A model generated the notes under the pieces. That model worked only from the letters and a program-made list of their open reading frames with translations. It ran no database searches and was not told where the DNA came from. A DNA stretch of 64,000 nt, taken from Pseudomonadota bacterium. GTDB taxonomy: Bacteria > Bdellovibrionota_G > JALEGL01 > DATDPG01. Each line of letters begins with the position of its first letter. Position 1 is the first letter of the stretch. The DNA is taken from NCBI GenBank assembly GCA_043809315.1, contig JAZDDX010000035.1, positions 31,921 through 95,920 on the forward strand. Direction: 5' to 3'. Both the position numbers and the translations under genes were made by a program. Positions 1 to 64,000 of this stretch are shown piece by piece.

Positions 1-731
1 GCGCACGGGGTAGGGCTGGGGACCGGGGTCGCATCCGGATCGATCGGAGGATCGTCAGGTTCCGGAGTTTCGGTCGGAGGCTCGGCGGGATCGTCCTCAT
101 CGGGAGTCTCGGTCGTATTCGGGGTCGGTTCCGGGGTGTCGGTCGCGCAGGCGTTCAGGAGCGGAGGGGACGGCGTCAGGTCGTACCTCACCTCGTCCGA
201 ACCGCAGAATGCCCCGGTTCGATAGTGGATCTCGAACCCGTCGACGTCGGCCAGAACGGTCTCGGAAGAGAGAACGGTGCCGTCCTGTGCGACCGCCTCC
301 CGCTCGATCGTCTTCATGATCGATTTGTCCAGCGGGTTCTTTTTCGACTGGTAGAAATAGGTTACAAAAATCGGGGTCCCATCGACAGGGGCTTTCGGGT
401 CGAGATACGCCCCCTGGATCGTGATCATCTGGGAGTCGCTGCGGAAGATGCGGGTGGAGGCCCCCGACCCGATCGTCTTGTTCACAACCAACAGATCGGT
501 ATCGTCCAACGGCGCCTTACCCCGCTGGAATCCGGCCGCCTCGATATCTCTTGAGATCCGAACCTGCGCACGAAGCGAATCCTGGTCGGTCTTCAAGCGT
601 ATCCCCTGCTGCTGCACGCTCTTGACCTGTCCCTGGAGAATATAAAAGGCGGAGGCGGCAATCAGGGCCGCTAACACGGCGGAAATCATGAGTTCTACGA
701 TGGAAAAGCCGGAAAGGGATGGGCGGCGCAT
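1..731 (-). CDS. Type IV pilin-like protein (prepilin N-terminal cleavage/methylation domain); C-terminus runs off the window start (partial)
   Basis: Reverse-strand ATG at 731..729 gives MRRPSLSGFSIVELMISAVLAALIA..., the classic G|FS(I/L)VELM prepilin motif followed by a hydrophobic helix. The frame stays open to position 1, so it is absent from the ORF track (no stop inside the window). The distal part is Pro/Thr/Glu/Asp-rich (TPEPTPNTTETPDEDDPAEPPTETPEPDDPP). Confidence 0.55.
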   Translation of the reverse strand, partial: MRRPSLSGFSIVELMISAVLAALIAASAFYILQGQVKSVQQQGIRLKTDQDSLRAQVRISRDIEAAGFQRGKAPLDDTDLLVVNKTIGSGASTRIFRSDSQMITIQGAYLDPKAPVDGTPIFVTYFYQSKKNPLDKSIMKTIEREAVAQDGTVLSSETVLADVDGFEIHYRTGAFCGSDEVRYDLTPSPPLLNACATDTPEPTPNTTETPDEDDPAEPPTETPEPDDPPIDPDATPVPSPTPC

Positions 732-742
732 GCGGGGCTCCG

Positions 743-1657
743 CTATTCTACCACAGAGTCGGGCCGCCCCGGGTTGAGTTTCTGGAACTCCTCGATCAAT
801 TCCTTGGAGCGCGAATCCAGCTTTTTCGGAACGGCGACCTGGATTCGAACGTATTGGTCCCCGCGGCCCCCATCGCGGCGGTAGACCCCTTTCCCTCTCA
901 GGCGCAGCTTCCGCCCGCTCGACGTCCCGGCCGGGAGCTCCACCTTCGACGTCCCGTCAATCGTCGGAACCTCGATGGTTCCCCCTAAGACAGCTTCGGG
1001 AATCGTAACGGGTGCATCCATCTCGATGTCGTCCCCTTCCCGCCGGAATTGCCTGTGCGGCTTCACCGTAATCGCAAGAAGGGTGTCCCCCTTGCGTTTC
1101 CCTTTTCCCGCCAGACGGATCGTCTGGCCGCTTTCGATCCCAGCCGGAACCCTGATCCGTTTCCGACCGCCGTCGATCGAAACCTCCACTTCACCACCGC
1201 GAACGGCGGTCAGGAAATCGACCTCCAGCTGGTACGTTTCCGCCTGGGGAACCCTCTCCTGCTGCGGGAACCCCTGAAAGCCGCCCCCACCGCCAAACAG
1301 GGATCCGAAGATATCCTCCAGCCCTCCCATGTCGAGGTTGAAATCGCCGCCGCGGCCGGAGAAGTGATAGACCCGCTGCCCGGAGCGGGGGCGAAACCCG
1401 CCGCCGAAAAACTGCGAGAAGTCGAACCCCGAGTCGAACCCGTCCGGCCCCACGGCGTCGTACTGCTTCCGTTTCTGCGGGTCGCTTAAGACCGCGTACG
1501 CCTCGGTGATCTCTTTGAATTTGTCCTCCGCCCCCTTGTTCCCGGGATTAATGTCGGGGTGGTACTGCTTCGCCAGCTTGCGATACGCCTTCTTGATCTC
1601 CCCTTCGCCGGCCGATTGGTCGACGCCTAAGATCTTATAAAAGTCTTTGCCGGGCAC
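743..1657 (-). CDS. cbpA: J-domain co-chaperone, CbpA-like (DnaJ homolog without zinc-finger domain)
   Basis: N-terminal J domain (DFYKILGV...KKAYRKLAKQYHPD), G/F-rich linker and DnaJ C-terminal domains. No CxxCxGxG repeats, so CbpA-type rather than DnaJ proper. Confidence 0.6.
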   Translation of the reverse strand: MPGKDFYKILGVDQSAGEGEIKKAYRKLAKQYHPDINPGNKGAEDKFKEITEAYAVLSDPQKRKQYDAVGPDGFDSGFDFSQFFGGGFRPRSGQRVYHFSGRGGDFNLDMGGLEDIFGSLFGGGGGFQGFPQQERVPQAETYQLEVDFLTAVRGGEVEVSIDGGRKRIRVPAGIESGQTIRLAGKGKRKGDTLLAITVKPHRQFRREGDDIEMDAPVTIPEAVLGGTIEVPTIDGTSKVELPAGTSSGRKLRLRGKGVYRRDGGRGDQYVRIQVAVPKKLDSRSKELIEEFQKLNPGRPDSVVE

Positions 1658-2546
1658 GCTTCGAGCTCTTTCGTTCGGCGATCTCCGCCACGTGCTCCAG
1701 GATCGCGCGGGCGACGTTGACGCCGGTCGCCGCTTCGACCCCCTCGAGCCCCGGGGAGGAGTTCACCTCGATCACTTTAGGTCCGCTGTACGACTCGAGC
1801 AAGTCCACGCCGGCCACGTCGAGCCCGACGATCCTCGCCGCCTGTTTCGCCGCCCGTTCGTAGGGGTCGGTCAGTTTCGCCGTCGTCCCGATCCCGCCTC
1901 GGTGAATGTTCGAGCGAAACTCTCCGATCCTCGCCTGGCGTCGCATCGCCGCCACGACCCGGCCTCCGACGACGATCACCCGGATGTCCCGGCCGACCGA
2001 CTCCTTCACGCACTCCTGGATCAGAATGTCCTGCCCCAGGCTCCAGAGCGTGTCGATCGTCGATTCGATCGTCTGCATCTTCTCCGCCAGCATCACCCCG
2101 ATCCCCTGCGTCCCGCTGATCAGTTTCAGGATCACCGGGAACCCTCCGACCATCCGGACGGCGCCCTCCAGTTCATCCGGCCGCCGGATGATCACCGTCC
2201 GGGGGATGTCGATGTCGTATCGGGTCATCAATTGCAGGCAGCGGAGTTTATTCCGGGTGTGCGTGATCGCCGTCGATCCGTTCACCACCGGGGTCCCCCG
2301 CATCTCGAACTGGGCGATCACCGCGAGGCCGTAGTTCGTGATCGAAGCGCCGCTCCGCGGGAGAACGACGTCGACCTCGTTCATGATCTTCCCGCGGTAG
2401 AATAGAAGAGGGGTCTTCCGCCCCAACACGATTTCGTACTCGTTTGGATCGGCGGAATGGACGACCAGCCCGAGTTTTTTCCCCTCCTCCCGGAACCGGC
2501 GGTTGGAGTAGTTCTTGCGGGTTCGGGAGAGGATCCGGACTTTCAT
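1635..2546 (-). CDS. rimK: RimK-family ATP-grasp alpha-L-glutamate ligase
   Basis: Full-length similarity to RimK (MKVRILSR...GASITNYGLAVIAQFE...ATP-grasp motifs). Confidence 0.75.
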   Translation of the reverse strand: MKVRILSRTRKNYSNRRFREEGKKLGLVVHSADPNEYEIVLGRKTPLLFYRGKIMNEVDVVLPRSGASITNYGLAVIAQFEMRGTPVVNGSTAITHTRNKLRCLQLMTRYDIDIPRTVIIRRPDELEGAVRMVGGFPVILKLISGTQGIGVMLAEKMQTIESTIDTLWSLGQDILIQECVKESVGRDIRVIVVGGRVVAAMRRQARIGEFRSNIHRGGIGTTAKLTDPYERAAKQAARIVGLDVAGVDLLESYSGPKVIEVNSSPGLEGVEAATGVNVARAILEHVAEIAERKSSKRARQRLL

Positions 2547-2782
2547 CGATCGACCGACTCCCCTCGGAACGGTTTCTCGACCAACTCCCCTTCGGGGGAT
2601 CGCTCGAGCACCGCCACATCGAACGTGGCCGTCGCGAACTGGTTCCGGAACTCGCGGTAGAGCGCAAGCGCCTCCTCCGCCTTCCGGAGCGTTTCATCGA
2701 TCGAGAGCCCCCCTTCGTGGATCTCCCGGTTCAGCTCCTCGATCCGCTTTGCCGTCAGCCGGATATCTTCGTCACCTGGCAT
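2543..2782 (-). CDS. xseB: Exodeoxyribonuclease VII small subunit
   Basis: 79-aa product MPGDEDIRLTAKRIEELNREIHEGGLSIDETLRKAEEALALYREFRNQF... is typical XseB. It lies directly downstream of xseA, and the ATG at 2782 was verified in the sequence. Confidence 0.8.
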   Translation of the reverse strand: MPGDEDIRLTAKRIEELNREIHEGGLSIDETLRKAEEALALYREFRNQFATATFDVAVLERSPEGELVEKPFRGESVDR

Positions 2783-3996
2783 CCCAGCTCCCCTTCGTGC
2801 AAACGGACTTGAAGTTCCTCCCCACGGCTCACATCCGCGGCGCGGCGGAGGATCCTCCCCTTCCCCGTTCTGATCACGCCGTATCCACGGCTCAAGATCG
2901 CGAGAGGGTTCAAGTGCCCCAACCCTTCCGTCATCTTCTCGAACGTGAAATGAATCGATTTGAGGTTCGCGCCGATCTCGTCGGTCATCTTCTCCGTCAG
3001 GAGATCGAGCATCTGCAAGTGCGAGCGAACCAACGCCTCCGGATCTCGCAGCATCGGGGAACGCAAGAGGGAGCCGAGCCGTTCGGAGGCGACGCTGCGG
3101 ACGTGCGTGATCTCGCGCACGATGTTCCGCATGAGCATCTCCGTTCTTTTTTCGGCCTCCGCCATGTCGGGGACCGCCATCTTCGCCCCTTCGGACGGTG
3201 TCGCGGCCCGGAGGTCGGCGACGAAGTCGGAGATCGTCGTGTCGGTTTGGTGCCCCACGGCTGAGATGACCGGAATGCTGGAAACGGCGATCGCGCGCGC
3301 CACCTTCTCCTCGTTGAACGCCCAGAGGTCTTCGATCGAACCGCCCCCCCGGCCGAGGAGGAGAAGATCGACGCCGTATTTCGGGTCGTTCAGTTCGGTG
3401 ATCGCGGAAGCGATCTCTTCGGCTGCACCTTCCCCCTGGACCTTCACCGGACAGATGAGAACGCGGACGAAACGGCAACGATCTTCCAGAATGTGAAGGA
3501 TGTCGCGGACGGCCGCCCCGGTCGGCGACGTGATGATCCCGATCCGGCGCGGAAACTCGGGAAGCGGTTTCTTCCGGGCGGGGTCGAACAGCCCTTCAGC
3601 TTCGAGTTTCTTCTTGAGCATCTCAAAGCGGAGGTAGAGTTCCCCCGTCCCCCCGATCCGGAGATCCTCGACGATCAGTTGGTAGTTCCCTCCCTGCTCC
3701 CAGAGATCGAGACGGCCGAACGCCAGAAGGCTCGTTCCTTCCGTCAGATCGACGGTCAGCTTCCGGTTCGCGTTTCGAAAATAAACGCAGTTCAAGACCG
3801 CCCCGGAATCTTTGAGGCGGAAATACATGTGCCCCGACTGATTGCGCCCCCGATAGTTGGAAAGCTCCCCCTTCACCCAGAACGGATCGCGGCCGTAGCG
3901 CGCCGTAATCAACGACTTCACTTCCGACGTGAGTTCGCTCACGGTGTAGATCGCCTCGTGCGTTTCTTGCTTCTGCGCGTACTCGAACAGGTCCAC
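2755..3996 (-). CDS. xseA: Exodeoxyribonuclease VII large subunit
   Basis: 413-aa ORF with an OB-fold N-terminus and the XseA catalytic core (GIITSPTGAAVRDIL...GRGGGSIEDLWAFNEE). Confidence 0.9.
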   Translation of the reverse strand: MDLFEYAQKQETHEAIYTVSELTSEVKSLITARYGRDPFWVKGELSNYRGRNQSGHMYFRLKDSGAVLNCVYFRNANRKLTVDLTEGTSLLAFGRLDLWEQGGNYQLIVEDLRIGGTGELYLRFEMLKKKLEAEGLFDPARKKPLPEFPRRIGIITSPTGAAVRDILHILEDRCRFVRVLICPVKVQGEGAAEEIASAITELNDPKYGVDLLLLGRGGGSIEDLWAFNEEKVARAIAVSSIPVISAVGHQTDTTISDFVADLRAATPSEGAKMAVPDMAEAEKRTEMLMRNIVREITHVRSVASERLGSLLRSPMLRDPEALVRSHLQMLDLLTEKMTDEIGANLKSIHFTFEKMTEGLGHLNPLAILSRGYGVIRTGKGRILRRAADVSRGEELQVRLHEGELGCQVTKISG

Positions 3997-4008
3997 GGCG
4001 CAACGAAG

Positions 4009-6165
4009 CTAGACGGGAAGGGGGGGGCGGTCAACTCCGGAACGAAGCTCCTCTTCCGCCGCTTCGATCGTTCTCTTCTCCCGTTCCGCCGCGTCCGGCG
4101 CCTCGAGCGACGGCGTGAACGCCACGGCGCGGTTCCGGCCGGTCCGTTTCGCCCGATAGAGAGCCCGGTCGGCCCGTTCGATCAGCTCCTCCCGCTCCTT
4201 GGCGTCTTCCGGGAACGAGGCGGCTCCGACCGAGACGGTCACACGCAGCGTGAGCCCTTCGTGCTGGAAGCGGCTGCGGGCCACGGCCGCGACGATCCGC
4301 TCCGCCATCCGAAACGCCCCAATCGCCGAGGTGTTGACCAGAATCACGGCGAACTCCTCCCCTCCGTGCCGGCAGACGGCGTCGACTTTGCGCACCTCCC
4401 GGGAGAGAACCCCGGCGACCTCCTTCAGGACGAAATCGCCGACCGGATGCCCGTACTCGTCGTTGAACTTCTTGAAGTGATCGATGTCGATTAAAAGAAG
4501 GGAAGTCGCGCTCGGGTGTCGCCCCGACCGTTCGAGCTCGCGCCCCAACGTCTCCTGGAACGTCCGGTGGTTGAAGAGCCCTGTCAGCCCGTCGGTCGTC
4601 GCCAGCCTCTCGAGGGCCCCGACCATCCGGGCGTTCTTGATCGCGATTGCCGCCTGGGTCGTGACAACCTCGAGCATTTTTCTCTCGTTCCTCGAAAAGA
4701 AATGGTTCTTCTTGGAAGCGAAGAGGACCGCCCCGAGCGGCTCGCCGAGCACCTGCATCGGGATCAGGAAGACCGATTCGAACAGGTTCGGAAGGGGGCG
4801 CCGCCGGTTAAAGAGCGGGGTCTTTCCCTCCCGACTCCGGAAGTCGTTGTACGAGAGGGGGGCCTGGTTCCGGATCACCCAGGAGACGAGCCCCCGTTCT
4901 GGGGCACAGGCGAACGCCTCCCCCAACGACCCCTCCCTTTCCTCGCCGAGGGCAGCCGCCACACGATTCTGATCGCTCTTCGGGTCATGGAGAACGACAA
5001 GACCCAGGTCGTACGGGACGATCCGCCGCGCCGACTGGAGAAGCGTTTCCATCACATCCTCCATTCGCAGGCTCCGGTTGAGGGCGCTGCTGGCGGCGTA
5101 CAGGCTCGTCACCTCCTCTTTGAGATGGAAATAGGCGTGAAGCGTCTCGGAGGTGTCGATCCAGCGGGCCATCTGCGCGGCGATCCGTTCCGCCGTCCCG
5201 AGGTCGGCATCGGAGAATGGGACCGGATCGAGACGATCGAGGATCAGAATCCCTTTCAGGAGTTCGTCGGTTTTGACCGGGATCGCTGCAACCGACCGGA
5301 CCACCGGCGGCCCCTCGTAATAGAGAAGACCCCGCAACTCCCCGCTCGGAGAAGTCAACCGCACCGGCGTCAGCTCACGGAGAACCGCTTTGAAGATCCC
5401 CTGCGCCGGGTAGATCGAACGCCGCGCGAAACGATCGGAACCGGTCTGGTGTTCTTTCAGAAGAAACTTCTCTTCGACCGGATCGTAGAGGAACAGGGCC
5501 GCCGTGTGCCCCTGGAGCGTCCGGTGGACGATCTCGAGAAGGGCTCGGAACCCCCCTTCCCGCTCGGCGATCATGCTGGCCAGGTGTTCCGTCTTCTTGT
5601 CCTCGAACCGCGCCTGCTCCCGGAACTCCTCCGACCCGACGGCGATCATTCCCGCCTCCCGTTCGAACGAGCGGAGACGGTCGGTGATCCCCTCCCTCTT
5701 TTTCCGTTCCTGCGAGCGGAAGAGGACGGCGGTCGCGACGGAAAGGAGCAGCAGGAACGACTCCTGGCCGTTCCAAGCTGAGAAAAGGGAGCGGTAGAGG
5801 AAGTGAAAGAGAAGCAGGAGGGCGAGATGCCGGGCCCGGCAGTGCGCGTAAACGAGGACCAGAAGATACGGGAGGACGAGCCAGGAGAGCCAGGGGAGTC
5901 CGAACCGCAGGCTCCCCTCTCGCGACACGATCTCGACCGCCGCGAGAAGGGCGAACGCCCCCTCGAGCCGGCGCCGTTCTCCGAAGCGCCCTTGCGGGGA
6001 ACGAACTCCCCGGCGGAACGCCAGAAATCCGAGAAGGGAAAGTCCTGCGACGGCGACCGCCGCAAAGAGCGGCCGGTGCGGTGTGAGAAACCGGTCCGAA
6101 ACCAGTAGCAGACTCGCGGAAACCGCGTACGGAAGCCGGGCGACCCCTCTACGCCACGCCATCAC
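4009..6165 (-). CDS. Membrane-anchored GAF-GGDEF diguanylate cyclase
   Basis: N-terminal multi-TM region and a central GAF-like region. The C-terminal GGDEF domain has intact GGEEF and RxxD-type motifs (LFNHRTFQE...RHGGEEFAVIL...RALYRAKRTGRNR). Confidence 0.8.
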   Translation of the reverse strand: MMAWRRGVARLPYAVSASLLLVSDRFLTPHRPLFAAVAVAGLSLLGFLAFRRGVRSPQGRFGERRRLEGAFALLAAVEIVSREGSLRFGLPWLSWLVLPYLLVLVYAHCRARHLALLLLFHFLYRSLFSAWNGQESFLLLLSVATAVLFRSQERKKREGITDRLRSFEREAGMIAVGSEEFREQARFEDKKTEHLASMIAEREGGFRALLEIVHRTLQGHTAALFLYDPVEEKFLLKEHQTGSDRFARRSIYPAQGIFKAVLRELTPVRLTSPSGELRGLLYYEGPPVVRSVAAIPVKTDELLKGILILDRLDPVPFSDADLGTAERIAAQMARWIDTSETLHAYFHLKEEVTSLYAASSALNRSLRMEDVMETLLQSARRIVPYDLGLVVLHDPKSDQNRVAAALGEEREGSLGEAFACAPERGLVSWVIRNQAPLSYNDFRSREGKTPLFNRRRPLPNLFESVFLIPMQVLGEPLGAVLFASKKNHFFSRNERKMLEVVTTQAAIAIKNARMVGALERLATTDGLTGLFNHRTFQETLGRELERSGRHPSATSLLLIDIDHFKKFNDEYGHPVGDFVLKEVAGVLSREVRKVDAVCRHGGEEFAVILVNTSAIGAFRMAERIVAAVARSRFQHEGLTLRVTVSVGAASFPEDAKEREELIERADRALYRAKRTGRNRAVAFTPSLEAPDAAEREKRTIEAAEEELRSGVDRPPLPV

Positions 6166-6485
6166 TTGAAAATATATTGAATCTCGTTCTTCCCCACAAG
6201 GTGCAATTCCTCGCGGGCGTACCGTTCGATCGTGCGGGGATCACCCCGGAACTTCCGGACTTCCGAATCGAGACCGTTCACTTCGGCCGAGAGTTTCCCG
6301 ATCGCCCCGTCGAGCCGCTGACGCTCGCTCCATAGACGATAGCTGGTCAAGAGACCGCGATTGGTGAAGACGGAGGAGAAAGCGAGAAGCCCGAGATACG
6401 CCCAAAACCCCGTCCACCCGATTGAACGCCTGCGTCCGAGCCGGATCTGGATTCGGCGAATCGCCACTTTGAGGAAAACCGGCAC
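6162..6485 (-). CDS. ftsB: Septum formation initiator family protein (FtsB/DivIC-like)
   Basis: 107 aa: short cytoplasmic N-terminus, one TM helix, coiled coil and the C-terminal motif IERYAREELHLVGKNEIQYIF typical of PF04977. It overlaps the downstream GGDEF gene by 4 nt. Confidence 0.65.
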   Translation of the reverse strand: MPVFLKVAIRRIQIRLGRRRSIGWTGFWAYLGLLAFSSVFTNRGLLTSYRLWSERQRLDGAIGKLSAEVNGLDSEVRKFRGDPRTIERYAREELHLVGKNEIQYIFK

Positions 6486-6551
6486 CGCCCTCCATGCTAC
6501 GCAACCTTCGTTCGATTGAAAAGCGGACGACGCCCGGTATCATGATACAAC

Positions 6552-7811
6552 TTGGCATTCCCGATGGCCCCGCGACCGAAAGCCCGAACCGCCGTCGTCC
6601 TCTCTGGGGGGGGAACGCGCGGCGCGTACGAGGCCGGTGTCGTCAACTACATGCGGACGATGCTCCCCCCCGCGCTGGGGAAGAACTTCGCCTTTCAGAT
6701 CTTTTGCGGGTCGAGCGTCGGTGCGATCAACGCGTCCATCATGGTCGCCAACGCCCACGACTCGACGGCGCAGGGGCAGGAGTTGGTCCGCCTCTGGCAG
6801 AACCTCTCGACCGTCGACATCTACCGGAGAGGCCCCGTGACGTTGGGAAAGATGTTGCTCCGGCTCGGCGCCGGGGCGACGGTCCACCTGATCGGGTTGA
6901 AGGGGATCTTCGAGTCGGACGAGCGCCTCTTCGCATTTCACGGCCTGTTCGACACGGCGCCGTTCTTCCAGACGCTCATGAAGAGCTGCTCCTGGGCGAA
7001 CATCACGCGCAACATCGACAGCGGCGTCGTCGACGCCATGGCCGTTTCGGCGACGAACATGGCCACGGGACAGGTCGAACTGTTCCTCCAGAAACGCCCC
7101 GAAGTGCCGCATTCGGAGCGGCTGATGACCCACGTCGGGCGGATCAGCCCCCGGCACGTGATGGCCTCCGCCGCCCTGCCGGTTCTCTTCCCCCCGGTCG
7201 CGATCCACAACATGTATTACAACGACGGCGGCATCCGCCTTTCGACACCGATCGCCCCCGCCGTGAGTCTGGGGGCCACGCAGATCCTGGTGGTGGGGAC
7301 GCGCTTCCAGGCGATGCGCGAGGAGGTCGACACTCAGGCGAAGATGCCGGCGCCGAAACCGCCGTCGTTGGCCGGCGTCCTGGGAAAGTTCTTCCACGCC
7401 GTTCTTCTCGACCGGCTGGAAACGGACAAGGACCAGCTGGAACGGATCAACCGCATTCTCGCGGTCTGCGCGAAACATACGCCGCCCGAGACCTTTCAGC
7501 AGATCTGCGAGGACGCCTTCGTACAGCCGATCGAAACGCTCTACCTGGCCCCCAGCGTCGATATCGCGACGCTCGCCGACGAGACGCTGCGATCGAATTA
7601 CCGGAAGCTGGAAACGTTCGGCGTCATGGAGCGGACGATCCTGCGCCTCCTCGAAATCGACGAGATGAGCGGCAGCGATCTCTTGAGTTATTTCTTGTTC
7701 GAACCGACGTACTTACGGAAGTTGATTGACCTGGGATTTGAGGACGCAAGAGCCAGGCACGACCAGTTGGCGGAGTTCGCGGAGAAGTCGATCCGGGCCG
7801 CGTCCGGTTAG
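6552..7811 (+). CDS. Patatin-like phospholipase
   Basis: GGGTRG oxyanion motif, GSSVG (GxSxG) serine nucleophile and a downstream DGG motif. Confidence 0.8.
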   Translation: MAFPMAPRPKARTAVVLSGGGTRGAYEAGVVNYMRTMLPPALGKNFAFQIFCGSSVGAINASIMVANAHDSTAQGQELVRLWQNLSTVDIYRRGPVTLGKMLLRLGAGATVHLIGLKGIFESDERLFAFHGLFDTAPFFQTLMKSCSWANITRNIDSGVVDAMAVSATNMATGQVELFLQKRPEVPHSERLMTHVGRISPRHVMASAALPVLFPPVAIHNMYYNDGGIRLSTPIAPAVSLGATQILVVGTRFQAMREEVDTQAKMPAPKPPSLAGVLGKFFHAVLLDRLETDKDQLERINRILAVCAKHTPPETFQQICEDAFVQPIETLYLAPSVDIATLADETLRSNYRKLETFGVMERTILRLLEIDEMSGSDLLSYFLFEPTYLRKLIDLGFEDARARHDQLAEFAEKSIRAASG

Positions 7812-8227
7812 CGCTCCGGCTCGACCTTCGTCGCCATCCCGACGTTCTCGAACCCGACACGGCGGACTACATCGATCACGGAGACGACGCTCCCGTGGAG
7901 GGCGCTCTTGTCGGCGCGGATCACGACTGGGAACTTCTTCCGCCGCTCCGCCGAGACCTGTTCCAGCTCCGTTTGAAGAGCTTCGTGGCTCACCCGGTGG
8001 TTGTTGACCGAGATCTCCCCTTTCGAGCTGACCGAGATCAGGACCTGCTTCGCATCCGCCACCCCCAACCGTTGTGAGGTCTCAGGAAGCTCTACGAAGA
8101 ATACCGAGTCGGCCCCGAACGTCGTAGCGACCAGAAAGAAGACCAGGATGTTCAGAAAAAGGTCGATCAGGGGAACGACGGAAATCTCCGCCACCCTTTG
8201 ATGCGCCCGATCCCGTCCGAACTTCAC
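7808..8227 (-). CDS. exbD: ExbD/TolR biopolymer transport protein
   Basis: 139 aa, one TM segment, ExbD/TolR family similarity. Immediately downstream of the exbB-like gene. Confidence 0.8.
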   Translation of the reverse strand: MKFGRDRAHQRVAEISVVPLIDLFLNILVFFLVATTFGADSVFFVELPETSQRLGVADAKQVLISVSSKGEISVNNHRVSHEALQTELEQVSAERRKKFPVVIRADKSALHGSVVSVIDVVRRVGFENVGMATKVEPER

Positions 8228-8228
8228 G

Positions 8229-8849
8229 TCAATCCTTCAGAAGATTTAAGACCATCTGTGCGAACTCTTCCATCTCGAGAATGAACCCGTCGACTTTGCG
8301 CAGGAACACCCGCTGGGCAATCAGGGCCGGGATCCCGACCACCAACCCGCCCGCGGTGTTGAGGAGGGCTTCCGCGATCCCACCGGAAAGCGCGAGCGGA
8401 TCGCCGACGCCGATCACCCGGATCACACCGAACGTTCGGATCATTCCGGTCACCGTTCCCAGGAGCCCTAGGAGCGGGCCGACCGCCGCGAGAGTCCCGA
8501 GTAGATCAAGATTCTTGTCCAGCCGGCTCACCTCCCGCCGCCCGGCCAATTCGAGCGTCTCGCGGATCTCCGGCCTTCCTTTGGCCGAGACGGCCAAACC
8601 GGCCGAAAGGACCCTGGCCAACGGGATTTCGCTGGTACGGCAGAGGGTCGCGATTGCGGAGAACTTCTTCTCCTTGGAGAGCGCTTCGACCTCGGAGAGG
8701 AACTTTTCCGGCATCACTTTCGTCCGACGCAGCGACACCCACCGCTCGATGACGAGCGCCAGGCAAACCACCGACGCCAGCGAGATGAGGAGCATGACGG
8801 GCCCCCCGTGGGAGAGGTATTGGTATGTGCGGACTACGCTGTCAATCAT
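8229..8849 (-). CDS. exbB: MotA/TolQ/ExbB proton-channel protein
   Basis: 206 aa, three TM helices, conserved TolQ/ExbB C-terminal region (GLLGTVTGMIRTF...GGIAEALLNTAGGLVVGIPA). Confidence 0.8.
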   Translation of the reverse strand: MIDSVVRTYQYLSHGGPVMLLISLASVVCLALVIERWVSLRRTKVMPEKFLSEVEALSKEKKFSAIATLCRTSEIPLARVLSAGLAVSAKGRPEIRETLELAGRREVSRLDKNLDLLGTLAAVGPLLGLLGTVTGMIRTFGVIRVIGVGDPLALSGGIAEALLNTAGGLVVGIPALIAQRVFLRKVDGFILEMEEFAQMVLNLLKD

Positions 8850-9629
8850 CTATTCCTTCCAGTTCGGTTTCCGTTTTTCGAGAAACGCCCCCATCCCCTC
8901 TTTCTGATCGGGGTGGGCAAAGCATTTTGCGAACGCCTCTTTCTCGACCTCACAGCCTCGCTTCAAATCGGCATTCATCCCCTCCCGGAACGCCAGCTTC
9001 GATCTGCGGACCGCCTCCGGTCCTTTGCTTGCGATCGTCTTCGCGATTTCGGTGACTTTTGGAATCAGCTCGTTCGGAGGGAAAACTTTCGCCACCAAGC
9101 CGATCCGCTCCGCCTCCAGGGCGTCGATCATCCCGCCGGTGTAAACCATCTCGCGGGCCTTCATCGGGCCGACCAGCTTCCAGAGACGCTGCGTCCCGCC
9201 GAATCCGGGTGTGATCCCCAACCCCACTTCCGGTTGCCCGAACTTCGCTTTCTCGGAGGCGTAGATCAGATCGCACCCCATCGCGAACTCGCACCCCCCT
9301 CCCAGGGCGAAGCCGTTCACCGCCGCGATCGTGATCTGCGGCATCGATTCCAGCTCGAAAAGGATCCCCTGCCCCGTCGCCGCGAACTCGCGCGCCTGTG
9401 CTTCATTCATCGGCTTCATCTCGGAGATGTCGGCCCCGGCGATGAACGCCTTCTCCCCCGCCCCGGTCACGATGACGACTGCGATATCTTTCTGCGAGGC
9501 GATCTCCCGGATTGCCGCGCGAAACGCCCTCAGGACTTCGCCGTTTAGCGCATTCAACGCTTCAGGACGGTTGAACGTGACCGTCGCGATCCGGTCCGAT
9601 CTTGAAATTTCAACGAGTGCCATATTCAA
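8850..9629 (-). CDS. crt: Enoyl-CoA hydratase (crotonase family)
   Basis: Crotonase fold with the catalytic Glu pair context ([48 protein letters not shown]). Confidence 0.85.
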
Positions 9630-10464
9630 AAAAGCCGCGGCCGCTCTTCCGGCCGAGTCTTCCCTCGGTTACATATTTTCGAAGAAGGGGGGAGGGGCGA
9701 AACTTCTCGTCCTTCAGCCCCTTGTGCATCACCTCGATGATCGAGAGGACGGTGTCGAGGCCGATCAGGTCGGCGAGCTCGAGCGGCCCCATCGGCTGGT
9801 TCGTCCCAAGCTTCATCGCCTTGTCGATGTCGGCCGCGGTCGCGACCCCGGTCTCCAACGTGAAGATTGCCTCGTGGATCAGCGGCATCAGGACCCGGTT
9901 CACGATGAAACCAGGGGAGTCGGCCGATGTGACCGTATCCTTCCCCATCTTCTGCGCCGTCTCGAGGACCGCCTTGAGCGTCTCGTCCGACGTCTCTTTC
10001 CCGCGGATGATTTCGACGAGCTTCATGACCGGGACCGGGTTCATGAAATGCATCCCGATCACCTTCCCCGGACGCTTCGTGGCGCCGGCAAGCTGTGTGA
10101 TCGGAATCGAAGAGGTGTTGGAAGCCAAAATCGTTCCCGGCGCGGTCTTTTGATCGAGCGCTCGGAACATCTCCAGCTTGATCTCGATCTTCTCCGTGGC
10201 CGCCTCGACGATGAGCTGCGCCTCGCTCATCCCGCCGAGATCGGTCGTGGTCTGGATCCGAGAGATCGCCTCGGTTTTCTGCGCCTCGGTGATCTTCTGC
10301 TTCTCGACAAGCTTCGAGAGGCTCTTCTCGATCGCGCTCTTTCCCTTCCCGACCAATTCCGGCCTCACGTCGTGCAAAACAACGTGAAATCCGTTCTGGG
10401 CTGCCACCTGCGCGATACCGCCCCCCATCTGCCCGGCCCCCACAACTCCGATCGTCGTAATCAT
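9610..10464 (-). CDS. hbd: 3-hydroxybutyryl-CoA / 3-hydroxyacyl-CoA dehydrogenase
   Basis: 284-aa product from the internal ATG ([20 protein letters not shown]... Rossmann fold, [14 protein letters not shown]). The ATG at 10464 was verified. The upstream part of the 621-aa ORF is non-coding read-through. Confidence 0.85.
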
Positions 10465-11636
10465 GACTCCACCCCCAACGCCACCGCCTCTCCCCCGCCG
10501 ATGCAGAGGGAGGCAACGCCCCGTTTTTTCCCGTACCGCTTCATTGCATACAACAGCGTGACCAAGATCCGCGCACCGCTCGCCCCGATCGGGTGCCCGA
10601 GCGCAACGGCCCCGCCGTGGACGTTGATCTTCTTCGGATCGATCTTGAGACGGTCGTTGACCGCCAGCGAGACGACCGAAAACGCTTCGTTGATCTCGTA
10701 GAGATCGACGTTCTCTTTCGACCAACCGAGTTTCTTGTGGAGCTTCTCGATTGCGTCCGCCGGGGCGATTGTGAACCAGGCCGGCTCCCGCGCCGCCTGC
10801 GCCTGCCCCACGATCCGCGCCATCGGCTTCAACCCCTTCGCTTTGGCGACCTCCGCCGCCATCAAGACGAGGGCCGCCGCGCCGTCGTTCAGCTTCGAGG
10901 CGTTCGCCGCCGTGATCGTGCCGTTCTTGTCGAAGACCGGTTTGAGTTCGGCGATCTTGTCGAACCGGACTTTTCCCGGCTCTTCGTCCTCCGAGACGAC
11001 CGTCTTCTCCCCTTTCCGCCCTGCGATCTCGACCGGAACGATCTCCTCCTTGAAATACCCCTCTTGGACCGCCCGTTGCGCCCGCTCGTAACTTTCTTTG
11101 GCAAAGGCGTCCTGGGCTTCCCGGCTGATCTTCAACTCTTTGGCGCAGAGTTCGCCAGCCGTTCCCATGTGGTAGTTGTTGTAGACGTCCCAGAGGCCGT
11201 CTTTGATCATCAGATCGACGATCTCTCCGTGTCCCATCCGTAACCCTTCCCGTCCTTTGGGAAGGCTGTACGGAACGTTCGTCATGCTCTCCATTCCGCC
11301 CGCGACGACGATGTCGGCATCCCCGGTGGCAATCGCCTGCGCGCCGAGCATCACCGCCTTCAAGCCTGAACCGCAGACCTTGTGAACCATCGTCGCCGGG
11401 ACCTTGTCCGGCAATCCGGCGAAGATCGTCGCCTGACGGGCCGGCGCCTGCCCCATTCCGGCCGGCAGAACGCACCCCATCAGGACCTCGCAGACTTCCC
11501 CGGGCTCAACCCCGGCCCGGCGGACCGCCTCCCGGATGGCAGCCGCACCCAGCTGGGGTGCGGAAAGTGCCGTTAGAGATCCTTGAAAGCTTCCGATCGG
11601 TGTTCGTGCACCGGAAATGATCCATGTCTCCCGCAT
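10461..11636 (-). CDS. Acetyl-CoA C-acetyltransferase (thiolase II)
   Basis: 391 aa with thiolase signatures ([37 protein letters not shown]). 4-nt overlap with hbd. Confidence 0.9.
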
Positions 11637-11669
11637 GGCGCGGAAGATACCACAACGGGAAAAAGGGTC

Positions 11670-12023
11670 TTATTTCTTGGGTGAAACCTTCGGAGCGGCT
11701 GTGGGCGCAGCCGGTGAAGCGTCCGGAACCGACGCTTTCGCCGCCGGGGAAGCGACCGGAGTCGCATCTTTCTCCCGAAACACGCTCTGGGTCGACTCGT
11801 GGGCCGAGAGGTACGCCAGCGAAAGGCTGGTTCCCATGAAGATGATCGCGGCGTACCGGGTCATCTTGGTCAGAAGGGTCGCGGCTCCGCGGGGCCCGAA
11901 GATCGTGTTCCCGGCCCCTCCGAACGTGGCGCCGACATCGGCCCCCTTGCCGTGCTGAAGCAGAACGACTGCAACCAAGAAAACGCAGACTGTGATGTGG
12001 ATGACCGTCAGTGTCGTGATCAC
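11670..12023 (-). CDS. secG: Preprotein translocase subunit SecG
   Basis: 117 aa, two TM helices, SecG family similarity (LLQHGKGADVGATFGG). Canonical position downstream of tpiA. Confidence 0.8.
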   Translation of the reverse strand: MITTLTVIHITVCVFLVAVVLLQHGKGADVGATFGGAGNTIFGPRGAATLLTKMTRYAAIIFMGTSLSLAYLSAHESTQSVFREKDATPVASPAAKASVPDASPAAPTAAPKVSPKK

Positions 12024-12781
12024 GTGGACTCCCCGTATTGGACGATGTCGGCGAAACTCCGGGCATCCAAACTGGCGCCGCCGACCAAGGCGCCGTCGAT
12101 GTCGGGCTGGCTCATCAGATCTCTCACGTTCTCCTTGTTCACCGACCCGCCGTAGATGATCCTCATCTCCTGCGCGATTTCGTTCCGGAAGAGCGCCCCG
12201 AGTTTTTCCCGGAGGAAGCCGTGAACCTCCTGCGCCGTAGCCGGGGTCGCCGTGTCCCCCGTGCCGATCGCCCAGACCGGCTCGTAGGCGACGATGATCC
12301 GCGGTGCGTTGGCGTCCGAAATACCGCGGAGCCCCTCGCGGAGCTGGGTTTCGATCACGTCAAACGTCTTCCCCTGCTGCCGCTGCGGTTTCGTTTCGCC
12401 AAGGCAGAAGATCGGGGTCAGATCGTTCTCGAGAACCGCCTTAATCCTCCGGTTCACCGTCGAGTCGGTTTCGCCGAAATGGGTCCGGCGCTCCGAATGC
12501 CCGATGATCACGAACCGGGCGCCGGCATCGGCCAGCATCGCCGGGGAAACCTCCCCCGTGAACGGGCCGCTCTCCTCGAAGTGAACGTTCTGCGCCGCGA
12601 TCTGAACCGGCGTCCCCTGCGCGGCGATCTCCGCCGGATTGAGCGACGGGAACGGAGGGGCCACCACGATCTCGACGTCCTGCTTCCCGGACAAAAGTCC
12701 TTTGAGTTCGGTCAGCGTCCGGATGGTCTCCGACACCGTTTTGTTCATCTTCCAGTTGCCGATGATGATCTTGCGCCGCAT
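12020..12781 (-). CDS. tpiA: Triosephosphate isomerase
   Basis: MRRKIIIGNWKMN..., AYEPVWAIGTG, GGASL motifs. Confidence 0.9.
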   Translation of the reverse strand: MRRKIIIGNWKMNKTVSETIRTLTELKGLLSGKQDVEIVVAPPFPSLNPAEIAAQGTPVQIAAQNVHFEESGPFTGEVSPAMLADAGARFVIIGHSERRTHFGETDSTVNRRIKAVLENDLTPIFCLGETKPQRQQGKTFDVIETQLREGLRGISDANAPRIIVAYEPVWAIGTGDTATPATAQEVHGFLREKLGALFRNEIAQEMRIIYGGSVNKENVRDLMSQPDIDGALVGGASLDARSFADIVQYGEST

Positions 12782-12798
12782 AAAAAAGGAGGCGGAGT

Positions 12799-14007
12799 TT
12801 ACACCGCCACGGCCACCAGTCCAGGCAAAGGTTGCCCTTCCAGGTACTCCAGGCTCGCTCCGCCGCCGGTCGAGATGTGACTCATCTTATCCGCCACCCC
12901 CGCCGCTTCCACCGCCGCGGCCGAATCACCGCCGCCGATGACGCGGATCATGTTCAAGGTAGCCAGCGCTTTGGCGATCCCGAGCGTCCCCTGATCGAAC
13001 GGCGGCTTCTCGAAGAGCCCCAACGGCCCGTTCCAGAAAACCGTCTTCGTGTCTTTGAGGGCGTCGGCGAACAAGCGGACGGTCTGGGGCCCCACGTCGA
13101 GCCCCATGAAGCCGTCCGGGATCTCGAGGCCGTCGATCGTCTTCGGTTCCCCCGGGTTCTCGACCGAAACCCCAAGAACGAAATCTTTCGGGAGATAGAC
13201 ACGTACCCCGCGCCCCTTGGCATCCTCGAGCATCTTCTTCGCCCGGTCGACCATCCCCTCCTCGACGAGCGAAAGACCGACCTTGTGCCCCTGGGCCTTG
13301 AGGAACGTGAAGACCATCGCCCCCCCGAGGAAGATCCGGTCGACTTTCCGGATCAGCGTCTCGACCACCTTCACTTTGTCGGAGACCTTCGCCCCCCCCA
13401 TGATCACCGCGAACGGCCGTTGCGGGTTTTCGAGAAGCGGGGAGAGGAACCGGAGCTCTTTCATCACCAGGAACCCGATCCCGCGTTCTCCGGGAGCGAA
13501 CAGGCGAGGCAGCGCTTCGGTCGAAGCATGCGCGCGGTGCAAAGCCCCGAAAGCGTCGGTCACATAGAAATCGAACGATCCCCGGAGCTCTTTGGCGAAT
13601 TTTGGGGCATTCCCCTCCTCCTCGGCATGAAACCGAAGGTTTTCAAGCAACACCACCTGCTCCGGTTTCTGTTGGGAGAGGATCCGTCGGACGCCGTCAC
13701 CGATGCAATCGTCGGGAAGAGTGACATCCCGCGAAAGCAGCTCCGCCAGCTTCTCGGCCACCGGCAGGAGCGAGTATTTTTCGTTCGGTTTCCCCTTCGG
13801 CCGCCCTAGGTGCGAGGCCATCGTGACCTTCGCCCCTTTCTCCAGCAGGTACTTGAGCGTCGGCAAGGCCGCCCGAATTCGGGTGTCGTCCGTGATCTCC
13901 TTACCATCCAGAGGGACGTTGAGGTCGACACGCAGGAAGACCGACTTTCCCTCCAGAGGGAACTCTTCCACGGTTTGAAATTTCTGTTTTCCGAATGAGA
14001 TCGCCAT
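12799..14007 (-). CDS. pgk: Phosphoglycerate kinase
   Basis: 402 aa; RVDLNVP, SHLGRP and the C-terminal nucleotide-binding motifs. Confidence 0.9.
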   Translation of the reverse strand: MAISFGKQKFQTVEEFPLEGKSVFLRVDLNVPLDGKEITDDTRIRAALPTLKYLLEKGAKVTMASHLGRPKGKPNEKYSLLPVAEKLAELLSRDVTLPDDCIGDGVRRILSQQKPEQVVLLENLRFHAEEEGNAPKFAKELRGSFDFYVTDAFGALHRAHASTEALPRLFAPGERGIGFLVMKELRFLSPLLENPQRPFAVIMGGAKVSDKVKVVETLIRKVDRIFLGGAMVFTFLKAQGHKVGLSLVEEGMVDRAKKMLEDAKGRGVRVYLPKDFVLGVSVENPGEPKTIDGLEIPDGFMGLDVGPQTVRLFADALKDTKTVFWNGPLGLFEKPPFDQGTLGIAKALATLNMIRVIGGGDSAAAVEAAGVADKMSHISTGGGASLEYLEGQPLPGLVAVAV

Positions 14008-14008
14008 A

Positions 14009-14287
14009 TTAGTCCAGGATCACGAAATCGATTTTGTCGTACGGAAGGAAGATCTCTTCAAAGGGGAGCTCTTTCTCCGTCCGTTTCATGTTGCTGATGA
14101 CCTCCACGCGCATCATCAGGCCCGCGGATTTTTCCCAAAGCACCGATCCGGAAATGCGAACCGCATTTTCCAGGAGTTCCCGCTCCTCCCCTTCGTAGGA
14201 ATAACGAAAACGAAAGAGGGGGGTCTTCAGGAAAACCTCGACGTGCTTCCCTTCCAGCCCGTCGGTATGTTTTTTGGAGTCCGCCAT
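14009..14287 (-). CDS. Small hypothetical protein (about 92 aa from MADSKKH...)
   Basis: ORF between pgk and the Ser/Thr kinase gene (MADSKKHTDGLEGKHVEVFLKTPLFRFRYSYEGEERELLENAVRISGSVLWEKSAGLMMRVEVISNMKRTEKELPFEEIFLPYDKIDFVILD). I recognise no family. Codon usage looks coding. Confidence 0.35.
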   Translation of the reverse strand: MADSKKHTDGLEGKHVEVFLKTPLFRFRYSYEGEERELLENAVRISGSVLWEKSAGLMMRVEVISNMKRTEKELPFEEIFLPYDKIDFVILD

Positions 14288-14312
14288 CCTTAGGGGGCAG
14301 GGTCTATACAAA

Positions 14313-15422
14313 CTAACGGAGCATAGCAAGAAGACGATGCCCGAACCGCGCCCAGAGTTCCGCGGCGGCCACGGCCCCGATCCCGAGCCCCAAGGAGGCG
14401 GCGTAACGCCGTGCGAGAAGACGTTCCGACCAGGCGACCGGCTTCGCTTCCAGCGTCACGACGGAGGGGGTCTGCCAGGAGGGGGCGGGAAGTGGGTGAT
14501 CCGCTCCGGCGAACTCCTCGTCCGGGAACAGGAGCTTTAAGAAACGGGCCACCGTTGTCCGGTTCGATTTCGGGTACTCGCTCCGGAGAACCTCGCGAAG
14601 ACTGATCCCGAACTCGGCGGCGGAGGCGTGCCGGACTCGGACGCTGGCCGTCAGCGCTTTCAGAGTGGCGGCCTCGAGCGAGGCAGAGATATCCCCTCGC
14701 ACCGCCCGCATCGACGGAACCTGGCATTTCCGGACCGCCTCGATCGTCTCGGTCTCCTTCTCCCGCAGGAACAGGCGGGTGGAAAGAAGGGTTTCGTACA
14801 GGACGATCCCGAGGCTGAAGACGTCGGAACGGCGGTCGAGAAAGTGCCCGCGCGATTGCTCGGGGGACATGTAGCTGAACTTCCCGCGGATGATGCCGGG
14901 CTGGGTCTGCGTCCCTTTCTCCCGGATGTCGGCGATCCCGAAATCGGTGACCTTCGACATCCCCTCGCGGGTGACCATGATGTTCGATGGGGAGACGTCC
15001 CGGTGGATGATGTTGAGCGGCCGGTCGAACTGGTCGGCGCGGTTGTGGGCGTAATGAAGACCCTCGCAGATATCGGCGCCGATGATCAACGCCACATCGG
15101 GGGGGAACGGGATCTCCATCTGTCGCTGCCGGATGATGATCTCGGAGAGCGCTTTCCCGTCGACCCACTCCAGCGAGAAGAAGTAGGTCCCCGCGAGCTT
15201 GCCGAAGTCGAGGAGCTGGACGACGTGCGGATGTCGCAACCGGATCACGATCCGTGCCTCGTCCAGGAACATCTGGACGAACTTCGGCTGGGAGGCGAGG
15301 TCGGGGTGGATCTTCTTGATGGCGACTTTAAGGCCCGAAGTGGTCCGCGCTTCGTAGATCTCGGCCATGCCGCCGACGGCGACTTTCCGCTCGATCAGAT
15401 ATCTCCCGAACCGGCTTCCCAT
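14313..15422 (-). CDS. Serine/threonine protein kinase (Hanks type)
   Basis: GxGxxG/AIK lysine (VAVGGMAEIYEA...VAIKKI), catalytic loop HRDVSPSN, DFG, SPE motifs. C-terminal TM-like tail. Confidence 0.85.
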   Translation of the reverse strand: MGSRFGRYLIERKVAVGGMAEIYEARTTSGLKVAIKKIHPDLASQPKFVQMFLDEARIVIRLRHPHVVQLLDFGKLAGTYFFSLEWVDGKALSEIIIRQRQMEIPFPPDVALIIGADICEGLHYAHNRADQFDRPLNIIHRDVSPSNIMVTREGMSKVTDFGIADIREKGTQTQPGIIRGKFSYMSPEQSRGHFLDRRSDVFSLGIVLYETLLSTRLFLREKETETIEAVRKCQVPSMRAVRGDISASLEAATLKALTASVRVRHASAAEFGISLREVLRSEYPKSNRTTVARFLKLLFPDEEFAGADHPLPAPSWQTPSVVTLEAKPVAWSERLLARRYAASLGLGIGAVAAAELWARFGHRLLAMLR

Positions 15423-15456
15423 CCCCGGCTCGCGATTTTACCCGCAGAGGGCGGGT

Positions 15457-15672
15457 TTAGATATCTTTGATCTCCGTCTCGTTGAGTTCTCTCTGAAACC
15501 CGATCTTCTCTCCGGCGATTTCACGAAGCGATGTCACGATGTACTTGTTCTTCGCGCGGATCAGGGGGCGCGATCCTTTTCCCAGCTGCCGGGCCCGCTC
15601 CGCCGCCAGATGAACCAGGGCAAAACGGTTTTCCACCTGTTTCAGGCAATCTTCGATCGATATGCGCGCCAT
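15457..15672 (-). CDS. rpoZ: DNA-directed RNA polymerase subunit omega
   Basis: 71 aa; [30 protein letters not shown] matches the RpoZ N-terminus. Confidence 0.85.
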
Positions 15673-15719
15673 AGAGGGCGCTTCAGTACCGGGAAACCCC
15701 CCGGGCTGTCAAGCCGCGT

Positions 15720-17126
15720 TCAGTAGGTGTACGAGACCACGATCGTCGCCCCCGCGGCTGGCGGGGTGTCGAGGCAGACCTTGTTCCCGTACGGGTAAAA
15801 CTTGAAGCCGACCGACGTCCCGTTGACCTTGACCGATGAGATTCCGGAATCGCTGAACGGAATCGGCTGATGGGCCAGTGGGAAGCAGCTGTCCAGCCCC
15901 GCCGCTTGGAGTCCGAGTTTGTTCATGGCGGTCGTCCAGTCACCGCAGACTCCGTCGATTTCTCCTCCCGCGATGTCGATCGAGCCATCGCCGATGATCG
16001 GATCCTGGGCCAGGAGTTTGTACCGTTTGCCGATCTCCTCCGTTTGGTTTCTCTTGTGACACTCATCCGGACCGCTGACACCGAAGGTCACCACGGCGTG
16101 CGTGCGGACCTTTTCCCCCGCCGTCTTGAGACCGTTGAGGAACGTGACGTGGTTCGCAACCGTCGGAACAAACGCGTAGTACGGCTTCGAGATGTGGTTG
16201 GAGGAGAAGGAATCCTTCGAATTCCACGGACCGCACTTGTAGTCTCCCTTCTCAGAACTATGGCAATCGTTGCCATCCCAAAGATGGCCACGGTCCGCCA
16301 GATGTCCGGTCCCGCTGTGGCTGCCGTCCGTTAGGACTACCGCGGGCTCACCTGGGTCCGGCGAAAGTTGACTGATCAATGTATTGAGATCGATCAACTG
16401 CGATGAGTTCAGGTTGGCCGTCCCCGTTCCCGTCGCATACCAGGAACTCGAGCTGGTTTTGTTATCACTGTACGGATCCGGCTGGTCTTCCTCATCGCTC
16501 ACGTAGATGACCTGCAGGTCGGCCCCGGAACGTAAAAACCCGGAATTGAGCGGCGCCGCCGCTCCCGAGTACCAGGGACCGTGGGGGTAGTTGGAATCCA
16601 GTGCACGACGGACTGACTCCATCCCTTCCTCGTAACCCGAGCCATTCGTGCCGAGGACAGCACATTTTCCGAAACTCGATGCATTCGCATTCGTGATGAT
16701 CCGGCTCGAACACCCGCTCGGCAGACCGGCCATCGGGATGTCCGGATCGCTCGAGACCACCAGAATCTGATACGAAGAGACTCCCGAACTGGTCAGAAGA
16801 TCGGTGAATGCGTCGGCATTATTCTCAATTGCATCCTGGTTGTTCCCCATGCTCCCCGAGTTGTCGATCATCCAGACGATATCGACCATCGACGAGCCCG
16901 TCCCTTGCGTGAAGTTCTCGTCGTGGAGAGCCGGAACATATCCGGGAGGGGTCGGGTTGGGAGTTGGGTTGAAAGGATCAAATGGAGCCTCCGGTTGGTC
17001 GGTCAGCCCGGCTCCGGTGTCCTCAGCAGAGTACATGAATTGCATCCCGCTGGAGCAGCCGGCGAACCATCCGGACGCCACCACCAAAACAAGAAAAATG
17101 GACGTGCGAAGTACTTGATTTTTCAT
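15720..17126 (-). CDS. Secreted lipoprotein with von Willebrand factor A (MIDAS) domain
   Basis: Signal peptide plus lipobox (LVLVVASGWFAGC). DxSxS MIDAS motif (VWMIDNSGSMGNN). Ser/Gly/Asn/Asp-rich and Cys-containing C-terminal half. Local GC about 55%, against about 66% in the neighbouring genes. Confidence 0.7.
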   Translation of the reverse strand: MKNQVLRTSIFLVLVVASGWFAGCSSGMQFMYSAEDTGAGLTDQPEAPFDPFNPTPNPTPPGYVPALHDENFTQGTGSSMVDIVWMIDNSGSMGNNQDAIENNADAFTDLLTSSGVSSYQILVVSSDPDIPMAGLPSGCSSRIITNANASSFGKCAVLGTNGSGYEEGMESVRRALDSNYPHGPWYSGAAAPLNSGFLRSGADLQVIYVSDEEDQPDPYSDNKTSSSSWYATGTGTANLNSSQLIDLNTLISQLSPDPGEPAVVLTDGSHSGTGHLADRGHLWDGNDCHSSEKGDYKCGPWNSKDSFSSNHISKPYYAFVPTVANHVTFLNGLKTAGEKVRTHAVVTFGVSGPDECHKRNQTEEIGKRYKLLAQDPIIGDGSIDIAGGEIDGVCGDWTTAMNKLGLQAAGLDSCFPLAHQPIPFSDSGISSVKVNGTSVGFKFYPYGNKVCLDTPPAAGATIVVSYTY

Positions 17127-17295
17127 AGCTTGGACCTCCTTAAAGAGGGGGGTGTAACAAGAGCACGCAAGGGATGTGCCCTATTTTAGCTCAGGGTAGT
17201 GAGCGAAGATATTATTATTGCGGTGTTTTCAATGACGCTTCGGGTTGTGTTGGGGGCCGACTGACACCTTTTTGCAATGTTCCTAGTACCTTTTT

Positions 17296-17952
17296 TCATA
17301 CTGTCGTTTTCCGCAAGAATCGCCCAATGACCTCCTCATTACGCGAAATCTTCCGCCGTTCGGCCGAAACGATCGCCTCGAGCTGCCGGACCCCCTCCGC
17401 AACCCGATCGTTGATCACGAGGTAATCATACCCGCGAAGGGACCGAACCTCGCTTTGTGCGACGCGGATCCGACGGGCCAGGGACGAACGGTCCTTTTCC
17501 CGGCCGCGCAGACGCTTTCGCAACGTCGCAAGGTCGGGGGGGAGAACGAGAATCAGGACCGCGTCGGGGAAGAGGCGGCGGATCGCCCGACCCCCGTGTG
17601 ATTCGATCACGAGAACCAGGTCCTTGCCTGCGCGAAGCGGTTTTTCGACGGCCTGTCGGGAAGTGCCGTACCGATCCCCGTAAGCCTTCGCCCACTCCAG
17701 AAACGCTTTCTGCCGGATCATCTTTTCGAACCGGGCGCAGGAAACAAACGAGTAGTCCTGCCCGTTCTTTTCAACCGCTCGCGGGGCACGGGTCGTGTGT
17801 GACACCGTCCGGACCAATCTCCGGTCGCGACGGAGGAGATTCACGACGAGCGTCGTCTTTCCCGCCCCGGAAGGGGCCGAAACGACGAACAGGATCCCCC
17901 TACTCGAGGTTCTGCGCCTGTTCCCGGATTTTTTCGATCTCGCTCTTGGCAA
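17296..17952 (-). CDS. gmk: Guanylate kinase
   Basis: P-loop SAPSGAGKTT and guanylate kinase core (SHTTRAPR...E..G.DY.F). The N-terminal extension is uncertain. Confidence 0.85.
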   Translation of the reverse strand: MPRARSKKSGNRRRTSSRGILFVVSAPSGAGKTTLVVNLLRRDRRLVRTVSHTTRAPRAVEKNGQDYSFVSCARFEKMIRQKAFLEWAKAYGDRYGTSRQAVEKPLRAGKDLVLVIESHGGRAIRRLFPDAVLILVLPPDLATLRKRLRGREKDRSSLARRIRVAQSEVRSLRGYDYLVINDRVAEGVRQLEAIVSAERRKISRNEEVIGRFLRKTTV

Positions 17953-18766
17953 GAATCACCTCATCTACCGTTCCCAGATCGGACGACTTCGACCCGATCG
18001 TGTTGATCTCCCGGTTCATCTCCTGCAGGAGAAAATCGGTTTCGCGGCCGACGTCGCGGTCGGCCAGCGCCAACTCCTTGAGCCTCCCGACGTGGCTTCG
18101 GAGACGGACGATCTCCTCGCTCACATCCGCCCGGTCGACCTGGATCGCCGCCTCGGTTTCGATCCGCTTTGGATCGACCCCCGGCTCGCTCAGGAGTTCG
18201 GCCAGGCGTGTCCGGAGTTTCTCCATCTGCGCCGGTTTTGTCCGTTTCTCCGCCTCCGAAATCCGCGAAACGGCCGCATCGAGCCGGATCGTGCGCCTCA
18301 GGATGTCCTTTGCAAGATTCTTCCCCTCCCGTTTCCGGAAGTCTCGAAGCTCGCCGAGGGCACGATCGGCGGCCCGCAGAAAGAGACTCTTGGCGGAGGG
18401 ATCCGGCTCTTCCGCGTTGTTTCCGGCCGGAACCAGGCCGACCGCCGTTTCCAGGGAGACCGGATCGGCAAGGCGGAGTTTCTTCCGGATCTTCTCGAGT
18501 TCCTTCCACTTCGAAACGATCCGCTCGGCGTCGAGTCCCTTTTCTTTCGGGCTCAGCCGCTCGGTCTTCAAGATCAGGTCGAACTTCCCGCGCGCGAAGC
18601 TCTCCCGGACCTTGAGTGAAAGCAGATGCTCCAACTCCAGGAACTCCTTCGAAACGGACACTTTCACTTCCAGGTAGCGGTTGTTGACGGAACGGACTTC
18701 GACGATATACCGGCGCCCCCTCCCGTCGATCGAACCGCGGCCGAAACCGGTCATGCTGCAGGGCAT
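17900..18766 (-). CDS. yicC: YicC-family stress-induced protein (DUF1732)
   Basis: 288 aa; MTGFGRG...VEVRSVNNRYLEV N-terminal YicC signature. Typical yicC-gmk-rpoZ arrangement. Confidence 0.8.
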   Translation of the reverse strand: MPCSMTGFGRGSIDGRGRRYIVEVRSVNNRYLEVKVSVSKEFLELEHLLSLKVRESFARGKFDLILKTERLSPKEKGLDAERIVSKWKELEKIRKKLRLADPVSLETAVGLVPAGNNAEEPDPSAKSLFLRAADRALGELRDFRKREGKNLAKDILRRTIRLDAAVSRISEAEKRTKPAQMEKLRTRLAELLSEPGVDPKRIETEAAIQVDRADVSEEIVRLRSHVGRLKELALADRDVGRETDFLLQEMNREINTIGSKSSDLGTVDEVILAKSEIEKIREQAQNLE

Positions 18767-18831
18767 GACGACATCCTAGAAGTCTTTTCCCTTGCGGACA
18801 AGGTTCGCCGCGAAGTACGACTGGAAACGCC

Positions 18832-19518
18832 GTGAAGCTGAGCGTCCTGATCCCCGTTTTCAACGAATCGAAGACGATCGAGGAGATCGTCCATCGTGTC
18901 GCGGCTGCGCCCTACAACAAGGAGATCGTCGTCGTCGACGATGCCTCGACCGACGGGACGAAGTGGAAACTGGAAAAGCTCGCCAAGAGCCGGTCCGACC
19001 TCATCGTCCGAACCCACGAGCGGAACCGCGGCAAGGGGGCGGCCGTTCGTACGGCGCTCGAACATGCAACCGGGGATATCGTTTTGATCCAGGACGCCGA
19101 CCTGGAATACGACCCGGCAGACTATCCGACCCTCCTCCAACCGATCCTGGATGGGCGCGCTGACGTCGTTTACGGATCGCGCTTCCTCGGAGGGCCGCAC
19201 CGGGTCCTCTTCTTCTGGCACTATGTCGCCAACCGTTTTCTGACGACCTTCTCGAACGTGCTGACCAACCTGAACCTGACCGACATGGAGACCTGCTACA
19301 AGGTCTTCACCACCGACGTCGCGCGAAAACTGAATCTCCGTTCCGAACGTTTCGGATTCGACCCGGAAATCACCGCCCGGTTCGCGAAGCTCGATCTCCG
19401 GATCTACGAGGTCCCGACTTCCTACGCCGGCCGGACGTACGCCGAAGGGAAAAAGATCCGCTGGACCGACGGGCTGGTGATCCTCTGGAGTATTCTCCGC
19501 TTCAACTTTTTTTCGTGA
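18832..19518 (+). CDS. Family 2 glycosyltransferase (polyprenyl-phosphate sugar transferase-like)
   Basis: LSVLIPVFNE...VVDDASTDGT...QDADLEYDP DXD-type GT-A fold. GTG start at 18832. Confidence 0.8.
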   Translation: MKLSVLIPVFNESKTIEEIVHRVAAAPYNKEIVVVDDASTDGTKWKLEKLAKSRSDLIVRTHERNRGKGAAVRTALEHATGDIVLIQDADLEYDPADYPTLLQPILDGRADVVYGSRFLGGPHRVLFFWHYVANRFLTTFSNVLTNLNLTDMETCYKVFTTDVARKLNLRSERFGFDPEITARFAKLDLRIYEVPTSYAGRTYAEGKKIRWTDGLVILWSILRFNFFS

Positions 19519-19888
19519 CGAGAATCGCGACCGCGACCGCCGTGTCGTCGGTGTGAGAAATCGATAATTGAATTTTGTGTCGAGCGAAGAACGCGCGGAG
19601 CTTCGCTTTCTTCGACCTCGGAAAAACGTTCGGAGCCCCGTTCCGGTCGTTCCGGATCTCGCAGTCGAAAACGTTCAACGGAAACCGGGACCCGACCGCC
19701 TTCACGATCGCCTCCTTGGCGCAAAACCGGGCGGCAAACCTCGGCGCCGGATCGCGGAACTTGAGACAGTACGCAATCTCTCGCTCGGAAAAGAGACGCT
19801 CAAAGAAACGACGGTCCGTCGACGGCTTCTTCCGCCGGAACGACGCCACCGGTTCGAGATCGATCCCGACGCCCAAGACCTTCCCCAT
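19502..19888 (-). CDS. acpS: Holo-[acyl-carrier-protein] synthase
   Basis: 128 aa; GVGIDLEP...SISHTDDTAVAVAIL typical AcpS 4-phosphopantetheinyl transferase motifs. Confidence 0.8.
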   Translation of the reverse strand: MGKVLGVGIDLEPVASFRRKKPSTDRRFFERLFSEREIAYCLKFRDPAPRFAARFCAKEAIVKAVGSRFPLNVFDCEIRNDRNGAPNVFPRSKKAKLRAFFARHKIQLSISHTDDTAVAVAILVTKKS

Positions 19889-20040
19889 ACGGACCCGGAA
19901 CTCTATCGCCGAAACCGTTCGGAACCAAGCCGCAGTTATGGAAACGCGTTTTCATCCCTTGAGAAGGGTGTCAGATATGGTATTGAGGTAATTGATGTTT
20001 TTATAGATTCATTGCGTTAAGGTACGATGCGATAGAAAAC

Positions 20041-21141
20041 GTGACCCGAATCCCCCTCTCAAAGCCCGATCATCCGAACGAGCCAGGCGCGCTCTCCGCC
20101 TCGCTTCGCGAGGTCATCCTTTCGCGGCGGTTCGAGGAAGGGGATCTCGCGGCGGCGTTCGAGCGCCGGATGGCGGAGTTCTGCGGATCGGTATTTGCCG
20201 TCGCCACGAACTCCGGCACATCGGCTTTGGATGCCATCTGCGCAGTGACCGGGCTGACCTCGGACGTCCATGTGATCTGCCCCTCGTACGCGCCGACCGC
20301 CACGATCAACGCGCTCCTAGCGGCCGGAGCGACGCCGATCTTCGCCGACATCGATCCGAAGACCTATCACGTGAGTCTCGAGGAGGTGGAGCGCCGGATC
20401 ACGCCGAAAACCCGCGCGGTACTCCTGGTCCACCAATACGGAATCCCGGCGAACGGCAAAGCGTTCGCGAAGTTCTGCCGCGAACGGGATCTCGTCCTGA
20501 TCGAAGATGCCGGATGCGGCCTCGGGTCGAGATACGACGGCCGCGCCATCGGTTCGTTCGGGCTGGCGGGGCTCGTGAGCTTCCATCCGCGCAAAGTTCT
20601 ATCCGGCGGTGAGGGGGGAATGGTTTTGACCGACGACGAGTCTCTCGCCGCTCGCGCGCGATCGTTCGGAAGCATCGGCACTCCTCCGGGGAATGCATGG
20701 AGCACTGACGTTGCGGCCGGGTCTCGGATGAGCGAGTTCCAGGCGGCGCTCGGGCACTGGGCGCTGGATCGGGCGGAAGAGGCGATCTCGCGGCGAACCA
20801 AACTGGCACACCGATACGACGACACCTTCGATTCGGTTTCCGGAATTACGACATTCTTCGAACCGGGTCGCGGGGAATGGAACCGGGAAACGTATCCGGT
20901 CCGTGTCGACGGAAGCCGCCGGGATCTGGTGGCGGATGCGCTCCGGAAGGACGGGATCGAAACGAGCCACGGCCTCCAGCCCGCGCACTTGCATCCCTAC
21001 ATCGACGCCCGGATGCGCCCTCCCCGCCTGCCCGAGACCGAGGCGGCGTACGCCGAGACCCTTCTTCTCCCGATGTACGCGACCCTCACGTTCGAAGAGC
21101 AGGATCGCGTGATCGAATCGCTCGTCAAAGCCCTGCGGTAA
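20041..21141 (+). CDS. DegT/DnrJ/EryC1/StrS-family PLP-dependent aminotransferase
   Basis: 366 aa; sugar aminotransferase fold with the PLP-lysine region (LVSFHPRKVLSGGEGGMV). Confidence 0.85.
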   Translation: MTRIPLSKPDHPNEPGALSASLREVILSRRFEEGDLAAAFERRMAEFCGSVFAVATNSGTSALDAICAVTGLTSDVHVICPSYAPTATINALLAAGATPIFADIDPKTYHVSLEEVERRITPKTRAVLLVHQYGIPANGKAFAKFCRERDLVLIEDAGCGLGSRYDGRAIGSFGLAGLVSFHPRKVLSGGEGGMVLTDDESLAARARSFGSIGTPPGNAWSTDVAAGSRMSEFQAALGHWALDRAEEAISRRTKLAHRYDDTFDSVSGITTFFEPGRGEWNRETYPVRVDGSRRDLVADALRKDGIETSHGLQPAHLHPYIDARMRPPRLPETEAAYAETLLLPMYATLTFEEQDRVIESLVKALR

Positions 21142-21173
21142 CATTTCGGAGTTGTGCTAAACTTTCCCCCCCT

Positions 21174-22148
21174 ATGAAATTCCTGATCACGGGAGGGGCC
21201 GGGTTCATCGGATCGCATCTCTCCGAACGACTCCTAAACGACGGGCACCAGGTCACCGCGATCGACAACCTCTCGACCGGCTCGATCCGTAACGTCGAGC
21301 ACCTGGAGCGGAACGACCGCTACCGTCTCGTCGTGGAGTCGGTGCTCAACCTCGGAACGCTCGAACCGCTGATCCGCGAGACCGATTTCATCTTCCATCT
21401 CGCCGCCGCCGTAGGCGTGAAACTGATCGTCAAAGATCCGGTCGGAACGATCGAAACCAACATCCGCGGCACGGAAGTGACGCTGTATCTCGCCAACAAG
21501 TGGAGGAAGCCGGTGCTGCTCACCTCGACCTCCGAGGTGTACGGGAAGAACAGCCGTTGCCCGTTCCGGGAAGACGACGACATGGTTCTCGGGCCCACCA
21601 CGAACTCCCGCTGGAGCTACGCCTGCTCCAAGGCAATCGACGAGTTCATGGCGATCGCCTACCACCGGAAAAAGAACCTTCCGACGGTCGTGGTCCGCCT
21701 GTTCAACACCGTGGGGCCGAGGCAGACGTCGCAGTACGGGATGGTCCTGCCGACCTTCGTGCGCCAGGCCCTAAACAACGAGGAGATCACCGTCTACGGC
21801 GACGGGACGCAACGCCGGACCTTCTCGTACATCACCGACGCCGTGGAAGGATTGGTTCGCCTGGCGAAGAGTCCCGAGGCGTTCGGGGAGGTGTTCAACG
21901 TCGGGGGGGATCAGGAGATCTCGATTCACGATCTCGCTGTGATGGTGAAGGAACGGACGAAATCCACGTCCAAGATCGTTTTCGTACCGTACGATCAGGC
22001 GTACGAACCGGGGTTCGAGGACATGCCGCGCCGGGTGCCGGATATCTCCAAGATCGGCCGGTTCGTCGGGTTCCGCCCGGGCGTTTCCCTCCCCGAGACC
22101 GTTGATCGGGTGGTGGAACATTTCCGCGCCGATCCGTCGTTCGTCTAA
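21174..22148 (+). CDS. NAD-dependent sugar epimerase/dehydratase (UDP-glucuronate decarboxylase / UDP-glucose 4-epimerase-like SDR)
   Basis: MKFLITGGAGFIGSHL Rossmann motif, YxxxK (YACSKAIDE). Starts at the internal ATG 21174 of the 423-aa ORF. Confidence 0.85.
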   Translation: MKFLITGGAGFIGSHLSERLLNDGHQVTAIDNLSTGSIRNVEHLERNDRYRLVVESVLNLGTLEPLIRETDFIFHLAAAVGVKLIVKDPVGTIETNIRGTEVTLYLANKWRKPVLLTSTSEVYGKNSRCPFREDDDMVLGPTTNSRWSYACSKAIDEFMAIAYHRKKNLPTVVVRLFNTVGPRQTSQYGMVLPTFVRQALNNEEITVYGDGTQRRTFSYITDAVEGLVRLAKSPEAFGEVFNVGGDQEISIHDLAVMVKERTKSTSKIVFVPYDQAYEPGFEDMPRRVPDISKIGRFVGFRPGVSLPETVDRVVEHFRADPSFV

Positions 22149-22259
22149 ATGGACCTCCTCTTCCCGCTCGCGACCGCCTTCGCCTTCTCCCTGTTGGGCA
22201 CGAAACTGATCATTTCGTTCCGCCATGAGCCGTGCTTGCATACGACTTCATCTTCCTGA
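22149..22259 (+). pseudogene. 36-codon hydrophobic ORF immediately after the epimerase stop; possible 5-prime remnant of a membrane sugar-1-phosphate transferase (WecA/MraY-like). Speculative
   Basis: atg overlaps the taa of the epimerase (TAAATG). Product MDLLFPLATAFAFSLLGTKLIISFRHEPCLHTTSSS resembles the first TM helix of polyprenyl-phosphate glycosyl-1-P transferases. It is followed by about 550 bp with no convincing ORF. Confidence 0.2.
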
Positions 22260-22810
22260 GATAGAGCCGGGAAGCGGCGGCATCCGCACTACCCGACGAT
22301 TTTTTCCAGGCCTTCTTGGCCCACTCGGATGCCCGGACGAGCCCTGAGAGGAGTTCCCATTTCGCCCACAGGCAACGTTCACGAAAATGATTTCCCTCCT
22401 CCCCGGCCAGCTTCCGATCCTCGATCGCTTCCGGGGAACCGCCCGCCACCGGACTAAATGTGGGAATTCCGCCGATTCCAAGAGCCGGTTTCGATCTTGG
22501 CCTCCGGCTTCTCTTCCGTTTTCTTGGAACCCCGTCCAAGCCACATCGACAACGCCGCACACGAATTCAACAAGAGAAGGAGAAGTAAGAACCATTTGTG
22601 TCGTTTGGAGAACTTCACAAAAAACCCAATAAATTGAATGGCTTGTGTCGCCCCTGGTCAACGAAACTTCCGTTGCCGTCAAGTCTGTCCCTCCCGCCCA
22701 AAAAACGGAAACTGATCCACGTCAACCAACGCCAGATCCACGAGTTTCCTCCCTTTTTTTCGCCCCCTCCATCTTGCATCCACACCCCGCTTCCTCTAAT
22801 AAGGTCCGCT

Positions 22811-23812
22811 ATGCCGATACCTGTTCGCGCCAAAATCACGGGCGTCACGAAATTCCACCCCGAACGCGTGGTGACCAACAAGGACATGGAGAAGATGGTC
22901 GACACGTCGGACGAGTGGATCCGGACGCGGACCGGGATCTCCGAGCGGAGATGGGTGAAGCCGGGGCAGGCAGCGAGCGATCTGGGGGCCGAGGCGGCCA
23001 AGAAACTGTTGGTGGAAACAAATACCGATCCCGAGGAACTCGAACTGATCGTCGTCGGGACCGTCACCCCGGACATGTTCTATCCGTCGACCGCTGCGCT
23101 GATCGCGCACAAGATCGGCGCAAAGAAAGCGTGGGGGTTCGATCTCTCCGCCGCCTGCTCGGGGTTCGTTTTTTCTCTCGCCACCGCCGAACAGTTCATC
23201 CGGACCGGAACGCACAAGAAGGTGATGGTCGTCGGGGTCGACATCATGAGTTCGATCGCCGACATGACCGACCGAAACACTTGCGTGCTCTTCGGGGATG
23301 GTGCGGGGGCCGTCATGTTGGAACCGGAACCGGAAGGTTCGAAGCTCGGAATTATCGACTGTCTCCACTATGTCGATGGAACAGGGGCCCCGTTCCTGAG
23401 TCAGCCGGGAGGCGGGAGCCTCCATCCGCCGACGCACGAAACGATCGACAAGAAGATGCACTACGTCCATCAGGACGGGAAGGTCGTCTACAAGTACGCT
23501 GTCTCGGGCATGGCCGACGTCTCGATCGAGATCCTCGAGAAGAACAAGATCCCGACTTCCGAGGTCGATCTCTTCGTCGCGCACCAGGCGAATCTCCGGA
23601 TCATCGAGTCGACGCAGAAACGACTCGGACTTCCGGACGAGAAGGTGGTCGTCAACATCGACAAGTTCGCGAACACCACCTCCGCCACGATTCCGAGTTG
23701 CATGGCGATGGCGGTCGAGGACGGGCGCCTCACCAAGGGAAAACTGCTCGTGATCGCCTCGTTCGGCGCCGGATTCACCTGGGGCTCCAGCCTCATCCGC
23801 TGGGCGTACTGA
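22811..23812 (+). CDS. fabH: 3-oxoacyl-[ACP] synthase III (KAS III)
   Basis: 333 aa from the internal ATG (verified at 22811). Active-site Cys (DLSAACSGFVFSL), His and Asn (VAHQANLRII...NIDKFANTTSATIP), C-terminal GAGFTWGS. Confidence 0.85.
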   Translation: MPIPVRAKITGVTKFHPERVVTNKDMEKMVDTSDEWIRTRTGISERRWVKPGQAASDLGAEAAKKLLVETNTDPEELELIVVGTVTPDMFYPSTAALIAHKIGAKKAWGFDLSAACSGFVFSLATAEQFIRTGTHKKVMVVGVDIMSSIADMTDRNTCVLFGDGAGAVMLEPEPEGSKLGIIDCLHYVDGTGAPFLSQPGGGSLHPPTHETIDKKMHYVHQDGKVVYKYAVSGMADVSIEILEKNKIPTSEVDLFVAHQANLRIIESTQKRLGLPDEKVVVNIDKFANTTSATIPSCMAMAVEDGRLTKGKLLVIASFGAGFTWGSSLIRWAY

Positions 23813-23827
23813 TCCGGGAACCGCGAG

Positions 23828-24385
23828 TTAGCGGAACGCGCCCCCTTTTTCGAGGGGATCCCACCATTTGTTTCTCAACCCACCGATATCCTCGTCCGCA
23901 ACGAATCGGACCCCGCCGTTCTGGAATCGTGCTTTCACCCAGCTATCGATCGACTGATGAAAAATGGGCGGCTTTTCCGTCAGATCGACGACGTAATCGG
24001 ATGGATCGCCCACCACCCGGAGCACCGCCACCGTGTGGTGACTGAGGTTCGTGTCCTTTCCGTTCCGGTCGAGAAGCGTTCCGCTTTTTGCGAAGATCCA
24101 GGCCACTTTCACGGATGACACGGCGGAACCGACACCCTTCGCCTTTTCGAAGACGAGGCGACTGTAATTGTGGCATTCACGGATCTCTTTCACGTTCGTT
24201 TCGACAACACAATCGGCGGCGGCGGCGATTGCTTGGACCACTTCAAGTGGTGACCGATGATCCACGGGACCGACGTCTGTACTGCAATCCGCAAAAGCGG
24301 TCGTTACCCGAATTGAAAGGAAAGCGATCGAAAGGAGTGCGAGAGAAACGATTCTCATTTCAACCTGAATTTTAGCACGTTTCAT
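23828..24385 (-). CDS. Secreted hypothetical protein (signal peptide)
   Basis: Start MKRAKIQVEMRIVSLALLSIAFLSIRVTTAFADC (ATG at 24385 verified), four Cys. Lower local GC. No recognisable domain. Confidence 0.5.
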   Translation of the reverse strand: MKRAKIQVEMRIVSLALLSIAFLSIRVTTAFADCSTDVGPVDHRSPLEVVQAIAAAADCVVETNVKEIRECHNYSRLVFEKAKGVGSAVSSVKVAWIFAKSGTLLDRNGKDTNLSHHTVAVLRVVGDPSDYVVDLTEKPPIFHQSIDSWVKARFQNGGVRFVADEDIGGLRNKWWDPLEKGGAFR

Positions 24386-24431
24386 GCCCGTTCTTTTACG
24401 GGGACCTATCACGCCTAAGCGGTTGTATTGA

Positions 24432-25333
24432 TTAGACTCTGTCGGCACGACGGATCCAGTCGTCCAGCGCCCCCGCGACAAACCAATCGCGGGTTAAGTC
24501 ACACCAGAGAATCAATCCGCGGTAACTCCCGTGCGGTCGGTATTTCCGCTCGATCGTACGATCGGACGGGATCTTTTTCATCTTCCAGAGTTCCTTGAGT
24601 TTTCCACGCGCCCAGCTGTCGAGACCTAAGTTCTCGTATCGTCCCAGGAGACGAAGGAGGTTTTCAGCGACGTACGGCCCCGCTCCGGGAACCGAGAGAA
24701 TTTCTCGGCGGATCTCCTCGATCGGACGGGAAGGATCATCCCAGCCCTCCGGATCGATCCTTCTTTCCAGAACGGAGTGCGCCAGCGTTGGAAGATGCGT
24801 TGATCGGTATCCCGAACGGATCTTCGTGCGAAAGAACGTCTCGTTCTTGGAGGCAAGAGCTTCGGCATTCGGGAAAAGGTGCAGTCCGTCTCCTAGATCC
24901 TCCCCGAGTTCTTTTGCTAGCGCATCAGTCATGATCCGCGTGAAACTCCAACTGCAGTTTGTCGTCAGGATCAATTTCACGAGATCCTCGAACACCGTCT
25001 GCGAACGAAGGAGCCTTCCCATCCTTCCCGTTCGAATCCAGGGACGTCCGGCCTTTACTGCATATCGATAGAATCCAGACAGGTCCTGATCGGAGCGAAA
25101 CATTCTCCGAACACTCTTCCGCGCATCGGACGGAATCGAGGAATCGCTCTGAAGATCGAACCCTCTCTGAGTCGGCGACACGGTCACGACGATCGGACCC
25201 TTCGAGGAGCGGAGGCCCACTCGAACGGTACCGTCTGTTTTCAGAACGCGAAACGGCGCAAAATCACTCCAGCCGTGGCTGAAGACCACCGCCCGAAGGT
25301 CGTAGCTCTGGAAATTCGTATTGTGTCCCCCGA
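24432..25333 (-). CDS. HhH-GPD superfamily DNA glycosylase (AlkA / 3-methyladenine glycosylase II-like); start uncertain
   Basis: Helix-hairpin-helix-Gly/Pro-Asp motif (ILSVPGAGPYVAENLL...D) and an AlkA-like N-terminal domain. The 356-aa ORF extends upstream into the 3-prime end of the acyl-CoA dehydrogenase gene. There is no ATG downstream of that gene, so the true start is probably GTG/TTG near 25290-25333. Confidence 0.55.
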
Positions 25334-26500
25334 TTATCGGTAGGCGGGGAGGCCGGTTAAGTGCTCGGCGATGATCAGGGAGTGGATGTCGTGCGTCCCC
25401 TCGTACGTGTAGACTGACTCGAGGTTCACCATGTGGCGCATCGAACAGTAGTCGTCGAGGATTCCGTTCGCGCCCAGGATGTCGCGCGACTTGCGCGCGC
25501 ATTCAAGCGCAATCGCGACGTTGTTCCGTTTTGCCATGGAGACCTGGTGCGGCTTCACCTTCCCCTCGTCCTTCAACCGCCCGACGCGAAGAATCAGCAG
25601 CTGTCCTTTCGTGATTTCGGTTGCCATCCAGGTCAGCTTGTCCTGGACCAACTGGAAGCCGGCGATCGGTTTTCCGAACTGCGGACGCTTCTTCGCGTAA
25701 TCCAACGCCTCACCGAAACAGGCCTGCGCAGCCCCGATGGTACCCCAAGCGATCCCGTACCGCGCCTGATTTAGACAACTGAGAGCCGATCCGAGGTTCT
25801 TCGTTTTCGGTAAGAGATTCTCCTCGGGGATCTCGCACCGGTCGAAACAAAGTTCCCCGGTATCCGACGCCCGGAGGGACATCTTTCCCTTGATCTCGTT
25901 CGCCGTGAAGCCGGGGGTTCCTTTTTCCACGAGAAACCCGCGGACGCCGTCCGGCGTCTTCGCCCAGATCACCGCCAGATCGGCGATCGTCGCATTCGTG
26001 ATCCAGTACTTCGTGCCATGAAGGACCCACTTCGATCCTTTCTTCTCCGCCCGAGTGATCATCCCCCCCGGATCCGACCCGAAGTCCGGCTCCGTCAACC
26101 CGAAGCATCCGATCACTTCCCCGCGCGCCATCTTCGGAAGCCACTTGTCCTTCTGCTGCTCGCTCCCGAAATGATGGATGGGATACATGCAGAGGGCACT
26201 CTGCACCGAAACGAACGACCGGAGCCCCGAATCGCCGTGCTCGAGCTCCTGTACCGCGAGCCCGTACGCCACTTCGTTCATCCCGGCGCACTCGTACCCT
26301 TTGATGTTCGCTCCGAAGAGACCGATTCCCGCCATCGGCTTGATCAGCTCCCGCGGGAAGGTTCCCGCACGGGCATGCTGATTGATGGCCGGGAGGACTT
26401 GATCCTTCACGAACTCCCGGACCGTGTCGCGCACCATCCGTTCTTCGTCGGACAGCAGCTCGTCGAAATTCAGGAAATCGAGGTCGTCAAACATCGTCAT
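25334..26500 (-). CDS. Acyl-CoA dehydrogenase (glutaryl-CoA dehydrogenase-like)
   Basis: About 388 aa from MTMFDDLD...; ACAD N-terminal, middle and C-terminal domains (GCFGLTEPDFGSDPGGM, YEGTHDIHSL). The upstream part of the 428-aa ORF is probably not translated. Confidence 0.85.
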   Translation of the reverse strand: MTMFDDLDFLNFDELLSDEERMVRDTVREFVKDQVLPAINQHARAGTFPRELIKPMAGIGLFGANIKGYECAGMNEVAYGLAVQELEHGDSGLRSFVSVQSALCMYPIHHFGSEQQKDKWLPKMARGEVIGCFGLTEPDFGSDPGGMITRAEKKGSKWVLHGTKYWITNATIADLAVIWAKTPDGVRGFLVEKGTPGFTANEIKGKMSLRASDTGELCFDRCEIPEENLLPKTKNLGSALSCLNQARYGIAWGTIGAAQACFGEALDYAKKRPQFGKPIAGFQLVQDKLTWMATEITKGQLLILRVGRLKDEGKVKPHQVSMAKRNNVAIALECARKSRDILGANGILDDYCSMRHMVNLESVYTYEGTHDIHSLIIAEHLTGLPAYR

Positions 26501-26613
26501 GGGCGGGCCCCCTTTGCGCGGTCTTTTACCAGAAGCCGGGACGATGGCAATGTCCTCCCCCCGACAATTTCGGCGCACTCCTGCGCCGTTTCGGTTAAAA
26601 TTCGAAGAGCACC

Positions 26614-28275
26614 GTGACAACGGAAATCAGACCGCAAACGCCCCGGAAAGAGCCCCCGACTTGCCATTTCGTCTGTTCCGGATGTCGTACCGTCCTCTCG
26701 ATTCCGGAGAGCGCCTTTGCGACCCGGGGGTATTCGATCAACTGTGAAATCTGTAACCGACCGATCTCAATCCGTCCCATTTCCGCCGACGGTTCGATGG
26801 AAGTCCTGGAACTGTCTGGATGCCAGTACGCGGGAAAAGGGTTTCCCAAAGAGCTCCCCCCCCCGTTCGACACCTTCCCGTTCGAGGCAACCACCGAGCT
26901 GAAGGATGCCGTCGGAAGCTGGATTGCGGACACCGTGAAACCGGGGGAAGGAGTGCCTCACGACCGGAATTCCGAGCCGGGAAAAAGTTCTTTCGTCGAA
27001 GAACTGATCACGAAGTGGGAAGTCTGGAGGAAGAACGGCGAGGTGTTCCAGTTCGAAACGTTCGCCCTCATCCGGAAATGGATCCAGGAGGGTAAGATCA
27101 CCGCCGGGGATGAGATCATCCCGACCGGGGGAACGCCTTATCCGGTCGACACGTACCCCGGGACCGCAGATCTGTTCGGAAACGTCGTCAGCTCCACGGA
27201 AGGGCGACAGATCTTCGCGGCGAGCGCGGTCTTAAGCCGCATGCGCCGTCAGCGCGTCCGGCAAGTTTTGGCGGGGCTCGTCGTTCTCGCGATCCTGGCG
27301 GCTGCCGCCAGTTTCCCGTACGCCCGGAAGCTCTGGCGCAAACAAAAGGGGGAGAGTTTCGTCTCCGGCCTCGTGGCGGGTTCCGTCTCGACCGACTCCA
27401 CCGACCCCTCGGCCCTCTATCTGAATGCGATCGAGTTCGTCCGGCAAGGAACGAGCAGCTCCCTGCCGCACGCCTCCATCCTTTTCCAGCGCCTTCTCGC
27501 CAAACGAAAAACGGATCCGGATCTGATCGCTCGGTTGGCTGAAACCTGGACGGAGATCGGGGCGTTGACCGCCGACAAAGACGAGTTCGCGCGGGCGGAG
27601 ATCCTGATCCAATACGCGGAGGTGCTCCGCGAAAATGACAAGGCAGTTCGAAGGGCTCGGGCTCGATGGTTCTGGCGGAACGGCTACGCCGATCGGGCGG
27701 CCGTCATAGCGGGAAGTTTTGATCCGAAAGATCTCGACGGACAGCTTCTCCTGGCCCGGATCGCCGCTTCGCACGGGGATTTCACGAAAGCCACGATCAC
27801 GCTATCGGACGTTTTGAAGCGGGAACCGAACAACATCTCGTTCCTCTTTGCCATGGTCGACGTTTTCGAAAGACAGTCGAAACTCAACGAGGCCGCGAGT
27901 TATCTGATTCGGGTCGAATCGCTGGCCCCGAATCCGGAACCGTTCACCGCGCAGTTGAAGACCCTTTACCGCAGGGCGGGGGACTCAGATTCCCTCGAAG
28001 GGCTCTATCGGAAATCGATCGCCGCCCGCTCCAAGACCGCCGAGGCCGACCAGCTCGAGCTGATCCGCCTCCTGTATACCCAAAGCCGTCTCGAGGAAAC
28101 CGTCAAGGAGGCCCTGAACTATTTCGCCGAATATCCGGAGGGTGCTTCTTCCGTCGAGGTCCGAAAGATTTATGGCGACGCCGTGCGCGGGACAAAAATC
28201 GAACCCGAGAAGCGCAAGTCCCCATCCCCGCCCGCTCGGCGCCCCCGGTCGATGCGTTACCGGCGCGGAACCTGA
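26614..28275 (+). CDS. Zinc-ribbon (MJ0042-like CxxC...CxxC) membrane protein with C-terminal TPR repeats
   Basis: N-terminal CHFVCSGC...CEIC finger, one predicted TM segment (VLAGLVVLAILAAAASF), then a TPR-like helical repeat region. GTG start. Confidence 0.55.
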   Translation: MTTEIRPQTPRKEPPTCHFVCSGCRTVLSIPESAFATRGYSINCEICNRPISIRPISADGSMEVLELSGCQYAGKGFPKELPPPFDTFPFEATTELKDAVGSWIADTVKPGEGVPHDRNSEPGKSSFVEELITKWEVWRKNGEVFQFETFALIRKWIQEGKITAGDEIIPTGGTPYPVDTYPGTADLFGNVVSSTEGRQIFAASAVLSRMRRQRVRQVLAGLVVLAILAAAASFPYARKLWRKQKGESFVSGLVAGSVSTDSTDPSALYLNAIEFVRQGTSSSLPHASILFQRLLAKRKTDPDLIARLAETWTEIGALTADKDEFARAEILIQYAEVLRENDKAVRRARARWFWRNGYADRAAVIAGSFDPKDLDGQLLLARIAASHGDFTKATITLSDVLKREPNNISFLFAMVDVFERQSKLNEAASYLIRVESLAPNPEPFTAQLKTLYRRAGDSDSLEGLYRKSIAARSKTAEADQLELIRLLYTQSRLEETVKEALNYFAEYPEGASSVEVRKIYGDAVRGTKIEPEKRKSPSPPARRPRSMRYRRGT

Positions 28276-28276
28276 C

Positions 28277-29617
28277 TCAGACCAGATCGAGAGAGGCGCT
28301 GGCCTCCCGGCAGCTTTCCAGGACTTCACCCCGCTCGGCGCTCCGCTCCGCCATTCGGGCTCGGAGAGCTTCGAGAACCGCGCGGTTGTTTCGTAACACC
28401 GCCGCCGCGTCTTTCCGCTTGAGACAGAACAGCTCGGAGTCCGTCACAGCAGAAACCTTTGCCGTACGGGGTTTCCCGGTCAGCATGGCGACTTCTCCGA
28501 AATAATCCCCCGGTCCGAGTTCCCCGATGACGACGTGGCTCTTTCCATGCTGCGAGGTAACAACGAACTTCCCCGATCGGATGAAGAACATCTTGTCCCC
28601 CTCGGTCTTCTCCTCCATGACCGTTTCTCCCGTCTTCACCCGGCGGGGGGTGACCAGGCAGGAGAGCTTTTCCCGCTCGGTCGCGGAGAGGACCCGGAAG
28701 ACGGTGGAACGCGAGAAGATCGTGTCCATCACACGTTTCCGAAGATACACGTCGAGAATCGTCCAGATCTGCGGATGGCGATCCGCGATCGCGAAGATGT
28801 CCCGCGCGCTGATTTCGAGAAGTTCCAACTCCGTAACGGCCCGGACCGACGCATTCCGCGAGGTGTGCATGATCAGACTGTACTCGCCGAAAAAGTCCCC
28901 TCCCGAAAGACGGGCCAAGACCAGCGGGGAACCGTCCGGTTGACGCACGCTCACTTCGACGGTTCCCTCGGAGATCAGGAACATCGAGTCCCCGGCATCC
29001 CCTTCCTCGCAAACGTACGCCTGGGGGGGCACGCGACGAACCGCGAATCGCTCCAGAACGGCGCTCAGTTCGTCCGGTTGCAGGTCGGAGAAGAGGGGGA
29101 TTTTTTTACTTCCGGTGACCGGCTCTCCCCGTTCGACCGGGGATGGTTCGATCAGATCGGTCGTAAGCTCGATGGGCTCGCGCGGAGGAACGCCGCTGAT
29201 GGTACGTGCGCCCCGCGCTTCCGCTTGCGCAGCCGGGGCTTTCTGCCGTGCGGAGCAGAGTTCGCTGAGCTTTTTTTTCGCCGCTTCGTCGTCCGGGTCG
29301 AGTTCGAGGATCATCTTGCTGATCGCGATCCCCTTCGCCCAGAACCTCTCATTGGAATAACTATCGGCGACCTTCTTGTAGAATTCGATGGCGTCGTCGA
29401 TCCGCCCCAACCGTTTGTGAAGATCCGCGATCCGCTGCCCGATCCGGGGGTCGAATGGACCGATCCGGTCCGCTTCCAGGTACAACTCCAGCGCTTTTTC
29501 CCACTTCAGTTCCTGGTAACAGGCGTCCGCCTTGTCGCGCACCTTCCGCGCTTTCGGAACGATCTGGCGAACCCCGGACATCGCTGCGAGTTTATGGGCG
29601 CCCGCCGCGTCTGGCAA
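28277..29617 (-). CDS. TPR-repeat protein with two cyclic-nucleotide-binding (cNMP/CAP-family) domains
   Basis: N-terminal TPR region. Two CAP-effector domains with the conserved FGE...A motif (DFFGEYSLIMHTSRNASVRAV and DYFGEVAMLTGKPRTAKVSAV). Begins 15 nt after the ftsZ stop, same strand. Confidence 0.7.
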   Translation of the reverse strand: MPDAAGAHKLAAMSGVRQIVPKARKVRDKADACYQELKWEKALELYLEADRIGPFDPRIGQRIADLHKRLGRIDDAIEFYKKVADSYSNERFWAKGIAISKMILELDPDDEAAKKKLSELCSARQKAPAAQAEARGARTISGVPPREPIELTTDLIEPSPVERGEPVTGSKKIPLFSDLQPDELSAVLERFAVRRVPPQAYVCEEGDAGDSMFLISEGTVEVSVRQPDGSPLVLARLSGGDFFGEYSLIMHTSRNASVRAVTELELLEISARDIFAIADRHPQIWTILDVYLRKRVMDTIFSRSTVFRVLSATEREKLSCLVTPRRVKTGETVMEEKTEGDKMFFIRSGKFVVTSQHGKSHVVIGELGPGDYFGEVAMLTGKPRTAKVSAVTDSELFCLKRKDAAAVLRNNRAVLEALRARMAERSAERGEVLESCREASASLDLV

Positions 29618-29631
29618 GTTGCGTCGGCAGG

Positions 29632-30846
29632 CTAGTCCACCTGCTTGCGCAGAAAGGTCGGGATGTCGTACTCGTCCTCCTCGAAGGCATCCAGGCCGAG
29701 TTCCTTCGACCGTTTCCGGAACTCGAGCGGATCGACGTCGCGCAGTTTCACGACCGGCATGCCGACGCTCTCGTCTTCCAGCCTCCCCACGTGTTGCACG
29801 GGCGCCCTCGGCTTCACGAGCTCCCGCGGGTAGGTGATCCTCGGTTCCTCTTTCGCCAGCTTCCCGAATCCGGTCGCGATCACCGTGATCCGGATCCCGT
29901 CCCCCATCCGCTCGTCGATCACGGCGCCGAAGATGATGTTCGCCTCCTCATGCGATGCCTCCTGGATCATCACCGCCGCGTCGTTTACCTCGTGCAGCGT
30001 CAGGTTCGAGCTGCCGGTGATGTTGAGCAGGACGCCGGTCGCCCCGTTGATGTCGATGTCCTCGAGCAGCGGCGACGAAATCGCCCGCTGGGCCGATTCC
30101 AACGCCCTCCGCTCACCGGAGGCCTGCCCCGTCCCCATCATCGCCATCCCCTGCCCATTCATGATCGTCCGGACATCGGCGAAATCGAGGTTGATGAGCC
30201 CCGGAATCGTGATCAGATCGCTGATCCCGCGCACCGCCTGCAGGAGAACCTCGTTCGCCTTCTTGAAAGCGTCGAGGATCGAGGTCGTCTCCCCCGCGAT
30301 GTTGATGAGGCGCTGGTTCGGAATCACGATCAGCGTGTCGACCGCGTTCTTGAGCTCGTGAATCCCCTGCTCGGCTTGAAGTTTTCGCTTCTTCCCCTCG
30401 AAGACGAACGGTTTGGTCACGACCCCGACGGTGAGCGCCCCAACCTCTTTCGCGATCTGCGCGATGATCGGCGCCCCGCCCGTCCCGGTGCCTCCCCCCA
30501 TTCCGGCCGTGATGAAGACCATGTCGGCTCCCGACAGGACTTCCGCGATCCGGTCCCGGTCCTCGAGCGCCGCTTCCCGCCCGATTTCGGGGTTCGCCCC
30601 GGCCCCCAACCCCTTCGTGACGGATGCGCCCAGCTGCACCAGGTTCTCGGCGCTCGATGCGTTCAAGGCCTGCAGGTCGGTGTTGGCGGCAAAGAACTCC
30701 ACGCCGGTCAATCCTTCCGAAATCATCGTGTTGACCGCGTTCCCTCCCCCGCCTCCGATCCCGATCACCTTGATCTTCGCTACGTTCTTCACATCTTCAT
30801 CAAATTCGAACATTTCCGTTTCTCCTCTCGTTCGTAAGGTTTTCAA
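29632..30846 (-). CDS. ftsZ: Cell division GTPase FtsZ
   Basis: Tubulin signature GGGTGTG, T7 loop NxDxxD, and the C-terminal conserved peptide (DIPTFLRKQ). The start may be the internal MFEFDED at 30813. Confidence 0.95.
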
Positions 30847-30858
30847 AATCGCCCGGCT

Positions 30859-32088
30859 CTAAAAGAACTCCCCGAACCACTCGCGCATCCGGCCTCGCAC
30901 CTTGGCGTAGACATTCGTTTCCCGAACCCGGAACTTCGACGTCGCCGCCGTCTGCCGGCTCCCGTACTGCGTCAAGCCCACCGCTGTGGCGTAGATCGGA
31001 CTCGACACCACGTCGACCAGTCCGCCGAACCCGTGGGGAACCCCTCGCCGAGCCGGCATCTCGAACACCTTCTCCGCCAACTCGGGGGCCCCCGGTAAGA
31101 TCGAACACCCCCCCGTCAGGACGACCCCCGATGCCAGAAGCTCCGCAAGACCCAGTTTGTCCAGCTCCCGCTTCGTCAACGCGAAGATCTCCTCCATCCG
31201 CGGCTCGATGATCTCCGCCAGCAGCTGCCGCGAAATCGTGCGCGGCTGGCGCCCCCCGACGCTCGGCACCTCGATCGTCTCCTCATGCGAGACCATTCCG
31301 GTCATCGCACAGCCGTATTCGTGCTTGATCTTCTCGGCCTCGACCGTCGGCGTCCGGATCCCCACCGCAATGTCGTTCGTCAGGTGGTTCCCTCCGAGCG
31401 CCAGAACCGCCGTGTGTTTGATCGCGCCGTGCACGTAGACGACGAGGTCGGTCGTCCCCCCCCCCATGTCGATCAACGCCACCCCAAGATCCTTCTCGTC
31501 CTGAGTCAGGACCGATTCGGCGGACGCGAGCTGCTCGAGAACGATGTCGGCGACGTTCAGCCCGCAACGGTTGCAGCACTTCACGATGTTCTGCGCGGAG
31601 GTGACCGCCCCGGTCACGATGTGCACTTTCGCCTCGAGGCGAACCCCCGACATCCCGATCGGGTCGCGGACACCGTCCTGTTCATCGACGACGTACTCCT
31701 GCGGAAGGACGTGCAGTACCTCCCGGTCCATCGGGACCGCGACCGCTTTCGCGGCGTCGATCACGCGCTCAACGTCCGCCCCCCGCACCTCCGAATCCTT
31801 TACCGCCACCACGCCGTGGCTGTTGAATCCGCGAATGTGTCCGCCGGCGATCCCGGCGAAGACCGAGTGGATCTCGCACCCGGCCATCAGTTCCGCCTCC
31901 GCGACCGCTTTTTCGATCGACGCGACGGTGGAGTCGATGTTGATCACGACCCCTTTCCGTAAACCCCGTGACGGGTGCGTTCCGATCCCGACGATGTCCA
32001 GCCCGTGCGACGTCATCTCCCCGACCATCGCGCAGATCTTCGTGGTCCCGATGTCGAGCCCCACGATCAAGTTATCCCTCTTTCCCAT
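30859..32088 (-). CDS. ftsA: Cell division protein FtsA
   Basis: Actin-fold ATPase ([18 protein letters not shown]..., DMGGGTTDL). Start taken at MGKRDN. Confidence 0.9.
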
Positions 32089-32101
32089 ATATCCTCCCTT
32101 G

Positions 32102-32842
32102 TTACTTTCTGATTTTGACGATCGCGCGATCCCGAAAACCGAGATCAAGTTCCCGCACGACCCCCTCTTTCCCTTTCAAATCTTGAAGCACCCGCACCAA
32201 TCGCTTCATCTTCTCGCCGAAGAGATCCCAGCCGATCACGGCCGGCGTTTTCGTGTTCATCCGATAGAGGATCCAGCCGAACGCGGGGTCGAAGTGAATT
32301 TCCGAAATGTCTTTTTCCGCGAAGCCTGCCTGGACCAAAGCATCGCGAATCTCCAAGCCTTCCGTCAGGCGACTGGAAAGGGAGGGAGCGTCTTTCTCCT
32401 TCCACGGACCCGTCAGGACGACGAGTTTCGCCGCCTCCGGGGAACTCGCGTCGGCCGCTTCCAGGACGTTCCCGTCGCGATCGACGAAGTGGAGGCGATC
32501 GAGGTTCACGAGCGCCGCGACCTTCCGTTCCGCCACGCGCACGACAATCTGTCCGGTCACGTCCCGTGCGACCGTCACCCGCTCCAGCCTCGGGTGAAGA
32601 GCCATTTTCTTGAGCGCCTCGTCCCGCCATCGGCCGAAGAGCGGTCCCCCCTCCTGGATGCCGCTCAGTGCCTGAACTTCGATCTTCGAAAGCGCCTTCG
32701 CCCCCTGCACGTGAAGGTTCCGGACCGTGAACGGGATCTTTCTCTCCAGCTCACGGATGAAACGCGGGAGAAAAACGGTTGCCGCGATCGCGAAACCGAT
32801 CGCCATCGGAGCGAACCATCTGGGAGAACGCTTTCTTCTCAT
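32102..32842 (-). CDS. ftsQ: Cell division protein FtsQ/DivIB
   Basis: TM segment followed by POTRA and beta domains. Start MRRKRSPRWF (ATG 32842 verified) overlaps the ddl stop as ATGA. Confidence 0.75.
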   Translation of the reverse strand: MRRKRSPRWFAPMAIGFAIAATVFLPRFIRELERKIPFTVRNLHVQGAKALSKIEVQALSGIQEGGPLFGRWRDEALKKMALHPRLERVTVARDVTGQIVVRVAERKVAALVNLDRLHFVDRDGNVLEAADASSPEAAKLVVLTGPWKEKDAPSLSSRLTEGLEIRDALVQAGFAEKDISEIHFDPAFGWILYRMNTKTPAVIGWDLFGEKMKRLVRVLQDLKGKEGVVRELDLGFRDRAIVKIRK

Positions 32843-33792
32843 CCCTTCGCTTCCCCCATGTCGATCTTGAGCCGCGCATCCTGGAGGATCGTTTCGACCA
32901 GCGATTCGAATGTTCCCCCCTCGGCGCGCCACGCTTTCGGAACCAGTGAAGTTTCCGTCATCCCGGGAACCGTGTTCACCTCGAGAACCCAGGGGATCCC
33001 CTCTTCATACAGAAGGTCGACCCTCCCCCACGATTCGCACTGAACCGCCGCGAATGCCTTCTTCGCCTCCGTCTGCGCGATCCGGACGACGTCGTCGGTC
33101 ACGCGTGCGGGACAGAAGTACTCGGTCATCCCTTTCGTGTATTTCGACTCGTAGTCGTACAACCCCTTCTTGGGAACGATCTCGATCGGCGGAAGAGGTT
33201 TGTTTCCAACGAAGCTGACGGTCAGCTCCGTTCCCCCGATGAACTTTTCCCAGAGAACCGTCTCGTCGAATCCGAGAGCCGTCCGGTGCGCCTTTTCGAT
33301 CTCCGATTCCTTTCGGACGACCGTCAGGCCGAGCGTCGATCCCTCGTTCGCCGGCTTCGCGACCGCCGGAAGGCCGACTTTTTTCACGATCGCATCACGC
33401 AAGTCGGCCGGTTTCCACTCCTTCCCCGCCGCCACCCACGGAGGAGTCCGCACGCCGGCTTCCTCGAACAACCGCTTCGTCATGACCTTGTCCATCGCAA
33501 CCGCGCTCCCCAGAACGCCGGAACCGGTGTACGGGATCTTCAAGAACTCCAGGAGCCCCTGGATCGTCCCGTCCTCCCCGTACCGTCCGTGCAGCGCAAT
33601 TAGCGCTACCTCGATCCGCTCCTTCCGGAGCTGCTCGGCGATATCATGACCGGCGTCGATTTCCGTGACGTGGGAATATCCGAGGATTCGGAGCGCCTGC
33701 GCCATCGCTCTCCCGCTTCGAAATGAAATTTCCCGCTCCTTCGAAAGTCCTCCGAGAAGCACGGCGATCCGCTTGTCTTTCGAAACCTTCAT
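32839..33792 (-). CDS. ddl: D-alanine--D-alanine ligase
   Basis: 317 aa; ATP-grasp Ddl motifs (HGRYGEDGTIQGLLE, EVNTVPGMT). ATG 33792 verified. ATGA overlap with murB. Confidence 0.9.
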   Translation of the reverse strand: MKVSKDKRIAVLLGGLSKEREISFRSGRAMAQALRILGYSHVTEIDAGHDIAEQLRKERIEVALIALHGRYGEDGTIQGLLEFLKIPYTGSGVLGSAVAMDKVMTKRLFEEAGVRTPPWVAAGKEWKPADLRDAIVKKVGLPAVAKPANEGSTLGLTVVRKESEIEKAHRTALGFDETVLWEKFIGGTELTVSFVGNKPLPPIEIVPKKGLYDYESKYTKGMTEYFCPARVTDDVVRIAQTEAKKAFAAVQCESWGRVDLLYEEGIPWVLEVNTVPGMTETSLVPKAWRAEGGTFESLVETILQDARLKIDMGEAKG

Positions 33793-34721
33793 GATTCCAC
33801 CCCGATCCAATGGACTTCCGCCTCGAGATCGACGTTGAAACGCTTCCTCACTTCGTCGCGCGCCCGCGCCATCAGCGCCAGGACATCGGCGCTCTTCGCA
33901 TTCCCGAGATTCACGATGAAGTTCGCATGCTGTTTCGAGATTTCCGCCCCCCCGATCCGGAGACCTTTCAAGCCCGCTGCCTCGATCAACCTTCCGGCGT
34001 GATCCCCCGGCGGATTCTTGAAGACCGATCCGAAGTTCGGGAGATCGAGTGGTTGATTTTTCCGCTTCTCTTTGGCCGCCCCGATTTCGGTCTCGACTTC
34101 GTTCGGCGTTCCTCGTTGGAGCGTCAGGTGCGCCGCCGTGATCACCAGCGAATCCCCTTTCGGAAAATCTCGGTAGCGAAAGTCCGCGGGTCCGGTTGCG
34201 ATCGAAACCGATCCGCCATCTCGGTCGACCCCTTCGACCCGCTCCACGAGCTGGCCGTACCAACCGAGCGGGGTTCCCGCATTCATCCGGACCCCCCCTC
34301 CGATCGTGCCGGGGATTCCGAACGCCCAGCCAAAGCCGGTCAGATTTCGTTCCCGGGCCCATTGGAGGAGGGTGCTGTTCAAAACCCCCGCTCCCGCGCG
34401 CACCCGGACCCGTTTCTCTTCCTCTTTCACCATCTGGATTTTCGAAAACCCGGCACTCAAGTCGATCAAGACCCCGGGGAACCCACCGTCCAACACCAGG
34501 AGGTTCGATCCGCGCCCGATCACCGCCCAGTCTTTTCCCCGTTCGAGGTGCCGGCGAGCGAACCATCGGATCAAAGCGGCCAGTTCCTCGGCTCCCGCCG
34601 GTGTCGCGATGGCAGCGACGTGAGCCGAACAACGGAACGTCGTCCAGTCCCGGAGCGAGGGGTCCTCCAGAATTCGACCCGGGCAGAGAGCCGCAAGCTC
34701 TTTCATAAGCTCCGGCTTCAT
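33789..34721 (-). CDS. murB: UDP-N-acetylenolpyruvoylglucosamine reductase
   Basis: 310 aa; FAD-binding domain (GRGSNLLV) and MurB C-terminal domain. ATG 34721 verified. Confidence 0.9.
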   Translation of the reverse strand: MKPELMKELAALCPGRILEDPSLRDWTTFRCSAHVAAIATPAGAEELAALIRWFARRHLERGKDWAVIGRGSNLLVLDGGFPGVLIDLSAGFSKIQMVKEEEKRVRVRAGAGVLNSTLLQWARERNLTGFGWAFGIPGTIGGGVRMNAGTPLGWYGQLVERVEGVDRDGGSVSIATGPADFRYRDFPKGDSLVITAAHLTLQRGTPNEVETEIGAAKEKRKNQPLDLPNFGSVFKNPPGDHAGRLIEAAGLKGLRIGGAEISKQHANFIVNLGNAKSADVLALMARARDEVRKRFNVDLEAEVHWIGVES

Positions 34722-36097
34722 TTGCGCGTCCTCCGAAGGAGCCCCAGGATCAACGGTCCCGCTTTCGTGACATCCCCCGCTCCCATGGTCGCGATCAGAT
34801 CTCCGGCAGCCGCCGTCTGGCAGAGGGCGGTGATCCCCTCCTCCAACGACGCGACGTATTTCGCCCGAACCTTCCCCCGTTGCGCGATTTCTTTCGTCAA
34901 CCGCTCCGCATCGACACCGACGATCGGCTTTTCGCTCGCCGCGTAGATCGGCATCATGAACAGTTCGTCCGCGCCGTCGAACGCGACCAGAAACCGATCC
35001 CAAAGATCCCCCACGCGCGTGAATCGGTGTGGCTGAAACAGGATCCTCACCTTCCCGGTTCCCGCTATCGCGCGCAACGCTTCGATCGTCGCCACGATCT
35101 CCGTCGGATGGTGGGCGTAGTCGTCCACCACGCGGATTTCGTGCACGCTTCCTTTGACCTCCAGGCGCCGTTCGATCCCGGCGAATCCGGCCAGCCCCTC
35201 GACGATCTTTCCCGACTCGGCCCCGATGTGACGACAGACCGCGAACGAGGCGAGAGCGTTCCAGATATTGTGTCGCCCCGGAATCGGAAGCTCGACCGGA
35301 CCGAACTTCTCCTCCCCCCGGACAATCGAAAACCTCGAGCCATTGGCCGTAAGCTCGATCCCGACGGCCCGCAGATCGGTTTCCTTGTCGATCCCGTACG
35401 TCACGACCGGCTTTTCGATCATCGGAAGAATCGCGGAGGCCCCAGGGTCGTCGGCACAGATCGCGACGATCCCGTCGAACGAAACGCGGTTCGCGAAGTC
35501 GACAAACGCCTGTTCCAGCTTCGCGTACGATCCGTAATGGTCGAGGTGTTCCCGGTCGACGTTCGTGATCACCGCGACGGCGGGAAGGAGGCGCAAGAAC
35601 GACCCGTCGCTTTCGTCGCTTTCCGCCACGAACCACTCGTCGGTCCCGATCTTGGCATTCCCGGAAATCTGTTTTAGGCGTCCGCCGATCACCGCGGTCG
35701 GGTCGAAGCCCGCCTTCAAGAGGATCGTCATGATCATCGCGCTCGTGGTGGTCTTGCCGTGCGCCCCAGCCACGACGATCGAATGTTTCATCCGCATCAG
35801 CTCCGCGAGCATTTCCGCCCGCGGAATCACCGGAATCTTTCGCCGTTTCGCTTCCAGGATCTCCGGATTGTTCGGCGGCACCGCCGAGGAGTAGACGACC
35901 GCCCGGGCGTCCGGGACGTTCTCGGCGCGATGGCTCCCGAAGATCGTCGCCCCCAACGACTTGAGCTTCTCCGTTTCGGCGTTCGTGCGGAGATCGCTTC
36001 CGGAGACGCGATATCCCGACCGGATCAGGATCTCCGCGATCGCGCTCATCCCGATCCCTCCGACCCCGACCAGATGAATCAGCTTCGAAGGGCTCAT
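34718..36097 (-). CDS. murC: UDP-N-acetylmuramate--L-alanine ligase
   Basis: 459 aa; Mur ligase P-loop AGAHGKTTTSAM, DYAHHPTE. Confidence 0.9.
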   Translation of the reverse strand: MSPSKLIHLVGVGGIGMSAIAEILIRSGYRVSGSDLRTNAETEKLKSLGATIFGSHRAENVPDARAVVYSSAVPPNNPEILEAKRRKIPVIPRAEMLAELMRMKHSIVVAGAHGKTTTSAMIMTILLKAGFDPTAVIGGRLKQISGNAKIGTDEWFVAESDESDGSFLRLLPAVAVITNVDREHLDHYGSYAKLEQAFVDFANRVSFDGIVAICADDPGASAILPMIEKPVVTYGIDKETDLRAVGIELTANGSRFSIVRGEEKFGPVELPIPGRHNIWNALASFAVCRHIGAESGKIVEGLAGFAGIERRLEVKGSVHEIRVVDDYAHHPTEIVATIEALRAIAGTGKVRILFQPHRFTRVGDLWDRFLVAFDGADELFMMPIYAASEKPIVGVDAERLTKEIAQRGKVRAKYVASLEEGITALCQTAAAGDLIATMGAGDVTKAGPLILGLLRRTRK

Positions 36098-37173
36098 GCG
36101 TTCCTCGCTTTCCCGGTGGCCAGGTCGGCTGCGATCACGCGGGCGGCATCCGCTCTCCGCAACGAGAGCGCCGCTCCGCTCATCCGCTTGAGCCGCCCCG
36201 GATCCCGCAACAGTTCCCGCAGTTCCATGGAAAGGGTTTTCCCGTCCAGCGCCCCGTCCTCGATCACCAGGGCGGCACCGGCCCGTTCGATGACCCGGGC
36301 GTTTGCGCGTTGATGATCGTCCGCGGCATGCGGGAACGGGACGAGAATCGCGGGACGCCCGCAGGCGGCGATCTCGAGAACGCTCGAACCGGACCGGGCG
36401 ATCACGACATCGCTCGCTCGATAGGCTCCGGCCATGTCGCGGATGAACGGCTGGACGTCGGAGGGAATCCCGTGCTCCCGATACGCCCGCAAAACCCGGT
36501 CGTAGTCGGCCTGCCCCGTCTGATGAATGAAGAAGACCTGTTCTCGCTCCGGCGCGAAATCGGGGAGCATGTCGATCACTGCCTGGTTGATCCGCCGTGC
36601 TCCCTGAGAACCGCCGAAAATCAGGATCCCCCGCTTCTTCCCTTCGAAGGTCGGGGGCGGAACGGCGAGGATCTCGGCGCGGATCGGGTTTCCGCTGACC
36701 ACGCACTTCGTTTCCGGCAGACGTGCTCGAGCTTCGTCGAACGCCACAAAGACCCGGTCGACGAATCGGGCGAGAACCCGGTTGGCAAAGCCAGGGATCG
36801 CGTTCGGTTCGAGGATCGCGGTCCGGTGGTTCGACAAGGCGGCGAGAAGCAGGATCGGCCCCGAGGCGTATCCGCCGATTCCGAAGACCGCCGTCGGGGA
36901 GAAGCGCCGCAGAATCCTCCACGACTGGAGGAAGGCACCCGGAAGAAGCGCCGCATTCGCGATCTTCTCCGCGATCCCTTTCCCCTTGAGCCCCCTCAGC
37001 CGAATCAGCTCGAGACCGTACCCGGTCCCCGGGACGAGATCGTTTTCGAACCCCTTTGCCGTCCCGACGAAGAGGATCGGCGCTTTCTCCTCGAGAAGTC
37101 GGGCCGCGTTGGCGATCGTCAGCGCCGGAATGACGTGCCCACCGGTCCCTCCGGCCGCGAGAAGGAGTTTCAT
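36094..37173 (-). CDS. murG: UDP-GlcNAc:undecaprenyl-PP-MurNAc-pentapeptide GlcNAc transferase
   Basis: 359 aa; GGTGGHVIPAL N-terminal G-loop and GT28 C-terminal domain. Confidence 0.9.
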   Translation of the reverse strand: MKLLLAAGGTGGHVIPALTIANAARLLEEKAPILFVGTAKGFENDLVPGTGYGLELIRLRGLKGKGIAEKIANAALLPGAFLQSWRILRRFSPTAVFGIGGYASGPILLLAALSNHRTAILEPNAIPGFANRVLARFVDRVFVAFDEARARLPETKCVVSGNPIRAEILAVPPPTFEGKKRGILIFGGSQGARRINQAVIDMLPDFAPEREQVFFIHQTGQADYDRVLRAYREHGIPSDVQPFIRDMAGAYRASDVVIARSGSSVLEIAACGRPAILVPFPHAADDHQRANARVIERAGAALVIEDGALDGKTLSMELRELLRDPGRLKRMSGAALSLRRADAARVIAADLATGKARNA

Positions 37174-38315
37174 ACCGGTCTCCTTCGCGCCATCGGTTTC
37201 GACCCTGCGATCGTGGACGAGAGGGAGAGGAGAATCCCGATCGCGATCAACATCGCGATCAGGGAGGAACCGCCGTAACTCACCAGGGGGAGCGTCATCC
37301 CTTTCGTCGGAACGAGCGCCGTTACGACCGCCATGTTGAGAACCGCCTGCGTTCCGATCAGCGTCGTCAAACCCAGCGCCGCCTGGGAGCCGAACGTGTC
37401 CCGGATCTTGAGCGCCAGACGGAACCCCTGGTAGACGATGCAGACGAAGCAGGCGATCACCAGCATGCAACCGAGGATCCCGAGCTCTTCGGCGATCACG
37501 GAGTAGATGAAATCGGTGTGCGCTTCCGGGAGATAGAGAAGCTTCTGCGTCCCGTCCCCCAACCCCTGTCCCTGCAGCCCGCCCCGCTGGAAGGCGACGA
37601 ACGACTGCAGGATCTGGAATCCGCTCCCTTGGGGGTCCCCCCAGGGGTTCAAGAACGCGAGCAGGCGCCTGCGACGGTACCCGGCTCCCTGAATCAGGAA
37701 AAACCCGGAGACCGAAACGAGCGCGGCCAGCCCACCGATGTGCCAGAGACGGGCTCGGGCGACGAAGAGCATCACGAGAACGCAGAGTGCGAGCGCCACG
37801 GCCGTTCCGAAATCGGGCTGCCGCAGAATCAGGAGGAGAACCCCGCCGACGGTCAGCAGGAGAGGCAGAAGCCCCCGGAAGAAGTCTGTAATCCCCTCCC
37901 CTTTCTTCGCGAGGTAGGCTGCCACGTAGAGAAGGAGAAACGGCTTCGCGAACTCCGACGGTTGGAACGTGAAGCCGCGGAAGCTCAGCCATCGAGTCGC
38001 ATGTTTCGCCTCGACCCCGTGCGACGTCAGCGCGGTTACAAGCAGGAGAAGTCCGCAGATCACAAGCCCCGGAAGCGCGGCCGCCTTGAGCCAACGCAGG
38101 TTCAGAAGGAAAACGATCGTCATGGCGACCAGACCGATCGCCCCCGAAAAGAGATGCCGCTTGAGATAGTGCGCGCTGTCCTTGAATTGCTCGGCCGCCG
38201 TGAGCGAGCTCGCGCTGTAGACCATGACCGTGCCGATGACCAAGAGAACCATCACCGCCGTCAGGACGACGGGGTTGACGTGCGCGAATTTGGCCCATCG
38301 GGTGGTCCGGTTCAT
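37170..38315 (-). CDS. ftsW: Peptidoglycan glycosyltransferase FtsW (SEDS family)
   Basis: 381 aa; 10-TM SEDS topology, conserved FQPSEFAK and LPEAHTDFI motifs. Confidence 0.9.
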   Translation of the reverse strand: MNRTTRWAKFAHVNPVVLTAVMVLLVIGTVMVYSASSLTAAEQFKDSAHYLKRHLFSGAIGLVAMTIVFLLNLRWLKAAALPGLVICGLLLLVTALTSHGVEAKHATRWLSFRGFTFQPSEFAKPFLLLYVAAYLAKKGEGITDFFRGLLPLLLTVGGVLLLILRQPDFGTAVALALCVLVMLFVARARLWHIGGLAALVSVSGFFLIQGAGYRRRRLLAFLNPWGDPQGSGFQILQSFVAFQRGGLQGQGLGDGTQKLLYLPEAHTDFIYSVIAEELGILGCMLVIACFVCIVYQGFRLALKIRDTFGSQAALGLTTLIGTQAVLNMAVVTALVPTKGMTLPLVSYGGSSLIAMLIAIGILLSLSSTIAGSKPMARRRPV

Positions 38316-39679
38316 TTCTTTTTTCCACCCGCCGCCTTCTTTTGTTCCAACACCAACTCCGCGAAGTGCCGGCCCCTCTCCTCGTAGTCGCGGTACTGGT
38401 CGAAACTGGCGTTGGCCGGGGAGAGAAGCACTACGTCCCCCTCCTCGGCGCTCTTGAGCGCCGCCCCGAACGCCGTTTCGAGATCGGTCACCTTCCGGTG
38501 GCGGATCAGGCGCAGCGTCTGGGCCATCGAATCGGCCGCTTCCCCGTACAGCAGCATCTCCTTCACTCGGCCCTGGGCTGCCGCGAGGATCGGCTCGTAG
38601 CCGGCCCCCTTCGACCGGCCGCCGGCCAGGAGAATCACCGGAGCGTCGAACGATTGGATCGCCCGGACCGTGGCTTCCGGGGTGGTACTTTTCGAGTCGT
38701 TCACGAAACGGATGCCTCCCACCGTCGCGACCGGTTCGAGGCGGTGTGCCAATGCCGCAAAGGTCTTCAGCCCTTTCTCGATCTTGTCGGCCGGGCAACC
38801 GACGGAAACGGCTGCCGCCACCGCTGCCACCGCATTCTCGACGTTGTGTTCGCCCAAGAGCTTGAACCCAGAGAGAGAGATCGCCCGCCCGTCCCGCAGA
38901 TGAATCGATTTCCGATCCGCGTGGATATCGGCCTTGGCGTTCGGTTTGCCGGAGAAGAACCAGATCGACGCTTTGATCCGTTTCGCGACCTCCGCGCAGG
39001 CCGAGTCGTCCATGTTGAAAATCGCGCGATCCTCTTTGATCATCCGGGCGAACAGGCGTTCTTTCGCCGCGATGTATCCCGACAGATCCCCGTGCCGGTC
39101 GAGGTGGTTGGGCGAGACGTTGAGAAGGAGCGCCACGCGCGGGCGGAACGTCTCGACCGTCTCCAGCTGGAAACTCGAGATCTCCGCCACGACGAAGTCG
39201 TACGAACCCCCGACCGCGTTGATGAGCGGGTTTCCAAGGTTTCCGCCGGTGAAGACCTGTTTCCGCCAGCCGGAAAGGATGTGTCCTAGGAGCGCCGTGG
39301 TCGTCGACTTCCCGTTTGACCCGGTGATCGCGACGACCGGAGCCGAGATCCGGCGGCTCGCGAATTCCACTTCCCCCCAGACCGGGATCCCGGCCCGTCT
39401 TGCGTCCCGGAGGAACGGCTGCGTGCTCGGCACGCCGGGGCTCACGATGAGGAGGCTCGCCGACAGAAGGGACCTTGGACGTTCGGTCCCCGCCTCCAGC
39501 TCGAACTTCAAACCTTTGAGACTCTCGAGATTCGGAATCAGCTCCGATGCCGGCTTTACATCGTACGCCACGACATCGGCCCCCTGCGAGCAAAGATACC
39601 GGATCACGCCGACCCCGGTGCGAGGACCGAGACCGACGACTCCGATTCTCTTCCCCTTCAAATTTTCTTCGCCCAACAT
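38312..39679 (-). CDS. murD: UDP-N-acetylmuramoylalanine--D-glutamate ligase
   Basis: 455 aa; GVVGLG Rossmann fold, GSNGKSTTT P-loop. Confidence 0.9.
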   Translation of the reverse strand: MLGEENLKGKRIGVVGLGPRTGVGVIRYLCSQGADVVAYDVKPASELIPNLESLKGLKFELEAGTERPRSLLSASLLIVSPGVPSTQPFLRDARRAGIPVWGEVEFASRRISAPVVAITGSNGKSTTTALLGHILSGWRKQVFTGGNLGNPLINAVGGSYDFVVAEISSFQLETVETFRPRVALLLNVSPNHLDRHGDLSGYIAAKERLFARMIKEDRAIFNMDDSACAEVAKRIKASIWFFSGKPNAKADIHADRKSIHLRDGRAISLSGFKLLGEHNVENAVAAVAAAVSVGCPADKIEKGLKTFAALAHRLEPVATVGGIRFVNDSKSTTPEATVRAIQSFDAPVILLAGGRSKGAGYEPILAAAQGRVKEMLLYGEAADSMAQTLRLIRHRKVTDLETAFGAALKSAEEGDVVLLSPANASFDQYRDYEERGRHFAELVLEQKKAAGGKKK

Positions 39680-39683
39680 CCCC

Positions 39684-40757
39684 CTACCTCAGTTTCAATG
39701 TCGACAGCGCCACGAGCGCTAGAATGATCGCGATGATCCAGAAGCGAACGATCACCTTCGGCTCCGCCCACCCTTTCAGCTCGAAATGGTGGTGGATCGG
39801 TGCCATCTTGAAGACCCGTTTTCCCGTCGTCCGAAACGTCAGGACCTGGATGATGACGCTCACTGCCTCGATCACGAAGATCCCGCCGACCAAAAGGAGA
39901 AGGAGTTCTTGTTTCGTCACGACTGCGACCGTTCCGAGTGCTGCGCCCAACGCCAGCGATCCGACATCCCCCATGAAGACCTGTGCCGGGTAGGTATTGA
40001 ACCAGAGGAACCCCAACCCCGCGCCGACCAGCGCCCCGCAGAAGATCGCCAGTTCGCCGGCAAACCGAACGGGAATGACCTGCAGATACCGGGCGAACTC
40101 GAAGTTCCCGGCCACATACGCGAAGAAAAGGAAGGTGAACGCCGCGATCAGCGTCGGGCCGATCGCCAACCCGTCCAAGCCGTCGGTCAGGTTCACGGCG
40201 TTCGAGGAGCCGACGATCACCAGGATCGTCATCGGAACGAAGAACCACCAGCCGAGATCGAACGAGAGATCCTTCGCAAACGGAAGCTGCAGGTGGGTGT
40301 CGAACCCGGTTGCGACCAACGCCAACCCGACGACCCCGGCGACCAACAGCTGCATCTGGAATTTCTTCCGGATCGTCAGCCCTTTTTTCTTCTTCAATTT
40401 CAGGATGTCGTCGAGATACCCGATCCCCGCGAACCCGAGCGTGCAGAACGCCGTAATCCAGGTGATCGACACGTCGAGCCGTGCCCAAAGGAGAAACGCG
40501 GAGAGGAGGGAGAGAACGATCAGAAGACCCCCCATCGTCGGCGTCCCCGACTTCTGTTGATGGCGCTCCGGTACGTCCTCGCGGATGTTGTTCGAGCCGT
40601 GCTGGCGCGCTTTGAGGAATCGGATCACGAGCGGCCCCAAAAGGAAGCTGATGAGGAGTGCGGTCAGCATCGCCATGAAGACGCGGAAGCTGATGTACCG
40701 GAAAACCCGGAAGACCCCGAAGGTCGCGTGCAACGGATAGAGCAGGTGATAGATCAT
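39684..40757 (-). CDS. mraY: Phospho-N-acetylmuramoyl-pentapeptide transferase
   Basis: 357 aa; MraY motifs ([28 protein letters not shown]). Confidence 0.9.
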
Positions 40758-42160
40758 TTCCCTTCTTCCCTTTTCAGAATGGCCGCCAGGCGTTCGGTGA
40801 TCGTTTCGAGCTTCATCGCCCGCGACCCTTTGACCAGGACCGTGTCGTTCGGTCGGAGCTCCCGGGCGATCGCTTCGGCCAGCTCCTCATGCGTCGTCCC
40901 CACGGTGATGGAGACGTTCGACATCCCCCCCTGCACCGCCCCCTGGCGGACGTCCCCCGCGAACTGACCCATGACGAAAAGACGTGCATATTTGAAACCG
41001 GCGATCTTGATCCCGATGTCGCGATGGGCGCGCGTCGAAAACTCGCCAAGTTCCCGCATATCGCCGATCACGGCGATCCGCCGGTCGGTCGTCAGGTTCC
41101 GGACCGTCTCGAGCGCGACCAGCATCGATGCCGGGTTGGCGTTGTAGCAATCGTTGACGATCCGAATTCCTTTCGGGAAGGGGATCACCTCGAGCCGCAT
41201 CTCGACCGGCTCGACCCGGTCGATTCCCGCCTGGAGCTTCTCCGCCGGCACTCCGAGTGCATATGCGGCCCCGCAGGCGCAAAGCAGGTTCGAAACGTTG
41301 TGGATTCCGACAAATGGAACACGAAGATCGACCGACGATGAGCCGTACGCGAGATCGAGGACGAATCCGTTCCCTCTCAGATCTTCCCGGATCTTGGCGC
41401 GGAGATCGGCCCCCCCCCCCATCGAAACCGTGACCTTCTTCCCGGGGAATTGCTCCGCCAGCTTGCGGATGTTCCGGTCCTCCAGGTTCACGACCGCGAC
41501 GCCGTCCTTTTTCAACCCCTCGAACAGCTCCCTCTTCGCTTTCGCAACCCCCTCGAGCGAACCGAACTTCTCGAGATGCGCCGGCCCGACATTCGTCAGA
41601 ACCGCCACGTCGTGCTCCGCCGTGCGCCCCAGCTCCCGCAGTTCGCCATAGGCGTTCATCCCCATTTCGAGGACCGCGACCCGATGCTCGGGACGCAGCA
41701 TGAGGAGCGTGAGCGGAACCCCGAGCTGGTTGTTCCAGGTTCCCGGGGCCTTGAGCGTCGGTCGATCGGCCGCGAGCAATGCCGCCGTCATCTCCTTGGT
41801 GGTCGTTTTTCCGTTCGACCCGCTGATCGCGACGATCTTTCCACCCCAATTCCTGCGCCAGTCGCGTGCGAGATCCCGGAGTGCCTGCGAGGTGTTCCCC
41901 ACGAGGAACAACGGCCCGGAGCCGACGATCTCATGATCCACCACGGCCGCCGAGGCCCCCTTCTCGAACGCCTGCGACACGAATTCGTGACCGTCCCGGC
42001 TCGCGCGAAGTGCGAAGAAGAGATCCCCTTTTTGGATCGCACGCGTGTCGAGCGCGATCCCCGAGAAGTTCTTCGGCGCCGCTTCACTTTGTTCCGCCTT
42101 CATCGCCTGGGCGGCATCGGACGGACGGAGATCGATTTGCACGCGAAGCGGAAGCTTCAT
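40754..42160 (-). CDS. murF: UDP-N-acetylmuramoyl-tripeptide--D-alanyl-D-alanine ligase
   Basis: About 468 aa from MKLPLRV...; [14 protein letters not shown]-loop. ATGA overlap with murE. Confidence 0.9.
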
Positions 42161-43671
42161 CCGTTCCTCCGGAACCACTCCCCCGCCACGATCCGATCGT
42201 CGAACGGATGACGAACCCCCGCAATCTCCTGGTAGGTCTCGTGCCCTTTCCCGGCGATCAGGACCACGTCCCCGCGTGTCGCGACCGAGAGGGCATGTTC
42301 GATGGCGGCTCGACGTTCCGACATCGAACATGCCACTCCCCGGCTCGACGAATGAAGCTCCTCCGGCTTCACGATCGCGGTTCCCGACGGGAACCCGCGG
42401 ACGATCTCTTCGATAATTTCTTCCGGCTTCTCGGAACGCGGGTTGTCCGACGTGACGATGGCAACCTCCGCTCCCTCCACCGCCGCACGCGCCATCTTCG
42501 GGCGCTTCCCCCGGTCCCGATCCCCCCCGCAGCCGAACACAACGATCAGCCGTCCCTGGCGGAGGGGTGCAAGTCCGCGGATCACGTTCCGAAGCGCGTC
42601 GTCGGTATGCGCGTAGTCGACGAAGACATGAACCCCTCTCCCGTTCGGAATCCGCTCCAGACGCCCCGGCACCGAACGGAATCGATCGACGGTGGCCGCC
42701 GCGGTGGACGCGGGTACCCCGAGGGCATCCGACGCGGCCAACGCGGCCAAAATGTTTGAAAGGTTGAAAGTTCCGACGAGCGGCGAGCGGATCGAGATCT
42801 CCGAGGAACGGATCCGGATCCGCGCGCGGATTCCGTCCGCCGTAAGCGCGCTCTCGATCGGGTGCACGTCCGCCCTCGACGATGAATCGACGGAAAAGGT
42901 GACCGTCGGAAGACGGAGTCGTTGGCGGAATTCGGAGCCGACCGGATCATCCAGATTCAGAACCGCGAGACGTTTTTCTTTCGGGCTGCGATCGAGAAGT
43001 TCGGAGAAGAGTTTCCACTTCGCCTCCCGATACGCCTCCATCGTCCCGTGGAAATCGAGATGGTCCTGCGTCAGATTCGTGAACAGCGCCACATCGAGGG
43101 CGACCCCGCCGAGCCGTCCCTGCTCGAGCCCGTGCGACGAGCACTCCATCACGACTTCCGTCACCCCCTCGTCGAGCATCGTCCGGAACATCGCGTGGAG
43201 ATCGGAAGCCTCGGGGGTCGTGTGGGGTGCGTCCCGCGTGACACCGTTCCACCGGTACCCCACCGTTCCGACAAATGCCGGGTTCGCCCCTGCGCTTCGG
43301 AGGATCGCCTCGATCAGATGTGCCGTCGTCGTCTTCCCGTTCGTTCCGGTGATTCCGACGACCCGCATCTTGAGGCTCGGATCCCCGTACAGGCGTGAAG
43401 CGATCTCCCCCAGCCACCGGCGACTGTTTGGAATATGGATCGCCGTCGTCCCGGCTGGAACCGTCGGATGCTCCGCCGCGATCGCCGAAGCCCCCCGCCG
43501 GATCGCTTCCGAGATGAACCGGTTCCCGTCCGTCTTCGCCCCCGGAAGGGCCACAAAGAGGACGCCCGGAGTCACATTCCTTGAATCGATTGCAATGCCG
43601 TCGACCTCCACGTTCGGATCCCCCACGATCCGGACTTCCGGGAACCCCGCAAAGAGCTGCGTCACCGTCAT
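42157..43671 (-). CDS. murE: UDP-N-acetylmuramoyl-L-alanyl-D-glutamate--2,6-diaminopimelate ligase
   Basis: 504 aa; GITGTNGKTTT P-loop, and the DNPR motif (TSDNPRSE), which is diagnostic of a meso-DAP-adding enzyme. Confidence 0.9.
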   Translation of the reverse strand: MTVTQLFAGFPEVRIVGDPNVEVDGIAIDSRNVTPGVLFVALPGAKTDGNRFISEAIRRGASAIAAEHPTVPAGTTAIHIPNSRRWLGEIASRLYGDPSLKMRVVGITGTNGKTTTAHLIEAILRSAGANPAFVGTVGYRWNGVTRDAPHTTPEASDLHAMFRTMLDEGVTEVVMECSSHGLEQGRLGGVALDVALFTNLTQDHLDFHGTMEAYREAKWKLFSELLDRSPKEKRLAVLNLDDPVGSEFRQRLRLPTVTFSVDSSSRADVHPIESALTADGIRARIRIRSSEISIRSPLVGTFNLSNILAALAASDALGVPASTAAATVDRFRSVPGRLERIPNGRGVHVFVDYAHTDDALRNVIRGLAPLRQGRLIVVFGCGGDRDRGKRPKMARAAVEGAEVAIVTSDNPRSEKPEEIIEEIVRGFPSGTAIVKPEELHSSSRGVACSMSERRAAIEHALSVATRGDVVLIAGKGHETYQEIAGVRHPFDDRIVAGEWFRRNG

Positions 43672-45629
43672 GAGCGCTCCTTGCCGGCCGTGCGGGAGAA
43701 AAAGACCCGGATGCTCGCCTGTTTCTGTCCGGGGGGGGTGCGCAACGGCCCCTGTCGGATCGCCACGCCGGTTCCGACGATGTTCAGATTCAGAGACAGT
43801 TCCGACGCCCGTGCAATCGCCTCTCGCATCGTGAGCCCCAGAAAATCGGGGGTTCCGCCCACCGAACTCCGGATCACTTTTTCCGGCTTCTCCTCTTTCG
43901 CCTCCAATACGAGGCGCGCGCTTTTCTCGAACGGCTTGTCCGGTGCCGCTCCGAAGTAGGCGAGCGACGCCGAGATAACGCGCCGGAAGACGGGGCCGGC
44001 AAGCGTTCCGCCGTAATCCGCGTGTCGGGGCGCTCGAAAGACGAAGATCGCCGCCAGTTTCGGATGGGTCGTCGGGGCGAACCCCATGAACGAGCTGGTC
44101 ACGAGCCGGTTCGAGTATTTCCCGGTTGCCGGATCGAGCATTTGCGCCGTTCCGGTTTTTCCCGCCACGGTGTAGTCCGCCATCGCCGCCGATGCCCCGG
44201 TCCCGTCCTTCTCCGTGACCGATTCCATCCATTCGCGAAGAAAACGAACCGTTTCGGGACGGAGCACCCGCGCCGGCTGGAACTTCCGCTCGAACGGAGC
44301 CTCGGTGCCATCCGACAGAACGGCGCGATCGACGATCCTCGGATGAATCGAAAACCCACCGTTGGCAATCGAGGCCATGGCGGTCACCAGCTGAATCGCC
44401 GTGACCCCGATCCCCTGCCCGAACGAAACGGTCGCCGTTTCCATCTCCCTCCACTGCGCCGGCTTCAAGAGAAGGCCCCGCTCTTCCGCCGGGCTGTCGA
44501 TTCCCGTCTTTTCGCCGAATCCAAAATCGTTGATCGTCCGCGAGAGCCGGTCTCTCCCCAACGCCAGACCGATCCGCGCCGCACCGATGTTGTTCGAGTA
44601 CTTGAGGATCCCTCTCGGATCGAGCCAGGGGTGGTCGTGCGTGTTGTGAATCACCTTCCCGGAGATCACGAGGCTCCCTTTCTGGCAGTTGATCCCTTGG
44701 GTGGGGTTGAGCGTCCCCGCCTCGAGTGCCGCCGCCAGAGTGAAAATCTTGAACGTCGAGCCTGGCTCAAACACTTCCTCGACCGGCCGGTTGCGCCACT
44801 CGGACGGATTCGCGCGATCGAGACGGTTTGGGTTGACCGGGGGATACGAAGCCATCGCGACGACACGGCCGTCGTTCGGATCGAGAACGACCGCCATCGC
44901 CTCTTTCGATCCGCTCGTACGCGCGGCCTCGAACAACTCTTTCTCGGTCAAATTCTGAATCGTGGTGTCGATCGTCAGATACAGGCTCGCCCCGCGCTCG
45001 GGTTCTCTCCAGGCTTCTTCCTGTGTGAAGATCGAACGCCCCTTCCGATCCCGTTCCGCGCGGATCGTGAGGGGCCGGGCGCGGAGGAAGTGGTCGTAGA
45101 ATCGTTCGATCCCCTCGAGCCCGTCGCCGTCGGTTCCGACGACACCGACGACTTGCGCGGCCAGCTCACGTCCCGGATAGAGGCGCGCCCACTCGTTCGT
45201 AACGCCGATGCCGGGAAGGTTGAGTTTCTCGACCTTCTTCCCGATCGCCGGATCGACCTGCCGCTTCAACCAGACAAAGTATTTGTTGCGGTCTTTGAGT
45301 TTCGCCGCGATCCGATCCGGGGAAACATGCAAAAGATTTCCCAGGTTCCGACGATCCTTCCGGGAAAGCCCGGTTTCGGAAGGGTCGGCGTAGATGGAGG
45401 GAACCCAGAGACTCACGGCCAGCTCGCGCCCCCGGGCGTCCAAGATCGATCCTCGCTGCGACGAGAGCGTCACCTCGTGATCGTCCTGTCTCTTCTGCAA
45501 TTGCACGACGCGCCGGTCGGAGATCAACTGCAGCTGCCAGACACGCAACGCGAGGGCCACGAAGAGGATCATGAACACGACCAGGCAGGCACCGAGCCGC
45601 ACTCGGATGGGACGGTCACGGTGAGTCAT
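43668..45629 (-). CDS. ftsI: Peptidoglycan D,D-transpeptidase FtsI (PBP3)
   Basis: N-terminal TM and dimerisation domain, then a transpeptidase domain with STFK (EPGSTFKIF), SxN and KTG (AGKTGTAQ) motifs. Confidence 0.9.
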   Translation of the reverse strand: MTHRDRPIRVRLGACLVVFMILFVALALRVWQLQLISDRRVVQLQKRQDDHEVTLSSQRGSILDARGRELAVSLWVPSIYADPSETGLSRKDRRNLGNLLHVSPDRIAAKLKDRNKYFVWLKRQVDPAIGKKVEKLNLPGIGVTNEWARLYPGRELAAQVVGVVGTDGDGLEGIERFYDHFLRARPLTIRAERDRKGRSIFTQEEAWREPERGASLYLTIDTTIQNLTEKELFEAARTSGSKEAMAVVLDPNDGRVVAMASYPPVNPNRLDRANPSEWRNRPVEEVFEPGSTFKIFTLAAALEAGTLNPTQGINCQKGSLVISGKVIHNTHDHPWLDPRGILKYSNNIGAARIGLALGRDRLSRTINDFGFGEKTGIDSPAEERGLLLKPAQWREMETATVSFGQGIGVTAIQLVTAMASIANGGFSIHPRIVDRAVLSDGTEAPFERKFQPARVLRPETVRFLREWMESVTEKDGTGASAAMADYTVAGKTGTAQMLDPATGKYSNRLVTSSFMGFAPTTHPKLAAIFVFRAPRHADYGGTLAGPVFRRVISASLAYFGAAPDKPFEKSARLVLEAKEEKPEKVIRSSVGGTPDFLGLTMREAIARASELSLNLNIVGTGVAIRQGPLRTPPGQKQASIRVFFSRTAGKERS

Positions 45630-45903
45630 GACCCCCCTTTGGAACGATGACGATCGATTCCATCCCGGTCGGACGTTCGAGCCCGAACGACTGGGACGCG
45701 ATCCGTTCCACCCGTTTCGGATTCCGAAGCGTGGCAAGTTCCAGAATCAGGGAACGCCGTTCCTGCTCCAAATCGGTTTTCTTTTGCTGTTTCTGCGCCA
45801 CTTCATAGCTCAGCTCGACCACCAAGAATCGTGAGCGAACGTAGAAGAGGGACACCACCAGCGTCACCAGGAGACAGAGCCCCACGAGCCCCCGTCCGGT
45901 CAT
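45616..45903 (-). CDS. ftsL: Cell division protein FtsL
   Basis: 95 aa from MTGRGLVG...: short N-terminus, one TM helix, coiled coil. Positioned between rsmH and ftsI. ATGA overlap with rsmH. Confidence 0.6.
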   Translation of the reverse strand: MTGRGLVGLCLLVTLVVSLFYVRSRFLVVELSYEVAQKQQKKTDLEQERRSLILELATLRNPKRVERIASQSFGLERPTGMESIVIVPKGGHDSP

Positions 45904-46859
45904 GCCCCCCCTCCGCCGATCTCGAACACGCGAAGCCGGGCGCTCCGGGATCTCGGATTTTGGAGGGTTTCCGCCCGTGTCGGTCGGAGCGGCTTCGGCG
46001 TCACCACCGTGCCCCGCCTGTCCCGCGCCGCGTCCCGGAAAAGGTTCTTCACGATCCGGTCTTCGAGCGAGTGGAACGAGATCACCGCCACGCGCGCCCT
46101 CGACGGAAGAAGATCGAGAAGTCCGGTGACCCCCGTCGTGAGTTCCCCCAGCTCGTCGTTGATCAGGATCCGGATCGCCTGAAAGGTCCGCGTTGCCGGG
46201 TCGATCGGGCCGCCGCGCGCGGCGGCTGGCAATGCGCCCCGCACGATCGCGGAGAGATCCTCTGTCGTCTCGATCTTCTTCTCCCGGCGTGCGGCCACGA
46301 TCGCCTTCGCGATCCGTCGCGCGAAACGCTCTTGTCCGAATTCGAAAATCACGTTCGCCAGTTTTTCGACCGGCACCCGAGCCAGCCATTGAGCCGCAGT
46401 CGTTCCGGACGCCGGGTCCATCCGCATGTCGAGCGGCCCCGGGCTGCGAAATGAGAATCCGCGTCGGGGATCCTCCAGCTGGTGACTCGAAACCCCGCAG
46501 TCGATCAGTGCCCCGTCGATCCGTGAAAGGCCGGAATTCTCGATCGTTTCCCGAACGTTCGAGAGCGATCCGTAGAACAGTCGTACGCGGGTTCCGAACG
46601 GTCGGAGCCGATTCCCGGCACGCGCGAGCGCCTCGGCGTCGCGATCCGATCCCGTCAAACGCCCGTCAGGAGCGCTGGCGGCCAGAATCGCTTCCGAATG
46701 TCCGCCGCCGCCGACGGTCAGATCCAGGAAGTTTTTGCCCGAACCGCAAACGAGGAGGGAGACGATCTCCGTGACCAGAACCGGTATGTGCCCAGGACCC
46801 GCGGATGGGGGGGTAACGAACGGCGGCTGAGGATCAGAGGCCAAGCTCGGCCAGAACAT
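45900..46859 (-). CDS. rsmH: 16S rRNA (cytosine1402-N4)-methyltransferase RsmH (MraW)
   Basis: Conserved HIPVL start region, the GGGGHS SAM-binding motif (TVGGGGHSEAIL), and DLGVSS/DMRMD-type motifs. The ATG at 46859 overlaps the mraZ 3-prime end by 26 nt. Confidence 0.85.
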   Translation of the reverse strand: MFWPSLASDPQPPFVTPPSAGPGHIPVLVTEIVSLLVCGSGKNFLDLTVGGGGHSEAILAASAPDGRLTGSDRDAEALARAGNRLRPFGTRVRLFYGSLSNVRETIENSGLSRIDGALIDCGVSSHQLEDPRRGFSFRSPGPLDMRMDPASGTTAAQWLARVPVEKLANVIFEFGQERFARRIAKAIVAARREKKIETTEDLSAIVRGALPAAARGGPIDPATRTFQAIRILINDELGELTTGVTGLLDLLPSRARVAVISFHSLEDRIVKNLFRDAARDRRGTVVTPKPLRPTRAETLQNPRSRSARLRVFEIGGGGA

Positions 46860-47280
46860 CACTGATCTCCTCGAAGTTCTTCTGCGACTGCGCGAAGACT
46901 TCCTGCCACCGCGCCTTGGACCAGATCTCGATCTTCTTGAGCATTCCGACGAGTACGATATGTCGGTCAAGATCGGCATACTGCCGGAGTGTGGGAGGGA
47001 TCAGCACGCGCCCCTGCCGATCGAGCGGGCATTCCACCGCGCCCGATATGAAATACCGGAGGAACGATTTCACCTCCCGCTTGAGCTGGGGGAACTCGGA
47101 TGCTTTCCGCTCCAAGAGCTCCCACTCCTCACGCGGGTAGGCCACGAGACAGCGATCGAAGTTGGTGACGACCAGCTCTTCGGACGAATACTTGTCGGTG
47201 AGCACCTCCCGGAAACGGGAGGGTACGCTCACGCGCCCTTTTCCATCCATCGTATGGTCGTACCAGCCGCGAAACATCAC
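46834..47280 (-). CDS. mraZ: Transcriptional regulator MraZ
   Basis: 148 aa; duplicated MraZ/SpoVT-AbrB domain with the two DxxxR motifs (LDRQGRVLIP). Confidence 0.9.
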   Translation of the reverse strand: MMFRGWYDHTMDGKGRVSVPSRFREVLTDKYSSEELVVTNFDRCLVAYPREEWELLERKASEFPQLKREVKSFLRYFISGAVECPLDRQGRVLIPPTLRQYADLDRHIVLVGMLKKIEIWSKARWQEVFAQSQKNFEEISDVLAELGL

Positions 47281-47418
47281 CTTTCACCAATCATTGGGAC
47301 CATTAACCACAACATCCCACAATATGCCACCAAACTATGAAGATGGGGCAAATATGTCAATGAAAAACGGTGGTTAGCTATGATTTTGACGCAACCAAGT
47401 AACTATCGTTTACATTCC

Positions 47419-47435
47419 TGGAATTATCGAGGCAT
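47419..47435 (+). promoter_or_regulatory. Candidate sigma-54 (-24/-12) promoter upstream of the pilin gene
   Basis: tGGaattatcgagGCat has GG and GC exactly 12 nt apart, matching TGGCAC-N5-TTGCA spacing. It lies about 95 nt upstream of the pilin ATG, in an AT-rich divergent intergenic region. Confidence 0.3.
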
Positions 47436-47528
47436 AGTTAAAGTAACACCTTAGAGTTATGGTAGAATTTCTATTGTTTTGTTGTTCAACCGTGGATTCC
47501 ATGTAAATTTACGAGGTTCGGGAGAAAA

Positions 47529-48050
47529 ATGACCGGAAAGATCCGAAAAAGTTCACGTTACGGCTTCTCGCTTCTGGAATTGATGACCGTCGTCGTCATC
47601 GTCGGAATCCTTTCCGCGGTGGCCACGCCGATGCTGTCCAGGTATCTCCGGAAGAGTAAGACCGTGGAAGCGGCTCTCAACTTGCGAAAAATCTACGACG
47701 GCGAGAGCGCATACTATAACGAAGAACGCATCGACGTCGGTGGAACGATCCTGACCAAACAGTTCCTCGCCCTGAGCCAGACCCCGTCCGGACTGCCTGG
47801 CCGCGATAAGCGGGATGCGAACTGGGAGGCCTGGTCCTCGATTCGCTTCAATGTGGACGGCCCGGTTCTCTATTCTTACCTGGTTGTCGCGGCGGGGAGT
47901 GGGTCCACCGCGGCTTTCACCGCCCGCGCGATCGGCGACCAAAACGCCGACAATCAAACTTCGTTGTTCGAACGGGTGGGCAGCGTTAACTCGACGACCG
48001 GTGAGGTCGAGGGGGGCGCCGCCATCTACACCCTGGACGAGTTACAGTAA
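47529..48050 (+). CDS. Type IV pilin / pseudopilin (prepilin-type N-terminal cleavage/methylation domain)
   Basis: Leader MTGKIRKSSRY, then G|FSLLELMTVVVIVGIL. GGGAG-like RBS 6 nt upstream. Confidence 0.75.
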   Translation: MTGKIRKSSRYGFSLLELMTVVVIVGILSAVATPMLSRYLRKSKTVEAALNLRKIYDGESAYYNEERIDVGGTILTKQFLALSQTPSGLPGRDKRDANWEAWSSIRFNVDGPVLYSYLVVAAGSGSTAAFTARAIGDQNADNQTSLFERVGSVNSTTGEVEGGAAIYTLDELQ

Positions 48051-48060
48051 GGTCCGTCGT

Positions 48061-49794
48061 TCACTCCAGGTAGATCCGCCGGGCATACGTGAGTTCCATC
48101 CCTTGGGCACCGCCGACGGTGATTGCGGCAAGGATCCTTTCGTTTTCATCGACAATCTTGGCCTGACGAAGACGGTATTTTTTCATGTACGCTTCCGTTT
48201 GCGTAAAGACCTGATCCCGGGCCTCCCCTTTGGTCTGCTCCCAGTGCAACGCTTTCGTGTGAATCACGAGGCCGTTCTCCTCTCGCTCGGCTGAATCGAG
48301 GGGAATGGAGAGACTTAGTTCGGTCCTCTCGACGCGCCGACCGGTGTAGTCGACAATCAGATAGATCCCGCCCCCCCCTAACGCCACGATCGCCGCGGCG
48401 ATCGCTTTTCCGATCCAGGCGCTCTTATTCTTCTTCCCTCGAACCTCGGGTTCCGGCTTCTTTTCCTCTTGTTTCCCGCTCCGACGGCCGTACTGGATCC
48501 CGGTGATCCCCCCCGGGCGGGGCTCCCGGAGAAGCGCGATGCGGGAACGGAGATCCTCGAGAATCCGCAACGCTTCGGTGCCGAGCCCCGTGTTTCCGAG
48601 ACCGGAGGCTTTTTCGGCCAGTTCGACTTCGGCGTTGTGAAGCCGGGTGGCGGTCTCGTTCAATCCCCGACGTTGGGTTTCGTCCCTGGCCGCCACCGCC
48701 TGTTTCACCTGCTTTTCGATTTCCTCTTCGATCTCCGCAGTCTGGGAAAGAAGAGGACCGACCTTCAAAAGGAATGGGTCCGCCATCACTCCCGGATCGG
48801 CGAGGATCCTCGGAGCGTAAGTCGCCAGGACTCCAAGCTTGATCCGAAGAGCGACGGTCCGACGGACGTGCTCCGTCCCGATCTCCTCGGAGCCGAGCGC
48901 CACGCGCTCGAATTCCGTCAGAGGTCCCAAAAACGAAAGGGGACTCTTCGGGTCCTTATCCAATGCGACGGCAATCAGATCGGCGACCTTGGAGGAGACG
49001 ATCCGATCGACCCACATGGGATCAAGGGATGCGGAACGCAAAGCGGTCTCAAAAAAACGCGCCATGGTGGCGACGATCCGCGTCAACTGGTCCTTCGTCA
49101 GCTCCGAAAACTTCACGCCGGTCGCGAACAAGAGACCGTGCCGGGGTTCGGTAAGTTCAACCACCTTCGCCACTGCACCTCGAATCGACGCCGGGGGGTC
49201 GCCGGGCCATCCAAATTTGAGACCGACCTTGGTCCCGGCCGAAACAACCGTGCCGAGCGCAATGAGAACCCCGCTCCGACTCAGATTGATCAGTTCCCCC
49301 TGTTTGGTCTGCCCGTCGACGATGACCTCCACCGGGCCATAAGCGGCCACCTTGGCCGGAATGTCGCTGACCGAAAGCGGGGGAGCTTCGGTCAAGGCCA
49401 GTGATTCACTGGCAGGTTCCCCAGCCGAAGGTGCGAATGGCGCGAGAAACTCCTGGATCTTCCCTAACGCCTCTTCCTGGGCCAGATACAGGTCGCAGCC
49501 GGCACCCTCGGCTCGCTCCTTCACGGTAGGGGTCTGGACGTCGGAAACCAAGATTACTTTGGTGCCTGCGAACGACTTCCTCTCTTTGATCTGCCGGCAG
49601 GTCTCGATCCCGCTCAACTGCGGCATCGCGACATCGAGCAGGACGACCGACGGCTGGAGTTCCCACACTTTGGAAAGGGCCTCTTTTCCTCCAGAAACCG
49701 GGACCGGAGTTAAGCCTAACGCTGTCAACAACGCGGGGAGTTCCGGGTAACGACCCAGAAGCTCCTGAAAAATGATGATGCGGTTCGAATTCAT
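48061..49794 (-). CDS. Receiver-like domain + PilZ domain protein with C-terminal TM anchor
   Basis: N-terminal CheY-like fold with degenerate acidic-pocket residues. Central PilZ-like region (QGELINLSRSGVLIALG...GLKFGW). C-terminal hydrophobic helix (AWIGKAIAAAIVALGGGGIYLIV). Confidence 0.6.
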   Translation of the reverse strand: MNSNRIIIFQELLGRYPELPALLTALGLTPVPVSGGKEALSKVWELQPSVVLLDVAMPQLSGIETCRQIKERKSFAGTKVILVSDVQTPTVKERAEGAGCDLYLAQEEALGKIQEFLAPFAPSAGEPASESLALTEAPPLSVSDIPAKVAAYGPVEVIVDGQTKQGELINLSRSGVLIALGTVVSAGTKVGLKFGWPGDPPASIRGAVAKVVELTEPRHGLLFATGVKFSELTKDQLTRIVATMARFFETALRSASLDPMWVDRIVSSKVADLIAVALDKDPKSPLSFLGPLTEFERVALGSEEIGTEHVRRTVALRIKLGVLATYAPRILADPGVMADPFLLKVGPLLSQTAEIEEEIEKQVKQAVAARDETQRRGLNETATRLHNAEVELAEKASGLGNTGLGTEALRILEDLRSRIALLREPRPGGITGIQYGRRSGKQEEKKPEPEVRGKKNKSAWIGKAIAAAIVALGGGGIYLIVDYTGRRVERTELSLSIPLDSAEREENGLVIHTKALHWEQTKGEARDQVFTQTEAYMKKYRLRQAKIVDENERILAAITVGGAQGMELTYARRIYLE

Positions 49795-49906
49795 CTCGTT
49801 TTTATGGGCTCTAATCTATCGGGGAGGGGGCTCCCTGACAACCTATCGCACCTTGACACGGCGGCGAAACGACCTTAAAAGACTGCACCTTTTGGATGGG
49901 AGCCTT

Positions 49907-50212
49907 ATGTACGCCGTTGTGAGAATTGGAAGCCACCAGTACCTCGTTTCCCCGGGAAAGATGATCCTGGTCGAGAAGATCGAGGGGCCGGTCGGGAGCG
50001 AAGTGCGATTGAACGATCTGCTGATGGTCGCCGACGGCGAAACCATCAAGGTCGGGGGTTCCGTCAAGGGCGTCGTGGTCGGCACGATCAAGGCACAGGA
50101 AAAAGGGGAAAAGATCTACGCGTTCAAGAAGCTGCGCCGGAAGGGGTTCCACAAGACGATCGGACATCGGCAGCAGTACACCCGGATCGAGATCCGGAAT
50201 ATCGAGGCTTAA
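49907..50212 (+). CDS. rplU: 50S ribosomal protein L21
   Basis: [17 protein letters not shown]... canonical L21. Confidence 0.9.
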
Positions 50213-50213
50213 T

Positions 50214-50468
50214 ATGGCGCACAAAAAAGCAGGCGGCAGTTCCCGGAACGGCCGGGACAGCAACGGACAACGGCGGGGGATCAAGGTCTACAGCGGAACG
50301 AAGGTCTCCTCCGGGACGATTCTGGTCCGGCAGGTCGGCACGAGGATCCACCCGGGGATCAACGTCGGGATGGGGCGCGATTACACGATTTTTGCCGTCG
50401 TCGACGGGATCGTTTCGTACCAGCGCCTCGGGAAAGATCGCCGCAAGGTCAGTGTGATCCCGGCGTAA
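50214..50468 (+). CDS. rpmA: 50S ribosomal protein L27
   Basis: [16 protein letters not shown]... canonical L27. Confidence 0.9.
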
Positions 50469-50475
50469 CCGCCGC

Positions 50476-51477
50476 GTGTCCCGCACCAAACAAACGTTCA
50501 TCGATCAAGCGAAGATCTACATAAAGGCCGGGGACGGAGGGAACGGCCATGTCGGGTTTTTCCGCGCGAAGTTCATCCCCAAAGGGGGTCCCGACGGAGG
50601 GGACGGCGGCAAAGGGGGGGATGTCGTCATCGTAGGAACGCACCACAAATCGACACTCCACGATTATCAATTCAAGAAACATTATCGCGCAGGAAACGGC
50701 GAGTCCGGGGGGCGCGCCCAGCGAACGGGGGCGGACGGCGACGACATGGAACTCCCCGTCCCGCTCGGAACGATCATCCGGATGGCGGACGGCGAATCGC
50801 ATCTCGGTGAGGTGACGAAAGACGGGGAGCGACTGATCGTCGCGAAGGGGGGTCGCGGGGGACTCGGGAATCTTCGCTTCGCAACCTCCACGAACTAGGC
50901 GCCCAAGAAAGCAACGCCCGGAGCTGCCACGGAAGGGGCTTGGATCCGTTTCGAACTCCGGCTTCTGGCCGATGTGGGGATTGTCGGTCTCCCGAACGCC
51001 GGAAAATCGACCCTTCTCTCGGCCGTCTCGGAAGCGAGGCCGAAGATCGCCGACTATCCGTTTACGACGCTGGCCCCCTCTCTCGGGGTCGTTCGGACGG
51101 ATGGAAAAAGCTGGACGCTGGCCGACATGCCGGGGTTGATCGAGGGGGCGCACGAGGGGGCGGGGTTGGGGATTCAGTTCCTCCGCCATATCCAGCGGAC
51201 GCGCGTCCTTCTTTACCTCGTCGCCGCCGACCCGGACGATATCGGACGGCCGTGGAAAGATTTCCGGGCGACCCGACACGAGATCGAATGTTACGATCGT
51301 TCCTTGCGGGACCGGAAGTTCCTGGTAACGATAAACAAAAGCGATTTGGTCGAAGAATCGCGGCTCGAAAAGCTCCTCCGGCCGTTTCACGCGAAGGGGA
51401 TCGTTCCGCTGCCGATTTCGGCCAAGCAAAAAATCGGACTGAAGGAACTCCTGAATGCGCTGGCCGAAAAACTGTAG
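50476..51477 (+). pseudogene. obg: GTPase Obg/CgtA, reading frame interrupted by an in-frame TAG at 50896..50898 (TN*APKKAT where TNQAPRKAT is expected); probable sequencing error or recent nonsense mutation
   Basis: The Obg-fold N-terminal domain (ORF 50476..50898) and the GTPase domain (ORF 50974..51477; GLPNAGKST, DMPGLIEGA, NKSD) are in the same frame. A single TAG separates them where Obg proteins have a conserved CAG (Gln). Confidence 0.8.
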
Positions 51478-52129
51478 CAGACTGCTCACGGTCGGCTTCT
51501 TGCTGTTCGGAATCGCCGGCTGTTTCGGAAAGAGCACCAACGAGTATATCCCCCCCCCAGACAGCGAACGTACCGCCCGCTCCCTGTCCGACATCTTCAA
51601 GGCGGAGCGGCCGCAGGCGTTCTATGCGGAGGCGTATGGCGCCTTCCGTTTCTCGTCCCAGAGCCTCCTGACCATTTCAAAAGACGGAGAGAACCGGACA
51701 TTCCAGGGAAGCGCGGCGGTCGAGATGGACGAGAAGGGGAACTACCACCTGGCCCGGATCCCGATGACCGGGGAAGCGACCGTCGAGGTGATCCGCCTGG
51801 ATCAGAAAGCGTACCTCAAGGCGGGGGGTTCCTCCGGTTTTCGCGTTCTGCGGCCTGCGCCCGAGTTCGACCGGTGGATCACCGTCTCCCTCCGGGAGGC
51901 GTTCTCCCTCTTCGACCAGGTGAACTTCGGGCGAAGTGCCGCCTCCTCGACGAAAGGTTCGCTCAGTTGCTGGACTCAGGAGGAGGACTCCCTTTGCGTC
52001 GATCCGAAGACAGGACTTCCGATGGAGGGGTCGATCAAGACCACCCAACCGAGCGGTGCAATCCTCTCGTTCCGGTTCAATTTCGCCCCCGCGAAACCGG
52101 GATCGATCCAGCTCGGACCCCCGTCATAA
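51455..52129 (+). CDS. Hypothetical lipoprotein
   Basis: Signal peptide with lipobox (LLFGIAGC). No known domain. Overlaps the obg 3-prime end by 23 nt. Confidence 0.5.
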   Translation: MRWPKNCSRLLTVGFLLFGIAGCFGKSTNEYIPPPDSERTARSLSDIFKAERPQAFYAEAYGAFRFSSQSLLTISKDGENRTFQGSAAVEMDEKGNYHLARIPMTGEATVEVIRLDQKAYLKAGGSSGFRVLRPAPEFDRWITVSLREAFSLFDQVNFGRSAASSTKGSLSCWTQEEDSLCVDPKTGLPMEGSIKTTQPSGAILSFRFNFAPAKPGSIQLGPPS

Positions 52130-52140
52130 GTCGTTCTCCA

Positions 52141-52170
52141 TTGGATCTCGGTTTTCCCGTTTGGTATAAT
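52141..52170 (+). promoter_or_regulatory. Sigma-70-like promoter (TTGGAT-N18-TATAAT) for rsfS-rlmH
   Basis: ttggat at 52141-52146, tataat at 52165-52170, 18-nt spacer. Followed by the aggagg RBS at 52184-52189. Confidence 0.4.
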
Positions 52171-52196
52171 GGAGCCATCCAACAGGAGGTGACCCC

Positions 52197-52577
52197 ATAG
52201 AACCCCGCGCCAAGGCGCTGTCCGTCGCAGAGACGGCGTCGGATCACAAAGCCATCGATCTGCGAATCCTCGAAGTTTTCCGCCACTGCGATTACGCCGA
52301 TTATTTCGTCATCATGAGCGCTTCCTCGACCCGCCACGCGAAAGCGTTGGCGGATTCGATTCTGGAAACATCGGGGAGTTCGAAGGTCCCGGAAGGGTAC
52401 CAGTTCGGAGAGTGGGTGCTCATCGATCTCGGGGATGTCGTCGTGCACATCTTCAACGAACCGCAACGGTATTACTACAACTTCGACCGCCTTTGGGGGC
52501 ATGTGCCAATTCTCGAAACGGCGGACGCTCCCCGCCGTCCGGCGGAAGACGAACGCCGCGCCGGGCACCCGATGTGA
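52197..52577 (+). CDS. rsfS: Ribosomal silencing factor RsfS (Iojap family); annotated start codon is ATA (probable ATG with G->A error)
   Basis: RsfS core (DYFVIMSASSTRHAKALAD...WVLIDLGDVVVHIF). The conserved N-terminal region (EPRAKALSVAETASDHKAIDLRIL) is in frame upstream of the first ATG (52314). The codon at the ideal distance (7 nt) from AGGAGG is ATA. Confidence 0.65.
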   Translation: MEPRAKALSVAETASDHKAIDLRILEVFRHCDYADYFVIMSASSTRHAKALADSILETSGSSKVPEGYQFGEWVLIDLGDVVVHIFNEPQRYYYNFDRLWGHVPILETADAPRRPAEDERRAGHPM

Positions 52578-53017
52578 AAATCGACATCCTTTGCGCCGGA
52601 CACAACCCCGAGCCGCACGAGGCCCGGTGGATCGCGGAGTATTGCGCGCGCGCCAAGAAATACGCACCGGTCTCGCTGACGCGCATCCGGGAACGTGATC
52701 CGAATCGGACGTGGATCGAGATCGAAAAGAAGATCCCGAAAGCCGCTTTTCGAATCGTCCTCGACGATCGCGGCGAATCTTTGTCGACGGAAGAATTCGC
52801 CCGTCTCCTGGATCGACCCGCGCGAAAAGGGAAAAAATCGCTCGCGTTCGTGATCGGTGGATCGTACGGTCTGCCGGATGGCGCCCGAGAGAGCGCGGAT
52901 GCCCGCGTCTCCCTCTCACCGTTGACCCTCCCTTACCGTCTCGCGCTTCTCGTTCTCTGCGAGCAGATATATCGTGTACTTTCCTGGCGCGCGGGAGCTC
53001 CGTACCACCATGAATGA
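52574..53017 (+). CDS. rlmH: 23S rRNA (pseudouridine1915-N3)-methyltransferase RlmH (SPOUT)
   Basis: 147 aa from GTG (VKIDILCAG...). GTGA overlap with the rsfS stop. SPOUT C-terminal motifs (FVIGGSYGL, LPYRLALLVLCEQIYR). Confidence 0.8.
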   Translation: MKIDILCAGHNPEPHEARWIAEYCARAKKYAPVSLTRIRERDPNRTWIEIEKKIPKAAFRIVLDDRGESLSTEEFARLLDRPARKGKKSLAFVIGGSYGLPDGARESADARVSLSPLTLPYRLALLVLCEQIYRVLSWRAGAPYHHE

Positions 53018-53972
53018 AAGGAAACGGATCGTTTTTCAGATTCACGGAGTTCGGATCGGGATCCGTTCCGATTCCGCGGACGCGACCGACCTCATGTGCG
53101 AGCGTCTCGCGGATTATCGTGCCGATGGGATCGAGCGATGCGAAGCGGAGATCGAGATCCAAACCAAGTCGGCACCGTTTTCTCCCGCTGGAATCCGGAA
53201 AGAATTCTCCTGGATCCGCTCCCGCCCTCTCTACGGCGATTTCGACAACGACATCCTCCGCTTGACCGACGGTCGTTCGATCTCCGTCACGCGATACGAG
53301 GAGCGGCGCGCCGAGATCTTCCTCGATCCAGAGACGCTGACCGATCCCCTCTTCACGTCCCGGACCTTCCTTCCGATGGCGCTCCTTGAACTCCTCCGCA
53401 CGTTCGGCTTTTTCTGCATCCACGGAGCACTCTGTGTCCGCGAGAAGCGAGGGATCTTGATTCTCGGGCACGGCGGAAGCGGGAAGTCGACGATCTCCGC
53501 CGCCCTGCTCCGGGAAGGGTTCAAGATCGTCGGCGACGACAACCTCCTCTTCCACTTGGGACCGGGAGGGGTGAGTCTCGGATTCCCGTTCGAGCGGGAG
53601 CTCTCTCTTTCGCCGGAGGCGCTGGCACAGTTCGACCCGCTGGCATCGATCCATCCTACGGCAAAGATCCGGATCCCGCTTCGCGTTCTCCCCTCGGACC
53701 GTGTCGCGACCAACGCGGTACCGAACGAGATCGTCTATCTGACCGGGGAGGACGAGGATGCCGGAGGACCGCTGGATCCGGCGGAGGCTTTCACGATCAT
53801 TCTGGAGGAGAACCCCCTGTTTCTCCTCTCCTCGCGCCTGGCTTCGAGTCATCTCCAGACGATCCGGACGCTGATCCGGAACGCTCGTTCCTGCAGCGTC
53901 TCTCTGAAGCATCGACACCCTCTCGACCTGGAGGAGATCGCCGCTCGCTTTCTCCGCCTCGCCAGCAGTTGA
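53010..53972 (+). CDS. HPr kinase/phosphorylase C-terminal-domain-like P-loop kinase (HprK-related kinase family)
   Basis: About 320 aa; Walker A GHGGSGKST in an HprK_C-like context (FFCIHGALCVREKRGILILGHGGSGKSTISAALLREGFKIVGDD). No HprK N-terminal domain. The ATG at 53010 overlaps the rlmH stop. Confidence 0.65.
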   Translation: MNERKRIVFQIHGVRIGIRSDSADATDLMCERLADYRADGIERCEAEIEIQTKSAPFSPAGIRKEFSWIRSRPLYGDFDNDILRLTDGRSISVTRYEERRAEIFLDPETLTDPLFTSRTFLPMALLELLRTFGFFCIHGALCVREKRGILILGHGGSGKSTISAALLREGFKIVGDDNLLFHLGPGGVSLGFPFERELSLSPEALAQFDPLASIHPTAKIRIPLRVLPSDRVATNAVPNEIVYLTGEDEDAGGPLDPAEAFTIILEENPLFLLSSRLASSHLQTIRTLIRNARSCSVSLKHRHPLDLEEIAARFLRLASS

Positions 53973-53974
53973 TC

Positions 53975-53990
53975 CGCCCTCGCGAGGGCG
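53975..53990 (+). other. Perfect 16-nt GC-rich palindrome (cgccctcg/cgagggcg) followed by tttaat, 3 nt after the kinase TGA
   Basis: Read directly from the sequence. Hairpin with a 6-7 bp GC stem. Possible weak intrinsic terminator, attenuator or recoding stimulator. Confidence 0.35.
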
Positions 53991-54005
53991 TTTAATCTCC
54001 CCCGC

Positions 54006-54185
54006 ATGACTTCGAAACTGGATGGTAAAGATCCCCGCGATCCAAAGGGAAAGAAAAAATACGTCAAGCCGGAGCTCAAGCGGATGAACGAGAAGGTCGT
54101 GAAAGCGGTCGGCTCCCCTGCGGTCCAAGGCCCCGCGGTTTCCGCACCGGCCTCACCCACCGCGCCGGGTACCAAAGTTTTTTGA
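54006..54185 (+). CDS. Unannotated 59-codon ORF: Lys-rich N-terminal half, Pro/Ala/Ser-rich C-terminal tail
   Basis: atg 54006 to tga 54185: MTSKLDGKDPRDPKGKKKYVKPELKRMNEKVVKAVGSPAVQGPAVSAPASPTAPGTKVF. Below the 60-aa ORF-track cut-off. In the same frame as the upstream kinase gene. GC3 about 65%. The stop is embedded in the inverted repeat gatgaa-N7-ttcatc (54183-54201). Confidence 0.35.
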   Translation: MTSKLDGKDPRDPKGKKKYVKPELKRMNEKVVKAVGSPAVQGPAVSAPASPTAPGTKVF

Positions 54186-54220
54186 TGAACGATTTCTTCA
54201 TCCAGGAAAAGTTAATCGGG

Positions 54221-55312
54221 TCACCAGAATAGCCATCGAAAGAGCACCGGAGCGTGCCGCCACAAAAGCCCGAACGGGCGGCGGAAACGCCACATCCGTT
54301 TCCTGACCCCAGCTGTCTGATACTCGATTTGCGCTTCTGACCCGTGAACAAGGCCCAAGAATCGCTTCATCCGACCCGGCTTCATCAACAGAAACGGCAA
54401 GGGGGATCCGGCAAAATCGATCGCGCGATCGGGCATCACCGCCAGATTCTTCCGGACCCGGCCGGTATAGAGCTGAAGTACGCGATTCTGGAGAATCGGC
54501 GGCTCCTGCACGACCTCGGGAAAGACCTCAGACGCGAGTTTCCAGGAGGGGTACGCAAGATACGTGAGGTCCGTTGCCGAAAGGCGCTCCCGGACATACT
54601 CCCACCGCGGTCGTTTCGCGCGGCACCAGACCGCGACGTCCGCCAGGTGCCGAAGGCCGTACAGAAAGTGGTGGCGCGTGGCATGAAAAAGGAGGTGCAC
54701 GAGAAACTCCTCGTCGCACCAGGGGTCCGGGAACGGATACGTACCGTACAGCGGAGGGAGCGTCGTTGCGTGGAGCTCGAGAAACAGGTCCCCTTGCTCG
54801 TACCCGATCGCGTCGATCCCCGCCACGACTGCCGCGATCGGATCCCCCGTGACCGCGACGGCGCGGGCCAGCGGGCCTCTCGGCTTGACCCGCTCGAACC
54901 CGCTCTTTTCGAGAAGCCCCGTCGCAGCCGAAACATCGGACGGGCGGACCAAGAGATCGAGATCCCGAAACGCCCGCTGGCCCGGTTTCGGGTACGCTCC
55001 ACGCGCGAGCATCACCCCTTTGAGCGTCGTGACCCAGATTCCGTGTTCACGGAAGTCGGCGCAGATCTCGTCACATCGCCGACCGTAGTGCTCCGCCCGC
55101 AATGCCGTGAGTTGCCAAAGATAACGGGCTTCATCGAGCAGCAAAGGCGCCGTTTGCGAGTTCAAGACTCCCGAGGAAAGGATCGTCGCGACCTTGTGAT
55201 CCCGGGCGAGCTTCCAAACCGACTCTTCGTGATCCTGGAGCGGCGCGACCCCGGAATCGAACCCCAGGCCGGTCCGTACAAGGGAGATGAGCCTCTTGAG
55301 ATCAGAGGACAT
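54221..55312 (-). CDS. Nucleotidyltransferase, PF14907 (NTP_transf_5, uncharacterised nucleotidyltransferase) family
   Basis: About 364 aa from MSSDLKRL...; hG[GS]...DhDhhV-type motif (RAFRDLDLLVRPSD) characteristic of this family. The upstream 130 codons of the 495-aa ORF overlap the neighbouring kinase gene and are not considered coding. Confidence 0.6.
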   Translation of the reverse strand: MSSDLKRLISLVRTGLGFDSGVAPLQDHEESVWKLARDHKVATILSSGVLNSQTAPLLLDEARYLWQLTALRAEHYGRRCDEICADFREHGIWVTTLKGVMLARGAYPKPGQRAFRDLDLLVRPSDVSAATGLLEKSGFERVKPRGPLARAVAVTGDPIAAVVAGIDAIGYEQGDLFLELHATTLPPLYGTYPFPDPWCDEEFLVHLLFHATRHHFLYGLRHLADVAVWCRAKRPRWEYVRERLSATDLTYLAYPSWKLASEVFPEVVQEPPILQNRVLQLYTGRVRKNLAVMPDRAIDFAGSPLPFLLMKPGRMKRFLGLVHGSEAQIEYQTAGVRKRMWRFRRPFGLLWRHAPVLFRWLFW

Positions 55313-55374
55313 GCCAAGCACTCTTGCCTGATTTGCCGAAAAAAGGGAACCGAAGCCGTTGATCCGTAAGCGAC

Positions 55375-58300
55375 TCAGCTTACGTCGATTCCGTGGAGGG
55401 AGACTTCCGGATTCGTGATCGGCTCCGGCGCCTCCTTTGGGATCCGGATCGTGAACGTCGCCCCCTTCCCCACGCCGTCCGACGCGACGGTTAGGGTTCC
55501 ACCATGCTGTCCTTCGACGATGGAGCGAACGATGTAGAGCCCCAATCCCGTTCCTTCCGTGGGAGATTTCGTTGTGAAGAACGGTCGGCAAAGATTCGGC
55601 AAGGTCTCCGGCTTGATCCCGGCCCCGTTGTCGCGGATCGACAGTTCGAACTCCGCTCCGAGATCGCGTCCTTTGACGATGATCTTTCCGGCCCCGTCGG
55701 AAGGACACGCTTCGATCGCGTTCCCGATCAAGTTGACCAGGATCTCGTGGAACGAGGCGTACCCGAGAAGTTTGACCCCCTCGGTTCCGAACAGTTCGAC
55801 GGCGACCCCCTTCAATTTGATCTTGTCGGCGTGGAGTGATTTGGCCAGTTCGATCGAGTCGGCGAGGTTGATCTCGGTTCTTTGTTTCGAACCGCTCGAA
55901 TAGGTGCGAACGGCGTCGACCAACGTCCGGATCCGTTCCATGGCACGGTCGATGACGGCGCTCGTCGCGTCCAACTTCTCCTGGAGCTTGGCGGCCTCCT
56001 CAGGGGACGCTTTCTGCATCCGGGCGATCAGGTCGGCGGCCATCGCCCGCTGAAATTTGACGTTGTTGACCAGTTGATTGATGCCGTTCCGGATCTGGTG
56101 GGCCATCCCGCCGGCCAGATACCCGAGCTCGATGACTTTTTCGTTGTTGGCGATCCACTCGGCGGTCTTGTGCGCCTCGATCTGGGCCCGTACCCGGGCC
56201 AATAAGATCTCGCGCCGGAACGGTTTGGTGACGTAGTCGTTCGCCCCTCCGCGCAGAAGCCGAGTGATCGTTTCTTCGTCGTCGTGGGAACTCAACATAA
56301 TGATCGGAAGCGCCTGAAGCTTGGGGGACTTCCTCGCCGCCTCGACCAGTTCGTCGCCGCGCATCTGCGGCATCATGATGTCGGTGACGAGGGCGTCGAA
56401 CGGCTCGCTCTTCAAGCGCTCCAGGGCCTTCTTCCCGTCCGGAGCGAAGTGGACGTTGTACTCGTCAGCCAGGGCGGTAAAGACGATCTGCGCGACCTCG
56501 GGGTTGTCCTCGGCAACGAGAAGAGTCGGTCTCCCTTCTTGGGTCTTCTCCGGGCGCTCTCTCGGGTAGGCGACGTCGAGCGTGCCGTGCAGGACGCTCT
56601 TTCGGGAAGGATCGTCGACGCTCGCCTCTGCGATGATTTCGACATCCTGGGAGAGGGGCAATGCAACGACAAACTTGGAGCCGCCGAATTCGGACTCCAC
56701 CACCGATACCTTTCCGTTGTGGAGTTCCGCCATCTCTTTGACGAACGAGAGGCCGATTCCGGAGCCGCCATGCTCCTTCAAAGAGGTCCGGCTGGACTGG
56801 TAGTACCGGTCGAAAATCTTGTCGCGTTCGGCGGGGGGAATGCCGATGCCGCTGTCGCTCACTTCGAAGTAGGCGCGCGCTGAATCGGTCCGCATCGAAA
56901 CCTTGATGATCGGGGTCGGGTGGTTTTTCCGATCGGCCGGTACGACCCGTCGGTCGGTGAATTTGATTGCGTTGGAGAGGAGGTTGTCGATGACCCGCTC
57001 GATCTTGGGCGGGTCCATGGGGATCTTTAAATTCTCGAAACCGTAGGTGTCGACTTGAAATTCGATCCCCTTTTGCGCGCAGAGCAGGCGGAACGGCTCG
57101 GCCCAGCCGGAGAGAAGTTCAGCGGGGTGGACGAGCTTCCAGTCGAGCTTGAGCGTACCCGACTCGGCCTTCAACGTGTCGAGCATCGTCGTGATCATGT
57201 CGAGCAATCGGCGTAATGACCGATCGACCGGTTTCAGCTTCTCGCCGACCAAATCCCGCATCTCGCTCGCCAGCTCCTCCACCGCCCCCAGCGCGATCGT
57301 GATCGGCGTCTTGAAATCGTGCGACACGTTCGCGAAGAAGCGCTCCTTCATCTTTTCCATTGCGCGTAATCGATCGAGCGCCATGCCGAGGTCTTTGGTG
57401 CGAGCATCGACTTGTTGCTCGACGTGGAGGAAGGCATCGCCATATTCTTTTGCGAGCGCTAATGCGGTGGCGGAAAGCATTACCGCAAAACCAAACGGGA
57501 GAAACCACGGGGGGCCGCTTGGCATAAAAGTCATCCCAACATCATGGACACTTGCCAGGAAAACCGCTGTAAACGCCAACATGTAGCGCCAAAGACCTGG
57601 CGACCGACTCCGGACCCAACCCCAAATCGCCTGTCCGTAAGCCAAGAAAAACGCGAGTAAAAAGACTGAATACCACAGCCGATAGGCTTCATAGACGCTC
57701 ATAAAACCGTTGCGGGACAGAACCACAGCGGCCGAAACGAGACTCAACCCAACAAAAGGATAAAAAAGTTTTTTTGAGATCGTTCGAGTGCGACTGAAGA
57801 AGAACCAAATAAATGTACAGGCGCTCGCAATCGCGCTGATGGCATTAAATTTCAGCACAGCCGGCAGGTCGGAGAACAAGCGATATGGGATCCCACTTAG
57901 AGAAAACTCCAGGCAACCCACGCTGAGAGAGCAGAGCGCAAAGATTCCGTTGTAGGAACGGGTGGGGACAAGAAGGTAGACAAAGAGGTAGTACAGCCCA
58001 ACAGCGATGAGCAGTAATCCGAACAAAGCGAGAAGATCCGTATCGATAAATCCGACGACGGATGCCCAAGGTTGAATTCGGCTTGCCTCGCCGATGCCAA
58101 TCGGACCGATATAGATCCCAGCCGTATCGGGGGTATCCCATTTGAATAGCTGAACCTCAATGTCAACGAATGGCTTTATGCCCTTTGGAAGACATTCCTT
58201 AGAGATTGGGTACGTTCGCAAAAGCCCCCACCACCAGCCCACTTGGGCGGAATCACCGCCCAATCCAGACCGTCCTACCTCGCAGCCATTTAGGCTTACA

Positions 58301-58647
58301 ACATCGGAGTCGCCAATTCGGCCAAGAACGATCATTGGCCTCGATAGATTTGCAAACAGGTCAGTCGGAATACTTTTCCGAAGAATCCATGTCCGGGTGC
58401 CCTTGAGGCTCGGCTCCCGAATGAAATTCGTGGGAAGCGTGAGACCCTTCTCAAGGATTTGTCCCTGTCGGTCTGTTACCGCCCAACCGGTGGCGAGATC
58501 CTGGCTTCCAACTTCCCGTTTGAGACGGTATTCACAGTAGCGATGGGCCAATATGGGGGCAAGTCCGGCGACAAAGACACACCAAAAAAGAACTTCAAGG
58601 GCAGTCGAGCGCCACCCGCGTGATCGCATGTCCTGATAGTAGGTCAA
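55375..58647 (-). CDS. Hybrid sensor histidine kinase with 7TM-DISM-type N-terminus, HisKA/HATPase, receiver and a second kinase core
   Basis: Periplasmic domain plus 7 TM helices. H-box (FFANVSHDFKTPI), HATPase (DSGIGIP...GGSGIGLS), REC (LLVAEDN...VTDIMMP), a second H-box (GGMAHQIRN) and HATPase (DNGAGI...GTGLGLYIV). Confidence 0.8.
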   Translation of the reverse strand: MTYYQDMRSRGWRSTALEVLFWCVFVAGLAPILAHRYCEYRLKREVGSQDLATGWAVTDRQGQILEKGLTLPTNFIREPSLKGTRTWILRKSIPTDLFANLSRPMIVLGRIGDSDVVSLNGCEVGRSGLGGDSAQVGWWWGLLRTYPISKECLPKGIKPFVDIEVQLFKWDTPDTAGIYIGPIGIGEASRIQPWASVVGFIDTDLLALFGLLLIAVGLYYLFVYLLVPTRSYNGIFALCSLSVGCLEFSLSGIPYRLFSDLPAVLKFNAISAIASACTFIWFFFSRTRTISKKLFYPFVGLSLVSAAVVLSRNGFMSVYEAYRLWYSVFLLAFFLAYGQAIWGWVRSRSPGLWRYMLAFTAVFLASVHDVGMTFMPSGPPWFLPFGFAVMLSATALALAKEYGDAFLHVEQQVDARTKDLGMALDRLRAMEKMKERFFANVSHDFKTPITIALGAVEELASEMRDLVGEKLKPVDRSLRRLLDMITTMLDTLKAESGTLKLDWKLVHPAELLSGWAEPFRLLCAQKGIEFQVDTYGFENLKIPMDPPKIERVIDNLLSNAIKFTDRRVVPADRKNHPTPIIKVSMRTDSARAYFEVSDSGIGIPPAERDKIFDRYYQSSRTSLKEHGGSGIGLSFVKEMAELHNGKVSVVESEFGGSKFVVALPLSQDVEIIAEASVDDPSRKSVLHGTLDVAYPRERPEKTQEGRPTLLVAEDNPEVAQIVFTALADEYNVHFAPDGKKALERLKSEPFDALVTDIMMPQMRGDELVEAARKSPKLQALPIIMLSSHDDEETITRLLRGGANDYVTKPFRREILLARVRAQIEAHKTAEWIANNEKVIELGYLAGGMAHQIRNGINQLVNNVKFQRAMAADLIARMQKASPEEAAKLQEKLDATSAVIDRAMERIRTLVDAVRTYSSGSKQRTEINLADSIELAKSLHADKIKLKGVAVELFGTEGVKLLGYASFHEILVNLIGNAIEACPSDGAGKIIVKGRDLGAEFELSIRDNGAGIKPETLPNLCRPFFTTKSPTEGTGLGLYIVRSIVEGQHGGTLTVASDGVGKGATFTIRIPKEAPEPITNPEVSLHGIDVS

Positions 58648-58666
58648 CTTTCCAAGGATACGAACT

Positions 58667-60718
58667 TTAACTTGTTTTGTTGCTCGTATGCTTTCTAGCA
58701 GCGTTCCGTCTGGCTACCAAATGCCCAAAGAGCATGTTTGCAAAGGCATGATACCGCCTTGCCGCCACGCATCTTGATATCCATCGCGCCGAGACAGAGA
58801 TGAAGCTGAGCCCCCAGTTAACGTATTCGTCCTTTTTGTCACCCTCGATGAGAACGAGGAACTTATCTTTACCGAGTGCGCGGTAATGGTTGACGCACCC
58901 ACGAAGGAGTTCGCGGGTTATCTCGCAGCTTTGACCGGCATACTTCGGCAAGATGTCCACATGCACGAGGTCAAAAAGCCCAAAGACATTAACTCCTGAA
59001 CTTTCGCTCTCCGCCCGACAGAAACCGGCAAACTCTCCATTCACGCGCGCAACCAGGAAGGTCCTATTTCTCTCCAAACCGAACGGACGCATCTCCGCAT
59101 TCAGATCCGATAAATCCAGAACACTTTCCGCCACGAGGGAGAATGCACCACGCTCGAGCGGCGATCGACAAAGTTCACAAAACCGGACAACTCTCTGCAG
59201 ATCCCACCGGGTTGCCTCCGTGACAACGATCGTCTCATTCGTCTCGGTGAAATTCGTGTCCGTGGTCGAAGCTTCAAAAAACTGGAATAGCTTTAGCTCT
59301 TGATGATTCGGAAATCGATAGGTTTTTACAAAGTCAAAGTAGTTCCTCTGATTCCACGATTTTTCCGAATCGGTGATGCTTAAAAAATATTCCGCGCCCT
59401 CCCCGGAGAGCACATCTGTCGTCATCGAGTACAACTCTCGACCGACCAGTTTTGAAACCTTCGGATCGATTGCAAGGTGATGCACACACCAGGTTTTCGG
59501 GTAAACACGATCCATCTGTAAGTGGCCGACGATCGTCCCGTCATGACAAATCAACGCTCTTTTCGAGAGCTTGGTTCCCGCCTGCTTGAGCGCCTCCCAG
59601 GTCCCCTTGGTCACGTCAATTAGGTGCGTAAAGCTTCCCCGGTTCTTAAGGTCTAAGTAGCCGCTCCGATCGAACAGATCCCAAATCTGCTTGTGATCTG
59701 CCTCTTGATAGGTAAACGACAACGTCGGATACCGCGCTTCAAGAATCGTATTGTGCCAATTCGTTCGATCATCGTCAGTCGCGGTCTCGAACCCGATCCC
59801 GATCGCGTACTGATTCTCCTCCGGAATCCACCGATAGCCGCGGACCATCCCCTTCCCTTCGATCTTCACCCCCGTCGACGTCGCGATCCGGACCTTCTCA
59901 AACTTGAACCCAACGGGCGCCGCAATCTCCCCCGACGGATCGATCACCGAGATCCCATGCTCGCTGAAATCGTAAACCTTGAGATCTTTCGAATGGACCC
60001 CGAGAAGCTCGCTCTCCACCTCGATCGTGAGCGTCCGGTCGTTCGCCCCGTTCAGAACCCGAACCGTCTCCCGCCGTAACAGCCGCGCCACCTTCTTCGG
60101 CAGTTCGATCTTAATCCGATCCCCCTCTACCGAAACGATCTTCCCCTCGAGCGCATGACACGTCTGAAAAATCTCGAACCGGAACGACGCGACCCCAGTT
60201 TCCAGCCGCCCCCGCTTCGCCTCGTGAACCTCCGCCTCCATCTGATTCGGCGCCTCGAACTTCTTCGGAATCAGCGTTACTTCCCCGCGGAGTTGCCTCG
60301 CCTCCACCAAACATTCCGGCCCTTTCGTCGCCAAATCTCCGAACAGCGTCGTCAACGTCTCTGCATCCTCGATCAGATCCCACCCCGGATCTTCCGTCGT
60401 AAACGACACGGGTCGCTCCGAAGCATCGGTCGTCAACAACACCCCCACCGACCCCTCGAACTGTCCCGGCTTTAGATGTCTCACTCTCCCGTGATACGTC
60501 TCGTCCCGCACGTGGAACTCTACGGGCGTATCGACTCCCTTCGCCCACTTGAACGCGTCGCTCGCCACGCGAAGACCGACGCCGCGCAGAGAATAATCCT
60601 TGAGTTGCGCCGGAAACGGATGCCCGCCGACACTCAAGGTCGCTCGAACCTCCGACCGGGGGATCGCACGAGAGAACTTCCGCTGACTTTCAGGAACCAG
60701 TTTCATGCCGTTCTTCAT
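58667..60718 (-). CDS. Large cytoplasmic protein with multiple PilZ-like domains (putative c-di-GMP effector) and a C-terminal alpha/beta domain
   Basis: Repeated PilZ-like beta-barrel segments (RSEVRATLSVGGHPFPAQLKDYSLRGVGL..., RLLRRETVRVL..., KVYDFSEHGISVI...). About 55-58% GC. Immediately downstream of the hybrid kinase. Confidence 0.5.
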   Translation of the reverse strand: MKNGMKLVPESQRKFSRAIPRSEVRATLSVGGHPFPAQLKDYSLRGVGLRVASDAFKWAKGVDTPVEFHVRDETYHGRVRHLKPGQFEGSVGVLLTTDASERPVSFTTEDPGWDLIEDAETLTTLFGDLATKGPECLVEARQLRGEVTLIPKKFEAPNQMEAEVHEAKRGRLETGVASFRFEIFQTCHALEGKIVSVEGDRIKIELPKKVARLLRRETVRVLNGANDRTLTIEVESELLGVHSKDLKVYDFSEHGISVIDPSGEIAAPVGFKFEKVRIATSTGVKIEGKGMVRGYRWIPEENQYAIGIGFETATDDDRTNWHNTILEARYPTLSFTYQEADHKQIWDLFDRSGYLDLKNRGSFTHLIDVTKGTWEALKQAGTKLSKRALICHDGTIVGHLQMDRVYPKTWCVHHLAIDPKVSKLVGRELYSMTTDVLSGEGAEYFLSITDSEKSWNQRNYFDFVKTYRFPNHQELKLFQFFEASTTDTNFTETNETIVVTEATRWDLQRVVRFCELCRSPLERGAFSLVAESVLDLSDLNAEMRPFGLERNRTFLVARVNGEFAGFCRAESESSGVNVFGLFDLVHVDILPKYAGQSCEITRELLRGCVNHYRALGKDKFLVLIEGDKKDEYVNWGLSFISVSARWISRCVAARRYHAFANMLFGHLVARRNAARKHTSNKTS

Positions 60719-60887
60719 CTATAGATCACGACTCATGCCATGCGGCGAGCGATTTTCAGGAAAATAACATACTGAAATTGTGGCCGTTTTTCAAGTGGGC
60801 GGATCGGAATCCTACGCATTGAGACATCGACGCCTCCCAGCGGAAGGGACACTCTCCTTTCCGACAGTTATAGTCGTGCAACCCCAT

Positions 60888-61532
60888 ATGGACTTCCGAA
60901 TCATCTCCACCGTCGTTCTCGTTCTTCTGATCTTCGTCCTCCCCCTCCTCCCGAAGCCGGAGCTTCTTTGTTCTTGGCCGGTTGTGCTCTCGGCGATCGC
61001 GGGGATCTTCTTGAACGCGAGCCAACCGCCGATCCTTCCGAAACATCTGGTCGGAAAAAGCGACAAAGACAGGCGAAGCGTTCTCGCAATTCTGATCGCC
61101 GGAGGGCTTACATTTCTGATCCCCTTGCTCGATTTCGCATACGGACGTCAGGCGCGACCTCCGTTCGATAGCTGCTGGTCGTACGTCGGTTTGATTCTCA
61201 TCGTCGGAGGGCTGGCGTTCCGCTATTGGGCCATCCGCGTTCTCGGTCGCTTCTTCACCTCGACCGTCGAGGTGAAAGGGGATCAAACCGTCATCCAGAG
61301 CGGGCCGTATCGTTACTTGCGACATCCGAGTTACCTCGGAACCCTCGTCATGGCGGTTGGCGTGCCGATTCTTTATCGCAGTTACATCGGGATCGCGTTC
61401 TCACTTGTGGGATTCTCGATCGCCTATGCCATCCGGATCACCGCGGAAGAAAAAGCTCTCGTCTCCGACCTAGGTCAGCCGTATGTGGACTACCAAAAGC
61501 GGACGTGGCGCTTGATTCCTTTTGTCTTCTGA
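60888..61532 (+). CDS. Isoprenylcysteine carboxyl methyltransferase / phospholipid methyltransferase family membrane protein
   Basis: Multi-TM protein; the C-terminal signature GPYRYLRHPSYLG...E is typical of the ICMT/PEMT family. Confidence 0.7.
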   Translation: MDFRIISTVVLVLLIFVLPLLPKPELLCSWPVVLSAIAGIFLNASQPPILPKHLVGKSDKDRRSVLAILIAGGLTFLIPLLDFAYGRQARPPFDSCWSYVGLILIVGGLAFRYWAIRVLGRFFTSTVEVKGDQTVIQSGPYRYLRHPSYLGTLVMAVGVPILYRSYIGIAFSLVGFSIAYAIRITAEEKALVSDLGQPYVDYQKRTWRLIPFVF

Positions 61533-61565
61533 CCGTTTTGCCGTCATCATTTTGTCAGGAGAAAA

Positions 61566-62783
61566 ATGGTGATGACAAAACGGCTTCCCCTGATTCTGAT
61601 TTCCCTACTTCTTACCTCTAACGCTTGGGCCAGCGGGCTTTCCAAGCCGGTTTTGATCGGCCCGAAAGCGATCGGGATGGGGGGGGCGTTCACGGCGATC
61701 GCGGACGATCCGACCGCCATTTTCCACAATCCCGCCGGGATTACGCAGCTCAAGGGGCATCAGTTTGAAATCGGGATGGACGGCCTGATCACGAGCGAGG
61801 ATTACACCCCCGACCAGACCGCTTTCCCCGGGGCACCGACCGAAAGCGCCGAGCAACAGTTCCTCCCGGTTCCGTCGTTCGGATACACCACTGATGCGGC
61901 GAAATACGTGACGCTCGGCCTCGGCCTCTTCTTCCCGCACGGAAACGGCGGTGAATTCCCGGCCGTATCGATCGCCCCCGGCAACCCGAAGGAGGGACGG
62001 ATCTACTCGATGGAGATCGCCCCCGCCGTCGCGTACCAGATCGTTCCCCAGTTGAGCGTCGGCGCCACCTTTCGCTTGGTCCGGATCTCTTCAGGGCTCA
62101 AAGGCCAGATGGTGATCGTCAACACCCTCCCGACGATGGTCGAAGACTTGAGTCTCTCCGGGTGGGGGATCGGCACGTCGTTCGGATTCCTCTACAAACC
62201 GATCTCCTGGTTATCGATCGGTGGAACCTACCGGTCGAAGATCTCCAAGATCCTCGACGGAAACGCCACGATTACGGGCCTCCCGGCTCCCATTCCGGTT
62301 TCCCTCGACGAACAGACCCTCCCGACGCTCGTGACCGTCGGCGCCGCTTTCTTCCCCAACGAAAAGCTGACGGTCGCCCTCGGGTACGGATGGGAACGGA
62401 ACTCCGAGATCGAAACGTTGACACTCCACGCCCCTGCTCTCGGCGTGAACCTCCCCATTCCTTATAGCTACAGCGATTCGAATACGATCCATCTCGGCGG
62501 GGAGTATTGGGTGCTTCCGGAACTCGCGGTTCGGGCGGGGTACGCGAAAGATCTCGAGGAGTCGATCCCCGCTCGTTCGATGAACCGGATCGTCGGGGAT
62601 ATTGCTGCGACGGAGATTTCGCTGGGTGTTGCCTACAAGGTGAACCGATACACCCTCGCAGGAACCTGGAACGCACGCTTCGGAAGCCGGACGATCCCGC
62701 TCAACGGGACAACGAACCCCGCTCCGGGCGCCTACGACGCCATCGTCCAGGCGGTGAGCGTCGGCGTCAGCTTCGGGATCTGA
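61566..62783 (+). CDS. Outer-membrane transport protein, OMPP1/FadL/TodX family
   Basis: Signal peptide (LLLTSNAWA), NPAGI N-terminal motif, alternating beta-strand pattern, C-terminal Phe-containing terminal strand (VGVSFGI). Confidence 0.65.
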   Translation: MVMTKRLPLILISLLLTSNAWASGLSKPVLIGPKAIGMGGAFTAIADDPTAIFHNPAGITQLKGHQFEIGMDGLITSEDYTPDQTAFPGAPTESAEQQFLPVPSFGYTTDAAKYVTLGLGLFFPHGNGGEFPAVSIAPGNPKEGRIYSMEIAPAVAYQIVPQLSVGATFRLVRISSGLKGQMVIVNTLPTMVEDLSLSGWGIGTSFGFLYKPISWLSIGGTYRSKISKILDGNATITGLPAPIPVSLDEQTLPTLVTVGAAFFPNEKLTVALGYGWERNSEIETLTLHAPALGVNLPIPYSYSDSNTIHLGGEYWVLPELAVRAGYAKDLEESIPARSMNRIVGDIAATEISLGVAYKVNRYTLAGTWNARFGSRTIPLNGTTNPAPGAYDAIVQAVSVGVSFGI

Positions 62784-62795
62784 ACCGGGAGTCCT

Positions 62796-63833
62796 TTGCC
62801 AACCGTTCTCGCCATCAACAGCCTCGATCAGAGGTACGGATCGACCTACCGTTTCCGCGCGCTCTGCAACCTTCTCCGGGATTCGGGACTCGAAGTTCGA
62901 TACGTCGAGAACCGGACGAATGCGTTCTTCAAACTGGCTCTGGCGAAATGGGCGGCGACGTTTTTACGGTACGACCTTCTCTTCACGCAGAAGTTCAACC
63001 CGATCACGATTACGGCGATAATCGTAGCTCGTCTCCGCGGCAAACCGGTGATTGTCGATTGGGACGACTTCGATGTCGGTCTGCAGGGAAATTGCCTGAA
63101 ACGATGGGTCGCGACAGTCTGCGAACGGTTCGGTCCGCGGCTGGCGTCCGAGATCACGACCCACAGCAAGGCGATCCTCGCTCATGCGGAGACGATCCGG
63201 CCGACGCACCTGATCCCTCAGGGGTTCAATCCGAAACTTTTCTCCCCGTTCCCTCCGAAACGAAGCGCCGGACGGCGACGCTTCGGGTTCACCGAAACCG
63301 ACCGGGTGGTCGGGCACCTCTGCACCTTTACCTCCGGCGGGACGCTCGATCTCGACGTTATCTTACGGAGCTGGACGGAGTCACCTCTCGCGGACGCAAA
63401 ATTCCTCTTGATTGGCGGGGGTCCGTTGGAACGAAGAATTCGGAACCGGGTTCGAGGGCTGGAGCTCGAACGACGGGTCACGTTCACCGGTCTTCTTCCG
63501 CACGACGAGGTCCCCGAGGCTGTTTCCTGTCTCGATGTCGGCGTCGTATTCATGACCGATTCACCCGCGAACCTCGCGCGCGTCTCGTTCAAGGTGATCG
63601 AATCCCTCGCCATGAACATCCCGGTCGTCGGCCAACTGGTCGGCGAGACGGCGTTCCGTTTCGGCGCGAACGTCACCCCCGCGACCGTCGAGACCCTCTC
63701 GGAGGTAACTGCTCAAATCGCCCGCCGGACCGACCTCCCCGCCACTTACGATGCGGTCCGCCCCTACGAGTGGGAGGTTGCCGCGGCAGGGCTTGTGAAG
63801 ATCGTGACCGGTCGGATAAAAACGGTGGCGTGA
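62796..63833 (+). CDS. Family 4 (GT-B, GT1-like) glycosyltransferase
   Basis: GT-B fold with the C-terminal E..E-type region (FKVIESLAMNIPVVG). Confidence 0.7.
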   Translation: MPTVLAINSLDQRYGSTYRFRALCNLLRDSGLEVRYVENRTNAFFKLALAKWAATFLRYDLLFTQKFNPITITAIIVARLRGKPVIVDWDDFDVGLQGNCLKRWVATVCERFGPRLASEITTHSKAILAHAETIRPTHLIPQGFNPKLFSPFPPKRSAGRRRFGFTETDRVVGHLCTFTSGGTLDLDVILRSWTESPLADAKFLLIGGGPLERRIRNRVRGLELERRVTFTGLLPHDEVPEAVSCLDVGVVFMTDSPANLARVSFKVIESLAMNIPVVGQLVGETAFRFGANVTPATVETLSEVTAQIARRTDLPATYDAVRPYEWEVAAAGLVKIVTGRIKTVA

Positions 63834-64000
63834 TGCAGCTTACCTCCCGCGTCGACATCAACGTCGGTTACTCGTGCAACGAGCGGTGCAAGTTCTGTTA
63901 CTACATTCAGACCGTCAAGGACCGGGACAAAGAGAAAGATCTCCCGACGGCCGAGGTCAAGAAACAGATCGCCTACATCCGGAATCGGGGGATCGAGACA
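63833..64000 (+). CDS. Radical SAM protein (N-terminal fragment, continues beyond the window)
   Basis: ATG overlaps the GT4 stop (TGATG). CNERCKFC = CxxxCxxC radical-SAM cluster motif at residues 15-22. Confidence 0.7.
   Translation, partial: MQLTSRVDINVGYSCNERCKFCYYIQTVKDRDKEKDLPTAEVKKQIAYIRNRGIET

Follow-up and report, generated by a model that had tools for sequence, protein, structure and literature searches.

A protein with a TPR module and tandem cyclic-nucleotide-binding domains, encoded after ftsZ, from an uncharacterised family found mostly in cell-envelope gene contexts

Cyclic AMP in bacteria is thought to work almost wholly via transcription factors of the CRP type. Few non-transcriptional cAMP effectors are known (CbpA, CbpB, acetyltransferases and USP), and these are poorly understood. 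The protein described here is encoded after ftsZ in the window, by which we mean the whole stretch of 64,000 nucleotides that was analysed. It has the same cyclic-nucleotide-binding (CNB) fold and cassette as CRP/FNR proteins, and its best NCBIfam match was the CRP model (93 bits, cut-off 266 bits). However, CRP/FNR proteins have a single CNB domain and a C-terminal helix-turn-helix, whereas this protein has two CNB domains, a TPR module and no match to the HTH_Crp family of Pfam, its C-terminus being one long helix in the AlphaFold2 (AF2) model. The Pseudomonas aeruginosa protein CbpA, as Endoh and Engel reportedly described it in 2009, is a polarly localised cAMP-binding protein whose localisation depends on cAMP. 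Compared by description, it is likewise a cAMP effector outside the CRP family that lacks DNA-binding and catalytic domains, and it offers a precedent for cAMP setting the place of a protein in the cell. We know of no TPR in CbpA and of no link between it and division or lol genes. The c-di-GMP enzyme YfiN/DgcN of Escherichia coli has reportedly been shown by experiment to act on FtsZ and ZipA. This is a functional analogy only, in that a nucleotide-signalling protein acts on the divisome; YfiN/DgcN is an unrelated protein with another messenger, whereas the link here is known from gene position alone. CbpB of Myxococcus xanthus is, by its description, a stand-alone bacterial protein from a 'deltaproteobacterial' lineage with a pair of CNB domains and without enzymatic output. 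It is said to affect temperature and osmotic tolerance, and to our knowledge neither a TPR module nor dcw or lol linkage has been reported for it. In the reference list of PMC11139211, which also cites CbpA, CbpB is presented as a homologue of PKA-R that interacts with the Ser/Thr kinase SpkA.

Both by sequence and by fold, the best match was the tandem CNB-A/CNB-B arrangement of PKA-R (RI/RII) and PKG with its canonical cassettes, with E values of 1e-35 to 1e-42 in a profile search of the PDB and of about 1e-20 in Foldseek. As in PKA-R, an N-terminal docking module is carried on a disordered linker and there is no catalytic domain, so that a PKA-R-like output would consist of binding or releasing a partner. 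However, identity to PKA-R/PKG is only 20-28% and the orientation of the domains differs (rmsd 10-19 A). PKA-R has the RIIa four-helix dimerisation/docking domain where this protein has TPRs (Pfam gave no RIIa match), and its RRxS/A inhibitor site has no conserved counterpart in the linker, nor does the protein have a known kinase partner. The linker consensus E-R-A-A-I-S-I-S-G-x-E-P has no paired Arg at P-3/P-2, and the RGARTISG of the window linker is not conserved in the family. The linker motif was thus ruled out as a PKA-type pseudosubstrate because it has no conserved basic pair.

The original prediction described a 446-aa protein on the same strand as ftsZ with a gap of 14 nt between the genes. 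The position and strand were confirmed, the open reading frame 28277-29617 being present on the minus strand, but the length and the gap had to be revised. The N-termini of 15 homologues line up with ATG 29581, the public record has 434 aa, and a conserved -35-like hexamer opens with the bases of TTG 29617. As all three favour ATG 29581, TTG 29617 was dropped as the start; judged from sequence, ATG 29581 is the most likely start of the gene (hereafter the cNMP gene), which gives a protein of 434 aa and a gap of 50 nt to the ftsZ stop. Its GC3 (0.75) compared to its GC2 (0.45) is as usual for coding sequence in this DNA. The coordinates of this and the other features are collected in Table 1.

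Table 1 Features of the cNMP locus in the window. Residue numbers refer to the cNMP protein. Empty cells: nothing reported.
Feature	Position	Strand	Details
Pkinase gene	14313-15422		
FabH-like gene	22598-23812		
Acyl-CoA dehydrogenase gene	25334..26620	-	Pfam; part of syntenic block
ZnTPR membrane protein	26614..28275	+	553 aa; NCBI MFH1263716.1, locus tag V1495_09790
ZnTPR N-terminal CxxC...CxxC zinc ribbon	26662-26763	+	weak Zn_ribbon_4 (Pfam, E up to 5)
ZnTPR small beta-beta-alpha-beta-beta GYF-like domain	27013-27183	+	invariant YPGTADLFGN
ZnTPR single hydrophobic helix	27268-27324	+	
Terminator-like hairpin plus T-run	28191..28221	-	56 nt past cNMP stop, inside 3' end of convergent gene
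TPR + tandem cNMP-binding gene	28277..29581	-	434 aa plus stop; NCBI MFH1263717.1
Long C-terminal helix, residues 400-433	28283..28384	-	AF2
CNB domain B, residues ~293-399	28385..28705	-	Pfam best stretch 325-411 (446-aa numbering); AF2
Phosphate-binding cassette B, FGEVAMLTGKPRTAKV	28454-28501	-	keeps F-G-E...R-x-A
CNB domain A, residues ~165-292	28706..29089	-	Pfam; AF2 beta-barrel
Phosphate-binding cassette A, FGEYSLIMHTSRNASV	28844-28891	-	keeps F-G-E...R-x-A
Disordered linker, residues 118-159	29105..29230	-	AF2 pLDDT <50
N-terminal TPR module, residues 9-114	29240..29557	-	three helix pairs plus capping helix
Predicted sigma-70-like promoter, TTGCCA-N17-TAAACT	29589..29617	-	in 50-nt spacer 29582-29631
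ftsZ	29632..30813	-	393 aa; Pfam Tubulin 1.4e-49, FtsZ_C 1.9e-35
Remainder of dcw cluster: mraW, ftsI, murE, murF, mraY, murD, ftsW, murG, murC, murB, ddl, ftsQ, ftsA	within 30859..46979	-	Pfam

When the N-terminal 160 aa were scanned alone against Pfam, TPR_14 scored 27.1 bits (gathering threshold 23.5) and TPR_19 scored 26.6 bits (gathering threshold 25). The AF2 model, with an overall pLDDT of 85.5, agrees, with six helices of TPR type and a capping helix modelled at pLDDT above 90 (helices 9-23, 27-40, 45-57, 61-77, 81-94 and 99-114; pLDDT 90-98), and the two methods together give at least three TPR repeats. The module carries a family signature FWAK(A/G)IAxxK at 29315-29344, of which F80, W81, A82 and K83 are invariant in the homologue alignment. 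A search of the module against 1.8 billion representative proteins returned thousands of generic multi-TPR matches and no informative fusions; the weak matches to SgmX and BatC are ordinary TPR similarity. Within the linker, ARTISGVPPREP at 29174-29209 is a degenerate copy of a clade-specific motif, [AS][IL]S[IL][SA]G.[EQ]P[RL].[ML][DE], which is found in one or two copies in the close clade and is missing from distant branches.

Pfam found two cNMP_binding domains (PF00027; whole-protein E 1.7e-44, cut-off 27.5 bits), and both are modelled as beta-barrels. The G, E, R and A of both cassettes are invariant in 16 of 16 close homologues in the alignment, and the R and A of cassette B are kept in all 13 members of the ftsZ-linked clade. 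The TPR module, the two CAP-type domains and their FGE...A ligand signature, as originally predicted, are thus all present, with both cassettes intact. In cassette A the Arg is followed by Asn, where Ser, Thr or Ala is usual, so that the identity of the ligand is not secure. All eight cyclases linked to distant family members have a Lys/Thr substrate pair, which we take to be that of class IIIb adenylate cyclases. Considering the cassettes together with these distant relatives linked to cyclases and phosphodiesterases, the ligand is most probably cAMP. Pfam and NCBIfam gave no catalytic, DNA-binding or other output domain, which leaves protein-protein binding as the only possible output; the C-terminal helix may be a lid or a dimerisation helix.

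The dcw cluster is complete in the window, running from mraW to ftsZ (46979 to 29632), and the cNMP gene lies at its end; ftsZ itself starts at ATG 30813 with a GAGGAG Shine-Dalgarno sequence ahead. We compared 13 close-clade genomes, all from uncultured Bdellovibrionota-like MAGs and with the window counted in. The expectation that the gene would keep its place in relatives held: it is within 4.4 kb of ftsZ in 12 of the 13 genomes, and in eight of them it is the very next gene on that strand, 2-570 nt from ftsZ (window 50 nt, L161 64, L166 22, L164 8, L004 2, L002 about 180, L003 553 and L167 427, where L and P numbers are our handles for loci and contigs). Between one and four unrelated genes are inserted between the two in L001, L162 and L165, and in L005 the cNMP gene is convergent with ftsZ at a distance of 2.2 kb. 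In a crude neighbour-joining tree the ftsZ-linked members group as a single clade. We found no cyclase, phosphodiesterase, lol or bam gene in the window, nor up to 8 kb away in the ftsZ-linked loci.

Distant members of the family (about 30% identity) are none of them near ftsZ; they belong either to a lolCE-lolD-bamA-skp-lpxD cluster or to a cyclase/phosphodiesterase cassette. Most family members lie between lolCE and lolD, beside bamA-skp-lpxD: the gene just upstream is LolCE in 61 loci, and the gene just downstream is LolD in 48 (median gap of -4 nt on each side), with BamA in 39, a Skp-like gene in 33 and LpxD in 15. These lol-operon copies number in the hundreds, with at least 60% identity and a fixed length of 393 aa. 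In 12 loci the cassette consists of a CHASE2 cyclase, the TPR-2xCNB gene, GAF-HD, CRP-like and PDE-II-like genes, and is followed by Mur-ligase-like genes in five loci and by an AMIN-domain protein in one. The L005 gene is coupled to a Slt-type lytic transglycosylase, and in L009 and L012 a Mur ligase is next downstream. The family is thus encoded almost only in cell-envelope contexts. It is uncharacterised: a literature search on cNMP-binding genes beside ftsZ, in lol operons or with TPRs gave nothing relevant, and a 2007 catalogue of CNB families has no TPR-linked class.

On balance we consider it somewhat more probable than not that the protein is a cytoplasmic cyclic-nucleotide receptor, with cAMP as the likeliest ligand, whose output is protein-protein binding and which has a part in envelope biogenesis. 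In it, a scaffold of three TPRs and a linker of about 45 residues would be joined to a PKA-R-like CNB pair and a C-terminal helix. Binding of the nucleotide would rearrange the two CNB domains relative to the TPR module and linker, and this rearrangement would expose or hide a surface that a component of the envelope-growth or division machinery binds. Since the family is almost always in envelope clusters, the gene may link cAMP signalling to cell growth or division. The original prediction went further in proposing a cyclic-nucleotide input into divisome regulation. The intact ligand sites and the synteny with ftsZ speak for such an input, and a divisome role is plausible from the position of the gene, but the functional evidence is all positional and the distant members are away from ftsZ; what the evidence supports is a cyclic-nucleotide input into cell-envelope biogenesis.

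The best surviving alternative, which is possible although we doubt it, is that the position is a coincidence and that the gene encodes a generic cAMP receptor which opens the next syntenic block, has its own transcription and is unrelated to division. Whole-region collinearity is consistent with this: ftsZ, the cNMP gene, the zinc-ribbon/TPR (ZnTPR) gene, AlaDH, ACAD, a hypothetical gene and FabH are collinear across the clade, well past the first pair, so that adjacency to ftsZ may reflect slow rearrangement and not selection. Insertions between ftsZ and the cNMP gene are tolerated, and in the contig P0010 the break falls exactly between the two, the cNMP gene staying with the downstream block that moves with it in relatives (ZnTPR, AlaDH, ACAD, a hypothetical protein of about 300 aa and a FabH-like gene). 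However, this sole displaced copy lies 2 nt after ftsK, another division gene, and loci whose protein has only 28-37% identity still have the gene close to ftsZ (L004 and L005), in one case rearranged and convergent. The envelope context of all other branches of the family also argues against coincidence.

Transcription bears on the same question, and on the suggestion that the gene is co-transcribed with the dcw operon. Promoter calls were made as consensus matches from sequence alone; in a scan of 3.2 kb one promoter was found compared to 0.1 expected, and a sigma-70-like promoter is predicted at the same site in 8 of 11 loci, the window among them, whatever the upstream gene, against a chance expectation of 0.055 loci. 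This weakens the original prediction, which had given an independent promoter as a finding against it. As the -10 hexamer ends only 7 nt ahead of ATG 29581 and there is no Shine-Dalgarno sequence, the mRNA may be leaderless or have a short leader. A hairpin of -27 kcal/mol plus T-run directly 3' of ftsZ in L002 likewise points to separate transcription. On the other side, the genes are adjacent and the 50-nt gap of the window has no terminator-like site, so that read-through from ftsZ is possible, and three genomes with gaps of 2-22 nt have no recognisable promoter before the cNMP gene, which would imply true co-transcription there. In the window, expression probably starts at the conserved promoter of the cNMP gene itself, with read-through from ftsZ as a second source. 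The terminator-like hairpin past the cNMP stop is weak evidence, because chance alone would account for as many such sites in the region. Neither an Rfam scan nor a tRNA scan gave any match in the window.

It is unlikely, although the neighbour is a candidate partner, that the ZnTPR protein is the functional partner of the cNMP protein, often together with a family-2 glycosyltransferase (GT2), and that the pair controls a surface-glycan or envelope process and not the Z-ring; the linker motif would then be a docking site for the cytoplasmic zinc-ribbon or GYF-like domain of the neighbour. The convergent zinc-ribbon/TPR membrane protein that was predicted to abut the cNMP gene is real, its stop being 1 nt from that of the cNMP gene. 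Behind its N-terminal domains and hydrophobic helix it has about eight TPRs and a basic tail (Pfam TPR/ARM_TT21), and its AF2 model has a pLDDT of 77.6. It has 10 homologues only, all of the same clade; 10 related loci have it beside the cNMP gene, five of them with a GT2 gene separating the two, and 10 loci have both it and the linker motif while L004 and L005 have neither. Glycan genes are common in the vicinity: L161/L162 have Epimerase_2, GT2-TPR, Wzz and Poly_export, and the window has GT2 and a sugar dehydratase. However, the two genes are convergent and hence not one operon, the co-occurrence of motif and neighbour amounts to a single phylogenetic event, and the GYF-like assignment was made from topology and pattern only, with no Pfam match and with Foldseek returning only designed or eukaryotic TPR superhelices and nothing for the N-terminal domains. 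Finally, it is very improbable that the protein is a bacterial counterpart of PKA-R that keeps a eukaryote-like Ser/Thr kinase switched off as long as no cAMP is bound, as in the CbpB/SpkA proposal, since the PKA-R and PKG tandem CNB domains as nearest structures, the JGI label 'cAMP-dependent protein kinase regulator' on relatives and a Pkinase gene in the window are set against the missing RIIa domain and RRxS/A pseudosubstrate, the 13 kb between that kinase gene and the cNMP gene, and the finding that no kinase recurs among about 110 family neighbourhoods examined.

Returning to the reading of a cAMP receptor with a part in envelope biogenesis, a broader version of it, which we regard as rather doubtful, is that TPR-tethered PKA-R-like receptors plug cAMP into envelope machines, namely LolCDE in Thermodesulfobacteriota, and were re-deployed to the divisome here. 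In Thermodesulfobacteriota, where its gene lies between lolCE and lolD, the protein would belong to the lipoprotein exporter LolCDE as a subunit or would regulate it. In the Bdellovibrionota-like lineage it would bind FtsZ, FtsA or the ZnTPR neighbour in a cAMP-dependent manner and so tune division post-translationally. Provided that the positional signal is real, a second messenger would directly control lipoprotein export and cell division at the post-translational level, and the family would be a simple prokaryotic analogue of the PKA-R design of docking module, linker and tandem CNB domains.

The open reading frame flagged behind ftsZ in the window (cNMP gene) is a real gene, as originally predicted: an identical 434-aa NCBI protein exists (MFH1263717.1, 'MAG: cyclic nucleotide-binding domain-containing protein [Pseudomonadota bacterium]', on a 108.7-kb contig), and the codon-position GC profile is that of the neighbouring genes. 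The start at TTG 29617 conflicts with the public length, with the N-termini of 15 homologues and with our promoter analysis, all of which point to ATG 29581. The protein thus has 434 aa rather than the 446 aa first assigned to it, and the gap to ftsZ, given as 14 nt, would be a 50-nt spacer. The convergent zinc-ribbon/TPR membrane protein gene (ZnTPR) does abut the cNMP gene as described, with stop codons 1 nt apart; any terminator must accordingly sit within the coding sequence of the other gene, and the 3' transcript ends should overlap, which gives scope for antisense interference. Upstream of the complete dcw cluster are PilZ and histidine kinase genes, so that c-di-GMP-type signalling genes flank its other end. 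The window also encodes a eukaryote-like Ser/Thr protein kinase, at 13 kb from the cNMP gene; this kinase gene does not recur in the relatives' neighbourhoods.

Features of the window, its protein and related loci (L, DNA loci of relatives; P, homologous proteins of the close clade)
Feature	Location	Strand	Remark
dcw cluster, complete	window 46979 to 29632	minus	mraW, ftsI, murE, murF, mraY, murD, ftsW, murG, murC, murB, ddl, ftsQ, ftsA, ftsZ
ftsZ	window, ATG 30813, stop 29632	minus	GAGGAG Shine-Dalgarno ahead of start
cNMP gene, flagged ORF	window 28277-29617	minus	next same-strand ORF after ftsZ
sigma-70-like element	window 29617-29589	minus	TTGCCA-N17-TAAACT, within spacer
Stop codons, cNMP gene/ZnTPR	window 28273-28279		single base between them
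ZnTPR gene, 553 aa	window 26614-28275	plus	MFH1263716.1, 'hypothetical protein V1495_09790'
Conserved hypothetical	window 24432-25502	minus	always after ACAD; ~300-aa counterparts in L164, L165, P0010 contig
FabH-like gene	window 22598-23812		adjoins conserved hypothetical
Ser/Thr kinase gene	window 14313-15422	minus
Receiver + PilZ protein	window 48061-49794	minus	just upstream of dcw cluster
Hybrid histidine kinase, 1090 aa	window 55375-58647	minus	two HATPase_c stretches; upstream of dcw cluster
683-aa protein	window 58667-60718	minus	N-terminal PilZ domain; upstream of dcw cluster
TPR module	residues 9-114		three helix pairs + cap (AlphaFold)
Linker, disordered	residues 118-159		pLDDT below 50 (AlphaFold)
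CNB domains	residues ~165-292 and 293-399		two beta-barrels (AlphaFold)
C-terminal helix	residues 400-433		34 residues (AlphaFold)
Linker motif	window 29174-29209; linkers of P0002-P0016		[AS][IL]S[IL][SA]G.[EQ]P[RL].[ML][DE]; clade-specific, 1-2 copies per linker
Insert after ftsZ	L001		564-aa TPR membrane protein
Insert after ftsZ	L165		HNH gene + 202-aa ORF
Insert directly after ftsZ	L162/L163 3758-4395		nucleotidyltransferase/HepT-like toxin-antitoxin pair
Convergent arrangement	L005 350-5047		cNMP gene against ftsZ-ftsA
Hairpin + T-run	L002 7814-7880		directly after ftsZ stop
Lol/Bam loci	L015, L017, L054, L081-L160		e.g. L085 5246-13889; L088 4440-13096
Cyclase-cassette loci	L006 5550-15386; L107, L113, L116, L083, L110, L151, L094, L095, L090, L007, L030
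Mur ligase loci	L009 7857-10585; L012 4291-6966		Mur ligase 3-16 nt behind family member

The predicted architecture, a TPR module with two cyclic-nucleotide-binding (CNB) domains, was recovered by Pfam (two cNMP_binding domains, E 1.7e-44), by a scan of the N-terminal fragment alone, which exceeded the TPR_14 and TPR_19 thresholds, and by an AlphaFold model with 39 homologues as input (pLDDT 85.5, pTM 0.71). Both phosphate-binding cassettes, FGEYSLIMHTSRNASV and FGEVAMLTGKPRTAKV, have canonical spacing, and their G, E, R and A are invariant across the close clade of ftsZ-linked members, so the ligand-binding signature is kept in both domains as expected. Cassette A has Asn right after Arg in 11 of 13 members, an unusual residue at a position that presumably makes contact mainly via its backbone. 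The top PDB profile matches (E 1e-35 to 1e-42) and the top fold matches (E about 1e-20) were the tandem CNB-A/B of PKA regulatory subunits and PKG. Domain-family searches found no HTH, kinase, GGDEF, channel or other output domain in the protein; output must therefore be protein binding via the TPR module, the linker or the C-terminal helix.

The close clade comprises 16 proteins (43-58% identity over full length) from MAGs of uncultured organisms, labelled by their submitters as Bdellovibrionota, Oligoflexia, 'Pseudomonadota' or unclassified. Synteny agreed with the prediction, the cNMP gene directly following ftsZ in 8 of the 13 genomes or contigs whose flanks could be used (window, L161, L164, L166, L004, L002, L003, L167). 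Genes are inserted between the two in three others (L001, L165, L162); in L162/L163 the toxin-antitoxin pair is followed by a GT2-TPR gene, a UDP-GlcNAc 2-epimerase-like gene and then the cNMP gene. At L005, from an Oligoflexia MAG (28% identity), the gene converges on ftsZ-ftsA, and a 689-aa TPR + Slt-type lytic transglycosylase gene overlaps it by 19 nt. On the P0010 contig (JGI 3300071358) it lies 2 nt behind ftsK, not behind ftsZ, in the block CNB / GT2 / ZnTPR / AlaDH / ACAD, and the rearrangement breakpoint falls exactly between ftsZ and the cNMP gene. This contig also has, 5 kb upstream, a DUF4292 gene, which we take to be LolA/LolB-like. ZnTPR lies downstream of the cNMP gene in 10 loci, frequently separated from it by a GT2 gene, and is followed by AlaDH, ACAD (acyl-CoA dehydrogenase), a hypothetical protein of ~300 aa without a Pfam match and a FabH-like gene. 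This shared order indicates that the whole region is collinear across the clade, which makes ftsZ adjacency a weaker argument for function. We regard pure positional inertia as a rather unlikely reading. The linker motif is found together with the ZnTPR neighbour, being missing from all other family branches, which makes ZnTPR a second candidate partner, the co-occurrence amounting to a single evolutionary event. We consider it decidedly unlikely that the gene belongs instead to a ZnTPR/glycan module.

The signals that bear on the suggested co-transcription with ftsZ point in both directions. The spacer has no terminator-like site, so read-through from ftsZ is possible; on the other side, the gene has a predicted promoter of its own. 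At the equivalent position in the window and 10 related loci, 8 of 11 (window, L161, L162, L165, L167, L001, L002, L003) carried TTGCCA, TTTACA, TGGACA or TTGAAA, then N17 and TA[ACG]ACT, ending 7-16 nt before an ATG without Shine-Dalgarno, as against 0.055 loci expected by chance from background frequencies. The promoters and terminators named here are predictions from motif-level matches to a consensus. The element is present whatever lies upstream (ftsZ, the epimerase gene, the gene for the TPR membrane protein, a small uncharacterised ORF), and is absent from L004, L164 (the only member with a GTG start) and L166, all 2-22 nt behind ftsZ. There thus appear to be two arrangements, tight ftsZ coupling or a dedicated promoter. 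In L002, a complete Bdellovibrionota chromosome (OY764265.1), a -27 kcal/mol hairpin with T-run follows ftsZ; the window has no such structure there and combines a dedicated predicted promoter with no terminator in between. Its -10 hexamer ends 7 nt from the ATG with no Shine-Dalgarno between them, and the mRNA from this promoter may be leaderless or have a very short leader.

We then collected about 100 full-length distant homologues (roughly 30% identity) with flanks, whose ORFs were clustered unbiased and then annotated. None had ftsZ nearby, and their flanks gave two further contexts. Loci were searched for by pattern, an approach that may pass over divergent members. In the first, with the order lysS, lolCE, TPR-2xCNB, lolD, bamA, skp, lpxD, LolCE was directly upstream in 61 loci and LolD directly downstream in 48. 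Start and stop codons overlap both neighbours (median gap -4 nt on either side), so the gene is a translationally coupled insert in the lol operon. Large and strongly conserved, this branch from Thermodesulfobacteriota-type MAGs counts at least 762 protein clusters at E 1e-30 or better, and almost every one has a length of exactly 393 aa. The second context, 12 loci in at least three sub-branches, is a cassette of CHASE2 class III cyclase, TPR-2xCNB, GAF-GAF-HD, CRP-like protein and PDE-II-like metallo-beta-lactamase, followed by a Mur-ligase-like gene in 5 loci and an AMIN-domain protein gene in one (L006). Mur ligase genes also follow the family member in L009 and L012; these two Mur ligases share 73% identity. 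In a crude neighbour-joining tree, ftsZ-linked members form one clade and lol-linked members are spread across most other branches, which suggests relocation of the gene in the Bdellovibrionota-like lineage.

All 8 linked cyclases inspected have DK[YF]xGD and [DN]YT[VI]xGD.VNL[AG]SR, with Lys and Thr at the two substrate-specifying positions, which we take to be the class IIIb adenylate-cyclase pair. Because this pair occurs with PDE-II-like and CRP-like genes in the same cassette, cAMP is most likely the ligand of the family. To assign it to the window's protein is to extrapolate from the cassette-linked relatives. Neither the window nor, up to 8 kb away, the ftsZ-linked loci contain a cyclase gene.

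Database names of close and lol-linked members are all generic, full-text literature searches found no publication that describes a gene for a cNMP-binding protein beside ftsZ or inside lolCDE, and a 2007 survey lists no TPR-linked CNB class (PMC2246266). We therefore rate the architecture and its set of contexts as uncharacterised, the sensor domain itself being well known. The protein is like CbpA and CbpB, bacterial cAMP binders that stand alone (cited in PMC11139211), and lacks the HTH that defines CRP. In its way of working it resembles the PKA regulatory subunit (docking module, flexible linker, tandem CNB), although it lacks two features that define PKA-R, an RIIa domain and an inhibitor site. 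A kinase-regulating role like that of PKA-R, as proposed for CbpB with SpkA, is highly improbable, since the protein has neither docking domain nor pseudosubstrate and no kinase recurs in the neighbourhoods. From the shared design we propose that cAMP binding would reorganise the CNB pair and that this would alter partner access to the TPR groove or linker. Judged, as are all our functional statements, from gene position, motifs and predicted structure, a target specifically in the divisome, as had been suggested, is unlikely. Since Lol/Bam/LpxD, Mur ligases, Slt and ftsZ or ftsK recur as contexts, we lean slightly towards an envelope-growth or division machine as the class of target on which this family would act.

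Follow-up and report, generated by a model that had tools for sequence, protein, structure and literature searches.

A kinase–peptide–nucleotidyltransferase locus as a probable deletion derivative of a radical-SAM RiPP-type cluster

In lasso peptide biosynthesis, an HprK homologue phosphorylates the precursor and PsmN adds a hexose to the phosphate; PsmN was placed in a family of uncharacterised nucleotidyltransferases (PMC8498205; PMC6993621). ScmC-type HprK-like proteins and PF14907 nucleotidyltransferases (NTases) are widespread, with substrates that have so far been undefined. Literature searches on PF14907/NTP_transf_5, SynChlorMet and HprK-related proteins yielded only a phosphonate survey, in which a PF14907 gene adjoins a thymidylate kinase gene.

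Here, we analysed a 64-kb stretch of a MAG contig (the window), where an HprK-like gene, a small ORF and a PF14907 gene lie together. The preliminary description had seen them as a minimal kinase, nucleotidyltransferase and small-protein unit. This view was not supported, given the radical-SAM gene present in 11/11 related loci, the PqqD gene present in 9/9, and an 18-nt scar in the window. With a probability of roughly three in four, the locus arose by deletion from a conserved radical-SAM RiPP-type cluster, which occupies one fixed chromosomal position in a lineage known by name only from Bdellovibrionota MAGs.

Genes of the window locus

The following features were located in the window:

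53010-53972, plus strand: kinase-like ORF, 320 aa; HprK/PEPCK-fold P-loop protein, ScmC-type
53969-53998, plus strand: promoter-like element of the peptide gene, from the comparative layout
53969-53974, plus strand: -35 element TTGATC of this promoter-like element
53975-53990, plus strand: hairpin in the 18-nt spacer between -35 and -10, CGCCCTCGCGAGGGCG
53993-53998, plus strand: -10 element TAATCT, 7 nt before the peptide ATG
54006-54185, plus strand: small ORF, precursor-peptide gene, 59 aa (NCBI V1495_09925)
54185-54232, plus strand: residual 15-codon ORF, MNDFFIQEKLIGSPE followed by a stop
54221-55312, minus strand: NTase of PF14907 (NTP_transf_5), 363 aa, in convergent orientation with the peptide gene

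All three genes were found between rlmH and a sensor kinase, as previously described. A Pfam scan identified the flanks as rlmH (SPOUT_MTase, E 1.8e-35), whose stop is overlapped by 8 nt by the start of the kinase-like gene, and a hybrid sensor kinase of 1090 aa. Although the small ORF had been called unannotated, NCBI annotates it in the source MAG as V1495_09925. The reported lack of lasso genes at the locus held for the neighbouring ORFs, each of which was inspected and assigned. An Rfam scan of 52000-56000 gave no match.

The kinase-like protein carries an intact Walker A motif (GHGGSGKST) and an intact downstream GDDN, which align to GDSGIGKS and ADDN of the HprK/P structure 1ko7 in the PDB. 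Its AF2 model (pLDDT 89) had HprK/P and PEPCK as top Foldseek matches (E ~1e-8). The active-site motifs and the fold thus upheld the assignment as HprK-like. Pfam Hpr_kinase_C (PF07475) matched at E 1.9e-5 and 24.7 bits, below its 33.3-bit cut-off, and TIGR00679 gave 22.1 bits, not reaching its cut-off of 240. The best NCBIfam matches were TIGR04352 and TIGR04355 (HprK_rel_A and HprK_rel_B; 32.5 and 27.9 bits, cut-offs 200). The NCBIfam ScmC model (TIGR04249, cut-off 125) scored 15.6 bits for the window kinase and 25.7 for its L001 orthologue, and PF27840 ('ScmC') is the precomputed Pfam family of the identical database protein, also assigned to P0001-P0006 and the orthologues. Kinase orthologues in syntenic loci showed 26-54% identity, and a profile search collected 823 representatives at E <= 1e-10. 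The context, namely the precursor peptide together with radical-SAM and PqqD genes in the relatives, argues for a peptide rather than HPr Ser46 as the kinase substrate. The search for related loci was seeded with a four-sequence kinase alignment; L005 (Paenibacillus) and L011-L014 were discarded, as they matched at the P-loop level only.

The NTase is a solid member of PF14907 (E 1.7e-33; 116.7 bits, cut-off 31.2), with an alignment that spans positions 6-248 of the 249-position profile. It is full length, with conserved KG...RDLDLLV...LELH, and its C-terminus lies within 1-2 residues of the protein ends in L006 and L016. Identity to the NTases of L001, L002, L006, L016, L017 and L018 was 31-54%. 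RDLDLLV is kept in all orthologues save those of L006 (DVDLLL), L017 (DIDLLI) and L018 (DLDFLI), and DxD is retained in these too. In L017 the gene is flipped, yet still beside the cluster. A sequence comparison of the NTase with the PDB gave no match, and its single-sequence AF2 model was unusable (pLDDT 46).

Since the kinase–peptide–NTase association recurs in ~10 independent metagenomic or MAG loci, the arrangement is more than chance and the three genes belong together. Their earlier interpretation as one peptide-modification (RiPP-type) locus was borne out. The proposed association of HprK-like, PF14907 and PqqD proteins was also encountered in an unrelated marine metagenome locus (L009).

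Precursor peptide and intact cluster in related loci

The small ORF encodes the 59-aa peptide MTSKLDGKDPRDPKGKKKYVKPELKRMNEKVVKAVGSPAVQGPAVSAPASPTAPGTKVF, which had no Pfam or NCBIfam match. Orthologues occupy the same position in L001, L002, L003 and L006 (47-59% identity), and a peptide profile search extended the family to 24 peptides of 49-70 aa. Conservation beside the kinase/NTase pair, named as a check in the preliminary description, was hereby confirmed; the small ORF is a genuine gene and a conserved one. The 24 peptides have the leader motif KPxLxRMN in common and terminate in SPxAPGxxVF, with Val-Phe as the last two residues in 24/24. Throughout the core, only one hydroxyl residue is conserved, namely the SP-motif Ser (Ser50 in the window). 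With this conserved leader and core, the peptides fit a RiPP precursor. Two core changes that appeared specific to the window among five peptides (VPG>VQG and AQA>APA) lost their weight among the 24, where the Q position is also T or H and one peptide has VAG.

The promoter-like element has the layout TTGAnn, 16-18 nt, TAnnnT, 6-10 nt and start codon, which was present in 11/11 loci with otherwise divergent sequences; its frequency at random window positions was 0.0009. A generic sigma-70 promoter scan did not call the peptide promoter, which only the comparative layout revealed; the spacer hairpin was reported as terminator-like. The mRNA starting from this predicted promoter would be leaderless or nearly so. 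A candidate RNA hairpin that spans the peptide stop and the radical-SAM start (GAUGAA/UUCAUC; 94% paired, one compensatory pair) was rejected as not significant, 64/500 shuffles being as good.

In the relatives, the gene order starts with rplU-rpmA-obg-x-rsfS-rlmH-(SDR)-rhodanese, followed by the kinase-like ScmC-type protein and the ~59-aa precursor. The radical-SAM/SPASM-type maturase and the PqqD chaperone come next, and then, in the opposite orientation, the PF14907 NTase, an S26-type peptidase and the hybrid sensor kinase. The radical-SAM gene follows the peptide gene in 11/11 distinct loci readable downstream (L001, L002, L003, L006, L016, L017, L018, JGI 3300071358, L019/L020, L021 and L022/L023), directly so in ten. 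Peptide stop and radical-SAM start overlap or abut in most loci (TGATG, TAATG, TAGATG), with a gap of ~8 nt in L017 and 66 nt in L016. The PqqD gene is next in 9/9 loci reaching far enough (Pfam PqqD, E 5.7e-20), and the S26-type peptidase and rhodanese genes are usual. A precursor beside radical-SAM and PqqD genes, the arrangement of RRE-dependent RiPPs, was thus found in 11/11 and 9/9 relatives, respectively, and not in the window. The radical-SAM protein is the best-conserved component (66-72% identity), with CX3CX2C and six more invariant Cys. Some plasticity was seen: the kinase gene lies 5-10 kb from the peptide gene in L004/L016 and L021, and in L017 the S26 gene lies distally. The cluster is without an exporter gene and shows vertical inheritance at a housekeeping locus associated with the ribosome. 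Literature searches on HPr kinase with radical SAM and RiPP, and on Bdellovibrionota RiPPs, found no description of it; the cluster is undescribed.

Deletion scar and missing genes

Synteny on both sides, with rplU...rlmH upstream and the hybrid HK downstream at 46-60% identity, places the window at the same chromosomal site as the relatives' cluster. Searching the 64-kb window by tblastn with the relatives' proteins revealed no homologue of the radical-SAM, PqqD, S26 peptidase or rhodanese genes, in agreement with the absence of PqqD noted before. Directly after the peptide stop, codons 1-6 of the radical-SAM gene (ATGAACGATTTCTTCATC; 54185-54202) remain. In DNA alignments, this scar was identical to L001 and L003 at 17/18 nt and to L002 at 15/18; including the 2 nt before the ATG, the identity to L001 was 19/20. 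The TGATG stop/start overlap is preserved, and homology to the radical-SAM gene breaks off 19 nt short of the stop codon of the NTase. The radical-SAM start retained at this position marks an in-situ deletion of ~1.25 kb, which took out the radical-SAM gene from codon 7 onwards together with all of PqqD. Given the 11/11 and 9/9 occurrence in the relatives as well as the scar, maturase and PqqD were lost secondarily here, and their absence is not a trait of the system itself. Positions 54203-54232, the tail of the residual ORF, may be a remainder of the PqqD 3' end: the QEKLIGSPE of this tail resembles PqqD residues ~80-87 (EKLVES, RERLIQS) in 4/8 relatives, at chance-level scores. For rhodanese and S26 scars, local DNA alignment and translation of the 55313-55374 spacer gave chance-level matches only.

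The deletion rests on the single known assembly of the MAG contig, and metagenome assemblers can skip or collapse segments. Nevertheless, an assembly or binning artefact that hides a complete cluster of the real genome is highly improbable: the junction sequence is clean and contiguous, and rhodanese, radical-SAM plus PqqD, and S26 are missing at three separate junctions with tidy gene boundaries, a pattern not expected from one assembly error. We likewise see very little chance that the radical-SAM, PqqD and peptidase genes moved elsewhere in the genome and complete the pathway in trans. The somewhat plastic architecture of the relatives (the kinase in L004/L016 and L021, S26 in L017) speaks for such a move, but the 64-kb window is free of any homologue, the in-situ scar points to loss instead of a clean move, and the radical-SAM gene follows the peptide gene in every other locus, tightly coupled save in L016.

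The genes that survived the deletion show no decay, and a count of substitutions aimed at relaxed selection did not support a pseudogene-like state. At columns invariant in all other loci, window-specific changes were found at 2/37 positions in the kinase and 4/55 in the NTase, both within the range of intact clusters, and at 1/30 in the rlmH control; there was no excess. Since the retained genes are free of decay and the promoter is intact, the remnant may still be under selection and functional in a reduced way. The trio could also be a functional streamlined module, in line with the preliminary description, in which kinase and NTase alone modify the 59-aa peptide by phosphorylation and subsequent nucleotidylation or glycosylation, the radical-SAM step and leader removal being dispensed with. 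The three ORFs are full length and intact with their catalytic motifs, substitutions at otherwise invariant positions are not in surplus, the conserved peptide promoter is still there, and exactly these three genes were spared by three separate gene losses. A recent deletion, however, would equally leave intact ORFs. Such a composition occurs in only 1/12 loci, namely the window, the radical-SAM enzyme that was lost is more conserved than any other cluster component, and the scar shows that the state is derived. We therefore consider the streamlined module unlikely and retain the deletion derivative.

As a natural deletion variant, the window reveals the components whose loss leaves the genes for kinase, NTase and peptide undamaged. 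It is also a warning for annotation, as a module that looks 'minimal' in a single genome may be left over from a more extensive cluster.

Proposed pathway and comparison with known systems

In the intact cluster, the precursor would be transcribed from its own promoter. The PqqD protein would bind the KPxLxRMN leader and present the radical-SAM enzyme with the Pro/Ala-rich core (...SPxAPGxxVF-COOH). The HprK-like P-loop enzyme would then phosphorylate the peptide, with Ser50 of the SP motif as the candidate residue. The PF14907 enzyme could decorate the phosphate, for which PsmK/PsmN provide a precedent, or else nucleotidylate or glycosylate the peptide, and the S26-type peptidase would finally remove the leader. 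We infer the kinase target, the NTase substrate and the radical-SAM reaction from homology and context. With the rhodanese, S26, radical-SAM and PqqD genes absent, the window locus cannot yield the normal end product; at most, the remnant would deliver an unprocessed linear peptide, possibly phosphorylated or nucleotidylated.

The lack of an exporter, the vertical inheritance at a housekeeping locus and the adjoining conserved hybrid sensor kinase make an intracellular cofactor or signal conceivable as the product. We tentatively raise the possibility, itself rather doubtful, that the intact family is a new RiPP class, combining radical-SAM/SPASM and PqqD processing, phosphorylation by an HprK/PEPCK-fold enzyme and PF14907-dependent nucleotidylation or glycosylation on the phosphate, with such a cofactor or signal and not an antibiotic as its product. 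If so, the family would provide the first defined peptide substrate for PF14907 and ScmC-type proteins, and the window would represent a naturally occurring knockout of this core reaction, separating the tailoring enzymes from the maturase. The cluster family already offers an identifiable precursor for HprK-like/PF14907 systems, with conserved leader, core and promoter, and its fixed gene set (radical-SAM, PqqD, kinase, NTase, S26 peptidase) makes the chemistry testable by heterologous expression.

The lasso systems (paeninodin with PadeK; pseudomycoidin with PsmK/PsmN) are similar in that an HprK-homologous kinase tailors a RiPP precursor. In pseudomycoidin, an enzyme of an uncharacterised-nucleotidyltransferase family decorates the phosphate, PsmN being likened here by the family description of the paper. 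Lasso pathways also include a PqqD-type chaperone (PMC8498205; PMC6993621), and the relatives' PqqD scored best against lasso PqqD chaperone models, below the cut-offs. In contrast, no lasso cyclase (Asn-synthetase-like C), B1 or B2 gene was called at the window locus or in the relatives' loci, and radical-SAM chemistry takes the place of the core enzyme in the relatives. Val-Phe forms the end of the peptide, unlike the C-terminal Ser phosphorylated by lasso kinases; this difference counts against the pathway proposed here.

The HprK-related kinase A/B systems (TIGR04352/TIGR04355, PqqD_rel_X) supply the best NCBIfam matches of the kinase, and L009 holds a distant trio of PqqD-like, HprK-like and PF14907 genes that is devoid of radical-SAM. 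The radical-SAM maturase is, however, the conserved core of the window's cluster family, and the relatives' PqqD reached 19.2 bits against TIGR04353 (cut-off 35) of the A system.

Mycofactocin and PQQ share with the relatives a small precursor with functional residues at its extreme C-terminus. The MftA precursor ends in Val-Tyr; the window peptide ends in Val-Phe, with Phe in place of Tyr. A PqqD-type chaperone, a SPASM-type radical-SAM enzyme, a peptidase and then a sugar- or nucleotide-type transferase are further common elements, as is an exporter-free cluster inherited vertically at a housekeeping locus. MftC (TIGR03962) was the second-best NCBIfam match of the relatives' radical-SAM protein, but at 81.2 bits (cut-off 265), and PqqE gave 52 (cut-off 381); homologues of MftD/E/F or PqqB/C are lacking. 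We regard this resemblance as a possible lead only.

In SynChlorMet (SCM), an HprK-like ScmC-type protein likewise occurs with a PqqD homologue (ScmD) and a PqqE-like radical-SAM enzyme, and ScmF and ScmE were among the top four NCBIfam matches of the relatives' radical-SAM protein. The scores were far below the cut-offs (ScmF 78.7 vs 400, ScmE 75.6 vs 400, ScmD 24.1 vs 100). SCM has two radical-SAM/SPASM proteins (ScmE and ScmF), as opposed to one in the relatives and none in the window, and the relatives' cluster goes beyond the SCM components in having genes for a PF14907 NTase and an S26 peptidase, as well as a precursor that is clearly recognisable.

Genes of the window locus

The preliminary description had proposed a kinase, a small ORF and a PF14907 (NTP_transf_5) nucleotidyltransferase (NTase) lying side by side, and all three ORFs were found between rlmH (SPOUT_MTase, E 1.8e-35) and the gene of a hybrid sensor histidine kinase of 1090 aa:

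53010-53972, + strand: kinase-like ORF, 320 aa; Walker A GHGGSGKST, GDDN further downstream
54006-54185, + strand: small ORF, 59 aa, MTSKLDGKDPRDPKGKKKYVKPELKRMNEKVVKAVGSPAVQGPAVSAPASPTAPGTKVF
54221-55312, - strand: NTase ORF, 363 aa; motif RDLDLLV

The kinase-like protein scored 24.7 bits against Pfam Hpr_kinase_C, under the threshold of 33.3. Its matches to NCBIfam HprK_rel_A, HprK_rel_B, hpr-ser and ScmC were all far under the cut-offs, and the precomputed database Pfam family for the protein and its orthologues was PF27840 ('ScmC'). The best PDB match by phmmer was S. xylosus HprK/P (1ko7), and the alignment brought both P-loop and catalytic DD motif into register. A 7-sequence alignment gave a confident AlphaFold2 model (pLDDT 89, pTM 0.87), and Foldseek returned HprK/P structures and PEP carboxykinases as its top matches (E about 1e-8). 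In the model, the protein has the HprK/PEPCK P-loop phosphotransferase fold. Its close relatives are few; an exhaustive profile search yielded 21 representatives at E <= 1e-30, forming a narrow orthologous group, 823 at E <= 1e-10 and 11,985 at E <= 1e-3. Fifty-three more distant relatives matched HprK_rel_A, HprK_rel_B, hpr-ser and ScmC (best E-values 1e-9 to 1e-20), none of the 53 with an equivalog-level score, which places the kinase-like protein in a broad, mostly unnamed HprK-like superfamily. The NTase belongs firmly to PF14907 (116.7 bits vs the Pfam cut-off of 31.2).

The small ORF, annotated by NCBI as V1495_09925 in the source MAG, had no family match. Its conservation beside the kinase and NTase genes, the check set in the preliminary description, was borne out: every contig of the close kinase relatives carried an ORF of 56-59 aa directly downstream of the kinase gene. 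Five such peptides aligned over their full length, with an invariant leader motif Y-x-K-P-x-L-x-x-M-N and an invariant C-terminus A-S-P-x-A-P-G-x-x-V-F. The profile built from this alignment retrieved 24 peptides of 49-70 aa, and those with a source name came from Bdellovibrionota or Bdellovibrionales MAGs. The Val-Phe end was present in 24/24, as was a Ser-Pro dipeptide, whose Ser is the sole hydroxyl residue conserved throughout the core. By these alignments, the small ORF encodes a conserved peptide of precursor type.

The source MAG bears the NCBI label 'Pseudomonadota bacterium', yet the locus is syntenic over >10 kb with contigs of MAGs labelled Bdellovibrionota/Bdellovibrionales, with 46-60% identity between the hybrid sensor kinases; NCBI's label could be out of date or inexact. 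PilZ-domain proteins are encoded on either side of the block from rplU to the sensor kinase (48061-49794 and 58667-60718, both - strand). They are a response regulator-PilZ protein and a PilZ-GNAT protein; both genes are also kept in the relatives' loci, hinting at c-di-GMP signalling around the site.

The intact cluster and the deletion in the window

Gene contexts were taken from related metagenome and MAG loci (L001, L002, L003, L006, L016 with L004, L017, L018, JGI 3300071358, L019/L020, L021 and L022/L023; L019 is from GCA_020434375.1). The consensus order was rplU-rpmA-obg-x-rsfS-rlmH-(SDR)-rhodanese-kinase-peptide, followed by radical SAM-PqqD and by the oppositely oriented NTP_transf_5, S26-type peptidase and hybrid sensor kinase genes. 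The relatives' cluster and the window locus occupy one chromosomal site, matching on both sides. A radical-SAM gene of ~340 aa followed the peptide gene in all 11 distinct loci readable downstream, and PqqD came next in all nine that extended far enough. In most, the peptide gene's stop codon overlapped or abutted the start of the radical-SAM gene (TGATG, TAATG, TAGATG), with gaps of about 8 nt in L017 and 66 nt in L016.

The radical-SAM protein was the best-conserved component, with 66-72% identity where the kinases share just 26-62%. It contains CX3CX2C and six more invariant Cys, a pattern that fits a SPASM/twitch-type auxiliary domain. Its top NCBIfam matches were the tungsten-cofactor maturase, MftC, ScmF and ScmE, all far under cut-off, and its best PDB sequence matches were SkfB and PqqE. 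The relatives' PqqD protein matched Pfam PqqD (E 5.7e-20) and scored highest with lasso PqqD chaperone models, under their cut-offs. The small gene upstream of the NTase encodes a peptidase of the S24/S26 type; the L001 copy (61.8 bits) exceeded the archaeal-type signal peptidase I cut-off of 51.85.

The remaining genes showed several departures from this arrangement. L021 (7537-7944) lacked the PF14907 gene, and its S26 peptidase lay directly after PqqD. In L017 (7056-7955 and 9473-10513), the NTase shared the strand of the other cluster genes and the kinase P-loop was degenerate (AKANMGKST in place of GxGGSGKST). The S26 gene of L017 was distal. Variation thus affects the tailoring genes more than the radical-SAM/PqqD core. 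Big_5 surface-protein genes split the kinase from the peptide gene in L004/L016 (OY764265.1, a Bdellovibrionota MAG) and L021 (GCA_035292885.1); these inserted genes are very large, 5-10 kb. In L016, a hexapeptide-repeat transferase additionally separates PqqD from the NTase, and a methyltransferase lies past the NTase. The S26 peptidase and hybrid sensor kinase genes of L001 are split by an insertion (5410-6425) that is missing from the other loci; it consists of an AbiEii-family nucleotidyltransferase toxin gene and, upstream, a small gene.

No rhodanese, radical-SAM, PqqD or S26 homologue was found in the whole 64-kb window. Straight after the peptide stop, the window retains TGATGAACGATTTCTTCATC, which corresponds to the conserved stop/start overlap and radical-SAM codons 1-6 (MNDFFI). 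These 18 nt are identical to L001 and L003 at 17 positions, and homology stops there. At its 3' end, the convergent, full-length NTase gene overlaps a residual 15-codon ORF (54185-54232), as it overlaps PqqD in the relatives; the ORF's tail QEKLIGSPE shows a weak, non-significant likeness to the PqqD C-terminus. The simplest reading of this junction, in a contig known from just one assembly, is an in-situ deletion of ~1.25 kb that fused codon 6 of the radical-SAM gene with the extreme end of PqqD. Rhodanese and S26 are missing at two other junctions, where no recognisable scar was found.

The window locus therefore cannot carry out core maturation or leader removal. The preliminary description had read the three genes as a minimal kinase, nucleotidyltransferase and small-protein unit. 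Its peptide-modification module and conserved small ORF stood, but the minimal unit was wrong, as the relatives carry radical-SAM (11/11) and PqqD (9/9) genes and the window keeps the radical-SAM scar.

Where all other loci are invariant in the alignment, the window deviated at 2/37 positions in the kinase, 4/55 in the NTase and 1/30 in the control rlmH. These rates lie within the range of loci with complete clusters, and the kinase and NTase catalytic motifs are intact. The retained genes may be a recent wreck or a reduced module that still works.

Putative promoter and RNA features of the peptide gene

A layout of TTGAnn, 16-18 nt, TAnnnT and 6-10 nt to the start codon preceded the peptide gene in 11/11 loci (the window, L001, L002, L003, L006, L016-L019, L021 and L022), the remaining sequence being divergent. 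The same layout occurred at only 0.0009 of random window positions. The window element, in 53969-54008, is:

53969-53974 (TTGATC) and 53993-53998 (TAATCT, 7 nt before ATG), + strand: promoter-like element

Its -35 hexamer contains the kinase stop codon, and a GC hairpin occupies the spacer. This conserved sigma-70-like layout ends only 6-10 nt before the start, which points to a promoter of the peptide gene's own and to a precursor mRNA that is leaderless or almost so. The remnant in the window is probably still transcribed.

At 54184-54202, a 6-bp RNA hairpin (GAUGAA...UUCAUC) could form across the peptide stop and the start of the radical-SAM gene, and it recurs at the corresponding junction in L001, L002, L003, L006, L018 and L022. 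A single compensatory pair, G-C to A-U, connects the stop codon (TGA or TAA) to the Ile codon (ATC or ATT). The hairpin was not significant, 64 of 500 shuffles being as good.

Proposed pathway and comparison with known systems

The results above show the make-up of the cluster, the conservation of the precursor, the window's deletion, the kinase fold and motifs, and the NTase family; the enzymology that follows is inferred. In the intact system, the leader would be bound by PqqD and the core handed to the radical-SAM enzyme. The HprK-like enzyme would phosphorylate the peptide, Ser50 in the invariant SP motif being the obvious candidate. The PF14907 enzyme would alter the phosphate or the peptide, and the S26-type peptidase would cut off the leader. 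For the radical-SAM reaction, a C-terminal or carbon-carbon modification is plausible speculation, given the invariant Val-Phe end, the lack of a core Cys and the MftC/PqqE-like affinities.

Lasso peptides offer the precedent: the C-terminal Ser of their precursor is phosphorylated by an HprK homologue, and that phosphate then receives a hexose from PsmN, which belongs to a family of uncharacterised nucleotidyltransferases (PMC8498205; PMC6993621). In a marine metagenome locus (L009 488-3875; also L010), PqqD-like, HprK-like kinase and PF14907 NTase genes stand in a row that has no radical-SAM gene; L009 is a distant, independent kinase, NTase and chaperone system. A comparable locus, L008, has a glycosyltransferase. 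In a phosphonate gene neighbourhood, a PF14907 gene adjoins a thymidylate kinase (PMC8942020). Both pairings, in L009 and with the thymidylate kinase, would fit PF14907 enzymes whose substrates are phosphorylated.

The locus is not a member of HprK/P proper, the SynChlorMet (SCM) cassette, the HprK_rel_A system, lasso clusters or mycofactocin; for each of these, we tested a defining feature that it lacked. We found no paper that describes the cluster. The locus mixes elements of HprK/P, SCM, HprK_rel_A, lasso and mycofactocin systems. We rate the family as a radical-SAM/RRE RiPP cluster with an HprK-like kinase and PF14907 tailoring, of which the window copy is a degraded example.

Follow-up and report, generated by a model that had tools for sequence, protein, structure and literature searches.

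An HprK-like kinase gene and the in-frame short ORF behind it as probable neighbours in a modified-peptide cassette

In the window, meaning the whole 64,000-nt stretch of contig JAZDDX010000035.1 analysed here, a kinase gene, its TGA stop codon, a perfect palindrome and a 59-codon ORF follow one another in one reading frame, with a second inverted repeat behind them; all of these elements, listed in the original prediction, are present in the sequence. We consider it highly probable that they represent two separate genes that belong to a RiPP-type (modified-peptide) cassette, in which the kinase ends at its native TGA and the 59-codon ORF is a gene of its own that encodes the precursor. Among the explanations offered originally, that of two separate cistrons is borne out by the ends of the orthologous kinases, by the stand-alone peptide family and by the variable frames between the two genes. 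The stop codon, the hairpin and the in-frame small ORF mimic recoding, yet belong to two adjacent genes, which serves as a warning for annotation.

The kinase gene is complete and ends at a genuine stop codon

The kinase gene (53010-53972, + strand) encodes a complete P-loop kinase of the HprK-like/ScmC family (PF27840), and the TGA at 53970-53972 is its genuine stop. Its likely start is the ATG at 53010, giving 320 aa, and overlaps the stop codon of rlmH (ATGAATGA); this overlap suggests translational coupling of the two genes. The rlmH gene (52574-53017, + strand), coding for the 23S rRNA pseudouridine1915 methyltransferase, was identified from NCBIfam and Pfam SPOUT_MTase matches, and L066 RlmH aligns to 52574-53014 by tblastn. 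The lengths given in the original prediction, 332 aa for the kinase and 403 aa for a read-through fusion, had been counted from an upstream GTG at 52974 and become 320 and ~391 aa, respectively, from the ATG at 53010.

Weak matches to HprK_rel_A, HprK_rel_B and Hpr_kinase_C extend across the Walker A motif GHGGSGKST, and the family profile matches HPr kinase structures (E=2.7e-7). The AF2 model (pLDDT 88.7) resembles PEPCK and HprK/P folds and finishes in a complete, confident C-terminal helix (residues 307-319). A precomputed match assigns the protein to the ScmC Pfam family (PF27840), and its scores lie under the cut-offs for bona fide HprK (22 bits vs 240 for TIGR00679; 24.7 vs 33.3 for PF07475). 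The kinase is a distant relative within the HprK superfamily, not HprK itself.

The orthologous kinases (36-54% identical, 315-331 aa) all end within 1-2 residues of one alignment column, so that the C-terminal Lys-rich extension envisaged in the original prediction is not found among them; they stop at the homologous position. Their stop codons vary, being TGA, TAA (L063, L066) or TAG (L073). In the window itself TGA is the most frequent stop, terminating 22 of the 45 coding-like ORFs, followed by TAG (12) and TAA (11); recoding of TAG or TGA in this genome was rejected, since all three stops terminate coding-like ORFs. A scan of genome contigs with the kinase alignment returned no orthologues, only distant P-loop kinases of 24-35% identity, mostly from Sphingomonadales.

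The short ORF is a conserved gene with its own start codon

The peptide gene (ATG 54006 to TGA 54185, + strand) begins 33 nt, or 11 codons, after the kinase stop and encodes 59 aa. The peptide comprises a variable Lys-rich N-terminus, a leader K-x-Y-V-K-P-E-L-K-R-M-N containing the motif YxxPxL, and a conserved C-terminal part ending in ASPxAPGxxVF directly before the stop codon. Searching 5.8 billion proteins with a profile yielded 21 database members of 53-70 aa, and when 1.84 billion cluster representatives were scanned in full with phmmer, the sequence occurred only in proteins of 54-59 aa; in neither set was it found within any protein longer than 70 aa. In the 23-sequence alignment (A4), Y19, P22, M27, N28, G36, S50, P51, P54, V58 and F59 are invariant, L24 is nearly so, and the leader consensus is KxYVKPELxRMNEK. 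Purifying selection on the peptide is evident from the aligned codons, with dN/dS of 0.11-0.35 where it could be computed and dS saturated elsewhere. NCBI annotates the kinase and the peptide separately (V1495_09920 and V1495_09925). These comparisons show the small ORF to be a conserved gene in its own right, starting at its own ATG, and they point to an uncharacterised, strongly conserved family of putative precursor peptides.

In at least two related contigs (L002, L073) the small gene was missed by the gene callers. A metagenome scan with the peptide alignment gave at least 600 pattern matches, none of which was confirmed among the matches listed.

The shared frame is a coincidence. Any two neighbouring genes on one strand share a frame with a prior of 1/3, and other neighbours in the window do so as ordinary adjacent genes, for example ftsA-TAG-ftsZ at 30861. 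Across the loci compared, the spacer between kinase and peptide measures -4, 9, 10, 32, 33, 38 or 51 nt. The peptide lies in the kinase frame in four lineages, the window included, and out of it in five; L001, L002, L066 and L073 have the ORF in another frame, and one JGI contig has it overlapping the kinase stop. The in-frame share of 4 among 9 independent adjacent pairs is slightly above the expected 1/3, an excess that is not significant. Furthermore, the kinase gene lies 5 kb from the peptide gene in L067, and the two are not adjacent in L065.

The spacer carries a lineage-specific hairpin

The original prediction placed a perfect GC palindrome plus tttaat three nt behind the kinase stop; the element is there, at a distance of 2 nt. 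The 16-nt palindrome cgccctcgcgagggcg (53975-53990, + strand) could form a 6-bp GC stem closed by a 4-nt loop, with UUUAAU behind it. Locally, the hairpin folds at -11.7 kcal/mol (z=-2.1). The 35 nt 3' of the kinase stop reach -10.1 kcal/mol, ranking sixth among 45 gene ends, and ~20% of 35-mers drawn at random from the window fold as stably. In an 81-nt context around the stop, the z-score is +0.45 and the hairpin falls outside the minimum-free-energy structure. The window contains four perfect 16-nt palindromes, where Markov simulations give 2.1 +/- 1.4, and four terminator-like sites, this one among them, against 4.3 expected from shuffled sequences. Shared frame, palindrome and fold do not go beyond chance. 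None of the orthologous spacers contains the hairpin, which was found in the window copy only, and an Rfam search of 53600-54500 returned no known RNA family and no SECIS.

The palindrome may serve as a weak terminator or help to stabilise the mRNA; as a lineage-specific element within the 33-nt spacer, it would contribute at most partial termination or RNA stabilisation. A stronger role, in which it works as an intrinsic terminator or attenuator, stops the majority of transcripts from the rplU-...-rlmH-kinase operon and sets the amount of precursor mRNA, would fit alongside the two-gene model and strikes us as rather unlikely. In its favour, a GC-rich stem-loop of six base pairs and a 4-nt loop directly follows the stop codon and leads into a T-rich stretch (UUUAAUCU), as in intrinsic terminators, and its local fold has a z of -2.1. 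However, unlike the U-tract of such terminators, that of the window is short and interrupted, and the element is neither conserved nor enriched over chance: terminator-like sites are as many as after shuffling, a fifth or so of random 35-mers fold equally well, the hairpin drops out of the structure in the wider context, and the spacers of the orthologues, which do not retain it, shrink to 9 nt or to an overlap. In addition, the peptide gene begins 15 nt downstream of the element, with no promoter-like site able to drive it separately.

The spacer alignments revealed a pyrimidine motif, TCTCC (53996-54000, + strand), 6-10 nt 5' of the peptide ATG, which is kept in the orthologues as TCTCC, TCCTCC, TCTCT or TCTTT. 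No Shine-Dalgarno sequence precedes the peptide ATG.

Relatives encode a complete cassette, of which the window retains a part

In the relatives, the complete gene order is rsfS, rlmH, (rhodanese), kinase, precursor, a radical SAM (rSAM)/SPASM-like enzyme and a PqqD-type RRE, the protein that recognises RiPP leaders, with an NTP_transf_5 gene and a signal-peptidase-I-like protease gene converging on the cassette. The order peptide-rSAM-PqqD was found in L001, L003, L063, L065, L066, L067, L070, L071, L073 and one JGI contig, and in L002, L068, L069 and L072, where the contigs end early, the rSAM start lies directly 3' of the peptide. Accordingly, the rSAM gene follows the peptide in 14 of the 14 related loci whose contig extends past it, and the PqqD gene comes next in every contig long enough to show it. 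Among RRE models, those of the lasso type give the PqqD proteins their highest scores (59-62 bits), and an S24/S26 archaeal-type signal-peptidase-like gene is present in L003, L063, L066 and L067. The kinase, rSAM, PqqD and peptidase proteins all remain under the curated NCBIfam cut-offs. The hosts of the related loci are Bdellovibrionota-like MAGs.

The window differs as follows. First, the short ORF adjoins no maturase or RRE gene, only a 6-codon remnant of the rSAM gene. This remnant opens a 15-codon ORF (54185-54232, + strand) that reads MNDFFI, the conserved start of the rSAM maturase, and continues as QEKLIGSPE to a stop codon. The junction ATGAACGATTTCTTCATC matches the rSAM starts of L001, L002, L003, L063, L066 and L073, and the tail resembles the PqqD C-terminus when PqqD C-termini are compared. 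A tblastn search of the 64-kb window with rSAM and PqqD proteins found neither gene. These sequences indicate that ~1.3 kb with the rSAM and PqqD genes was deleted in frame in this genome, which would have left MNDFFI fused to a short PqqD-like tail. A search for an rSAM gene relocated within the same MAG gave no hit bearing the V1495 prefix, most hits being nameless and the window contig lying outside the positional index. Second, the rhodanese gene of the related loci is absent from this locus. Third, the window lacks the signal-peptidase-like gene that L003, L063 and L066 have between the NTP_transf_5 and histidine kinase genes: tblastn with the L003 peptidase found no match in it. The NTP_transf_5 (PF14907) nucleotidyltransferase-like gene itself (54221-55312, - strand; start ATG 55312; Pfam E=5e-33) is apparently intact, encodes 363 aa and shares 47-55% of its residues with the L001 and L003 orthologues along its whole length. 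Upstream of it lies a hybrid sensor histidine kinase gene (55375-58647, - strand) that is syntenic in L001, L063 and L066.

The deletion also bears on the second inverted repeat, gatgaa-N7-ttcatc, that had been noted across the peptide stop. The repeat exists at 54184-54202 (+ strand); its reading as a repeat in its own right does not hold, the stretch being the 5' end of the deleted rSAM gene. The gATGAA/TTCATc arrangement recurs in orthologues because the codons for Met-Asn-Asp-Phe-Phe-Ile dictate it, and it may take part in translational coupling.

Since the rSAM, PqqD, rhodanese and protease genes are missing, the cassette of the window is reduced to kinase, precursor and nucleotidyltransferase. 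It is probably non-productive, which we infer rather than observe because the window peptide is not detectably degenerate: no decay after the rSAM loss could be detected, with 2 of 22 conserved columns deviating, within the range of the family. The loss might itself be an artefact of the metagenome assembly, the real genome having a complete cassette. An assembly or consensus error at the junction is conceivable because this MAG carries other suspect positions, namely an obg nonsense codon and a missing rsfS start. Nevertheless, we regard such an artefact as unlikely: the junction is clean and in frame and keeps the convergent overlap with the 3' end of the NTP_transf_5 gene, the rhodanese and peptidase genes have been lost at separate places so that one mis-join would be insufficient, and assemblers seldom drop 1.3 kb of unique sequence.

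Proposed maturation and comparison with known systems

From the gene context and from family analogy, the 59-aa ORF would encode a RiPP-type precursor peptide, and it shows both the conserved leader motif and the protein-level selection that characterise such precursors. Every enzymatic step of the cassette is proposed on the same grounds. The PqqD RRE would bind the leader motif Y-x-x-P-x-L and present the peptide to the rSAM enzyme and the protease, the kinase would phosphorylate a Ser in the conserved C-terminal part, the best candidate being the invariant Ser50 that follows an A-x-A signal-peptidase-like site, and the nucleotidyltransferase-like enzyme may add a further decoration to the product.

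The cassette looks like that of a linear polyphosphorylated peptide (LPP) cluster, a type described only recently, to which an rSAM enzyme has been added. The peptide of the LPP clusters, known from Bacillota (Nat Commun 2026), has a YxxP leader and is the substrate of an SpI peptidase, an NTP transferase and a kinase, which polyphosphorylates one core Ser (PMC13381572). The LPP leader consensus is YxxPxVLxHQxIxFETxxS with hypervariable C-termini, and lasso-type RREs recognise [Y/W]xxPx[L/V/I/F/A] (PMC13381572). Both systems have a precursor leader with the YxxP motif, the window has an HprK-like kinase, and its PF14907 gene would be the counterpart of the NTP transferase. The differences from LPP are as follows. 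First, at the complete loci here the precursor is followed directly by a highly conserved rSAM gene. Second, no MsbA-type/ABC exporter lies within about 6 kb in the gene tables of the related loci. Third, the leader here shares only YxxPx[L] of the LPP consensus, and the C-terminal part is nearly invariant. Fourth, the hosts are Bdellovibrionota-like MAGs and not Bacillota. At last, the window copy is without the PqqD RRE, SpI peptidase and rSAM genes that its relatives have. By analogy with LPP, Ser50 is a candidate site for polyphosphorylation by the kinase.

The paeninodin and pseudomycoidin lasso clusters contain an HPr-kinase homologue and a nucleotidyltransferase as tailoring enzymes (PMC8498205), and the cassette likewise encodes both kinds of enzyme, an HprK-like kinase and a nucleotidyltransferase, beside a small precursor gene and the gene of a PqqD RRE. 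The YxxPxL motif is of the type read by lasso RREs, in line with the best PqqD matches. In contrast to lasso clusters, no macrolactam synthetase (C) or B2 leader peptidase appears in any locus table, and none of the 23 peptides has an Asp/Glu after Gly36 for the ring, which lasso peptides form with a core Asp/Glu at position 7-9; unlike paeninodin, the peptide ends in Val-Phe and not in a kinase-phosphorylated C-terminal Ser.

A short precursor followed by an rSAM enzyme and a PqqD-family chaperone is also the arrangement of mycofactocin (MftABC), PQQ (PqqADE) and SynChlorMet (ScmC/D/E/F). MftA ends in Val-Tyr, which is similar to the invariant C-terminal Val-Phe here. The best NCBIfam matches of the orthologous rSAM proteins include MftC (81-88 bits; cut-off 265), ScmE/F (73-87; 400) and PqqE (52-67; 381), all far under the cut-offs, and ScmD reaches 21-24 bits at the related loci against a cut-off of 100. 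No Pfam SPASM domain was reported for the rSAM orthologues, which show only a partial Cys motif. Unlike those systems, the loci contain none of their other genes, and the window lacks any rSAM gene. A literature search for SynChlorMet and ScmC found only unrelated acronym matches.

Possibly, and we put this forward tentatively, the peptide family, together with its cassette, represents a class of modified peptide or of peptide-derived cofactor not described before, one that unites an HprK-like kinase, a very conserved rSAM enzyme, a lasso-type PqqD RRE, NTP_transf_5 and an SpI-like peptidase and that is inherited vertically beside rplU-rpmA-obg-rsfS-rlmH in a Bdellovibrionota-like lineage. If so, phosphorylation of the LPP type would be joined to radical chemistry on the invariant C-terminus ...AQA/SPVAPGATVF, possibly with mycofactocin-like chemistry at the terminal Val-Phe, and the genome of the window would be a natural knock-out of the rSAM and RRE steps with kinase, precursor and nucleotidyltransferase intact. 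The cassette brings together the LPP enzyme set (kinase, NTP transferase, RRE, SpI peptidase) and an rSAM enzyme, the window represents a natural deletion variant of it, and the family is a target for heterologous expression.

That the family keeps its place next to ribosome-associated genes hints at a housekeeping rather than an antibiotic role. This also agrees with a different reading, that the 59-aa product is no RiPP precursor but a small functional protein (a carrier or a regulatory peptide) or a peptide-derived cofactor scaffold, the latter working together with the neighbouring ribosome-associated genes rsfS and rlmH: the place beside rplU-rpmA-obg-rsfS-rlmH is kept over a large divergence (GC roughly 45 to 62%), which is unusual for a secondary-metabolite cluster, and the C-terminal part is nearly invariant, not hypervariable. 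This reading is improbable, however, given that tight linkage to an rSAM enzyme and a PqqD RRE together with YxxPxL is a hallmark of RiPP or peptide-cofactor maturation, and that cofactor precursors such as those of mycofactocin and PQQ are themselves a kind of RiPP precursor.

Read-through and gene splitting do not explain the arrangement

Programmed read-through or selenocysteine insertion at the UGA at 53970, stimulated by the hairpin and giving a kinase-peptide fusion of ~391 aa, is refuted by orthologues with the same kinase end, varied stop codons and out-of-frame small ORFs, and its chance is minimal. The GC hairpin 2 nt past the UGA, the ORF in frame 33 nt downstream and three further in-frame lineages agree with it. 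However, the features of programmed UGA recoding, a conserved in-frame UGA, a downstream structure and a C-terminal extension, are lacking: no orthologue has the hairpin, the stops in L063/L066 and L073 are TAA and TAG, in five lineages the small ORF leaves the kinase frame or overlaps the kinase stop, neither protein collection contains a fused homologue, no SECIS was detected by Rfam, and the modelled kinase already finishes in a confident helix. The translations of the spacers upon read-through are unrelated between lineages, and the spacer shows no conservation at the coding level. Low-level accidental read-through may occur.

The proposal that the TGA arose by a C->T or G->A change, through mutation or sequencing error, and broke up what had been a single ancestral gene fares just as poorly, contradicted as it is by the common end point of all orthologous kinases, by an independent peptide family with its own ATG in every relative, sometimes far from any kinase, and by the lack of fused homologues. 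It had been modelled on lesions in obg and rsfS, and these are real in the sequence: obg has an in-frame TAG at 50896 (CAG->TAG) where the orthologue has Gln, and rsfS has ATA at 52198 where the start codon is expected. Transition-type lesions do occur on this contig, since both genes carry them.

Architecture of the kinase-peptide junction

In the window, a TGA at 53970-53972 closes the ORF of the HprK-like kinase (53010..53972, plus strand). The perfect palindrome cgccctcgcgagggcg (53975-53990) begins 2 nt past this stop and is followed by tttaat, and a 59-codon ORF (ATG 54006 to TGA 54185) starts 33 nt past the stop in the same frame, with an inverted repeat, gatgaa-N7-ttcatc (54184-54202), straddling its own stop. 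We thus recovered every element of the original prediction, apart from the palindrome offset, placed there at three nucleotides, and the length of the fusion expected from read-through, which is 391 aa from the ATG at 53010 and not 403. As a recoding candidate, the TGA region is ordinary. It contains the kinase end, a hairpin, a probable precursor-peptide gene that is conserved, and a scar where a radical SAM/PqqD gene pair was deleted.

The 59-codon ORF is a bona fide conserved gene, with a precursor peptide as its probable product. A profile search seeded with four peptides gave 21 database members of the family, all of 53-70 aa, and a full phmmer scan of 1.84 billion cluster representatives matched the peptide only in proteins of 54-59 aa; therefore, the peptide sequence is never part of a larger protein. 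In a 23-sequence alignment, the N-terminus is variable and Lys-rich, an invariant Y-x-x-P lies inside K-x-Y-V-K-P-E-L-x-R-M-N, and the near-invariant end reads G-x-P-P-V-P-G-x-P-x-x-A-Q-A-S-P-V-A-P-G-A-T-V-F-stop. The window peptide departs from the consensus at 2 of the 22 conserved columns, inside the family range. Synonymous sites have reached saturation, yet the protein is conserved (dN/dS 0.11-0.35 where computable), and none of the Pfam and NCBIfam models matches the peptide. Two related loci, L002 (2333-2509) and L073 (2957-3133), each have an intact, conserved precursor gene (58/59 aa) that was missed by the gene callers of the source data. Annotation of the family is probably incomplete. 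A pyrimidine motif (TCTCC, TCCTCC, TCTCT or TCTTT) is kept just 5' of the precursor ATG in the window (53996-54000, 6-10 nt from the ATG), L001, L002, L003, L063, L066 and L073, in spacers that are otherwise unrelated and none of which has a Shine-Dalgarno sequence.

A deletion scar follows the peptide gene

In L001, L002, L003, L063, L066 and L073, the radical SAM gene starts with ATGAA(C/T)(G/A)A(C/T)TT(C/T)TT(C/T)AT(C/T)GG, overlapping or abutting the peptide stop. The encoded protein opens with MN(D/N)FFIG(L/I)ELTRHCNLRC.HCF, which includes the CxxxCxxC motif. The window retains ATGAACGATTTCTTCATC (MNDFFI) and then departs to QEKLIGSPE and a stop at 54232. This tail resembles the x-E-x-L-[IVL] end of PqqD proteins and, as PqqD ends do, overlaps the 3' end of the convergent, intact NTP_transf_5 (PF14907) gene (54221-55312, minus strand). 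The second inverted repeat, described in the original prediction as spanning the peptide stop, belongs to this scar and corresponds to the radical SAM gene start MNDFFI. Searches by tblastn with radical SAM, PqqD, rhodanese and peptidase proteins gave no match across the 64-kb window. Because of the MNDFFI remnant, the PqqD-like tail and this lack of matches, about 1.3 kb containing the radical SAM and PqqD genes appears to have been deleted in frame in the window lineage. An assembly artefact is the less likely alternative; in the same MAG, obg is interrupted by an in-frame TAG and rsfS has ATA where its start codon should be. Along with the deleted pair, the window cassette lacks the rhodanese and peptidase genes; no damage is apparent in its kinase, peptide and NTP_transf_5 genes.

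The hairpin and the shared frame are at chance level

The palindrome, shared frame and hairpin at the junction are not beyond chance. Frame sharing between neighbours has a prior of 1/3, and ftsA-TAG-ftsZ in the window is likewise same-frame though unrelated. The window holds 4 perfect 16-nt palindromes (2.1 +/- 1.4 simulated) and 4 terminator-like sites (4.3 expected). The 35 nt past the kinase stop fold at -10.1 kcal/mol, the 6th-ranked value among 45 gene ends, and ~20% of 35-mers drawn at random from the window fold at least as well. RNA folding, which the original prediction had proposed as a check, yielded the hairpin when it was folded alone (-11.7 kcal/mol, z=-2.1) but not in the minimum-free-energy structure of the 81-nt context. 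The palindrome occurred in none of the orthologues in the spacer comparison, and Rfam gave no match in the region; the hairpin is a chance-level, lineage-specific feature.

The kinase TGA is neither recoded nor a lesion

Among 5.8 billion proteins, only a handful of kinase homologues were found, including the identical NCBI MAG protein V1495_09920, and three further homologues share 40-54% identity and span 315-324 aa; none carries a C-terminal extension. With distances counted between the first bases of the kinase stop and of the peptide ATG, the peptide is in frame in the window and L003 (both 36 nt, TGA), L063 (12 nt, TAA) and the L068 group (54 nt, TGA), and out of frame in L001 and L002 (both 35 nt, TGA), L066 (13 nt, TAA), L073 (41 nt, TAG) and one JGI contig (4-nt overlap of kinase and peptide). 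The spacer of L070 has another in-frame TGA, the two genes are 5 kb apart in L067, and the kinase does not adjoin the peptide in L065. Spacer translations (SALARAFNLPR, VCGAISGILRA, SLI, PRASPLSCVFKNGKLRA) are unrelated to each other, and TGA, which ends 22 of 45 coding-like ORFs, is used more often in the window than any other genuine stop.

Read-through into the peptide was rejected, since the orthologue stops are TGA, TAA or TAG, the frames differ, with the peptide out of frame in five listed loci, and no kinase is extended. A nonsense lesion, or a C->T / G->A error, splitting one gene was likewise rejected, as the kinase ends unextended in orthologues and the peptide never lies within a larger protein. 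The Lys-rich extension that the original prediction had proposed to look for in orthologues is absent, and unextended kinases with the small ORF in another frame are what it had itself named as evidence against it. Selenocysteine insertion was rejected on the orthologue stops, frames and spacers.

The cassette in related loci and a proposed mechanism

The cassette belongs to a known kind of peptide-modification system, of which it represents an undescribed variant. Related contigs have the order rsfS, rlmH, (adh), (rhodanese), kinase, 59-aa ORF, radical SAM, PqqD, convergent to NTP_transf_5, a signal-peptidase-like gene and a hybrid histidine kinase. The radical SAM protein is the most conserved component (66-72% identity vs 36-54% for the kinase). 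Its best matches are the tungsten-cofactor radical SAM maturase, MftC, ScmE/F and PqqE, with all curated family cut-offs missed. The top models for the PqqD proteins of relatives are lasso-type RREs (leader-recognition proteins; 59-62 bits, just under the cut-off), and the small peptidase of L003 best matches archaeal-type signal peptidase I.

Lasso-type RREs recognise [Y/W]xxPx[L/V/I/F/A] (PMC13381572), which the invariant Y19-x-x-P22-x-L24 of the peptide fits. From this fit and the radical SAM and peptidase family matches, we propose that the PqqD RRE would present the leader, the radical SAM enzyme would modify the conserved C-terminal part, the kinase would phosphorylate a Ser, the NTP_transf_5 enzyme would decorate it, and the SpI-like peptidase would take off the leader. 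A putative A-x-A signal-peptidase site, A-Q-A|S-P, precedes the invariant Ser50. Of the proposed steps, the window could retain only those of the kinase and the nucleotidyltransferase.

Among described systems, the linear polyphosphorylated peptide (LPP) clusters of Bacillota come closest; their leaders have YxxP and their kinase polyphosphorylates core Ser3 (PMC13381572). The related loci have 4/5 LPP components and the YxxP logic; however, they add a radical SAM enzyme and lack the exporter, the peptide departs from the LPP leader consensus beyond YxxP, and its C-terminal region is near-invariant whereas that of LPP is hypervariable. The kinase and nucleotidyltransferase pair also occurs in the paeninodin and pseudomycoidin lasso clusters (PMC8498205), but the cassette has no cyclase or B2 peptidase and the peptide no acidic residue for ring closure. 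With mycofactocin, PQQ and SCM, the cassette shares the radical SAM and PqqD logic, at scores below every curated cut-off.

The cassette site is constant, downstream of rplU-rpmA-obg-x-rsfS-rlmH and convergent with the hybrid histidine kinase (L001, L003, L063, L066, L068, L073 and one JGI contig), across genomes of widely differing GC content and kinases only 36-55% identical. Such a fixed chromosomal position is unusual for a secondary-metabolite cluster. In the radical SAM alignment (L001, L003, L063, L065, L066, L067), mean column identity is 81%, far above the kinase or nucleotidyltransferase; the cysteines near the C-terminus, C-x13-G-x4-C-C ... C-x2-C, match the SPASM motif only in part, and a Pfam search gave no SPASM domain in these proteins. 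In the more distant L065 and L067, a large protein with a Big_5 domain (about 1150-1180 aa) and another of 524-532 aa with no annotation are encoded beside the precursor gene, in the kinase's place, and L065 has a hexapeptide-repeat transferase between its PqqD and NTP_transf_5 genes.

The kinase and its neighbours

The kinase is a distant HprK superfamily member. It shows weak matches to HprK-related kinase A, B and Hpr_kinase_C across the Walker A segment GHGGSGKST, has a precomputed PF27840 (ScmC) assignment, and its family profile matches HPr kinase crystal structures. The AF2 model (pLDDT 88.7, pTM 0.88) matches PEPCK and HprK/P folds and predicts a confident C-terminal helix (residues 307-319) at its end. 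The start is most likely the ATG at 53010 (320 aa), overlapping the rlmH stop in ATGAATGA (53010-53017). In the window, rsfS and rlmH lie upstream of the kinase, and a hybrid histidine kinase gene precedes the NTP_transf_5 gene. In most relatives, rlmH and the kinase are separated by a rhodanese gene, in some cases with adh_short ahead of it; the window and L073 lack the rhodanese gene.

In obg (about 50491-51474, plus strand), an in-frame TAG at 50896-50898 replaces a Gln of the L066 orthologue (CAG->TAG). Since other ORFs of the window use TAG as an ordinary stop, the obg TAG is a nonsense lesion or consensus error in an essential gene and not a genetic-code change. The 5' end of rsfS (52167-52314) has no ATG, GTG or TTG from the upstream stop to Met 52314, and homology begins at about 52197; an ATA at 52198, 7 nt after AGGAGG, occupies the expected start-codon place and could reflect an ATG->ATA change or a non-canonical start.
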